From assembly GCA_002269645.1 (NCBI GenBank), contig NIVC01001151.1, positions 266,204 to 330,203 on the forward strand: a DNA stretch of 64,000 bases, written 5' to 3'. The DNA comes from Macrostomum lignano (lineage: Eukaryota). A model generated the notes under the pieces. It was not told the origin of the DNA. It worked only from the letters and a program-made list of their open reading frames with translations, and did no database searches. Every line of letters starts with the position of its first letter. Positions within the stretch are counted from its first letter, which is position 1. Below are positions 1 through 64,000 of the stretch, in pieces. The translations under genes and the position numbers were made by a program.

Positions 1-1802
1 TATAGTTGACAATCAATAGCATTGACTAAAGTGCAAAACAAACATGTTTTTATGAATAAAGAGACTTTAGCCTATATGGGTTCACATGAACTTGAAAAAG
101 TAATCCTTGCTATTTCACTTTAGATCAAGATTCAAAGCCTCTGTTTTAGAAGTACATGGTGGAAGCCTTTGTCCTTTCTCCAGACATGAATTGGAATGTA
201 GTAGTAAGCCTAAAAAGTTGTACATTTTAAGCAAAAGCAATTAGAACATTCAACATTGACTAGATTATGAAAAGAAAATAAAAGAAAATATTTATTACTA
301 TATTACTTGAAAGTCATTACTCTTTTATTGATTTTAATATGATTCTATACACACTTTTCTGTAATTTAATAGTAGAATAAATATTGTATTGTCAATATCT
401 ATTAACATAGAGGCCCCTGATAACAATATAATTATTATACTTACTAAATTATAAGTAATATTTGTAGGACCTATAAAAATATACATCATATTTTGAAAGT
501 TCTATATTTATTACACATACATTGTATGTAATAAAATAAAAACTTCAATAATTTATGGACTATGGACCTTACTTTAATCTTAGTCTTAGAATAGAAATAA
601 AAAACATTGAATTAATTTAGCACAAAAAGAAATATAAACTTCTAGTATAATTATAAAGTTTGCCTTTAAAATACAATATATATGGTATACTACCTAGGCT
701 AAAATATACAAAGGTAGAGCTATACATGGCATATGCCTTACAAACAGTAGCCCCTAGCCCTATGCAAAGGAAACTTTTGCTCAGGCCTAGGCCCTCCTAT
801 TGTTTAAGACATAGGCTAAGTAGTAAACTGAAAAGTGCTATCTACTACAATACAAATGTATTCAAAACAGGCACATAGGAAAGATCATTTTGAGAAAGAA
901 GTAGGCCCATCGCTACAGTCAATTTTGTTTGGCTTAGATAAAAAATAAGTTTTAATAGGCCTAAATGAATTTAGCAAAGAGTGCTTATTAAGAATGAAAA
1001 GAAAACTTCGATTCACTATTTTTTATTAATAAATAAAAACTGCCACAATAATATTATCGAAAGCTAGCATTAATTTTTGATCTTCTTTTATACTGCAAAG
1101 GTGTTTTTGTAATAAACAAATAATATTATTAGGCTTTGCAATATAATCTTCACGCCTTGGCAACAAAAGGTATGATATTTTCATTCAAACACATTGCGAG
1201 AAGAATCTACTGACCCATTTATTCGCTTATACAAATAAACAAAAATTTTCACATGTTTAATGCTTCTAAGGCAAGAAGTCTTTACACCTTTATTTAAAAT
1301 GCATTAAATACAAAATTTTTAAAGTTGATTTGACAATTCTATAAAGATTTTTGTACTTTTAAGGTGAGACTTTTTTAATTTAAACTTTTTTATCGCAATT
1401 CTTCTAAGTTAAAGAATTGTTTCAAAATCTCTCAAAAGTCTACATTCTGCCATGAAAAATAAATGTTTTTTACTTATTAAACAGGAAACAGCGTAAAAAA
1501 CATGTTTAAATGTCAAAACCAAACCACCATTTTCTTCAGCTCGTATTTTAGTTGCGGGAGTTGCGAGTTTATTACGTAAAAATTACGTGAAATTGTCAAG
1601 CGGGATAAGTAAAGAAACATTGCACCCAGTTTCACGGGTCTAATGGCAATATACTCCATCGCAACATTGTCGCCTCTCCATACTGCTCTAGAATACAAAT
1701 AGTTGGCGGTTCTGAAGACACTAAAATACTATGCAGCAGCAGCACATGTATTATACTTTCATTCTAACACGCTGCAGAAACTTGCAAAAAAATTGAAACG
1801 CA

Positions 1803-2023
1803 TCAGATACGCTTCAAAAACGATTCAGAAACGATTCTAGCAATCAGAAAAGCTTGTGCGACTCACTCACCCACTCCAGAAGAGTTTTAAAATCACAAGA
1901 ATCGTTTCTGAATCACTTGAAGCGCATTTGAATCACTTGAAGCGTATTTGAATCACTTGACGCGTATTTGAATCACTAAAACGATTCTAATACGATTCTT
2001 GTCACGGTAACGTTTTCATCGGG
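1803..2023. mobile_element. Possible DNA-transposon terminus with subterminal direct and inverted repeats
   Basis: Perfect 17-bp inverted repeat (1822-1838 / 1898-1914), three ~20-bp tandem units GAATCACTTGAAGCGTATTT, ending in TTTTCATCGGG. The partner end is not seen. Confidence 0.3.
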
Positions 2024-2307
2024 ATAGCCATTCTGGCCCAATATAAACACACCCCGATGCTTTTATTGGGAGAAAAAAGAGAGAGAGCTAATTGAGCAGA
2101 CTGTCGGATTTAATAAAGCCTTTGTTAAGTAGGCCGCATAAAAATTTGGGAATATGAGCAACTTTATAGAGTAATATAGTCGCATACAGACTGAGAACTA
2201 TGGGTGCTCAGTAGACTTATGGTCTCAGAATGGATTAAATATAATTCTGAGGCTTGGGTTCACCGAAATAAACCCTCGGAAAATTTGAAGATTACGAACG
2301 TGTTGTG

Positions 2308-3320
2308 TCCCATCTAAATATCCCATCTAAATATCCTATCTAAATATCCCATCTAAATATCCTATCTAAATAGCCCATCTAAATATCCCATCTAGATATC
2401 CCATCTAAATATCCCATCTAAATATCCCATCTAGATATCCCATCTAAATATCCCACCTAAATATCCCATCTAAATATCCCATCTAAATATCCCATCTAAA
2501 TATCCCGTCTAAATATCCCATCTAAATATTCCATCTAGATATCCCATTGATGTATCCCGTCTAAATATCCCATCCATATCCCATCAAAATATCCCATCTA
2601 AATATCCCATCTAAATATCCTATCTAAATATCCCATCTAAATATCCCACCTAAATATCCCATCTAAATATCCCACCTAAATATCCCATCTAGATATCCCA
2701 TCTAAATATCCCATCTAAATATCCCATCTAAATATCCCATCTAAATATCGTATCTAAGTATCCCACCTAAATATCCCATCTAAATATCCCATCTAAATAT
2801 CGTATCTAAATATCCCACCTAAATATCCCATTTAAATATCCCATCTAAATATCCCACCTAAATATCCCATCTAAATATCCCATCTAAATATCCCATCTAA
2901 ATATCGTATCTAAATATCCCACCTAAATATCCCATTTAAATATCCCATCTAAATATCCCACCTAAATATCCCATCTAAATATCCCATCTAAATATCCCAT
3001 CTAAATATCGTATCTAAATATCCCACCTAAATATCCCATTTAAATATCCCATCTAGATATCCCATCTAAATATCCCATCTAAATATCCCACCTAAATATC
3101 CCATCTAAATATCCCACCTAAATATCCCATCTAAATATCCCATTTAAATATCCCATCTAAATATCCCATCTAAATATCCCATCTAGATATCCCATCTAAA
3201 TATCCCATCTAAATATCCCATCTAAATATCCCATCTAAATATCCCATCTAAATATCCCATCTAGATATCCCATCTAGATATCCCATCTAAATATCGTATC
3301 TAAATATCCCAACTAAATAT
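2308..3320. repeat. 13-bp minisatellite (ATATCCCATCTAA)n
   Basis: About 78 units. A 104-bp higher-order period is marked by the CGTA variant at 2801, 2905 and 3009. Confidence 0.95.
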
Positions 3321-3959
3321 GCCATCCATATCTCATAGAAATATCCCATTCATATATCAACAGTCTCTCATTTCCCCAACAGATCCCATTATTAACTTCA
3401 TCTAGTTTATTCTTGGCAAAGCTCACGCCCAGCCTCTTCTAGAAGAAGAAACACAGCTGCCGATAGCCGAGCACAATCAACACAAGATACGATAGGATAC
3501 TCGTATAATGTGGATAAGTGATGATGATGATAATTCCTAAATCGTGATGTTTCCCTTTGGCTGGACATTGATGCTGATACGGAGAATGGCGGGCGGCTGT
3601 AAATATTTTCTGACATTGGCAGCTAAAAGCTTGAATTAATTTTGCAATTCCATATTTTCATTTCTTCTGACTGGGAGAGACAGGCAGCAGAAGCAGAAAG
3701 GCAGCCAAGTACAAGTGCACTATTTATTATTATTCCCTAGCAGTGAATAACAATGGAACTCATAACTTTGTTATACTGACAATTAATTATTGAATAAGTA
3801 GGTGAAATTCATAGACTTACTGGCTTTACGTGGCTTAGACTTGGGTGCATTGTTGACTCAGGTGACAGCCTAGGAGCCTTGCTCTAATTCTTTTTTTTCA
3901 GGTAAGGCCGTGTGCTTGGCAATCAGAAATTGGAGAACAACTGACAGATTGTAGGGCCC

Positions 3960-5049
3960 CAGCCCTGCACAGTGCAGTTGAGGGACTGTCCCAGCCCTGC
4001 ATAGTGAAGTTGACAGACTGTCCCAGCCCTGCATAGTGCAGTTGACAGACTGTCCCAGCCCTGCATAGTGCAGTTAAGGGACTGTCCCAGCCCTGCATAG
4101 TGCAGTTAAGGGACTGTCCCAGCCCTGCATAGTGCAGTTAAGGGACTGTCCCAGCCCTGCATAGTGCAGTTAAGGGACTGTCCCAGCTCTGCATAGTGCA
4201 GTTAAGGGACTGTCCCAGCCCTGCATAGTGCAGTTAAGGGACTGTCCCAGCCCTGCATAGTGCAGTTAAGGGACTGTCCCAGCCCTGCATAGTGCAGTTA
4301 AGGGACTGTCCCAGCCCTGCATAGTGCAGTTGACAGACTGTCCCAGCCCTGCATAGTGCAGTTAAGGGACTGTCCCAGCCCTGCACAGTGCAGTTAAGGG
4401 ACTGTCCCAGCCCTGCATAGTGCAGTTAAGGGACTGTCCCAGCCCTGCATAGTGCAGTTAAGGGACTGTCCCAGCCCTGCATAGTGCAGTTAAGGGACTG
4501 TCCCAGCCCTGCATAGTGCAGTTAAGGGACTGTCCCAGCTCTGCATAGTGCAGTTAAGGGACTGTCCCAGCCCTGCATAGTGCAGTTAAGGGACTGTCCC
4601 AGCCCTGCATAGTGCAGTTAAGGGACTGTCCCAGCCCTGCATAGTGCAGTTAAGGGACTGTCCCAGCCCTGCATAGTGCAGTTGACAGACTGTCCCAGCC
4701 CTGCATAGTGCAGTTAAGGGACTGTCCCAGCCCTGCATAGTGCAGTTGACAGACTGTCCCAGCCCTGCATAGTGCAGTTAAGGGACTGTCCCAGCCCTGC
4801 ATAGTGCAGTTAAGGGACTGTCCCAGCCCTGCACAGTGCAGTTAAGGGACTGTCCCAGCCCTGCATAGTGCAGTTAAGGGACTGTCCCAGCCCTGCACAG
4901 TGCAGTTGACAGACTGTCCCAGCCCTGCACAGTGCAGTTGACAGACTGTCCCAGCCATGCACAGTGCAGTTGACAGACTGTCCCAGCCCTGCACTGTGCA
5001 GTTGACAGACTGTCCCAGCCCTGCACAGTGCAGTTGACAGACTGTCCCA
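3960..5049. repeat. 32-bp minisatellite (CCCTGCATAGTGCAGTTAAGGGACTGTCCCAG)n
   Basis: About 34 head-to-tail units with no spacers; each unit holds two short inverted repeats. Confidence 0.95.
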
Positions 5050-5054
5050 GCTTT

Positions 5055-5277
5055 ACAAAGCGCGGCGCATCTGAAGGCTGCGTACGGCTGTTCAGTCCAA
5101 GGACTGGGGGGTCGCCACACACACCAATTACCCCAGCTAATGCTGGCACCCATTTTACAGTTGGGTGAGCTGGAGCAATGCAGAGTTATGTGTCTTGCTC
5201 AAGGACACAAAATGTTTCGGATGGGTCGAGATTCGAACCCCCGACCGTCCGACGCTCTAACCACTAGGACACAAGCC
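5055..5277 (-). mobile_element. tRNA-derived CORE-SINE, copy 1 (short deletion between A and B boxes, 3' end replaced by the minisatellite)
   Basis: Reverse complement shows A box TAGTGGTTAGAGC, B box GGTTCGAATC and a CORE-like block (CCTTGAGCAAGACAC...CTGTAAAATGGG). Highly similar to 9264-9556. Confidence 0.85.
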
Positions 5278-5809
5278 CTTCAGCCCTACAAAAAGCAGGT
5301 GAAGGAGGCATGCAGACGATTTTCATTTTGAGAAAAAACCGGACAATAATCTGCAGCGACTACCCATGCACCAGCTGTAGGTGCTGTCATTTCCTTCATA
5401 AATAATTCGCACAGGCCAGAGTACTTTTGATGCAGTCAGCAAAATTAATATTTCCCAACTGAGAACCGGTTTCGTACACTCGCTCCTACTTGAGACTCGA
5501 GAGCTGTAGCAATCAGTACCTCACTGAAACACACTCTATTTAATAGAAATTTGTCATATTTGATGAGATTTTTAGAGAAAAAATGTGTCGAGGGCCTCCC
5601 ACATTTTCTAGAGACTCCTCCCTACCTTCGGTTGAGAAATTTTCATTTTAGTTTATTAGAATTTCATCGACATAGAAGCAGCTGAAGGCAATGGTTATTT
5701 TGACTGATTATTTTTATATAAGTGATACCTTTTTGTAGTATGGGAGAGTGCGAATGTCATGGCGGAGGTATTGCTAATCACTGGAGTTGTTGGGGATATG
5801 AGTGTCTAT

Positions 5810-6150
5810 GGGGTAGTGAGGTGGGTGAGGGAGTGAGGTGGGTGAGGGAGTGAGGTGGGTGAGGGAGTGAGGTGGTTGAGGGAGTGAGGTGGGTGAGGGA
5901 GTGAGGTGGGTGAGGGAGTGAGGTGGGTGAGGGAGTGAGGTGGTTGAGGGAGTGAGGTGGGTGAGGGAGTGAGGTGGGTGAGGGAGTGAGGTGGGTGATG
6001 GAGTGAGGTGGGTGAGGTGGGTGAAAGAGTGAGGTGGGTGAAAGAGTGAGGTGGGTGAAAGAGAGGTGGGTGAAAAAGTGAGGTGGGTAAGGTGGGTGAG
6101 GCGGGTGAGGTGGGTGAGGTGGGTAAGGTGGGTGAGGTGGGTGAGGTGGG
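5810..6150. repeat. 17-bp G-rich minisatellite (GTGGGTGAGGGAGTGAG)n
   Basis: Direct inspection. Confidence 0.9.
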
Positions 6151-6488
6151 TGCAAGGATTACTAGACTTGATATAACGAAGTGTTCCTAGTGGTTCTTTG
6201 GGTGGGTGAAAGAGCGAGATGGGTGAGTTGGGTGAAAAAGTGAGGTAGGTGAGTTGTACAGTGTATTCCTGCTTCGCAAAATCATAACATCCAAAGCAGA
6301 AATGAGTAATTACGAGTACATGTAGAAATGACGGCTATGAACTTTTCAATACTCAGCCAAAATAATTTTTGTAGAAATTCTCTTTTTGCTTTCAAGAGAC
6401 TGGGATCTGAAATAGAAGGTGACAAGCGTGCGGCGAAATCATCGTTTGAGATTTTCTCTTACAAGATCGGCTCGTCTCTTCTACATCA

Positions 6489-6523
<35 letters not shown>

Positions 6524-7009
6524 GCTGCCTATCGGGTGAAGTGGAAATTCAACCGCCTCATCACCGGTTGCTCTTGAGACTGGGTGGGACCGGTTTTTTT
6601 CAAACACGATTCCGCATCCCAGTGCCCGCGTATGTTTATCAATATAAGTTCGCAAGATTAAGTTTGTCTCCCAACTCATATATTTTCTCTTTCGAGTAGC
6701 CGAACCAGCTGGGGTTGAACTGGGCTGGAGGCGAGAAGCGATTTACTTGGCAAAAAATATTTCCCGGCAGCCTTGATCTAGTCAATAAATCACGCTAGAT
6801 GATGGCGCAGAGAAGCTGAGCGGTTCGCCTACGCATAAGACCGCTGATACCACAAGTAGCTGGCATTAATGCGTAGGATTTGTCTAGACAGTTACTTGTG
6901 CACTGGTAGCTGCTCTGACAGCGGTATTTTATGGATTTATTGCAGCCCCGATCGGATGTGGCTGGGAACAGGGTGCGCTCGGAGAAGGTTCGCGGGGAGT
7001 GGGGTTAAA

Positions 7010-7640
7010 AAAGGTGGGTGAAAGAGTGAGGTTTATGCGGAGTGAGGTTGGCGGGGAGTGGGGTGGGTGCGGTGTGAGGTTGGCGGGGAGTGGGCTTGGT
7101 GCTGAGTGAGGTTAGCGGGGAGTGGGGATTGTGCTGAGTGAGGTTAGCGGGGAGTGGGGTGGGTGCGGTGTGAGGTTGGCGGGGAGTGGACTTGGTGCTG
7201 AGTGAGGTTGGGGGGAGTGGGCTTGGTGCTGAGTGAGGTTGGGGGGAGTGGGCTTGGTGCTGAGTGAGGTTAGCGGGGAGTGGGGTTTGTGCGGAGTGAG
7301 GTTGGTGGGGAGTGGGGTTGGTGCCGAGTGAGGTTAGCGGGGAGTGGGGTTTGTGCTGAGTGAGGTTAGCGGGGAGTGGGGTGGGTGCGGTGTGAGGTTG
7401 GCGGGGAGTGGGCTTGGTGCTGAGTGAGGTTGGGGGGGGAGTGGGGTTTGTGCGGAGTGAGGTTGGCGTGGAGTGGGGTGGATGCGAAGTGAGATTGGCG
7501 GGGATTAGGGTTTCTGCAGAGTGAGGTTGTCGGGGAGTAGGGTGGGTGCCGGTGAGCTTGGCAAGGAGTGGGGTAGGTGCCGAGTAGGGTGACGGGGAGT
7601 ATGGTGAGTTTTAAGTGAGATTGGCGGGGAAGTGGTTTAA
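7010..7640. repeat. Degenerate ~30-34-bp G-rich minisatellite (GTGAGGTT(A/G)GCGGGGAGTGGGG...)
   Basis: Direct inspection. Confidence 0.85.
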
Positions 7641-8139
7641 CGATCATAGCGAGCGCCTGGTGCCAATGAGTTTAGTTTGACTATGACAAATTTCACTAAC
7701 TTTCACTTATAGTATCGAGTGACTAATGGCTTTTATCCTTGGGATCGGACGAGAAAGTGGAGAAAATCCTGGGAGAGGGACTTTCTAGAAGTTAGAAAAA
7801 TGAGACGACAGCAATTAGACTCGTGTTAAGCATTGATTTTTATGTACTGGGGATATTACGCTCGTAGTTCAGTGAACGGGGAAAAGAGAGAAATATTCGA
7901 CAAGGAAGTCCATGCGAGTGCAGGATGAATTCAGCACAGGCCGCGTCATCTTACACAGCCCTTCCTCTACCAACTCCATCAAAGAAAGGAATCTGGGACA
8001 CGGAGGCAGATTTAGTGCAGACACGGCTAAGGGCGATCTAAGAAGATTTATGACCGCTGCACCAACCCCAATGGCTGCGAAAATGTCTGGGGCCTCCCGA
8101 TCCAATGCAGGCCCATTTCTGCCGCTGGCACCCTTCTCC

Positions 8140-9140
8140 CTCCCCCTCCTTGTGCTCTTTTTTCCTCTCCTCTACTTTCCTCTCCTCTCCTCTCCTCTCC
8201 TTTCCTCTCCTCTCCTCTCCTCTCCTCTCCTCTACTTTCCTCTCCTCTCCTCTCCTCTACTTTCCTCTCCTCTCCTCTCCTCTCCTTTCCTCTCCTCTCC
8301 TCTCCTCTCCTCCTCTCTCCTCTCCTCTCCTCTCCTCTCCTCTCCTCTCCTCTCCTTTCCTCTCCTCCTCTCTCCTCTCCTCTCCTCTCCTCTCCTCTCC
8401 TCTCCTCTCCTCTCCTCTCCTCTCCTCTCCTCTCCTCTCCTCTCCTCTCCTCTCCTCTCCTCTCCTCTCCTCTCCTCTCCTCTCCTCCTCTCTCCTCTCC
8501 TTTCTTCTCCTCTCCTCTCCTCTCCTCTCCTCTCCTCTCCTCTCCTCTCCTCTCCTCTCCTCTCCTCTCCTCTCCTCTCCTCTCCTCTCCTCTCCTCCTC
8601 TCTCCTCTCCTCTCCTCTCCTCTCCTCTCCTCTCCTCTCCTCTCCTCTCCTCTCCTCTCCTCTCCTCTCCTCTCCTCTCCTCTCCTCTCCTCTCCTCTCC
8701 TCTCTCCTCTCCTCTCCTCTCCTCTCCTCTCCTCTCCTCCTCTCTGCTCTGCTCTCCTCTCCTCTCCTCTCCTCTCCTCTCCTCTCCTCTCCTCTCCTCT
8801 CCTCTCCTCTCCTCTCCTCTCCTCTCCTCTCCTCTCTTCTCCTCTCCTCTCCTCTCCTCTCTTCTCCTCTCCTCTCCTCTCCTCTCCTCTCCTCTCCTCT
8901 CCTCTCCTCTCCTCTCCTCTCCTCTCCTCTCCTCTCCTCTCCTCTCCTCTCCTCTCCTCTCTCCTCTCCTCTCCTCTCCTCTCCTCTCCTCTCCTCTCCT
9001 CTCCTCTCCTCTCCTCTCCTCTCCTCTCTTCTCCTCTCCTCTCCTCTCCTCTCCTCTCATCTCCTCTCCTCTCCTCTCCTCTCCTCTCCTCTCCTCTCCT
9101 CTCCTCTCCTCTCCTCTCCTCTCCTCTCCTCTCCTCTCCA
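8140..9140. repeat. (CTCCT)n pentanucleotide microsatellite, ~1 kb
   Basis: Direct inspection; explains the SSPLL and ERRGE ORFs. Confidence 0.97.
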
Positions 9141-9263
9141 CAGAAAATTTAATCTTTTAGAATTTTTTGGTGGACTCTTTTAATCTTTCTGTCTCCGTAA
9201 TCTATCGTTAACCTCCTATACAGCGACTCTCAATCTCTATGCAAAGCTCAACAAAATTACAAA

Positions 9264-9556
9264 GGGGTTGCAGCCTAGTGGTCAGAGCGTCAGACTCACG
9301 ACTGAAAGGTCGGGGGTTCGAATCTCGACCTATTCGGAACAATTCGTGTCCCTGAGGAAGAGACACTTAACTCTGCATTGCTTCAGTTCACCCAGCTGTA
9401 AAATGGGTGCCAGCATTAGCTGGGGTAATTGAGGCTGTGTGTGGCGACCCCCCAGTCCTTGGACTGAACAGCCGTACGCAGCCTTCAGATGCGCCGCGCA
9501 ATAGCTGCGGCTGAGCTGTCGGTTGCACATCTGTCAATTAGGGCAGGTGTAATAAA
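9264..9556 (+). mobile_element. tRNA-derived CORE-SINE, copy 2 (apparently full length, ~290 bp)
   Basis: A box TAGTGGTCAGAGCG, B box GGTTCGAATC, CORE-like GTGTCCCTGAGGAAGAGACACTTAACTCTGCATTGCTTCAGTTCACCCAGCTGTAAAATGGG, then a 3' tail ending GGTGTAATAAAAA. Confidence 0.88.
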
Positions 9557-9994
9557 AAACAAAGCACTGAACAGGTGCGCACGAACGGCACAATACAGAA
9601 AGTACAACCAATGTGAAGATACGCTCGTAGATGCTAAAGTACAAATCATATCCCATAACTGGATAGTCAACAGTTGGGGTTTTTAAAGACGTCTATATGT
9701 CTATGTCAATATCAATATTAGTATTATAATTATATAATTATTGCACTTTCAATTATAGATTTCTGTTTACTTTTACACCTTCAATCATACCCAATATCTG
9801 CGGTGTTGGAATATTGGAAATGCTGGAACACACCCACATCCACAGCTGACCAAGTTCAAATATTGAATGTCGCCCAGCCGCGGTGTCAGGCTCGTCACGG
9901 GTTTAAAGTTCATTAGACATTGGCAAACCGTAGTAATTTGATTTTTCTAATGACAGACTGGGAATCTCCCGCACCGGCTGACTGATGGTTCTTT

Positions 9995-10300
9995 TCCCTC
10001 TCACCTCTCACTCTCACTCTCACTCTCACTCCCACTCTCCCTCTCACTCTCACTCTCACTCTCCCTCTCACTCTCAGTCTCACTCTAACTCTCCCTCTCA
10101 CTCTCACTCTCACTGTTACTCTCCCTCTCCCTCTCCCTCCCACCTCTCTCTAACTCTCCCTCTCGCTCTCCCTCTCAATCTCCCTCTCTCTCTCCCCCTC
10201 TCACTCTTTCTCTCACTGTCTTTCTCTCTCCTTCTCATTTCCCCTTCCCTCCCCTCCTTTTCTCCCCTGTTCTCTCTCCTCTTCTTCCCCCCCCCTCCTC
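9995..10300. repeat. CT-rich compound microsatellite ((CTCTCA)n/(CTCTCC)n)
   Basis: Direct inspection. Confidence 0.9.
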
Positions 10301-10725
10301 TGTAAATTTTATCTCTGAGGCCCTCCTACTACCATATAGCTCTGTGGCCTGCGCATTAATACAATTATTAGCATAGACGCCAGCTTAAGCAAAAATATTC
10401 CCAATCTTCGGGAGTCAACTCGCTCGAATACTTGATTTTGCGACATTGAATTAATTAACTCTAAGCCTCAATCTTCTCCTAAACTTCCAAAAAGTACACA
10501 TTGGCTAAACTGAACGACTTTGACTTGCAGATTTTGTAAATTTCTGAAAGAGCATAACCAACATGACCGGTACAGCTTTGAGTAACTTCTCTTACAGAGC
10601 TGAAGGTAAAGTATTGATAAGTACTGCTTCATCTATCAGCGTAATAATGTTCCTCCGTAACAAGTATTGTGACATTAGCTTAGAATTAAGAGTATTATTA
10701 TTCTAAGGAAAGGCGCCACGGTAAA

Positions 10726-11592
10726 AGGCGCTATGGAGAGACGCGCTATAAAGAGAGGCGCTATGGAGAGAGGCGCTATGGAGAGACGCGCTATAAAGAG
10801 AGGCGCTATGGAGAGAGGCGCTATGGAGAAAGGCGCTATGGAGAGACGCGCTATAAAGAGAGGCGCTATGGAGAGAGGCGCTATGAAGAGAGGCGCTATA
10901 GAGAGACGCGCTATAAAGAGAGGCGCTATGGAGAGACGCGCTATAAAGAGAGGCGCTATGGAGAGACGCGCTATAAAGAGAGGCGCTATGGAGAGAGGCG
11001 CTATGAAGAGAGGCGCTATGGAGAGAGGCGCTATAGAGAGAGGCGCTATGGAGAGAGGCGCTATGAAGAGAGGCGCTATGAAGAGAGGCGCTATGGAGAG
11101 AGGCGCTATGGAGAGACGCGCTATAAAGAGAGGCGCTATGGAGAGAGGCGCTATGGAGAGAGGCGCTATGGAGAGACGCGCTATAAAGAGAGGCGCTATG
11201 GAGAGAGGCGCTATGAAGAGAGGCGCTATAGAGAGACGCGCTATAAAGAGAGGCGCTATGGAGAGACGCGCTATAAAGAGAGGCGCTATGGAGAGACGCG
11301 CTATAAAGAGAGGCGCTATGGAGAGAGGCGCTATGAAGAGAGGCGCTATGGAGAGAGGCGCTATAGAGAGAGGCGCTATGGAGAGAGGCGCTATGAAGAG
11401 AGGCGCTATGAAGAGAGGCGCTATGGAGAGAGGCGCTATAGAGAGAGGCGCTATGGAGAGAGGTGCTGAGGAGAGAGGCGCTAAGGAGAGAGGCGCTATG
11501 GAGAGAGGCGCTGAGGAGAGGCGCTGAGGAGAGAGGCGCTATGGAGAGAGGCGCTGAGGAGAGGCGCTGAGGAGAGAGGCGCTATGGAGAGA
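10726..11592. repeat. 15-bp minisatellite (AGGCGCTATGGAGAG)n with a 330-bp internal block duplication
   Basis: About 58 units; the same variant order recurs from 10891 and 11221. Confidence 0.95.
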
Positions 11593-12169
11593 GGAATGTC
11601 TCTGGCGCTGGGACATGGTGCGAGGGCATCAGGACTGGCGTATCAACAAGAATTCGTTAGTTACTTTTTAAAATGATTTTTTTAATGTGTTTTTAACCAA
11701 TTAAACCAAGCCCAGGTAGAATTTCTGGTCGGTGTTAAAAGGAAGTTCAGACTAATTTCAAATTTCGGCCATTCACAAAGCAAAGAATAGAAAAAATTCC
11801 AGCAGCTGCAAGTTAAATTGACAGCTGAAAGCTACGAATTCTGTACGTTGGTTCGGCAGTTTCAATTGCGAGTTTTGCTGTTTTACTTTTCAATGCAGAT
11901 TTCTGGGGATTGCCTCTCCTTTCCTAGCCAAATGCAGAAAAAAACCTTCAAATACTGTAGGATAAAAACTGGCTTTGGCACACAGTTGTTTGGTCTACCA
12001 GCAGTGCCCTCTCCGAATTCTGTCGATTGCCCGTCCCGTTGCGCTCTCCTGTTTTCTCCCTTTTTTACCTCTCCCAGTCTCTTCTCCCCTCACTTCCTTC
12101 GTCTCTCTCCCTCTCTACAGTTACCTCTCCCCTCTCCTTGACTCCTTCTCTATCTGCCTCCACTCTCCC

Positions 12170-13145
12170 TGTCTTCTCTTCCTCCTCTCCCTCTCGCTCC
12201 CTCTCTCTCCCTCTCTCCCTCTCTCCCTCTTTCTCCCTCTCTCTCCCTCTCTCTCTCTCCTCTCTCTCCCTCTCTCCCTCTCTCCCTCTCTCTCCCTCTC
12301 TCTCCCTCTCTCCCTCTCTCCCTCTCTCTCCCTCTCTCTCCCTCTCTCTCCCTCTCTCCCTCTCTCCCTCTTTCCCCCTCTCTCTCCCTCTCTCCCTCTC
12401 TCCCTCTCTCTCCCTCTCTCTCCCTCTCTCTCCCTCTCTCTCCCTCTCTCTCCCTCTCTCTCCCTCTCTCTCCCTCTCTCCCTCTCTCCCTCTCTCCCTC
12501 TCTCCCTCTCTCCCTCTCTCTCCCTCTCTCCCCTCTCTCCCTCTCTCCCTCTCTCCCTCTTTCTCCCCCTCTCTCCCTCTATCTCGCTCTCTCCCCCTCT
12601 CTCCCTCTCTCTCCTCTCTCCCTCTCTCTCCCTCTCCCCACTCTCTCCCTCTCTCCCTCTCTCTCCTCTCTCCTCTCTCCCTCTCTCCCTCTTTCTCCCC
12701 TCTCTCCCTCTATCTCGCTCTCTCCCCCTCTCTCCCTCTCTCTCCCTCTCTCCCTCTCTCTCCTCTCTCCCCACTCTCTCCCTCTCTCCTCTCTCTCCCT
12801 CTCTCCCTCTCTCTCCCTCTCTCCCCACTCTCTGCCTCTCTCCCTCTCTCTCCCTCTCTCCCCCACTCTCCCCCTCTCTCCCTCTCTCCCCCACTCTCCC
12901 CCTCTCTCTCCCCCTCTCTCCCTCTCTCCCTCTCTCCCTCTCTCCCTCTCTCCCTCTCTCCTCTCCCCTCTCTCTCTCCCCTCTCTCCCTCTCTCCCTCT
13001 CTCTCTCCTCTCTCCCCCACTCTCCCCCTCTCTCCCTCTCTCCCCCACTCTCCCCTCTCTCTCCCCCCTCTCTCCCTCTCTACCTCTCCCCTCTCTCTCT
13101 TCCCCTCTCTCCCTCTCCCCCTCTCTCTCTCCCCCTCTCTCCCTC
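12170..13145. repeat. CT-rich (CTCTCTCC)n-type microsatellite
   Basis: Direct inspection. Confidence 0.95.
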
Positions 13146-13911
13146 TGCGAGCACCTTGGCACAACGCCTTCGGTGACAGCGCTGCCCATTCCCCTGTACT
13201 CAGGCACAGCACTCACACACACGCTCACACAGGGTGTCAGCGGTCATTGTGAATTTCTAATCGCCAGGCATGTGCACTCTCTGTGCTTTGGGGTTTGGCC
13301 CTCATGTGGCCCGCACGACTCGCTCCTAACAGACAATGACTAACCAAAGTATAGATACCAAAAAGTATCTCATGCAAAATGATTCCTAGCAACTACATGT
13401 AATGTACTGCCGAACTTTTCATATTTCTTATCTGCAACCAACCGATATATATTGCCCCCTTCCCCCAATAAAAAGCATTCCATGCCCCCCTCTGATCATG
13501 ATTGCCACTAAGGGGATCGGGGCACAGTCCAAGTGGCTATAAAACCAGAAAAAAAGCAACCACCAAGGTTATGGCAAAGGCGAATGTTGCATCCGGGGGA
13601 ATTGGGAATACGGCTAGCAACTAATATGAGCTATCATAACTCAAGCTGGACTACACGGCTATTTGGCTGTTTTGCACACCAAAGCGCAGCAGCAGCCGCC
13701 ACCACCACCTTCTGCCCAGGAAGTTTTACGATCAGAGCTGGGCCAGGTGTATGATAATAAGTAAGTTGCCCAATCGGAATTCCAAGGATTGTCCATTGAT
13801 TTACGATCAATGAGTTGGGTAGGAGACTTATAATATCTGCCGATACGAAGCCTGTGATTGTATTATATTAGTTTGTGTGCATAAGCTTCAGTGAGTTTAA
13901 TGATCAATCGA

Positions 13912-14285
13912 AGGCCCCCAAGGGCCCCTGAAGGATTGAAGGGCTTTCTGAAAGGTTGAATGGCCCTGGAAGTATTCAATGGGCTCCTGAAGAATTGAAG
14001 GGCCTCCTGAAGGATTCAAAGGGCCCCTGAAGGATTGAAGGGCCTTCTGAAGGATTGAAAGGGCCCCTGAAGGATTGAAGGGCCTCCTTAAGAATTCAAA
14101 GGGCCCCTGAAGAATTGAAAGGCCTTCTGAAGGATTCAAAGGGCCCCTGAAGGATTGAAGGGCCTTCTGAAGGATTGAAAAAGCCTCCTGAAGGAAGGAG
14201 GATTTAAAGACCTCCTGAAGGGTTGAAGAACCTCCTGAAGGGTTGAAGAACCTCCTGAAGGATTTAAATGGCCTCCTTAACCTGA
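13912..14285. repeat. Degenerate 19-21-bp minisatellite (GGGCCCCTGAAGGATTGAA)n
   Basis: Direct inspection. Confidence 0.85.
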
Positions 14286-15316
14286 AGAAAAAAGGGCTTC
14301 CTCTTCCATCGAGAAAGGGGTTCGATGCCTTCTTCTGAAGCGATCAAAAGCATTGTGAAGGCAAGTCAAGAAAAATGAATGACTGAAAATCCGTTGCATT
14401 TCCTATTAGAACTCAGTTTGAGCACTTCTGAGTCAGTCACCAGTTTAGGCACGCGGGAATACGAGCTTTGTCCAGTTGGTGGATCAGCTGATTCAATAAT
14501 TTCCTAGGAAGCCGGCGCCGCACGTCCTATAGGTCCTTGGTCATCTGTCCAGCTTCCCATTCGTGTTCACTTTCACTCATACGAATTTGTTGTTAGCACT
14601 GACTGTACAGGATTGATTGACACCTGAAAGATGCTCTGTTACTAAAAATGTAAAGTTAATTTTCTCTGTTCATTTATATCTGTAGACACAGAAACACTTA
14701 CAGTTTGCAGAACGAACTTAGGAATGCAGGGCCAACTCGTTCCACTCTAGTGGATTAGGGCTACAGATGTTGAGTTGACACGGTGCTTAAGACTTGAGCA
14801 AATCCCTTCAAGCTGCTTGTCACTTACCAGCTCACCGCTCAAAGTTGCAGAACTTCCCCCATGGCCAAAATGCCTCTATAATGTTTGAAGTTCCTTTACA
14901 GTTTTACAACTGTTTACCATCTTTATTGCTGTTGATGGCTTGCTGGGCGTTACCGGAAACATAATTTGCTTAGTTTATTGAGAATTTTATGAGGGAAATC
15001 AGCCATTGTGCTGGGCTGCTGGCTGCGGTAATGCAGCTTAACAGCCTTGGCCCCTCTGACTTAAGTATATTATTTGACGAAAAATATTCACAAATTTGCT
15101 AATAAGAAAAAAAACTGGAACGGAGCAAACAATTACTCAATATGCCGTGTACTTTTAATCTTTTGGTGCTTCACTTTATAGCGTCAAGGATGGGGATACG
15201 CTCGTATGTACAGCAAAAATTAAAACAAGCAGCGTAGTTTTCTAAAGCTTTACAGATAAATATAGATTTAGGGGTGCCTAATGAAGCTGGGAGATAGGAG
15301 ACAGACATCTCCCTCC

Positions 15317-15564
<248 letters not shown>

Positions 15565-16404
15565 AGGTTTAACTGCCTAAATCTGTTAAAATTCCGGTTA
15601 TGAATAAAAATAGGAAAAATTCTTCAAGGGCTGCAGAAATGAAGGAGGCCACAGTGAGCCTCAGAGCGCCAACCACGCGAGCCTCAGGGTGGCCGGACGC
15701 AGGTGAGAATTTGCATGGGATAATCAGTCGCATTGCCTCACAGCACTTGAAGCATCCAAGCTGGTGCTGCAGAGCTGAACAGACGGAACCATCTGTCAGG
15801 TGATGGAAGCCACAGGCCCCTTCGCCAGCCCGCAAATTGCCTGGACCGTCACGAACGGCTTCCTTCCTTCCCTGTCTTCCTTAACAACCGTATTCTTTTT
15901 TTCAATTTTTCCCTTAAGCAGCTTCCAGGAGCAGAAAGCCGTGAGGCTTCGAGGACCGGGCAGCACCTTTTTTCACTATTTTTTTCATTAGCCCCCTTGC
16001 TACGCTCGTAAGAGCCAGATTGCGTTTCCCTGATAGCGCAAGTTTTTAACAATTTGCCAATTTTCCTGGTGCCCTAGTCAGAGGAAATCCCTCAAGAGGT
16101 CAGATAACTGTGACTTTGGTACAGACATTGGGTGAGGGAAAATCCGGTCAGACCGACAGACATCAAGCAGAAGAACTGAATAGTCAGGCTATAATTCCCA
16201 TAAGACAAGCAAAACCAAAAAGTCTGTTGCCCCAGCGGGAACTGTTTCTGTAAGCTGATTCCAAGCTCTCCAACAGAGTGCCAGTCTGTTATGCTCGCCA
16301 ATCTTTGTCTGAATCTTCCGTGTTTTTCTGCTCCGCGGGAGGCCCTAAGCGAGATTGACGGATGGCGATAAGAGTCAGGGTGGACTTGTTGACGCACCGT
16401 CGGG

Positions 16405-17733
16405 CTACACGAAGCCGGCGTCAATTTCTTCCTGCGACTTTGACGGCGATGACGGCAGAGCAGCTGGCATTGAATGAGCCGAAGGCAGCGGCAGCGGCGC
16501 GGTGTCTCGGCTTCCGCGAGCTCCTCCTCCTCCTGGCCGAGCCGCGGCGCAGTGACTGACAGCTACGGAGTTGGCGTGAGCGGCAGACCAGCTCATGCGC
16601 AGGTTGGCGCCGGGGTTCACTGTCCGGATCAGGGTGTAGTTGCCGCTGTTCGGCCCGCCCACACCGGCGCCTTTCCGTCCCGGAAGTCCCAGCAGCCTCC
16701 TGACGGTGTCCCGGAACGTGTTGCTGGTGCTGCTGTAGACGATGAAGTTGCTGAAGCTGTCCACGCAGACCAGGATGTTCGCGATGAAGGTGGTGTGCAG
16801 CTTGACGGTCCTGGAGTTTGCCAACTTCTTGAAGGCCGTGTTGTTGAGCACGAAGAACACGAAAGTGGGCAGTTCGAACACGACAAAGCAGATCAGCAGC
16901 ACCATGACTGTTTTGGTGGCGGCGTCCTGACTTCGCGCGGCACCGCCGCCGCCCAGACTGCCCGGCTGCTGGTTGAACTGACGTCGGCGGAGCGTGAAGA
17001 TGATGAGGAAGCTGAGGAAGCTGATGAGAAAAATCGGCGCAATGGTCTGCATGGGGAACAGCAGCAGAGTCTTGTAGTGCTTGTACTCATACAGGTTGTC
17101 CAGCCGCTGATGCGTCATGATGGTCAGCAGGTAGGTCGAAGTCTCATTTCCAGTAGCGTTGCACGGCTTTGGGAAAACTGTCCAGGTGAACTCGAACATC
17201 CTTGGCGAGCACAGCGCCAGGCTGATCACGGTGAGCAGGATGTAGCCACCCAGAGTTCGGTTCGGGCTGAACAGCTGGCCGCTCCGTGTGCTCAGCGGGT
17301 TGCGGACAACCTCACAACGGCTGCCGGCAATCATCACCAGGCACCAGTTGCGGATCATGATGAACGCATTGAACAGCATGAATGACAGGAAGAATGCTCC
17401 CGTGATGAAGTTGGCCGAATCGGGCAGCTGGAAGAGGCGCTGCCGGTTGCCGACCCACAGCATCACGGTGAAGTTGGACGCCAGGCAGATGTTCAGGACC
17501 GTTTCAGACAAGGACAACAGCAAGAGCAGCCGGCGCATGATGATATTCTTGCGGTCTAGAATGAAAATTATCAATGAGAATCCGTTGGTGAAGGTGTTCA
17601 CGTAGCCCAGAATGCAGGTGATCCACAGGTAGACGATGGCGCTGTTGGAATCGCCACCCCCTCCTCCGCCGCCGCCTGCGGCCATCAGGCTAAGGTTAAC
17701 GCACTCCTCAACGCTTGCAAAGTGGGCCAGCAT
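16405..17733 (-). CDS. Intronless class A (rhodopsin-type) GPCR, FMRFamide/Srw-like peptide-receptor group, 442 aa
   Basis: Seven hydrophobic segments. TM3 end MIAGSRCEVVRNPL, TM4 PRMFE, TM6 ATKTVMVLLICFVVFELP, TM7 DSFSNFIVY followed by FRDTVRRLL (helix 8). GC3-rich codons. Confidence 0.92.
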   Translation of the reverse strand: MLAHFASVEECVNLSLMAAGGGGGGGGDSNSAIVYLWITCILGYVNTFTNGFSLIIFILDRKNIIMRRLLLLLSLSETVLNICLASNFTVMLWVGNRQRLFQLPDSANFITGAFFLSFMLFNAFIMIRNWCLVMIAGSRCEVVRNPLSTRSGQLFSPNRTLGGYILLTVISLALCSPRMFEFTWTVFPKPCNATGNETSTYLLTIMTHQRLDNLYEYKHYKTLLLFPMQTIAPIFLISFLSFLIIFTLRRRQFNQQPGSLGGGGAARSQDAATKTVMVLLICFVVFELPTFVFFVLNNTAFKKLANSRTVKLHTTFIANILVCVDSFSNFIVYSSTSNTFRDTVRRLLGLPGRKGAGVGGPNSGNYTLIRTVNPGANLRMSWSAAHANSVAVSHCAAARPGGGGARGSRDTAPLPLPSAHSMPAALPSSPSKSQEEIDAGFV

Positions 17734-18059
17734 GATTGCTTTGATGTCGGCGTGTCTGATAATCTGATTGATTAATAGATTGATTGACTGATTGATTGAT
17801 CAGTGCCTAATTGGCGCACCGGACAAAGGGAAACGCTTGAGTGTTTGAGGGACAGCTTGGGTGGGGGAGGCCAGGACTAATAAGCAGATCCCTGGGTATA
17901 GGGGCCGGCTGACGCTGGGGAGTCTGCAGAAAACAATGCGAGTGCAGAAACGATTCCTGATTGGCTGAGAGCGATTAAGCCAATGAGACGCTGGTTAACC
18001 TGGAGATTTCTCCTTTTTTCGTACCAGACTTTGCTTGGGTAGGAGAATGGAATTATCAG

Positions 18060-19196
18060 ATGGAAGCATCCAATGACCAGATGGAAGCATCCAATGACCA
18101 GATGGAAGCATCAAATGACCAGTTGGAAGAATCAAATGACCAGATGGAAGAATCAAATGACCAGTTGGAAGAATCAAATGACCAGATGGAAAAATCAAAT
18201 GACCAGATGGAAGAATCAAATGACCAGATGGAAAAATCAAATGACCAGTTGGAAGAATCAAATGACCAGATGGAAGAATCAAATGACCAGATGGAAAAAT
18301 CAAATGACCAGTTGGAAAAATCAAATGACCAGATGGAAGAATCAAATGACCAGATGGAAAAATCAAATGACCAGTTGGAAAAATCAAATGACCAGATGGA
18401 AGAATCAAATGACCAGATGGAAGAATCAAATGACCAGTTGGAAAAATCAAATGACCAGATGGAAGAATCAAATGACCAGATGTGAGAATCAAATGACCAG
18501 ATATGAGAATCAACTGACCAGATGGAAGAATCAAATGACCAGATATGAGAATCAACTGACCAGATAGAAGAATCAAATGACCAGATGGAAGAATCAAATG
18601 ACCAGATGGAAGAATCAAATGACCAGATGGAAAAATCAAATGACCAGTTGGAAGAATCAAATGACCAGTTGGAAGAATCAACTGACCAGATGGAAACATC
18701 AAATGACCAGATGGAAGAATCAAATGACCAGTTGGAAGAATCAAATGACCAGTTGGAAAAATCAAATGACCAGATGGAAGAATCAAATGACCAGATATGA
18801 GAATCAAATGACCAGATATGAGAATCAAATGACCAGATATGAGAATCAAATGACCAGATGTGAGAATCAAATGACCAGATATGAGAATCAAATGACCAGA
18901 TGTGAGAATCAAATCACTAGATGTGAGAATCAAATGACCAGATATGAGAATCAAATGACCAGATATGAGAATCAAATGACCAGATATGAGAATCAAATGA
19001 CCAGATATGAGAATCAAATGACCAGATGTGAGAATCAAATGACCAGATATGAGAATCAAATGACCAGATGTGAGAATCAAATGACCAGATATGAGAATCA
19101 AATGACCAGATGTGAGAATCAAATCACTAGATGTGAGAATCAAATGACCAGATATGAGAATCAAATGACCAGATGGAAGAATCAAATGACCAGATG
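18060..19196. repeat. 21-bp minisatellite (AATCAAATGACCAGATGGAAG)n, left block
   Basis: Direct inspection; the same unit resumes at ~20000. Confidence 0.95.
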
Positions 19197-19344
19197 CAAT
19201 GGCATCTGTCCGGTGGTCCCTTTGTCCGCACTGGGTATCTGTACTCAGTGCTTTCCCTCTTAATGGTTTCTTTACTCATTTTCGCAGAGACGCTCGTCCG
19301 TCGCTTGCTGAGCTCTGTCTGATGTTGGTCACGATGCATACTCA

Positions 19345-19560
19345 GATCTCGTCCTTGGTGATCTTGGACTCGCCGTAGATGCTCCAAGAGCCGTAGGACT
19401 CTTGAATGGGAAGGCGCGAACGCCCATTCCGCTAAGCACAAAGACCTGACTCGAGACAGCCAGCATCGAGTACAGTGTTGGACGGAGCTGCTAGCATTCT
19501 ATCTGTACCAACTCCTGGGCGAGAGGACGCATGCAGACGCTCTATCAAGATTTCCATCTG
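19345..19560 (+). mobile_element. Decayed Ty3/Gypsy pol RNase H remnant
   Basis: Across frameshifts it reads LGLAVDA..AVG, PI..S.KT, YSV.GR ELLAFYL and HADALSRFP, matching the Gypsy RNase H motifs (VDAS..AVG / YST.RELLA / ADALSR). The middle part is deleted. Confidence 0.55.
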
Positions 19561-19899
19561 ACAGCGGCAACTGTAGCGGACTTGCGACTTGCGACCGCCA
19601 ATATCGGCCTATCAGATGAAGCACCAGATACAGAAGATCAAATTGAGCGAGCGTCACACGGAGACGTAGAGTCAAGTGCAGGAGCGGTTTGAGAGCGGAT
19701 TGAGACGGCTCGGGATATTAAATAAAACTGCGGGTAAGGAGCTGCCGATCGTAAAAGTACATCAAGCTTTAGAGCTGCATGTCGAGCAACTTCTTAGGCT
19801 GTTTGGTTCTGGACCATTTGAAAACACAGCAAAGCAGGTTATCGAAAGCCGAGACAGCTGTCGGTAACCTGCGGGAATTTTACTGGACTAAATAGAAAA

Positions 19900-19999
19900 A
19901 TAATAATAGATTACACCTTCCCTAATGGGCAGATGTGCAACAGACAGCTCAGCCGCAGCTATTGCGCGGCAGTTATGAAGGCTGCGTTTGGTCCAAGGA
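19900..19999 (-). mobile_element. 3' tail fragment of the same SINE family
   Basis: Reverse complement GCAGCCTTCA..GCCGCGCAATAGCTGCGGCTGAGCTGTC..GTTGCACATCTG..ATTAGGG.AGGTGTAAT matches 9477-9553. Confidence 0.85.
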
Positions 20000-21135
20000 A
20001 AGACCAGATGAAAGAACCAAATGACCAGATGGAAGCATCGAATGACCTGATGGAAGAAACAAATGACCAGATGGAAGCATCGAATGACCAGATGGAAGAA
20101 TCAAATGACCAGTTGGAAGAATCAAATGACCAGATATGATAATCAAATGACCAGATGGAAGAATCAAATGACCAGATATGATAATCAAATGACCAGATGA
20201 AAGAATCAAATGACCAGATGTGAGAATCAAATGACCAGATATGATAATCAAATGACCAGATGGAAGAATCAAATGACCAGATATGATAATCAAATGACCA
20301 GATGAAAGAATCAAATGACCAGATGTGAGAATCAAATGACCAGATATGATAATCAAATGACCAGATGGAAGAATCAAATGACCAGATGTGAGAATCAAAT
20401 GACCAGATGGAAGAATCAAATGACCAGATGGAAGAATCAAATGACCTGATGTGAGAATCAAATGACCAGATATGATAATCAAATGACCAGATGAAAGAAT
20501 CAAATGACCAGATGTGAGAATCAAATGACCAGATATGAGAATCAAATGACCAGATATGATAATCAAATGACCAGATGGAAGAATCAAATGACCAGATATG
20601 ATAATCAAATGACCAGATGGAAGAATCAAATGACCAGATGGAAGAATCAAATGACCAGATATGATAATCAAATGACCAGATGGAAGAATCAAATAACCAG
20701 ATATGAGAATCAAATGACCAGATGGAAGAATCAAATAACCAGATATGAGAATCAAATGACCAGATGGAAGAATCAAATAACCAGATATGAGAATCAAATG
20801 ACCAGATATGAGAATCAAATGACCAGATGGAAGAATCAAATGACCAGATATGATAATCAAATGACCAGATGAAAGAATCAAATGACCAGATGTGAGAATC
20901 AAATGACCAGATGGAAGAATCAAATGACCTGATGTGAGAATCAAATGACCAGATATGATAATCAAATGACCAGATATGAGAATCAAATGACCAGATATGA
21001 GAATCAAATGACCAGATATGAGAATCAAATGACCAGATATGAGAATCAAATGACCAGATATGAGAATCAAATGACCAGATATGAGAATCAAATGACCAGA
21101 TATGAGAATCAAATGACCAGATATGAGAATCAAAT
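20000..21135. repeat. 21-bp minisatellite, right block (dominant variant AATCAAATGACCAGATATGAG)
   Basis: Direct inspection. Confidence 0.95.
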
Positions 21136-21674
21136 GATTGAAGCATCAAGTGACTACGATGAAGTATTAAAAGAGAAAAACCATCGCTGTTAAATCGATG
21201 TATTCGAATTTTCGAGCACACAAAATGCCCATTTTTGAAGAAACAACAAATATTGGTCACAAAAATCAGACGCACAAATAATAAATTTATTTATTAACTG
21301 GCTGAAATCTACAGGTAACGGACACATTTATAAACGCACACATAGCTAGCATTGTGGAATAATATCATCAATAGTGTCTTGGAAACAAAAACACTCAAAA
21401 CAAAAATCACAGGAATATATAATTTCTTCCATCTTACGAATGATTAAAAAAGTCACGATTATTACAGACATCTGTGTAGCGTTATAATCTTGTTAAGCAC
21501 TGTAACCTTATCATAAGAACAAAAATACACAGCTGGTAGCATAGTGGACACTCAATAAAATGATTATCTCGATGGACGATAAGCTAAATAATTATCCATA
21601 TTTTAATATGCAGGTCATCAACTTTCTACAACGACTGTTGTAAAAATTATAAATCAAAAAGCGTTCGCTGCCAT

Positions 21675-22420
21675 ATCTCACCGACACGTCTCACCGACAC
21701 GTCTCACCGACACGTCTCACCGACACGTCTTACCGACACATCTCACCGACACATCTCACCGACACATCTCATGGACACATCTCACCGACACATCTCACCG
21801 ACACAACTCACCGACACATCTCACCGACACATCTCACCGACACAACTCACCGACACATCTCACCGACACATCTCACAGACTTATCTCACCGACACATCTC
21901 ACCGACACATCTCACCGACACAACTCACCGACTTATCTCACCGACACATCACACAGACTTATCTCACCGACACATCTCACCGACATATCTCACCGACACA
22001 ACTCACCGACTTATCTCACCGACACTTCTCACAGACTTATCTCACCGACACATCTCATCGACACATCTCACCGACACATCTCACCGACACGTCTCACCGA
22101 CACATCTCACCGACACATCTCACCGACACATCTCACCGACTTATCTCATGGATACATCTCACCAACTTATCTCATCGACACATCTCACTGACACATCTCA
22201 CCGACACATCTCCCCGACACATCTCACCGGCACATCTCACAGACTTATCTCACCGACACATCTCACCGGCACATCTCACCGACTTATCTCACCGACAATC
22301 TCACCGACTTATCTCATCGACACATCTCACCGACACATCTCACCGACACATCTCACCGACTTATCTCATCGACAAATCTCACCGACACATCTCATCGACA
22401 CATCTCACCGACATACCTCA
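21675..22420. repeat. 13-bp minisatellite (CTCACCGACACAT)n
   Basis: Direct inspection. Confidence 0.93.
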
Positions 22421-22762
22421 TACTGACAGTTTTTAAGCGACGTGACTCATTTCGTCAAAACCAGACTATTCGTAATGGAAGATTGTTTACACTACATAAA
22501 CGCAATTGCCGCAAAAATATGTTTAAAAGCACTAAAAGCTAAAACGACTGCAGTGTCGCTCAGTCAAAATTGACTCGACATTCGGGCTAGGAACTAGGGG
22601 CCATCACAACAATAAACGAAGTTTCTTCAAAAAAACTTGGACAAAAACGCACGTTATTACACATCAATGCTAAATAGTTCCACGCAAATATTAATATCAA
22701 ATGAGATTTTCAGCCCCCCAGCGTACGGCACTCCCTCAGCACTCCCTCAGTTCCATTCACTG

Positions 22763-30736
<7,974 letters not shown>

Positions 30737-31545
30737 GGCTGGATGGTAAAACTCGCTTTTAGTCCAGAAAATTCTAAAAAACATATTTTCATAACTTGCG
30801 GTTAAGCATTTAGTGCTACAACTGTAGTGTGGCTACTCGCAATTAAATTCAGTAAATTATTAAATTATTGCATGGATAAGTTTAACTTAAACACATTAAA
30901 TAATTTCCATTTTATCAAACAATTTTTTTGAAAAATTTGAATTTAAATGTAGAAAAGAGTGAATAAATAATACAATCTGTAGATTCTGTTGATTTTGTTA
31001 TTTTTGAAATTAAAAACAAGTAAATATTGATTACAATTTGTAAAAAGTCATCAATAAAACTGTAAAATACATTAAGATTACCTAAAAACTAATATTTACT
31101 AAAAATACTTTCAAACATTTCTATACTTTCCTCTTTAGGATAATCATATATCTTCAACAAGATCAGAAGCATGACGTTGTGTAAGTATAAATATCTCATC
31201 TAAAAGAGACTATAATTGTTCAAGTGTAAGCAAAAATTACCTTTAGTCCCTGTATTTATCTATTCAAGCGAAAGGGTGAACTGCAGGATGGCTGTGCTCA
31301 AGGTGTCGAGAGCCAAACTTTGTTTTCTTAATCTGATAAATTTTACTTTGTCGCTCTGTAAAAAAATATCTTTGGAAAACAACAATGACATCAAAAGTAG
31401 CTAGTATTTTTTCTTATAAAAGTTTTGCTGTCTCTAAGTATGTTTACTTTTATCAGCTTTCTAACTTTGTTTTACTGTGCAAATTTTCCGGAGTAGTATA
31501 CGACAAATAATGAGCAAGGATGGGTATGAAAAACCGATTTTACGT

Positions 31546-32399
31546 TGTGACGTTGCCAGTTTAAGGTGGTCCCGCAAAAGGGCCGTTGGACTGTAGCTCC
31601 TCTACAATTTCTCCAATCGTTTATTTTAACGTTTACTTGTAGTAGTGCCCAATGAATCTGTACCTAATGTCGCTAATTCACTGCGCGTTTTGCTATCCTT
31701 TCATGCGACCGTAGAAAACTTGCACGATCGATAATTTTAAGTTCTTTAGCCAGCCAATGAAACCACTCGTGCTTCGCGCTACCCCCCCCCCCTCTGCGCT
31801 CTTTTATCAACCCCTGCCTGGCGGGCTGAGGGCCTCCTCACTTCTAGGCTGTTTAGGCTTCGTGGCCTCTTGGCGTCTCGTTTTCCTTGCGGTGTCTGGC
31901 TCTTGTTTTCCTTCTCTTGTCTGGCTGCCTCGAGCCTCCTTATCTCTCGCCACGGCCCCTCTGTCTGGGCCAGCCTGTTTACACACTACTTCACTGTGTG
32001 CTGCCACGGCTAACGCCAATCTCGCCACTACTCATCTGCCTACCTACTGCTACTCACTGCCTTCACCGTGCTCATCGCCATTGCTCATCACACTGCGTCG
32101 CCATCGAATCCTTCGTCTGCCACTGACTTCATATTCTATTGCTTTCAAAACCATTGTTGCAGCCGCCAGTGCCCAGAACGCTATAAGCTTGCATTGACAT
32201 TAGTAACCAAGTTTAATATTGATCTCGACAATAAAACAACCACAGCAGTTTCCTGCCTTTATCGCCAAGTGCTCCGCTACACAATCCGCTTTATAAGAAT
32301 AGACTTCGATTCATTTTGGGACTACGACTTACGGCAACTCTCGTCAAAACGGCCCTTTTAAGGGTCATAGCCATAGCCACTACGTCAATAATCGTGACA
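31546..32399 (+). mobile_element. Solo LTR (854 bp), Gypsy-type by TSD length
   Basis: Starts TGTGACG and ends CGTGACA; 4-bp TSD ACGT at 31542-31545 and 32400-32403; TATA-like CTATAAG at ~32180 and AATAAA at ~32230. Confidence 0.75.
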
Positions 32400-32887
32400 A
32401 CGTCATGCTACAATCCAGTGCTGGCTTTACTAATGGATCTGTCAAAACACTAGTAAATATGTACAATTAGATCTAATGACATACTAATGCATGTACATAC
32501 GTACATGCTACGTACATTACCCGCGGTATGAATAAAATACCATTACCAGAAGTTTGGTATTACGTAGAAAATTGTGTAGAAAACTTAAAACGAATTTCCA
32601 TGATTAGAATAATGCTCGGAAAGCTGATAGTGGACGGCATCCCTATACCTACTACTCGTGCACAGCTATTTCTATATATTTCTTTTTCTATCGCAAAAAA
32701 CTTTTACCATAGACTAACGTTGAGCGAAAACGCATAGCCTGAATCGCGCACGTCGAGTAAACTCGTGAAAACCGGATTAGCTAGAAATTTGCGACACTTG
32801 AGCCATTTTGTAGCTACTAAACAGTAAGGCTTCATTTTTTCAGCTTTAAAGCGCGGGCCTCAATAGCCAGAAAGAAGACAATCAAAC

Positions 32888-35016
<2,129 letters not shown>

Positions 35017-36443
35017 AACTGAGACTAAGCAGCAACTTAACAATGAATAGTGCTTGTGCAGCTCATCACTTTTTTATTTTATTGTACTTTTCAGCACGCA
35101 TTTTTTGTTTTTATCGTAACGCGAGCTCCTCCAAGTTGCTTGTCGGTCAGAGACTATAACTCTTTTTAAAGCCAATGTAGATTATTCCCCATTCTCAAAC
35201 CACAGCCAGGTTTTTCGTTCCAGCTTCTTTTTTCTTATTATTAACTGGACTCATCTTTTTGTGCTGAGCACTAGTCTTATTTTTTTGTCGACGCACTTCT
35301 AAAAGAATTCGATGCGCTTTTCTTGCAGCAAAAAACGTAACATTTAGAATGTCGCCATCGGAGAAACGTCAGCAACAAAACAAAAATAAAAGAAAAAAGT
35401 TATGAGAACATCGTTCAGTTTCCTAGTAGAGTAGGTATATAAATATAAATGAAAAACAAAATTGATTTTTTCTTCATTCACACACTTGAATTTTCTTAGT
35501 ACTAAGAAAATGCTTAGAAAATGCCCGAATGCTTACAAGCGTACATGTATTACAAATAGACCTATCGCGACTTTCCTAGTCGTTTCTTTAGTTCACCTTC
35601 ACTTGTCTCTGTTTACTCTGTTTTCTCTCTGTCTAGCTCAATCTTGTTATTCTTGTCTCTCTCTCCCTTGCTGCCTTCTGATTGAGTCAGATTGACTCTT
35701 CATTCTCGCCTATCTCTTCAGTCGCGCACTCCACCACACTCCACTCCTCTTCCTTATTATTCTGGGCTCAACCCCCAAATATAAAATGTTCTATAAATAC
35801 ATCGGTTCGAGCCCTGCGCCCACTTCTGCTTTGTCTTCAATATAACTCATCTAACAGTAAATATAGAATATAGTCTTATTTTCTCTACAAGACCTTCATT
35901 TTATATTACTGCACTAGTGACGAGTAAGGTGTGCCGTCTTATGTATTATTCAAATGAAAATTTCCGTAAAATTATACGTTCGTATACGTATGTGGTTAAA
36001 AAGTATGTTTCATTCTTCAGGCAGCCTAACAGTATCGAAGTGATTTACCTGTACTAAGCAAAAAATATAAACAAAATCCCTAAAAACTAGCTTAAATAAA
36101 TGTCCTTAAAATACATAATAAAATAAGCAACGAAATAGGCGAAATCCATTAAATAGTTCTTAGTATTTTATTTACTCAAATTATTAGTTTTGATATTTTC
36201 GTGCGCGGAAATACATCCTAACAAATTATTTTGTAGCGATTTGAGAGCAAGTAATATTTAATTCAAGGATTTAATCGCTTTAATAAAAAACAATTTTATT
36301 GTTAAAAAAAATTAATTATTAAAAATACAGTGCAGTGTCAATGTCTACTCTTGGTGGCACAGTAATTTTAAATTGTCTTATGTAAACGAAATTTTTACTA
36401 GTCGCGCGCGGGTTGATAATATTGTTGAATAAATTTACGAAAA

Positions 36444-38427
36444 ATGTCGCAAGTAAAGTTGCAGGAAAGCATCGTGTAAGTGTTTCGATTTTTCTTGAGA
36501 AGCCTTAAAGTAAGCACAAATAAATTATGAAGAGCTTTAAAAATATATGAAAATGTATCTAACAATGGGCTATCCTGTAGTTTCACACGTTAAATTATTA
36601 CCCCCACCCCCCACCACCCTTGAATAGAGGGCGAAATAATTCCGTAAAATAATTTAACGTGCGAAACTACAGGATAGCCCTAACAATGCTTTAAGGTCCA
36701 TTGTGATTTTGGCTTGCGATTCTCACATAATTAGAAATACAGTAATATCTTACTAAAACAAGATCGAGACTTCAAGGGGAGTTTTTTAATTTTATTGCTG
36801 AGAAAAAAACAGTTCTATGTTTATTCTGTCAAGCAATATTTAAAAAACACAAAAAGCTATGCACAGAAAAAATTATTTGGGAATTGGGATAGTGTTAGTC
36901 CTGTTAGTTTTGCTGGCTACAGTATAGTCTTGCTGTTACTATATAAATACTTTAATGCAGGAATATCTATTTAATCTTTAATAAACTTTAGAGAAGAAAT
37001 ATAAATACTCTATTAGTACTCTTTACTCTTCCTGAAAGTATTCTGTTGTTATGCTTAAACTGGAAACTCATTAAAACCATTTGAATGTAATTTTTGTTTA
37101 CAATTTTTTCCTATTCTAAAACTGTTTACCACCAGCAAGTTTGAACAGAAAATTAACAGTTGATTAAAACAAAATTTACAGAAAACATACATATGTGTTT
37201 ATTTATTTAATTTGAACTCAGGACCAGCAGCAGGCCAGCTGCGGCCGGGCAAAGTGCCGCTAATGCATCAAAAAAGGCGCGCCAGTCCCGCAAAGGATTT
37301 TACGCGTCCGGCTTGTACGCTTCGCGCGCCACGAGCGGAGTGTCGTCGAGAAAATCCGGCGAAGAAAAAGGCGTCTGGAGCAAATACCCCCGGCTGCCCA
37401 ATGACCAGGGCGGAGAGGACACGCCCAAGCCCCTGCTGGAGGACGACAAGAAGGTGTCCTACGACACTAAGGAAACTGTAAGTTTAATTAGCTTCTTGAT
37501 TACTTTTTTCGGGATTCTCTTGCTTTTGGAAACCCTTGTGATTAAGCCTTATTGTAAGCCCATCGCTAGCAGTGCAGTGTCCTTGGCAACTAATAGCTTC
37601 CTTCTCAACCACCGTCAAATATGGTAGCTTCCTTGGATTTCTACCCATCCACACAGCTTCCTTGGCAACCATAAAACACATTTAGCTTCCTTGGCAACCA
37701 AAAAGTACACTTAGCATCTTTGGTAGCCATAAAAAATCGCGCATTTGTACATAGTTTGGATGTTTTAATTCTAACCAACCACCGCACCACAACGCCCCCC
37801 CCCAGCCATCTGAGCTGGCCTCGCAGTCGCAGAGCTCGCAGCTGCAGTTACAGCCGGAGAAGAGCAGCATCGGCCTGGGCAGCCGGTCAATACAGAGCAG
37901 CAGCGTCGTGTCCATCGGCTCCGACTACGGCGACGACTACGGCGACAGGGGCAGCGTTGACCAGCTGCACTGGACGGAGATGAAGACCCTCAGAGATCAG
38001 ATGGAGTCTCCTCTAACCGAAGCAGATCTAGAAGCTGATGTTGACATTGAAATCAGCGAGACGGACACCATCTGGCTGCTGGACATCAAGCCGAAGCTGG
38101 TGAATCCCGAGACTGACGGCGATCTCGCCGAACTGATCAAGCAACGCAATGAGGCCTACAAAGCTCTGCTGGCCGATAAGGTGAGACTGGACGCTCTTAT
38201 GCTCTTAATAGGGTGTGATCAAATGAAGAACCACTTCGCGGTTCGAGTTGTCACGCTCCAGACGCGTGTTGATAGTCACGTGATGAGGCTTGGGCTGGTT
38301 GGTTAGCAATGTACAGTTCTATGCGTACATTAACGGTAGAGCTATAAGTGAACCGAAACGGGGTTCCACTTAGATAATCTAGTTGGTTAGTCAGTTAGTT
38401 AGTTAGTCAGTCAGTTAGTTAGTTAGC

Positions 38428-38466
<39 letters not shown>

Positions 38467-38467
38467 C

Positions 38468-38524
<57 letters not shown>

Positions 38525-41500
38525 GTTAGTTAGTTAGTTAGTTGTTAGTTAGTCAGTTACAATAGTTAGTTAGTAAGTTAGTTAGCTAGATAGTTAGCAA
38601 GTAGTCATTACCCATTTTGCTGATCCGTGAGCCCGCACAAGCACACGGATACGCATTCAGGTGTACAGCGGCCCTCACAAAAACTCGCAACAGAAGTTCC
38701 CTTAACCCACCGCTGTTCAGGTCGGCAACGACAAGTACGTGGCTCGCGAGATGAACACCCTGGAGGCCACAAAGATGACGAAGCCCTGCCAAACTGATGA
38801 AATTGGCCGATCAGAGTTTGGCAACACGGCCAGCGGCTGGGACATGTTCGACTCGTTCCAGGCTCAGCTGGAGAAGGAGAAAGCCGATCGCTTCGAGAAG
38901 AAGACGGACGAGGAGCTGGCGAAGGAGGCCGAGCAGCAGCAGGGCGACGATCCGCTTGAAGACAATCGGAGACCGCTGGAGCCGACTTCGAAATCGCCCG
39001 CGTTCGTTGGTGAGTAGATACTGGCTTTCTCAGGTTTAGAGCTGAGTGCCTAACCTTTCGCGACATAACATGCTTTAATTACTTAACATGCGCTTAGTCC
39101 GTTTACCATATCGCCAATTTGTCCGTTTTATTACCTAAATTAAATGGTGTTGTTCCTTTCATTGGGTGTTGGTTTTATGGGGGTTGGTTTTATGGGGGTC
39201 GGTTTAATGGGGGTAGGTTTTATGGCGGTTGGTTTTACGGGGGTTGGTTTTATGGCGATTGGTTTTATGGGGTTGGTTTTATGGGGTCGGTTTAATGGGG
39301 GTTGGTTTTATGGAGTGTTGGTTTTATAGGGTGCCGGTTCTATGGGTGTTGGTTTCTTGGGGTGTTGGTATTGTGGGGTATTGGTATTGTGGGGGTGTTG
39401 GTATTGTGGGGTGTTGGTATTGTGGGGGTGTTGGTTTTATTTGGTGCAAATTGTAAGCTTGTAGGGTTGATTTTAACACTTAATTAGAAGTCAAGATGCT
39501 GCCATTTTTACCTTTCAATAAAACAAACTCGCTTAACTAATTAATTGCGACGCGTTCGCGGCAGCAGACCAAGCAACAGTCGACAGTCCGGATCATATGG
39601 GTAGTCGCAGCGGGAGCAGCGCGCGCACAGGCTTCGAATCCACCATGTCGATGCGACCGGCCGCCAGTAAGGCGCAAGCGGCCTCCGCCCTGCCCCCCAA
39701 CTAAAAATTAACGCAAAACTTTTGCACATGTTTATTTATCATCTAGAACTTTTCTGCCTGTCTCTATTTATTTGCACAGAAATTTCGTTTTAAATTTGAT
39801 TTAAAATTTTTATAATTTTTGCATGCCTCTGACAGACTATTTCTGCTAAATTTCGACTCTAGACTTGTTACTTCTTTTAAAGCAGGTTTGCACTTTATAG
39901 CAACCTAAGCAGCAGAAAGCTATCTACTCGTATATACAGTAGTATTCCAACTAGCAAGAATACAGGTATATTGTACGAATGTATGCTTCCGTGAAATTTT
40001 TGCATTTTTCCAGCGTTCTTCCTACGAGTAGCATGGACTTTTCCACTCTATTCTAGTTTGAATAGCTTAAAGATGCGTCTCTTCTACGCTCGTACGAACA
40101 CGATTACAGCTGGTTTTATAAAAAAATTTGGCCCACTGCCCCTCGCGGAGAATCATTTCAACAGCCCCAGCTGGTTTTATTGCAAATTTTATTGGCCTAC
40201 TGCCCCTCGCTTAGAATCATTTCAACAGCCCCAGCTGGTTTTATTGCAAATTTTATTGGCCTACTGCCCCTCGCTTAGAATCAGTCTAACAGCCCCAACT
40301 GGTTTTATTACAAATTTTATTGGCCTACTGCCCCGTCGCGGAGAATCAGTCCAACAGCCCCAACTGGTTTTATTGCAATTTTTATTGGCCCAGTGTCCCC
40401 CGCAGATCGTTAGTAAAAGAATTCAAACGGGTTTTTTATTGTTTCTTTGGCCCACCGTTCAACAGGACCTGATTCGTATATATTTTATATTTTAAGTACA
40501 CCCGCACTTTAAAACATTCGTTAACCCAGGCCGCCAATCCACGACTCCAAGCGTGCTAGATTCGGAATTCGGCACGGTGCGTGAGTCCGTTGCCATGACA
40601 GCGGAGGAGCAAGCTCAACTCGACGCTATTCTCACTGTGAGCGAAATACCTGATCTAGTCAAGAAATAAAGAAATTCAAATCCTTTTAATCACGAATTTA
40701 ATAAACCGTTTTTTCAGTCGCCAAAGCTCAAACAGACCCTGTTTATCATAGAACGCGCGGTTGTGCAGAACAACAGTCAAAATCTGCTGGCTACCTACAG
40801 ACACCTGCCGATTATTGAGCGTAAGTAGCTGCATTATCCCGGCCTGAGAGCACAGGAGATAGGAAAGTGACAAGCTCCCCAAAAAATGGGTCGAGAATGT
40901 GAATCCAAAGAGCTAAGCCTCCTAAATAATCAAATAAATGCAAATATGTAAACTCCATTCAAGAGGAATAGAAAGTCGTCCTACCCAAAAATCGAATACT
41001 AAACCGGAAACTCAATTACAGTGGACAAAACTGGAGACTCCGAGGCCGAAGCCTCCCAAGCGCTGCTGGTCCGTCAGAAATCTGGGGCCAGTCTGTCGCC
41101 TCACCTGGCCTACCTGTGGCGCTACTCATGCCCGGCAGTCAAGGGTCAAGCTGTCACCTGTATGGTTTGGAACAAGCAGAATAAGGTGAAATATTGTTTC
41201 AATTCGTGCTTTTCAATTGTGCTTTTGAGTTGTACTTTTCAATTCCATTTGAATTGGGGATTTTTCCCATCCGTACGTTAATGGAGATCCCACTGATTCC
41301 CAATGACGATTTTTCTTCTATCCATTCATTGATTGAGATCCCACCGATTCCCAATGAGGATTTTTCTCCCATCCTCCATAGATTGAGATCCTACTGATTC
41401 CCAATGAGGATTTTTCTCCCATCCCCATAGATTGAGATGACACCCACCGATTCCCAGTAGGTATTTTTCTCCCATCCTGCGATCCCACCGATCCCTAATG

Positions 41501-44500
41501 GGGATTGTTCTCTAGCTCAGTGCAAGAAGAACTAATCCCCCTACCTTTAACAATGGACTTTAGGACATTCTGGCGGTGAGCTACGGCAAACACGAATACG
41601 AACCCGAGATGAAGAACGGTCTAGTCTGCTGCTGGTCGGTGAAAAATATCCAGCAGCCGGAGCGAGTATTCCGCACCAAGTCCGGCGTCACAGCGTTGTC
41701 TTGGTCCACCCAGTTCAGCTACTTGCTGGCTGCCGGCCTGTTCGACGGTCACGTGCTTATCTTCGACGTCAGAACCGGATCGCAGGAGCCCGTCTTTGAC
41801 TCATAGTGAGTTTTATTGACGCCCACCTCGCTCCGCCAAACATTAACACCCACCTCACTCCGCCAAGCATTAACACCCGCCTCACCCCACCAAGCATTAA
41901 CATCTGCCTCACTCCGCTAAGCATTAACACCCCCATTCCGCCAAGAATTGACACCCACCTCACTCCGCCAAGCATTAACACCCACCTCACTCCGCCAAGC
42001 ATTAACACTCACCTCACTCCGCCAAGCATTAACACCCACCTCACTCCGCCAAGCATTAACACTCACCTCACTCCGCCAAGCATTAACACCCACCTCACTC
42101 CGCCAAGCATTAACACCCACCTCACTCCGCCAAGCATTAACACCCACCAGGCGCGGATCCAGGAATTTCTTGAGGGGGGGCAACTTTTTTCATACTGCCC
42201 CGAGTAGGAACCCACCCCAAGGCCCAAGCCCTTTCTTTACTTAGAAGGGGGCCAAAGGCCAAGAGCAGAATTTTTTTCGAGGCAGCTGAGGGGGGGCCAT
42301 GGCCCCCTTGGCCCCCCCCCCAGGATCCGCCACTGACACCCACCTAAATTCGTCAAAATTTAATACCCACCTCACTCCGCTAAGCATTAACAGCCACCTC
42401 ACTCCGCCTGTCACATCAGTCTATCGCCCGGACGTCACTTCGGCCCAGTGCGCCAGCTGGAATGGGTTCGCAAGGAGGCTGGCAAGCACGAGGAGACGCA
42501 GGAGGTCCTTGTCTCCGCCTCCTCGGACGGCCGCGTCATCCAATGGTCCATTCGAAAAGGTTTCGAGTTCAAGGAGCTGATGAAGCTGAAGAGGGTCACA
42601 ACTGTGCTGCCCGGGCCAAGCCAAAAGCAGAAACAGCAGAAAGCAGACGCTCTGATCTCCAGACAGGCCTCCGGCTCCAGCATGGCCTTCAACCCCAACG
42701 ATAAGAATGTGTGAGTGGCGACTCGGGACTTAAGATTCGGGACTAAAGGGTTCGGGACTAAAGGATTCGGGAATAAAAGATTCGGGACAAAATTATTCGG
42801 GACTAAAGGATTCGGGACTAAATTATTTAAAACTTATGTACTCGGGACTAAATGATTTGGGACTAATGGATTCGGGACTAATGGATTTGGGACTAAAGGA
42901 TTCGGGACTAAATGATTCGGGACTAATGGATTCGGGACTAAATGGTTCGGGACTAATGGATTCGGGACTAAAGGATTCGGGACTAAAGGATTCGGGACTA
43001 AAGGATTCGGGGCTAAAGGATTCGGGACTAAAGGATTCGGGACTAAAGGATTCGGGACTAAAGGATTCGGGACAAAAGGATTCGGTACTAAATATTTCGA
43101 TACAAATCGTAAAAAATTCGAATCCGTGGATATTTCAGCTACCTGGTTGGCACAGAAGACGGCAACTTGCACAAGTGCAGCTGCTCCTACAACGAGCAAT
43201 ACCTTGAGAGCTACTTTGGCCATTCGAGTCCCGTCTATTCGGTCAAATGGTCGCCATTCCTGACTGACGTGTTCATCAGCTGCGCAGCGGACTGGACCAT
43301 CAACCTGTGGCAGGCCGACAGGACCAGGCCGGTCACCACCATGGGCTCGTCAACGGTGAGTTGCCGGGTTTGCGTCTCTCGGGAAACTTGTCTTTGATAA
43401 AGGGTATGGATTCATTCCTTTTGATCGATGGTATGGGATTTGGGATTGATTACATCATGGGATCTCTGATCTGGGATCTGGGATTGATGACATCATGGGA
43501 TCTGGGATTAATGACATCATGGGATTTTGGGATCTGCGATCTGGAATTGATGGGATCTGGGATTAATGACAGCATGGGATCTGGGATCTGGGATCTGGGA
43601 TCTGGGATCTGGGATTAATGACATCATGGGATTTTGGGATCTGCGATCTGGAATTGATGGGATCTGGGATTAATGACAGCATGGAATCTGGGACTTGGGA
43701 TGATATGAGATCTTATATCTTGGAATAATGGTTTGGGAATCGGATATTGATTTTATTGGATGTACTAGCATAGAATAGATTTTCTAAAGAGGCTGGGATC
43801 AATGATAATCAAGTTATGGAACCGATGTCAGATAATCAGGAACTCATATATTGGGGCTTGAACACCATAAGCTCGTGGAAAAATCGACAATTTCATATTG
43901 AACCTTGATTGAATTCCCTCAGAAGTCCATCAACAGTCTGAGCTGGTCGCCAAAATCGTCCTGCATTTTTGCGTGCGTCAACGACGGCCAGCTGGAGGTG
44001 TGGAACATGGCGCATTCTACGTAAGTGCAAATTTCCGGGTTTTCTTAGAAATCGGTCCATTTCCACAAAACGGCAAAGGAATTTTTTGATAAAATAAATA
44101 AAATTCAAATTTAAGCAACACAGATTATTTCAGTTTGAAAAGCAGTACTAACTTCTTTTTTTAATTTAAAGTGTAATATAGGTCAAAATTTTAACAAAAA
44201 ATCAAGACGTTTAAATTACAAGCAATTAGTTACCTTAAACTATCGCAATAGCAGGTCAGGTAGCGAACATATTAAAATGATATTACGAAAGTTTTTTTTT
44301 CATATTATTTTTCTATGAAAGCAAAAGTTAGTTACACTAATTTTAAACAAAAATATTAAATAATATTTTAGCCTCGATCCAATCATCACGGAACCAACTG
44401 ACGAGGACACTGGCCGCTACACCCACGTACTTTTCTCGGATAACAGCGACGTATGTGCATTATTTAAATATTTTCTAAATTATTAACTTGCAAATAACAC

Positions 44501-47500
44501 AAAATCTAAAATACTACTAACTAAAAAACAACTTACAGTAACATTAAAAGCAAATACTCGTATCTTACTTTTATTTCATGAAAAACGGAAGCAATTTAAA
44601 CTTTCATGGGGAACGGTAGTTTTGGATGTATAATCCTGAAGTACTCGTACGAGTCTTTAAATGGTATGGGATCATTCTAATGCGATGGGATATTCTGATG
44701 GGATAGGATGGGATCATTCTAATGCGATGGGATATTCTGATGGGATAGGATGGGATCATTCTGATTGTATAGGATCATTCTGGTCGGATGGAATCATTCT
44801 GATGGGATGGGATCATTCTGATGGGATGGGATCATTCTGATAGGATGGGATCATTCTGATGGGATGGGATAGGATCATTCTGATGGGATAGGATCATTCT
44901 GATGTGATGGGATGGGATCATTCTGATGGGACAGGATCATTCTGATGGGATAGGATCATTCTGATAGGATAGGATCATTCTGATGGGATGGGATCATTCT
45001 GATAGGATAGGATCATTCTGATGGGATGGGATCATTCTGTTATGGGATCAGTACGATGGTGTGGGATAATTCTAGATATGATGGGATTTAAACAATCTAA
45101 TTGGCATAGGATTAATCCCAACGAAATTCGCAATCGAATCCTATGGCATGGGAGTTTCAATCTCGTGCATCAGCTGCTGCTGCTGCTGCTGCTGCCTCGC
45201 CAGCATCTGCTGCCGGTCCCGAAGCCGCTGCTCGGTGGCGCAAAAGATGCAGCCGGTGGTGGCACCGAGGCCAGAGCCTGTTGAGCCAATGAGAGCGCAC
45301 GGCTGATGACCGCCAGCGGTGAGCACTGCTCTCAGGTGGGCGATGTACCTGGCGGCCAGGCGCAAAGTCTCCACCTTGGACAATTTTCTGTCGCTCGGCT
45401 CCGTGGGGATGCAGCAGCGAAGCCGACCGAAGGCCGCGTTGACGTCGGCGGTTCGCCGCCGCTCACGAGGCTGATGATGATGAGGCTGCGTCGTCTGGTT
45501 GGGCCGGCTCGCCATCGCTTGATGCTGTGGCGGGGGAGGAGGGGGTTTGGAGATGAGGGAGCCTTTTAGGCGCTGCTGTTACATGATCCTACGGGCCGTT
45601 ACATGATCCTACGGGCCGTTACATGATCTGTTTGGTCTGTTACATGATCCTTTCGGTCTGTTACATGATCCTCTTGGTCTGTTACATGATCCTACGGGCC
45701 GTTACATGATCCTTTCGGTCTGTTACATGATCCTACGGGCCGTTACATGATCTGTTTGGTCTGTTACATGATACTTTCGGTCTGTTACATGATCCTCTTG
45801 GTCTGTTACATGATCCTTTTGGTCTGTTACATGATCCTTTTGGTCTGTTACATGATCCTTTTGGTCTGTTACATGATCCGTTTGGTCTGTTACATGATCC
45901 TCTTGGTCTGTTACATGATTCTTTTGGGCTGTTACATGATCCTTTTGGTCTGTTACATGATCCTTTTGGGCTGTTACATGATCCTTTTGGCCTGTTACAT
46001 GATCCGTTTGGGCTGTTACATGATCCTACGGGCTACAGACCAGTTACATGATCCTTTTGGCCTGTTACATGATCCGTTTGGGCTGTTACATGATCCGTTT
46101 GGGCTGTTACATGATCCTACGGGCTACAGACCAGTTACATGATCCTTTTGGCCTGTTACATGATCCGTTTGGGCTGTTACATGATCCTACGGGCTACAGA
46201 CCAGTTACATGATCCTTTTGGGCTATTACATGATTATCTTGGGTTGTTACATAATTATTTTTTAGTTTTTTACGTCATACAATTACCTGTTTCGCGACCC
46301 TACGGGCTGTTAAATGATCTTTCTAGATGGTTACATGATTCTACAGGCTCTTGCATGATCCCAAGGATTGTCGTATCTTTTGGACTATATCAAATAATAT
46401 TTTGAGCTGTACTACATGATCTTGAAAGTTAATCCATGATTCTGAATTCCAATACATGATCTTGAAGGCTAATACATTATCCGAAAGTCTAATACATGAT
46501 CTAAAAGTCCAATAGATAATCCCTGTATTTGACAAAAAATTGCTTTTACACAAAATAAAACTTACCAAAATTGCTGTCTCAACTTTTCAAGCTGTCAAAA
46601 AGATCCACAGATCAACTGTCTTGCAGATTTCCGAGTTGATCTGAAATTTGAATATTGAAAACTTTTAATAGGGCTGCCGGTCACGCTTTGTCTTCATAGA
46701 AAACTGGAATCGAAGGGAGGAAAGAGTGTGAGGGAGTTCAGGGCCAATAGTAGGCCTTCAAATATGTTTGCCAATATCTTTGGTTGGTTCTGAACGCTGA
46801 TGAATGATTGATTGCTACTGGCCTGGGGTCTGATGGCCAAGGACTATTGGAACGTCTGGATTGGAACTCGCTTCGAGTTTTGGAACAGTTTTTTGAATTG
46901 TAATAATTTCAAGGCAGTTTTTCCAAGTAGTCTGATTTATTTAGCTCTTTACCTTTAAACTCTAAGTAACTTTTGAAGGTCACTGACATAAATAGCAATC
47001 ATTTAGGATCTATTTTGCTTTAATTGGCATTCAAAGCTTTTGTTTCCCAGTCCAGAAGCAATTTCAGGGGTTCCTGGTACTGCGCGCGCCGATCCAATTA
47101 AAGCTTGTTTTTCCTTTGCTTTCTTTCCTCTTCTAAAAGCAGCAATTTGAAACTTTGGCCTGGCAAGGTTCTGCAAGAGCCGGCATCTCTTGTCTGGGGG
47201 GGGGGGGAATTCCTGACAAACTAATTGGGCCGATTGTTCAAACACTTCCCCAAGGAAAGTTTCAGCTTGGCAACTAAATTATCAAGTGAAAGCGGGGGGT
47301 TCTGTCAGTAATTATGCCACCAGTTTTACAGAATCTGCCATCCGCTGTAACCAAACTTCAGAGCCTGCTGGTTGGCGATGCCCAGGGCAATGTGCAGGTC
47401 TTCAAGCTGGAAAATATGCCTTCGGCTCCGAAAAATCAGGTAAGTGTTTTTGCCAACGATTAATGGATAGAGATAAAGGTGTGAGGGACAGAGATAAGGG

Positions 47501-49367
47501 AGTGAGGGACAGAGATAAGGGAGTGAGGGAGAGAGATAAGGGTGTGAGGGACAGAGATAAGGGAGTGAGGGAGAGAGATAAGGGAGTGAGGGACAGAGAT
47601 AAGGGAGTGAGGGAGAGAGATAAGGGTGTGAGGGAGAGAGATAAGGGAGTGAGGGACAGAGATAAGGGAGTGAGGGACAGAGATAAGGGAGTGAGGGACA
47701 GAGATAAGGGAGTGAGGGAGGGAGATAAGGGAGTGAGGGACAGAGATAAGGGAGTGAGGGACAGAGATAAGGGAGTGAGGGACAGAGATAAGGGAGTGAG
47801 GGAGGGAGATAAGGGAGTGAGGGACAGAGATAAGGGAGTGAGGGACAGAGATAAGGGAGTGAGGGAGAGAGATAAGGGTGTGAGGGAGAGAGATAAGGGA
47901 GTGAGGGACAGAGATAAGGGAGTGAGGGACAGAGATAAGGGAGTGAGGGACAGAGATAAGGGAGTGAGGGAGGGAGATAAGGGAGTGAGGGACAGAGATA
48001 AGGGAGTGAGGGAGGCAGATAAGGGTGTGAGGGACAGAGATAAGGGTGTGAGGGACAGAGATAAGGGAGTGAGGGAGAGAGATAAGAGAGTGAGGGAGAG
48101 AGATAAGGGAGTGAGGGAGAGAGATAAGGGAGTGAGGGACAGAGATAAGGGAGTGAGGGAGAGAGAGATAAGGGAGTGAGGGAGAGAGATAAGGGAGTGA
48201 GGGAGAGAGATAAGGGTGTGAGGGACAGAGATAAGGGTGTGAGGGACAGAGATAAGGGAGTGAGGGAGGGAGATAAGGGAGTGAGGGACAGAGATAAGGG
48301 TGTGAGGGACAGAGATAAGGGTGTGAGGGACAGAGATAAGGGAGTGAGGGAGAGAGATAAGAGAGTGAGGGACAGAGTTAAGGGAGTGAGGGACAGAGAT
48401 AAGGGATTGAAGGAGAGAGATAAGGGAGTAAGGGAGAGAGATAAGGGTGTGAGGGACAGAGATAAGGGAGTAAGGGAGAGAGATAAGGGAGTGAGGGACA
48501 GAGATAAAGGAGAGAGGAAGAGAGATAAGGGATTGAAGGAGAGAGATAAGGGAGTGAGGAAGAGAGGTAAGTGAGCGAGGGAGTGATATCAGAGAAGATA
48601 GGAAAAGCTTATAGCTAGTATAATATCAATAAATAAAGTCAGAAAAAAGTTCAACGCAGACAGTTGCAGCATTGCAAAACTTCTAGAAAATACCACGCAG
48701 GGTTCAGTTCGTATAGGCGTGAAAATTATCACTGCAACAGCTGCTAGAATCATGGCTTGGTGGGTGCGGGTTTGTTTACCTCTGCCAAACTTCCGAAGTC
48801 CTTCTTGATCGAAGCTACATCGCTGACGCAACCGGATTTTCTCAGTAGATTCCTTCATCGCGACCTGTTGCGCAACCGCTATTATTATTAACACCGCGCC
48901 TTGAACGTGACTTGTTGGGGACGCCTGTAGCGTCTGAGGTTGCTATGGTTACACCCTTATGGACATGAACCAGATTCTCCATCTAAAGGGTTATAAAAAG
49001 GAAGCGAATTCTTGCCAAATGATGTTAAAAATTTATCTTAAAGTATAAAAAAAATGTTTGTGTCATGAAGTATGATTATTACTCAGACATATGAGAGTGA
49101 CAGTTCATGAAAATGACAGTTCAGGAGAGTGACAGTTCACGAGAGTGACAGTTCACGAGAGTGACAGTTCATGAGAGTGACAGTTCACGAGAGTGACAGT
49201 TCACGAGAGTGACAGTTCACGAGAGTGACAGTTCACGAGAGTGACAGTTCACGAGAGTGATAGTTCATGAGAGTGAAATTTTATTAAATTCCCTGCAGGC
49301 CGAAGCTCTGGACCGAGTCATACAGCTGGCCTTGAAGACCGAACTGAATGCCAGCCAGACAGCCTGA
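36444..49367 (+). CDS. DNAI4: Dynein axonemal intermediate chain 4 (WDR78), 15 exons, ~833 aa
   Basis: Exons 36444-36475, 37222-37477, 37806-38180, 38721-39009, 39565-39666, 40530-40636, 40718-40820, 41022-41185, 41564-41805, 42420-42710, 43139-43355, 43923-44020, 44372-44450, 47362-47439 and 49299-49367. GT-AG, phases consistent, total 2502 nt. Motifs [53 protein letters not shown]. Exons 1 and 5 are less certain. Confidence 0.92.
37577..37698. promoter_or_regulatory. Cluster of RFX X-box-like motifs in DNAI4 intron 2
   Basis: GCTTCCTTGGCAAC at 37656-37669 and 37685-37698 fits RYYNYYWWRRNRAC; a weaker GTGTCCTTGGCAAC lies at 37577-37590. Confidence 0.35.
38385..38595. repeat. (GTTA)n microsatellite
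   Basis: Direct inspection. Confidence 0.95.
39165..39440. repeat. Degenerate GT-rich ~15-bp minisatellite (GGTTTTATGGGGGTT)
   Basis: Direct inspection. Confidence 0.8.
40125..40400. repeat. ~64-bp minisatellite (CAGCCCCAGCTGGTTTTATTGCAAATTTTATTGGCCTACTGCCCCTCG...)
   Basis: About 4 units. Confidence 0.8.
41275..41505. repeat. Degenerate ~45-50-bp minisatellite (GAGATCCCACCGATTCCCAATGAGGATTTTTCTCCCATCC...)
   Basis: Direct inspection. Confidence 0.75.
41810..42410. repeat. 27-bp minisatellite (ATTAACACCCACCTCACTCCGCCAAGC)n interrupted by a MITE
   Basis: Direct inspection. Confidence 0.92.
42148..42335. mobile_element. hAT MITE, 188 bp
   Basis: TIRs CAGGCGCGGATCC / GGATCCGCCACTG; 8-bp TSD ACACCCAC at 42140-42147 and 42336-42343. 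Confidence 0.9.
42720..43090. repeat. 15-bp minisatellite (GGATTCGGGACTAAA)n
   Basis: Direct inspection. Confidence 0.93.
43440..43720. repeat. GGGATCT-based compound repeat
   Basis: Direct inspection. Confidence 0.8.
44660..45045. repeat. 19-bp minisatellite (GATGGGATGGGATCATTCT)n
   Basis: Direct inspection. Confidence 0.9.
45141..45515 (-). CDS. Paraxis/scleraxis (TCF15/SCX)-type bHLH transcription factor, 124 aa, antisense within DNAI4 intron 13
   Basis: [45 protein letters not shown] plus the family C-terminal QPC...CIFC motif. The true N-terminus is uncertain. Confidence 0.88.
45577..46260. repeat. 21-bp minisatellite (CTGTTACATGATCCTTTTGGT)n
   Basis: Direct inspection. Confidence 0.93.
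47468..48575. repeat. 21-bp purine minisatellite (GAGATAAGGGAGTGAGGGACA)n
   Basis: About 52 units in the last DNAI4 intron. Confidence 0.95.
48939..48952. promoter_or_regulatory. RFX X-box consensus match in a CpG-rich patch
   Basis: GTTGCTATGGTTAC; the reverse strand GTAACC-AT-AGCAAC fits GTNRCC(N0-3)RGYAAC exactly. Confidence 0.4.
49095..49272. repeat. 16-bp minisatellite (GAGAGTGACAGTTCAC)n
   Basis: Direct inspection. Confidence 0.92.
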
Positions 49368-49789
49368 TCCCAGCTGGAGTTTGTTCCCAACTTCAGCAAA
49401 ACTGTGCTCCGCAGACTCTGACTGTCAAAGCTTATTAAATTTGAATTTGATATCAAAAACTTTTATTATTGCAGTTTCTACTCTTGCAGTGCCTCTTTTA
49501 TTTAGTTTTACAAAATAATGATTTTGCTTGCTTAAAATTTAATAATCTTTGTTGAGTTTTGGAAATAAAAATTTTTGTTGGTTGCTACTAATAGTAATAA
49601 TATTCTGTTTTTTTAATTTATTTGAAAATACAAAGTAGGTTCAAATAGATGTCAGACAATGGAAAATATGTTGAATATTCTGTCAGAGACAGGAAAATGA
49701 GTTTTGTATTTTGAAACAATTCAAAGTATTTTGAAGGTCTCGATGATTGCTTCTAATTGCTTCTCCAAACCAATTACGCTCTGAGCAAT

Positions 49790-49940
49790 ACCCCCTGACT
49801 GAATTCTGCAGCTGAGCAATACCCATTGACTCAATTCTGCCGCTGAGCAATACCCATTGACTCAATTCTGCCGCTGAGCAATACCCATTGACATAATTCT
49901 GCCGCTGAGCAATACCCCCTCTTGACTCAATTCTGCACCT
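49790..49940. repeat. 31-bp minisatellite (CTGAGCAATACCCATTGACTCAATTCTGCCG)n
   Basis: About 5 units. Confidence 0.85.
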
Positions 49941-50421
49941 GAAAAAAGTACATTAGCATTTAGATATTTTATCTTGAAATTCAGTACTAAGACAGGCAGC
50001 TAAAAGCCAGTCTGCTAGTTATTAGCCATCGAATATCTAACTTAAAAGGCAGGAATTGGCAATTTAAAAGTCATGCATGAATCGATTCTGCAGACGATGT
50101 CGCAGCTAAGAGCTACCACCCGTAACCATCTGGCTTTGGGACGATTGCAGCCTCCTTAAAACGATGGAAAAAAAGGCAATTTACTGCATCCGCAGCAGCT
50201 GGCAAAAAACCCACTAGAATAAAAAAGTTTTCAGAACTCAAGACGAAATCCTTCGCTGCTAAGTTCCCTCCCACAGCAGGTAACCTTGACAACTGAAACA
50301 AACACATTGCAAGAAGCCCGATGGGTGTGGAACATCTGTCTCTTTTGCCTTCCTACGACGAGTTCACGATCAAAAAGTGTCTAAAACTTTTGTCACAGAC
50401 AATTACAGTTCTGTTTCAAGC

Positions 50422-50930
50422 ATGAACTTCGCTGCCTTAACAGCGATACTGCTAGTTGAGGCCTTCTGCAGCCGCAACGGCTTTCAAGGCAAATTGCTTG
50501 ATCGATTTTGCATTAGTTATCCATGGCACTCCCATTTTTTTTTCTACCGCATCCAATACTGGCCATGCCTTACGTATGGAGTCTGCACACTGATTAGCCT
50601 GCGTAGCGTGACTCCCGCTGCTCAACTCTGTCTCGACGCCTCCACCGAAAGTCTCGTCGCTTTCGCGACCCTCGGTGCCGCTCCGTGCGTCCGACCGGCG
50701 ATGTTCGAAGCGGTGAACCTCCTGCCAGCTCGGCCGGACACTCTGGCTCTCCTGTTGTCCGACGATGGCACTCGGCTCTGTTCCTGACGGCCGGCAACGG
50801 CTCGAGACTCGACGCGACTCCGCTCACATCGGCGGCACAGCTGACTGCGGCCAGCTTTCGGACTCGACTGTCCGGAGCAGACGGCGGTGTCAGCTTTGAG
50901 AGCGTCCTGCGGCCGGGGATGTTTGTGGGA
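50422..50930 (+). pseudogene. Truncated, frameshifted copy of the AbfB/F-type lectin gene (copy 1)
   Basis: Signal-peptide-like MNFAALTAILLVEAFC, then an AbfB-like segment highly similar to 56029-56345. A +2 frameshift lies near 50765, and the copy breaks off into the 30-bp minisatellite. Confidence 0.75.
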
Positions 50931-50934
50931 CATT

Positions 50935-51670
50935 GTGGGACACAGTTGTAGAGTGGTCTTATAGATTTGACACAGTGTTTATAGTGGCCTTATAGATCCG
51001 AAACAGTTTTAGAGTGGTCTTATAGATTCGACACAATGGTAGAGAGGCCTTATAGATCAGACACAATGCCAGAGGAACCTTACAGATTAGACAGTGTTAG
51101 AGTGGTCTTATAGATCAGACACAGTGTTTATAGTGGGTTTATAGATCCGAAACAGTGTTAGAGTGGTCTTATAGATCAGACACAATGGTAAAGAGGCCTT
51201 ATAGATCAGACACAATGGTAGAGTGGTCTTATAGATCAGACACAGTGTTTATAGTGGCCTTATAGATCCGAAACAGTGTTAGAGTGGTCTTATAGATCAG
51301 ACACAATGGTAAAGTAGCCTTATAGATCAGACACAATGGTAGAGAGGCCTTATAGATCAGACACAATGGTAGAGTGGTCTTATAGATCAGACACAGTGTT
51401 TATAGTGGCCTTATAGATCCGAAACAGTGTTAGAGTGGTCTTATAGATCAGACACAATGATTGAGAGGCCTTATAGATCAGACACAATGGTAGAGAGGCC
51501 TTATAGATCAGACACAATGCTAGAATGGCCTTATAGATCAGACACAATGGTAGAGAGGCCTTATAGATCAGACACAATGGTAGAGAGGCCTTATAGATCA
51601 GACACAATGGTAGAGTGGTCTTATAGATCAGACACAGTGTTTATAGTGGCCTTATAGATCAGACACAGTG
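50935..51670. repeat. 30-bp minisatellite (GACACAATGGTAGAGAGGCCTTATAGATCA)n, left block
   Basis: Direct inspection. Confidence 0.93.
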
Positions 51671-51674
51671 TTCA

Positions 51675-53630
<1,956 letters not shown>

Positions 53631-54090
53631 AAGAGGCCTTATAGATCAGACAAAATGGTAGAGTGGTCTTATAGATCAGACACAGTGTTTATAGTGGCCT
53701 TATAGATCCGAAACAGTGTTAGAGTGGTCTTATAGATCAGACACAATGGTAGAGAGGCCTTATAGATCAGACACAATGGTAGAGTGGTCTTATAGATCAG
53801 ACACAATGGTAGAGAGGCCTTATAGATCAGACACAATGGTAGAGAGGCCTTATAGATCAGACACAATGGTAGAGTGGTCTTATAGATCAGACACAGTGTT
53901 TATAATGGCCTTATAGATCCGAAACAGTGTTAGAGTGGTCGAACAATGCTAGAATGGCCTTATAGATCAGACACAATGGTAGAGAGGCCTTATAGATAAG
54001 ACACAATGATGGAGAGGCCTTATAGATCAGACACAATGGTAAAGTGGTCTTATAGATCAGACACAATGGTAGAGAGGCCTTATAGATCAG
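53631..54090. repeat. 30-bp minisatellite, right block
   Basis: Same unit as 50935-51670. Confidence 0.93.
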
Positions 54091-54333
54091 ATACAGCTAG
54101 CCGTTAAGATCTGAATCATTTAGGTGAACATTAACGGGGCAAGTGAAGGCTCATTCACATGTGGCTGGGCAAATTGCTTCAAGCCAATCAGGCTCCAGGT
54201 AGAGACCTGTATATGCTGATGATCTGTGACTTCGCAGACAACTTGTCTGCTCATTTCTTTCTCCATCTTCTTGGGTTCCAAACTGCTGCTCAAGATTGTC
54301 ACTGCATTGCTTTGCAACACCGAGGACAAAACG

Positions 54334-57300
54334 ATGAGGCCTCTCGCCCTCTTGATGGCTCTTTCGGCTGCAATTCAGCTTCCAGACTTTTGTTCAGGTG
54401 AGACTGTTGCCTGTCTTTTTGGGTTTATTGCAATCAACGGAACTGCGTATCGAAGTTACAAGTAGTCACCCAGACCTAATCAGCACCTTACCACTCTGTA
54501 GCATAGACCAACTCCCTCAGGCATAGGTAATCACTCAGACCTAATCAGCACCTTACCACTCTGTAGCATAAGACCCACTCCCTCAGGCATAGGTAATCAC
54601 TCAGACCTAATCAGCACCTTACCACTCTGTAGCATAAGACCCACTCCCTCAGGCATAGGTAATCACTCAGACCGAATCAGCACCTTACCACTCTGTAGCA
54701 TAGACCCACTCCCTCAGGCATAGGTAATCACTCAGACCTAATCAGCACCTTACCACTCTGTAGCATAGACCCACTCCCTCAGGCATAAGTAATCACTCAG
54801 ACCTAATCAGCACCTTACCACTCTGTAGCATAGACCCACTCCCTCAGGCATAGGTAATCACTCAGACCTAATCAGCACCTTACCACTCTGTAGCATAGAC
54901 CCACTCCCTCAGGCATAGGTAATCACTCAGACCTAATCAGCACCTTACCACTCTGTAGCATAGACCCACTCCCTCAGGCATAGGTAATCACTCAGACCTA
55001 ATCAGCACCTTACCACTCTGTAGCATAGACCCACTCCCTCAGGCATAAGTAATCACTCAGACCTAATCAGCACCTTGCCACTCTGTAGCATAGACCCACT
55101 CCCTCAGGCATAGGAAATCACTCAGACCTAATCAGCACCTTGCCACTCTGTAGCATAGACCTCAGATATAGATATAGATCTAGATCTATAGATCACATAT
55201 AGATCTAGACACAGTCAAGACTACCTAAGCTATCAAGCAGCTTTACCACTCTGACACGAACCCCAGTCTAACACTAATTGGTAGTCACACAGCCTCTTCT
55301 TTACTAAAGAAGAAACAAGGGCTATAATGGCCTTGAATTCGTTATATTATTCTCCACTGCTCATTACTCAACAACCTTACGTCAGAAGGCAACCAGTCTG
55401 CCAACAATGAACTGCATGCGCTTGGAATTTAGAGTAGTTTCCCAGAAGGGAAGATATTTCTATTGAATTGATCAGCCATCTCTGTGTACCGTGCAATCCA
55501 TCAGAAAAATTGCTAGTCATGCTGGCTGCATCAAATGAATAGGGGGGGGGGGGGCTGCTCTGCTCGAAACGACAATCGGCCTCTAGTTTTTAATTCAAAG
55601 AAAATCGCTGCGATTGTTGTTGCTGCTTTGCTACGTGCCTGTGACCCTGCCGAGCCCCCCCGCGGAGGAACCGGGCCCCCATCTTCCTTGCTCGGTTCCA
55701 GGCGAATTTTTTTGTATGCCAGTGCCTAAAAAAGTTCGCCAGATTTTTGTATTTTGGTTGCATTTGTAGAAATTGAGCTAGCTAACTGCAGTGCATACGA
55801 CAGCCCTGACTTTCCTATCACCATAAATCATAAATTCACTCTGTGCAGATGGGGGTGCATCGCACGCCAAGCGAAAGGCCCATTCACACACTTTTACAAG
55901 CACCAGTCTATCGTAAAATTTTCACAAATAGATTAGCATAATAATTTACTCTGACTGAAAGCCCATCAACTTGGAATGCAGGTCTACCGCTGTGTCCCAA
56001 TGAGCAGCTCAGTCTCGCTGCTCAGCTGACTCCAGCTGCTCAACTCTGTCTCGACGCCTCCACCGAAAGCCTCGTCGCTTCCGCGACCCTCGGTGCCGCT
56101 CCGTGCGTCCGATCGGCGATGTTCGAAGCGGTGAACCTCCTGCCAGCTCGGCCGGACACTCTGGCTCTCCTGTTGTCCGACGGCGCTCCGACTCTGTTCC
56201 TGACGGCCGGCAACGGCTCGAGACTCGACGCGACTCCGCTCACATCGGCGGCACAGCTGACTGCGGCCAGCTTTCGGACTCGACTGTCCGGAGCAGACGG
56301 CGGTGTCAGCTTTGAGAGCGTCCTGCGGCCGGGGATTTTCGTCGGACTTTTGTCGCCGAACTCCACTGAGGCAGGCGGGTCGGCTGTGGGACTGACAGCG
56401 GCCGAGCTGAGCTTCACCGTGAACTGCAGCACTGGTGAGTCGGCTGAGGACCTCCTCTGTGGAGCTGTGAGCTGTCATTGTTGTTTAACTTTCTGAAAGC
56501 TCTGCTTTTTCAGCCGCTTCGTCCCTGCGGTCTCGCGGCCAGCCGGCCCGCTTCTCCACCATCAACTACGCCGGGCTGTACGCGTCCTCCCTGGTGGACG
56601 GAAACCACAATGGAAGATGGAGCTCCGGCTCGTGCGCTGAGACCTTCGCTTCCGACCCGACGCCCTGGTTCATGATCGACCTGCTGCGCGACTTCCTCAT
56701 CGACCGAGTGGACGTGTACAACCGTCAGGACTGCTGCTACACTCGGTTCCGACAGGTGACTCTCGGTGTGGGATCGGATCCGCAGTCGTGGGTCACCTGG
56801 TCGCCGAGCCAGTTCGCACAGGTGAATTACTACGCTGGTCCGGCGAGTCTGAGTCCTCAGGTAGTACCGTTTTCGGACATCCTGCTCGTTGGACGGTTCA
56901 TCGTGCTGCAGAAGAACGTCACGGGTCTGGCTTCCAATCAGCTGATCATGAACCTGTGCGAGGTCGAGGTCTTCGGCTGGGACGTCTGTGAGTGCTTTGC
57001 GTATGGATTTTTTCGCATAGATTAGAGCTTGCTTAGCAATCGCCACTTGTCGCCACTTGCAGTTCCACTCGTGTCGGAGGGCATGCCGACCGCCGCCAGT
57101 TCTGCAGTCAGCACTGAGTTGTCAGTCGATGCCAAACTCAGCAACTGCTTCAACTCGCCGATCGCAACATCCAATGACTCCACCGCGTGGCTTCTCGTGG
57201 ACTTTCTGCGTCCGGTGCAGTTGCACGAAGCCTCAGTCATTCTGGCTGTTCAGGCAGCGTCCAATGCTGAAACCAGTTTGCAGTTTTACGGAGTGCAAGA

Positions 57301-57473
57301 CGCATCGTCCAACGGCACTGCTCTGGCAAACGTGTCATTTAGAGGCAACAAAGTTGGCCAAGTTCAACAGCGAGTGCATCTCAAGGACCGGACTGGTCAG
57401 ATGGTTCGGATGACCATTGACGGGACGTCGCAGCTGTCCATCTGCGAGATTCAGGTGTTCGCAGCTTCAGTTG
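54334..57473 (+). CDS. Secreted modular lectin-like protein (copy 2): signal peptide, AbfB/CBM42-like domain, F-type lectin, degenerate F-type domain; 3' end disrupted
   Basis: Exons 54334-54397, 55982-56434, 56514-56987 and 57063-57473, all joined by phase-1 introns with an open frame. AbfB motif ASFRTRLSGADGGVSFESVLRPG; F-type motifs VDGN...GSC, PWFMIDL, NRQDCC, GRF, LCEVEVF. Confidence 0.82.
54465..55160. repeat. 65-bp minisatellite in intron 1 of lectin copy 2
   Basis: About 10.5 near-identical units with no spacers. Confidence 0.95.
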
Positions 57474-57495
57474 GTGAGGATTAGTTTTTAGTGAC
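55425..57495 (+). repeat. Left arm of a >=2.07-kb inverted duplication (partner 61935-64000)
   Basis: The reverse complement of the window end matches 55425 onward; identity ends at TTAGTGAC (57495 / 61935). Confidence 0.95.
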
Positions 57496-58850
57496 TCTCT
57501 ATCTTCACTATGATCTTCCCGACTCAGTTCGGTAACCAGAGCCAATTCGCTTGATGTAACGCCATCGAGGGATTGTACTGGTAAATGCTTCCAGTTGGTC
57601 ATCTTTCTCCAGTGTCTAATAAACTAACAATGTGTTTGTATTCTCAAAGGCTTCAGACTGCGCTTCTGTCCTCTTTCTGCCCAACAAAAGGCTCGCTTTC
57701 TGTTGCAGCTACTTATGTCTATGGTTCAAGCCAGACCCTAGACGTCGAATTAGAAATCATATAGACAACTAACCATTGCAGCTACTTATGTCTATGGTTC
57801 AAGCCAGACCCTAGACGTCTAATTTTAGACATGCATTGTCCAGAAGACACAGCCTGGCGTAATGACAAACTCAACTGGCCATTATTTCAGCTTTAACAGA
57901 CGTTTGAACCATAGACGATTAGTTAAAGTATTCATATATTAACTGGCATAAGGGAATAATGTTCACAGTAATGATAATCATAACAATAGTAATATTTGTG
58001 AGAAGAAAAATGATAGTCAAAACTATTTAGCCACAAAACTATTTAGCAGAAAACGCGCCTAACACAAAAACAACATAGTAGTCGTAGTCTGTTCATCAGA
58101 AGTTGCTCATTAAAAATGAAATGTGCAATCCTTGAAGTGGCAATTCTCGAAAAACCGAACTGGCAACGACTGGATTTCCACGGCGTCAAGGTTGACTCCA
58201 TCTTCGGCGGGAGGCAGCTCCGGCAAGTCTTCGAGCCACTTGATAAATGAACTCAATTCTACATCCTGTTGATGCTCCTTTGCACTTAGCTCGGATAGTA
58301 GTTCTAACTCATATCTAGATACTCCGTTAAGGCTGTCCACGGGAAGATGCGACCAATTGATAAGCGCCACAGCCGAAAAAAGAAAAGACAGCTCTGTTAA
58401 TCCCCGATCTCGACTATCTCTACTTCTCGTCAGCTCAAGCCTATCATCAGCTTATTCATTTATAGTCTATGGCCCAACAGCTTTTTTATTTATAGTCTAT
58501 GGCCCAACCACCGCCCTCCTTACGCAGTCGCACGCACGCAGACTCTTACCCTGAAATAATGACCGCTTCCGGCACGCTGAAATAATGGCCAGGCTGTGTC
58601 TTATAGACAATGACGTTGCGTAGTAGGTAAGGGGCTGAAATAATGGCCTTAGACACTCGTGCGCGGGCAATCTACCATTGCCACATATGTAGCTCGTAGC
58701 AATGCATGATTGTCACACGCTTCGCGAGTGGCTTGATCAATAGGACAATAATATTGTCTATATGATTTCTTCCATAGACAATGCTCGAAGCCACTCGAGG
58801 CAATTCGTACATTGCCTATATCAGAAATCATTTAGACAACTAACCATTGC
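57496..58850 (-). other. Unclassified insertion with two diverged copies of a small unknown ORF and short direct repeats
   Basis: ORF 58110-58370 (INWSHLPVDSLNGVSRYELELLSELS...FFENCHFKDCTFHF*) and a truncated homolog at 57496-57610 (TNWKHLPVQSLDGVTSSELALVTELS); ~44-bp direct repeat at 57704 and 57776. Confidence 0.45.
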
Positions 58851-59344
58851 TAGGGTTTTCTATGCTCGTATAGATAACAGATTTTGCAAAGATTTGCTGT
58901 TTTACACAGTGCTAATGGGGTTATGCCATAGAAAAATGCACTAAAGTGATGGGAACATGGATGAAGGATTCCTTCCTTCATCCATGGATGGGAACAGCTG
59001 AAATTTCTTCGATGTTCGACTTCGTTGACTTTTAACGCTTTGAACAAAGCCCTAATATTAACAAGACAAATAAAGAGGAAATAGCCAGAGCTGAGGCTAC
59101 GGAGCAGACCCACGTTGGCTGCCAATTCATTTGTTTCTTTGTTGGAAAAAGACACAACAGTTTTGTATTCATTACTTTATTGCTGCCTAGTGCCTGATCA
59201 CAATGCATGGAAAAGGCCAGCTCATTGGAGTGCAACAAGTTTTCATTTGGTGCCTGCGTGATTTGTAAGGAAGGCTGCTTGCGTGCGGGAGATAATACTA
59301 TTCATATATGAAAGTGTTTTGACGGTCATCAGCAACCTTAGTTA

Positions 59345-59880
59345 ACAAAATTCACAAACAGCACACCTGTCGCCTGTGGATTCCCGGGCCAGTATTCCTG
59401 TGGATTCCCGAGACGTCCTGCTGAGCGACTTCCTCGTTGACCGAGTTTACGTGTGGATCCGATTATCAGGGGTGGCTGGAAAAGTTGCTGAGCCAGTTCA
59501 CGCTGGTGAACTGCTCTGCTGGTCCGGCGGCTGCTGCTGGAAGTCCGAAAACTTTTACACACATCAGGCGTGTTGGACGTTTCGTCATGCTGCAGAAGAA
59601 TGCCACTGGTCTCGCTTCTGAGCAGCTCGTCATGAGCCTGAACGAACTTGAAGTGTTCGGTTGAGACGTCTGTAAGTTCGAGTTTATTGTTACCTTGAGC
59701 CTGGAGATGATGCTTCCTGTGCAGCTGCACGAAGTGTTTCTCACCGCGACCGTTCTGGACGTCATCAAAACGGAGATCACCTTCGATTTACCCATCATTG
59801 GAGACGAATGGACTGACGAAATCAAAATCACGAAATTCTACAGAACCGGAGATCATGACCGAGTGCGCGCGGGTACCTGA
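59345..59880 (+). pseudogene. Decayed paralogous F-type lectin exon plus a fragment of the degenerate F-type exon
   Basis: LLSDFLVDRV...VGRFVMLQKNATGLASEQLVMSLNELEVFG*DV (TGG>TGA; same GAC GTC T|GT donor as copy 2), then PVQLHE. Internal deletions are present. Confidence 0.8.
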
Positions 59881-59997
59881 ATGACTGGACGGGCGGGTCG
59901 TTGCAGCTGACCATTTCCGGCATGTTTTTACACCAAAAAGAGCAGCAACTTTATCAAGAAACGTTTGCTTCAACTTGATCATCTGCTTCACTCCCAG

Positions 59998-60237
59998 CTC
60001 CGATTCTGTGCGGCGGCGGCGGCGAGGCCTTCGAGCTCTGGGAGGCCAAGCCGAACACATCCAGCGGCACCCGCCGACTTCTGCACTGCACCGATCCGCT
60101 GCCGCAGCCGGCAGCTCAGTCCGGTTGCCATGGCTACGCCGAACGCGTTAGCAACCGACTGGCTGCCCCTGAGGCTGCTGCAGCGGCCGGCTCTGAGCCC
60201 GGCTGGCGCGGCCGCCTTCGGCAGGCGGTCGGCGGAG
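59998..60237 (+). pseudogene. Truncated, frameshifted paralog of the second AbfB-like exon
   Basis: Acceptor CTCCCAG|CT then PILCGGGGEAFELWEAKPNTSSG; homologous to minus-strand 61638-61400; ends at the 14-bp minisatellite. Confidence 0.8.
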
Positions 60238-60244
60238 TGTACAG

Positions 60245-60405
60245 CGGCAGTCAATTTGTATCAGTCACTTTCTGATAATCAGTTTGTGATATTCAGTTTG
60301 TGACAGTCAATTTGTGACAGTCAATTTGTGACAGTCAATTTGTGACAGTCAATTTGTGGCAGTCAATTTGTGACAGTCAATTTGTGACAGTCAGTTTGTG
60401 ACAGT
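60245..60405. repeat. 14-bp minisatellite (TGACAGTCAATTTG)n
   Basis: Direct inspection. Confidence 0.88.
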
Positions 60406-61104
60406 GACCCGTCAGACAAAGAACAGGGCCAGTCAACCCAGACAGATTGAAATTTCTATTCAGGGTAACGGGCTTCAATAACTCAGACTGGATAAACACA
60501 CAGAGAGCGCAAAGGCAGTCTCTGGACACTGAACTCTATTGCTCAAATTTAAGATGACTGTATTCTTTAAATTTGTAATAATTTTTGTAATAGCAGAAGG
60601 TAAAAACATCATCTTATAAAGGCTTGAAATGTCAATTTTCTCTGTCTCGCCAATGCGTACTTATATTTCATGTACATGTATTCTGAGTGGCAATTGAAGG
60701 CTTTAACACGTCACTCCATTTCTTATTGACAGTCGCGTAATGGAAGCAATTAAAGTCTGAAATGTCAACGAGATCAATAAAAAGTTGACATTACTTTGTT
60801 TGAACTGTCATGCTGTCAGACTTGCCATTTTAAATTTCTTTTTTTCAATGCTAAAGGCTTGGCCTTAGAAAGATAGCTGCTTTAGCTTAAATTCTTAAGC
60901 GTCGTATATAAACAGTCGTCGATATTTTGAGTCAGTATATTTATAAAGAAAAATTTAACAGAAACATATTCACACAAAAGCGCATCAATGTACTTCAATA
61001 TTTAATAAAAAATATATATTTTTAATAAGCATACCTACCTTTGCCTTACCTTTGTGAGACAGCGGGTTGAAATAATGATAAAGTCACCCAGAGGGAATGC
61101 TCAC

Positions 61105-63447
61105 CGGAGTCGCAGGCGGCCTCGAAGCTGCTCACCAGCCCGACACCGTCAGCCTCCGCCAGTCGCAGCGTCGCCACGCCGACTGCCGACTCCGCTGCCA
61201 GAAGGCCTGCCGCGCCATGCCGCAGCTCGAGTCTCCCGCAGCAGGACGTCGCGTGCGGCTGCGCCAGGCTGAAGGTCGCTCGCTGACGCTCCGCCTCGGC
61301 GTCGGCACCGCCGCCGCTCGTCGGGCGAAACAGCGCCGCGGTGTCGTTGGCTCCGGTCGGCAGGATGCTCAGGAACCAGCCGGGAGCTGCCGCAGCTTCG
61401 AAGGACGCCGCCGACCGCCGGCGGAAGGCGGCCGCGCCAGCCGGGCTCAGAGCCGGTCGCTGCAGCAGCCTCAGGGGCAGCCAGTCGGTTGCTAACGCGT
61501 TCGGCGTAGCCATGGCAACCGGGACTGAGCTGCCGGTCGCGGCTGTGGACCAGTGCAGAAGTCGGCGGGTACCGCTGGATGTGTTCGGCTTGGCCTCCCA
61601 GAGCTCGAAGGCCTCGCCGCCGCCGCACAGAGTGGGAGCTGGGAGTGGAACGGGATTTTGAATTGCGGTTACCAGCTGTGCTAGAATAAAGGTTTCACAT
61701 TGAGAGAAGTCAAGTTAGCTGATATTCATACTCATAATTGTATTTTAAAGGCGTCAAGTAGCTGTCTGCGGTAAATCCGGCTGACTCTTGCGCTACGCGA
61801 CCCCCAGACTTATTTATTGCGCGCCCGCCTTCATTTGGGGCTTGTGTGCACGGATATTGGCCAGGTGGGGTGCGATTCACAGCCAAGAGGGCCAACAGCC
61901 GTTCTGTAGTTGTTATTATTATCGGACTTTAAGCGTCACTAAAAACTAATCCTCACCAACTGAAGCTGCGAACACCTGAATCTCGCAGATGGACAGCTGC
62001 GACGTCCCGTCAATGGTCATCCGAACCATCTGACCAGTCCGGTCCTTGAGATGCACTCGCTGTTGAACTTGGCCAACTTTGTTGCCTCTAAATGACACGT
62101 TTGCCAGAGCAGTGCCGTTGGACGATGCGTCTTGCACTCCGTAAAACTGCAAACTGGTTTCAGCATTGGACGCTGCCTGAACAGCCAGAATGACTGAGGC
62201 TTCGTGCAACTGCACCGGACGCAGAAAGTCCACGAGAAGCCACGCGGTGGAGTCATTGGATGTTGCGATCGGCGAGTTGAAGCAGTTGCTGAGTTTGGCA
62301 TCGACTGACAACTCAGTGCTGACTGCAGAACTGGCGGCGGTCGGCATGCCCTCCGACACGAGTGGAACTGCAAGTGGCGACAAGTGGCGATTGCTAAGCA
62401 AGCTCTAATCTATGCGAAAAAATCCATACGCAAAGCACTCACAGACGTCCCAGCCGAAGACCTCGACTCGCACAGGTTCATGATCAGCTGATTGGAAGCC
62501 AGACCCGTGACGTTCTTCTGCAGCACGATGAACCGTCCAACGAGCAGGATGTCCGAAAACGGTACTACCTGAGGACTCAGACTCGCCGGACCAGCGTAGT
62601 AATTCACCTGTGCGAACTGGCTCGGCGACCAGGTGACCCACGACTGCGGATCCGATCCCACACCGAGAGTCACCTGTCGGAACCGAGTGTAGCAGCAGTC
62701 CTGACGGTTGTACACGTCCACTCGGTCGATGAGGAAGTCGCGCAGCAGGTCGATCATGAACCAGGGCGTCGGGTCGGAAGCGAAGGTCTCAGCGCACGAG
62801 CCGGAGCTCCATCTTCCATTGTGGTTTCCGTCCACCAGGGAGGACGCGTACAGCCCGGCGTAGTTGATGGTGGAGAAGCGGGCCGGCTGGCCGCGAGACC
62901 GCAGGGACGAAGCGGCTGAAAAAGCAGAGCTTTCAGAAAGTTAAACAACAATGACAGCTCACAGCTCCACAGAGGAGGTCCTCAGCCGACTCACCAGTGC
63001 TGCAGTTCACGGTGAAGCTCAGCTCGGCCGCTGTCAGTCCCACAGCCGACCCGCCTGCTCAGTGGAGTTCGGCGACAAAAGTCCGACGAAAATCCCGGCC
63101 GCAGGACGCTCTCAAAGCTGACACCGCCGTCTGCTCCGGACAGTCGAGTCCGAAAGCTGGCCGCAGTCAGCTGTGCCGCCGATGTGAGCGGAGTCGCGTC
63201 GAGTCTCGAGCCGTTGCCGGCCGTCAGGAACAGAGTCGGAGCGCCGTCGGACAACAGGAGAGCCAGATGTCCGGCCGAGCTGGCAGGAGGTTCACCGCTT
63301 CGAACATCGCCGATCGGACGCCACGGAGCGGCACCGAGGGTCGCGGAAAGCCGACGAGGCTTTCGGTGGAGGCGTCGAGACAGAGTTGAGCAGCTGGAGT
63401 CAGCTGAGCAGCGAGACTGAGCTGCTCATTGGGACACAGCGGTAGAC
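61105..63447 (-). CDS. Lectin-like gene copy 3 (inverted): AbfB-like, F-type lectin, degenerate F-type, second AbfB-like domain; signal exon presumably beyond the window end
   Basis: Exons 63447-62995, 62915-62443, 62367-61957 and 61638-61105 with phase-1 introns. The fourth is open (AASFEAAAAPGWFL, ERQRATFSL). The first two carry single-base indels relative to copy 2 (error or decay). Confidence 0.75.
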
Positions 63448-64000
63448 CTGCATTCCAAGTTGATGGGCTTTGCAGTCAGAGTAAATTATTATGCTAATCT
63501 ATTTGTGAAAATTTTACGATAGACTGGTGCTTGTAAAAGTGTGTGAATGGGCCTTTCGCTTGGCGTGCGATGCACCCCCATCTGCACAGAGTGAATTTAT
63601 GATTATGGTGATAGGAAAGTCAGGGCTGTCGTATGCACTGCAGTTAGCTAGCTCAATTTCTACAAATGCAACCAAAATACAAAAATCTGGCGAACTTTTT
63701 TAGGCACTGGCATACAAAAAAATTCGCCTGGAACCGAGCAAGGAAGATGGGGGCCCGGTTCCTCCGCGGGGGGCTCGGCAGGGTCACAGGCACGTAGCAA
63801 AGCAGCAACAACAATCGCAGCGATTTTCTTTGAATTAAAAACTAGAGGCCGATTGTCGTTTCGAGCAGAGCAGCCCCCCCCCCTATTCATTTGATGCAGC
63901 CAGCATGACTAGCAATTTTTCTGATGGATTGCACGGTACACAGAGATGGCTGATCAATTCAATAGAAATATCTTCCCTTCTGGGAAACTACTCTAAATTC
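61935..64000 (-). repeat. Right arm of the inverted duplication (runs off the window)
   Basis: Near-identical reverse complement of 55425-57495. Confidence 0.95.

What the first reader, a model, noticed from the sequence alone, without database searches (positions are those of the whole stretch)
54334..63447. Secreted lectin-like gene family combining AbfB/CBM42-like and F-type lectin domains
Seen: a signal-peptide exon followed by one domain per exon, all introns phase 1: AbfB-like (SFESVLRPG), F-type lectin, degenerate F-type, and in copy 3 a second AbfB-like domain (SFEAAAAPGWFL). At least four intact or broken copies lie within 50.4-63.4 kb. Established: AbfB/CBM42 is the arabinose-binding beta-trefoil of fungal/bacterial arabinofuranosidases and in animals is best known from otogelins; F-type domains bind fucose; phase-1 symmetric exons typify exon-shuffled extracellular modules. 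Inference: a lineage-specific, exon-shuffled, dual-specificity glycan-recognition family (mucus, adhesion, microbe or diet sensing) undergoing local birth and death. I do not recognise this architecture from any named protein.
Basis: partly seen in the sequence, partly recalled or inferred. Interest (0 to 1): 0.8.

Follow-up and report, generated by a model that had tools for sequence, protein, structure and literature searches.

The report
Flatworm F-type lectin gene cluster
This stretch of the flatworm Macrostomum lignano genome holds a young, partly decayed cluster of genes for a secreted sugar-binding (F-type lectin) protein. The two flanking modules match no known family, so calling them arabinose-binding (AbfB) domains is not supported.

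Summary
The gene structure is real. Copy B has a signal-peptide exon followed by one module per exon, with GT-AG introns all in phase 1. There are four copies:
- A: a fragment.
- B: four intact exons, + strand.
- C: degraded.
- D: an inverted twin of B that carries a fifth exon.

Neighbouring genes match Macrostomum lignano proteins at 98-99% identity.

Exon 3 is a true F-type lectin domain (PDB FBP32, E 2e-20). It keeps the calcium motif, the cysteines and both arginines. The fucose-binding histidine is replaced by glutamate.

Exon 4 is a degenerate F-type domain that has lost every binding residue.

The two "AbfB-like" modules, D1 and D5, fail every AbfB/CBM42 test:
- no Pfam hit;
- CBM42 profiles match only about 18 residues;
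- no internal threefold repeat (z 1.0 and 0.1, against 23 for a real CBM42).

D1 has no relative among 1.84 billion proteins. D5's motif SFEAAAAPGWFL fits the interleukin-1 family signature slightly better, but only as a motif. AlphaFold2 without an alignment failed (pLDDT 31-35), so the fold is unknown.

Arms B and D differ by eleven 1-base indels and one substitution at the edge, which points to long-read consensus error. Copy D's "breaks" are therefore probably not real.

Verdict: a lineage-restricted mosaic F-type lectin with two orphan modules. Interest is moderate to low.

The parts
54334..54397 (+). Copy B exon 1: start codon and signal peptide (MRPLALLMALSAAIQLPDFCS), with a phase-1 donor
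   Evidence: Sequence read directly; exon phases computed
55982..56434 (+). Copy B exon 2: orphan module D1 (151 aa, 4 Cys, contains SFESVLRPGIF).
   Evidence: AG/GT boundaries, 453 nt, phase 1-1. No Pfam hit, no PDB hit, no true homologue in 1.84e9 proteins
56514..56987 (+). Copy B exon 3: F-type lectin domain. It keeps LVDGN (Ca motif), RQDCCYTR (RxDx4R) and the conserved Cys. CAET replaces the usual C-x-H-T
   Evidence: Pfam PF22633 1.8e-12 and PF00754 6.5e-10; PDB 3cqo 2.2e-20 and 1k12 6e-10; alignment
57063..57484 (+). Copy B exon 4: degenerate F-type domain. A phase-1 GT donor follows 57473; read-through gives ...ASVGED then TAG at 57482-57484. AATAAA lies at 57618-57623
   Evidence: Pfam F5_F8_type_C 0.012, below cut-off. 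F-type HMM 13-14 bits over residues 11-134, with 0 of 1000 shuffles reaching it. Sequence
62995..63447 (-). Copy D exon D1: identical to copy B except for six 1-base indels
   Evidence: Inverted-repeat alignment
62443..62915 (-). Copy D F-type lectin exon: identical to B except for one missing G, which shifts the frame near its end
61957..62367 (-). Copy D degenerate F-type exon: 100% identical to B
61105..61638 (-). Copy D exon 5: orphan module D5 (178 aa, 4 Cys, contains SFEAAAAPGWFL). It lies 318 nt downstream of the dFTP donor. It has a phase-1 acceptor and a phase-1 GT; read-through would add GEHSLWVTLSLFQPAVSQR and a stop, with ATTAAA just beyond
   Evidence: Sequence; phases. No Pfam hit. 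Best PDB hits are IL-36Ra, E 0.046. hhalign against IL-1 gives 64.6% over 23 columns
50608..50934 (+). Copy A: pseudogene fragment of D1. About 97% identical to B, with a +2 frameshift near 50765, cut off by a satellite at 50934. An in-frame signal-peptide-like start lies at 50422
59418..60270 (+). Copy C: degraded pseudogene. It holds the 3' half of the F-type exon (55% aa identity), a remnant of the degenerate F-type exon, and the first 92 codons of D5 (77-93% identity). A 14-bp satellite cuts it off
55425..57498 (.). Left arm of the inverted repeat; the right arm is 61932-64000 and runs off the window. There are 0 substitutions (1 at the edge) and eleven 1-base indels
50939..54095 (.). A 30-bp satellite array (50939-51667 and 53632-54095) interrupted by a non-LTR reverse transcriptase / RNase H fragment (51647-53531). 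It separates copy A from copy B

Best explanation
The locus belongs to the free-living flatworm Macrostomum lignano. It carries a young, lineage-restricted cluster of genes for a secreted mosaic F-type lectin.

The ancestral gene has five exons, one module each, joined by phase-1 introns:
1. a signal peptide;
2. D1, an orphan cysteine-bounded module of 151 aa;
3. a canonical F-type lectin domain;
4. a second F-type domain that has lost the binding triad, the vicinal cysteines and the calcium motif;
5. D5, an orphan module of 178 aa.

Copy D (minus strand) has this full order. Copy B is an inverted duplicate whose breakpoint lies about 25 nt into the last intron, so it lacks D5 and ends ...ASVGED. 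Copies A and C are pseudogene fragments broken by frameshifts, deletions, satellites and a retrotransposon.

Shown: the exon structure, the domain identity of exons 3 and 4, the copy structure and the species.

Inferred:
- The protein is secreted and N-glycosylated.
- The first F-type domain binds a terminal sugar in the usual shallow pocket using the two retained arginines. The His-to-Glu change probably alters or weakens fucose specificity.
- The dead second domain acts as a structural partner, as in tandem two-domain F-type lectins.
- D1 and D5 add an unknown binding or assembly function.
- The frameshifts in copy D are consensus errors of a long-read assembly, not mutations.
For: Species: the neighbouring GPCR and TMEM184 exon match M. 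lignano UniProt proteins at 99% and 98% identity.

Gene model: canonical GT-AG sites, all phase 1, exons that are multiples of 3. GC3 is the highest codon position in every exon, as in the neighbouring GPCR.

F-type domain: Pfam 1.8e-12; PDB FBP32 2.2e-20, eel agglutinin 6e-10 and pneumococcal fucolectin-related protein 4e-07. Alignment shows LVDGN, RQDCCYTR and the conserved Cys, with Glu where His stands in the relatives. The motif definition is from PMC5712786.

Degenerate domain: full-length match to an F-type HMM built without window sequences, 13.1 bits, 0 of 1000 shuffles.

Copies.

Indel-only difference between arms. M. lignano assemblies are PacBio/Canu, polished with short reads, with 180-312 Mb duplicated (PMC5730564).

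Paralogue substitutions: 10 synonymous to 11 non-synonymous, a mild excess of synonymous changes.
Against: - No transcript evidence could be consulted.
- No M. lignano protein model containing any of these modules was found in the protein collections, although neighbouring genes are there. The gene may be silent, rarely expressed or simply unannotated.
- As assembled, copy D is frameshifted.
- Copy B lacks the fifth module.
- The His-to-Glu change means sugar binding is not assured.
- D1 and D5 are Ala/Leu/Ser-rich and lie in GC-rich DNA, where long open frames arise more easily. Their fold and function are unknown; AlphaFold2 gave pLDDT 35 and 31.
Confidence: 0.7

Rival explanations
1. Exons 2 and 5 are AbfB/CBM42-type arabinose-binding beta-trefoils, so the protein is a dual-specificity lectin (arabinose plus fucose).
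For: - D1 'AASFRTRLSGADGGVSFESVLRPGIF' resembles the CBM42 unit junction 'DATFRVVPGLADSSGVSFESVNYPGRY'. Real CBM42 chains were recovered with such a consensus.
- D5 has SFEAAAAPGWFL followed by RATFSL.
- The whole-domain CBM42 HMM scores D1 above all but 4 of 1000 shuffles.
Against: - Pfam AbfB does not appear even at E<=10.
- The CBM42 HMM scores are only 1.2 and -1.0 bits.
- The single-unit HMM is not significant: 41 and 21 of 1000 shuffles reach it.
- hhalign probabilities are 4.5% and 0.7%, over 18 columns only.
- The invariant CBM42 residues (NYP, Y-[IL]-R-H, D-A-T-F) are absent.
- There is no internal repeat: z 1.0 and 0.1, against 23 for CBM42 3kmv.
Confidence: 0.07
2. D5, and perhaps D1, is a beta-trefoil module related to the interleukin-1 family rather than to AbfB.
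For: - Five of the eight weak PDB matches of D5 are IL-36Ra / IL-1F5 chains. They align SAASFEAAAAPGWFLSILP with TSSFESAAYPGWFLCTVP (E 0.046-0.63).
- The IL-1 HMM gives D5 9.8 bits, and 0 of 1000 shuffles reach it.
- hhalign gives probability 64.6%, P 6e-05.
- The IL-1 profile is valid: it retrieves only IL-1 family chains.
- In D1 the motif sits at residue 110 of 151, as in IL-1 (about 113 of 153).
Against: - The match covers only 17-23 residues.
- Pfam IL1 does not hit.
- D1 against IL-1 has probability 1.6%.
- In D5 the motif is central, with about 100 residues after it against about 30 in IL-1, so D5 is not collinear with one IL-1 domain.
- The family was picked after seeing the PDB result.
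- D1 and D5 are not demonstrably homologous to each other.
Confidence: 0.08
3. The whole cluster is dead. All copies are unexpressed pseudogenes, and the D1 and D5 'exons' are GC-rich open frames without protein function.
For: - No matching protein model in M. lignano proteomes.
- Two of the four copies are clearly broken.
- D1 and D5 have no homologues and a biased composition.
- The synonymous:non-synonymous ratio is only mildly shifted.
Against: - Copy B keeps four open exons, all splice sites and all phases.
- The F-type domain keeps its structural cysteines and its calcium motif.
- GC3 is the highest codon position in the proposed frames.
- The arginine-poor composition and alternating hydrophobic pattern of D1 are unlike the off-frame translations.
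Confidence: 0.15
4. Copy D's arm of the inverted repeat is an assembly artefact, so there is only one intact gene.
For: - No substitutions in the interior of about 2.07 kb, but eleven 1-base indels.
- The genome is known to be hard to assemble and highly duplicated.
Against: - The arms are separated by 4.4 kb of asymmetric unique sequence.
- The minus-strand arm joins coherently to the minus-strand D5 exon through a 318-nt intron. That is not what a fold-back read artefact produces.
Confidence: 0.25

Closest known systems
Tandem (binary) F-type lectins of fish, e.g. Morone saxatilis FBP32 (PDB 3CQO), and the single-domain eel agglutinin AAA (1K12)
   Same: - Secreted, with F-type jelly-roll domains in tandem.
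- The Ca motif hhDGx, RxDx4R, the vicinal Cys-Cys and the C-terminal CEVEVFG are all present in exon 3.
- A second domain with divergent binding residues is also known in binary F-type lectins (PMC5712786).
   Different: - His of the H/R/R triad is Glu.
- The second domain has lost all binding, calcium and disulfide residues.
- Two unrelated orphan modules flank the pair.
- The best identity to any database protein is only 31% (Haliotis fucolectin-like).
Mosaic F-type lectins (Xenopus pentraxin-FTLD, Drosophila furrowed/CG9095, sea urchin SpCRL, oyster isoforms that lack the basic triad)
   Same: The F-type domain is combined with other extracellular modules by exon shuffling. Members with substituted triad residues are known (PMC5712786).
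   Different: Known partners are C-type lectin, pentraxin, CCP, FA58C and transmembrane segments. The partners here match no described domain.
AbfB / CBM42 arabinose-binding beta-trefoil (PDB 1WD3, 3KMV, 3AKF)
   Same: A short motif, [VA]SFE[SA]xxxPGxF, preceded by A[ST]FR.
   Different: There is no profile-level similarity and no threefold repeat. The conserved NYP/YLRH/DATF residues are absent.
Interleukin-1 family signature region (IL-36Ra 1MD6, IL-1Ra 1ILR)
   Same: D5's SFEAAAAPGWFLS against SFESAAYPGWFLC.
   Different: The similarity is motif-only. D5's length and the motif's position do not fit a single IL-1 domain, and there is no Pfam IL1 hit.

Membership tests
F-type lectin domain (exon 3) | Significant sequence match to F-type / discoidin-type models and to solved F-type lectins | tested here: met
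   PF22633 scores 48.1 bits (cut-off 27.8) and PF00754 39.7 bits (cut-off 28.2). PDB 3cqo 2.2e-20 and 1k12 6e-10
F-type lectin domain (exon 3) | Fucose-binding motif H-X24-R-X-D-X4-(R/K) (PMC5712786) | tested here: not met
   RQDCCYTR is present, but the His position is Glu: CAET against CTHT, CSHT and CFHG in relatives
F-type lectin domain (exon 3) | Calcium motif hhDGx and the conserved cysteines (SC..., DCC, ...CEVEVF) | tested here: met
   LVDGN, RQDCC and NLCEVEVFG, seen in the alignment
F-type lectin domain (exon 3) | Binds L-fucose or fucosylated glycans | not testable with these tools
   Needs recombinant protein and a glycan array
F-type lectin domain (exon 4, degenerate) | Sequence match over the whole domain | tested here: inconclusive
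   Pfam E 0.011-0.012, below cut-off, and no PDB hit. An independent F-type HMM does align residues 12-134 at 13.1 bits, and 0 of 1000 shuffles reach that
F-type lectin domain (exon 4, degenerate) | Binding triad, vicinal Cys-Cys, calcium motif | tested here: not met
   Asn replaces His, LAVQAASNA replaces NRQDCCxxR, and VSTE replaces DGN
AbfB / CBM42 (exons 2 and 5) | Match to Pfam AbfB or to profiles of solved CBM42 domains | tested here: not met
   No Pfam hit at E<=10. HMM scores 1.2 and -1.0 bits. hhalign probabilities 4.5% and 0.7% over 18 columns
AbfB / CBM42 (exons 2 and 5) | Three clearly repeated sequence units, each with S-x-N-Y-P-x-x-Y-[IL]-R-H and D-A-T-F | tested here: not met
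   Self-alignment z is 1.0 (D1) and 0.1 (D5), against 23.4 for 3kmv. The unit HMM is not significant
AbfB / CBM42 (exons 2 and 5) | Beta-trefoil fold | tested here: inconclusive
   AlphaFold2 without an alignment gave pLDDT 35.1 (D1) and 30.7 (D5). The models are unusable and no fold search was run
Interleukin-1 family (exon 5) | Full-length match to IL-1 profiles (about 150-aa trefoil) | tested here: not met
   Only 17-23 residues align. No Pfam IL1 hit

The most novel reading that the evidence does not exclude
D5, and possibly D1, are highly diverged beta-trefoil modules that carry an interleukin-1-family-type signature. They sit in a flatworm secreted lectin, fused to F-type lectin domains. 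That would be an invertebrate relative of a fold family whose cytokine members are, to my knowledge, known only from vertebrates.
Probability: 0.07. Interest if true: 0.7.

Novelty: new variant of a known kind. Interest (0 to 1): 0.3.

Why it matters
If the gene is expressed, it adds a flatworm-specific architecture to the F-type lectin family, which is already very mosaic. It also adds a natural His-to-Glu variant of the fucose triad that could show how specificity shifts. And it defines two extracellular modules with no detectable relatives, which are candidates for new domain families.

In M. lignano, a model for adhesion, regeneration and reproduction, a secreted lectin of this kind could act in mucus, adhesion or microbe recognition. 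None of this is shown here.

The locus also illustrates how residual long-read indel errors in exact duplicates can mimic pseudogenes.

Tried and rejected
1. Homologue search with the 645-aa spliced composite gave nothing. Candidate retrieval was swamped by alanine-rich words.
2. An exhaustive phmmer of D1 against 1.84e9 proteins found only a fibronectin-III repeat protein. Its score is the sum of 13 weak repeats, so it was rejected as spurious.
3. A metagenome scan with D1 found nothing.
4. Exact-sequence look-ups of eight window ORFs and of the GPCR gene found nothing on record. The spliced protein was not accepted for look-up or for structure prediction.
5. AlphaFold2 on D1 and D5 without alignments gave pLDDT 35 and 31. 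No fold search was run because the models are meaningless.
6. A PDB profile search with a D1+D5 alignment gave no hit.
7. Homology between D1 and D5 is not shown. BLASTP was not significant, and Smith-Waterman gave p about 0.02-0.03 against shuffles, with two competing registers. They do share a Pro-x-Leu-Cys start and an S-F-x-x-x-C-[SD]-[ST] end.
8. A literature search found no Macrostomum F-type lectin and no F-type plus trefoil architecture.

Full report
**Where the window comes from.** It is animal DNA, very rich in mini- and microsatellites. I concatenated three neighbouring coding pieces into one query: the TMEM184 exon at 23.5-24.2 kb, the intronless GPCR at 16405-17733, and a bHLH ORF at 45141-45515. 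This retrieved UniProt proteins of Macrostomum lignano at 99% and 98% identity, and every other species fell to 74% or less. The window is therefore M. lignano, a free-living flatworm. Its public assemblies are PacBio/Canu assemblies polished with short reads. They are more than half repetitive and carry 180-312 Mb of near-identical duplications (PMC5730564).

**The observation.**
- The ATG is at 54334 and the signal-peptide exon ends at 54397.
- Three exons follow, of 453, 474 and 411 nt: 55982-56434, 56514-56987 and 57063-57473.
- All have AG/GT boundaries and all are in phase 1.
- Introns 2 and 3 are 79 and 75 nt. Intron 1 is 1.58 kb and is filled by a 65-bp satellite.
- After exon 4 there is a phase-1 GT. 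Read-through adds Gly-Glu-Asp and a stop at 57482-57484, with AATAAA about 135 nt beyond.
- A fifth module exon of 534 nt, phase 1 at both ends, lies on the minus strand at 61105-61638.

tblastn of each module against the window gives four copies:
- A: part of exon 2, at 50608-50934.
- B: as described above.
- C: the 3' half of exon 3, a scrap of exon 4 and the first 92 codons of exon 5, at 59418-60270, + strand.
- D: exons 2-5 on the minus strand, at 63447-61105.

Copy D's signal exon would lie beyond base 64000.

**Evidence that the frames are coding.**
- GC3 is the highest codon position in all four module exons, as in the neighbouring GPCR.
- Substitutions between paralogues are 4 synonymous to 5 non-synonymous in D1, and 6 to 6 in D5.
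- That is a mild excess of synonymous change over the roughly 1:3 expected without selection. The numbers are small.

**Copy history.**
- B and D are arms of an inverted repeat, 55425-57498 against 64000-61932.
- The arms differ by one substitution at the very edge and by eleven 1-base indels, most of them next to a copy of the same base.
- Real divergence gives mostly substitutions. Indel-only difference is the signature of long-read consensus error in a duplicate that short reads cannot polish.
- Copy D's frameshifts (six in exon 2, one in exon 3) are therefore probably not biological. Copy B carries the reading that makes sense: CEVEVFGW in B against CESRSSAG in D.
- The repeat ends about 25 nt into the intron after exon 4. 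The minus-strand arm continues coherently into the minus-strand exon 5 after 318 nt, and 4.4 kb of asymmetric sequence separates the arms. I therefore favour a real, very recent inverted duplication over an artefact, though an artefact is not excluded.
- Copy A is about 97% identical to B. It has a +2 frameshift and is cut off by a 30-bp satellite into which a non-LTR reverse transcriptase / RNase H element has inserted.
- Copy C has lost exon parts and is cut off by a 14-bp satellite.

**Exon 3.** It is a genuine F-type lectin domain.
- Pfam scores are above the curated cut-offs (PF22633 1.8e-12, PF00754 6.5e-10).
- The best solved relatives are striped-bass FBP32 (2.2e-20), eel agglutinin (6e-10) and the pneumococcal fucolectin-related protein.
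- Against the published motifs (H-X24-R-X-D-X4-R/K and hhDGx; PMC5712786), it keeps LVDGN, RQDCCYTR, the vicinal Cys pair and the two distal cysteines.
- It has Glu where every aligned relative has His.
- The closest database proteins are only 31-32% identical: fucolectin-like proteins of Haliotis and Latimeria.

**Exon 4.** Pfam gives only sub-threshold discoidin hits (E 0.011-0.012) and the PDB gives nothing. An F-type HMM built from Haliotis, Latimeria and FBP32 alone aligns it from residue 12 to 134 at 13.1 bits, and no shuffle out of 1000 reaches that. The landmarks AWLLVDF and LSICEIQVF are kept. The His, both Arg, the Cys-Cys pair and the calcium motif are all gone. 'Degenerate F-type' is correct.

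**Exons 2 and 5 (D1, D5).** These are the crux of the finding. Searches found no relatives:
- Pfam finds nothing, even at E<=10.
- D1 has no PDB match.
- D1's only hit among 1.84 billion representative proteins is a fibronectin-III repeat protein, scored by summing 13 weak repeats. I reject it as spurious.

To test AbfB directly, I recovered real CBM42 sequences from the PDB (3akf, 3kmv, 9nxi, 9fnk) and built profiles from them.
- The whole-domain HMM gives 1.2 bits (D1) and -1.0 bits (D5).
- The single-unit HMM is not significant.
- hhalign gives probabilities of 4.5% and 0.7%, each over 18 columns around SFE...PG.
- Real CBM42 has a striking threefold sequence repeat (self-alignment z 23). 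D1 and D5 have none (z 1.0 and 0.1).
- The invariant NYP / Y-[IL]-R-H / D-A-T-F residues are missing.

Membership in AbfB/CBM42 is therefore tested and not met.

D5's weak PDB matches include IL-36Ra / IL-1F5 chains: five of eight, with the best at E 0.046. They align SFEAAAAPGWFLSILP with SFESAAYPGWFLCTVP.
- I built an IL-1 profile from five human sequences written from memory. Its PDB hits validate it: they are exclusively IL-1 family, down to 1e-62.
- That profile gives D5 9.8 bits, with 0 of 1000 shuffles reaching it, and an hhalign probability of 64.6%.
- The match covers only 17-23 residues. The motif is central in D5, with about 100 residues after it, so D5 is not collinear with one IL-1 domain.
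- D1 does not share the signal (1.6%).

Both AbfB and IL-1 are beta-trefoils (PMC12225799), so a trefoil is a reasonable guess, but it is no more than a guess. AlphaFold2 without alignments gave pLDDT 35 and 31. I ran no fold search on such models.

D1 and D5 are not demonstrably homologous to each other. Both do have four cysteines, start with P-x-L-C and end with S-F-x-x-x-C-[SD]-[ST] just before the phase-1 donor.

**How it most likely works.**

Shown:
- a secreted-type N-terminus;
- modular phase-1 exons;
- one structurally intact and one dead F-type domain;
- a recent duplication with decay of the older copies.

Inferred:
- The product is a secreted glycoprotein. I count nine N-x-S/T sequons in the translations.
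- Its first F-type domain binds a terminal sugar through the retained Arg pair, with specificity altered by the His-to-Glu change.
- The dead domain is a scaffold, as in binary F-type lectins.
- D1 and D5 provide unknown binding or assembly functions.

Against a working gene:
- No M. lignano protein model with these modules was found, although neighbouring genes are present in the collections.
- I could not consult transcripts.

**Novelty and score.** F-type lectins are known for mosaic, lineage-specific architectures and for members with substituted triads. The partners listed in the literature are C-type lectin, pentraxin, CCP, FA58C and transmembrane segments. This gene is a new variant of a known kind, with two orphan modules. 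The headline claim of the finding, an AbfB plus F-type dual lectin, is not supported. Interest is moderate to low (0.3). The most novel reading still open is a diverged IL-1-type trefoil in a flatworm; I give it about 7%.

Noticed in passing
window 55425-57498 and 61932-64000: The inverted-repeat arms differ by eleven 1-base indels and only one substitution, at the very edge. This is probably residual long-read consensus error in an exact duplicate, and it makes copy D look like a pseudogene.
   Followed up: yes
window 57495-57623 and 58257-58385 (minus strand): Two open-frame pieces share a 43-aa motif, NWxHLPVxSLxGVxxxELxLxxELSxExH (47% identity, tblastn E about 1e-9). Pfam gives no hit. This is an unknown repeated module or element lying between lectin copies B and C.
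   Followed up: partly
window 50939-54095: A 30-bp satellite array is interrupted by a fragment of a non-LTR retrotransposon (RVT_1 1.2e-09, plus RNase H and zf-RVT traces). It abuts the truncated copy A.
   Followed up: partly
window 16405-17733 and 23504-24241 (minus strand): An intronless rhodopsin-type GPCR ORF and a TMEM184 exon. The UniProt M. lignano model P0004 (750 aa, 99% identical) fuses the two. That is either an annotation chimera or a polycistronic, trans-spliced unit.
   Followed up: no
window 45141-45515 (minus strand): A 124-aa ORF with a bHLH domain (Pfam HLH 3.6e-17). It resembles the scleraxis/paraxis group by eye.
   Followed up: no
window 50422-50787 (+): Copy A has an in-frame signal-peptide-like start (MNFAALTAILLVEAFCS) that is contiguous with its D1 fragment, with no intron. 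Copy B, by contrast, has a 1.58-kb first intron.
   Followed up: partly
window 8000-9200, 10700-11600, 12000-13300, 18000-19300, 25500-26500, 29100-30200, 47200-48600: Long arrays of short tandem repeats are open in several frames on both strands. They give large spurious ORFs and strong GC/AT skews.
   Followed up: no
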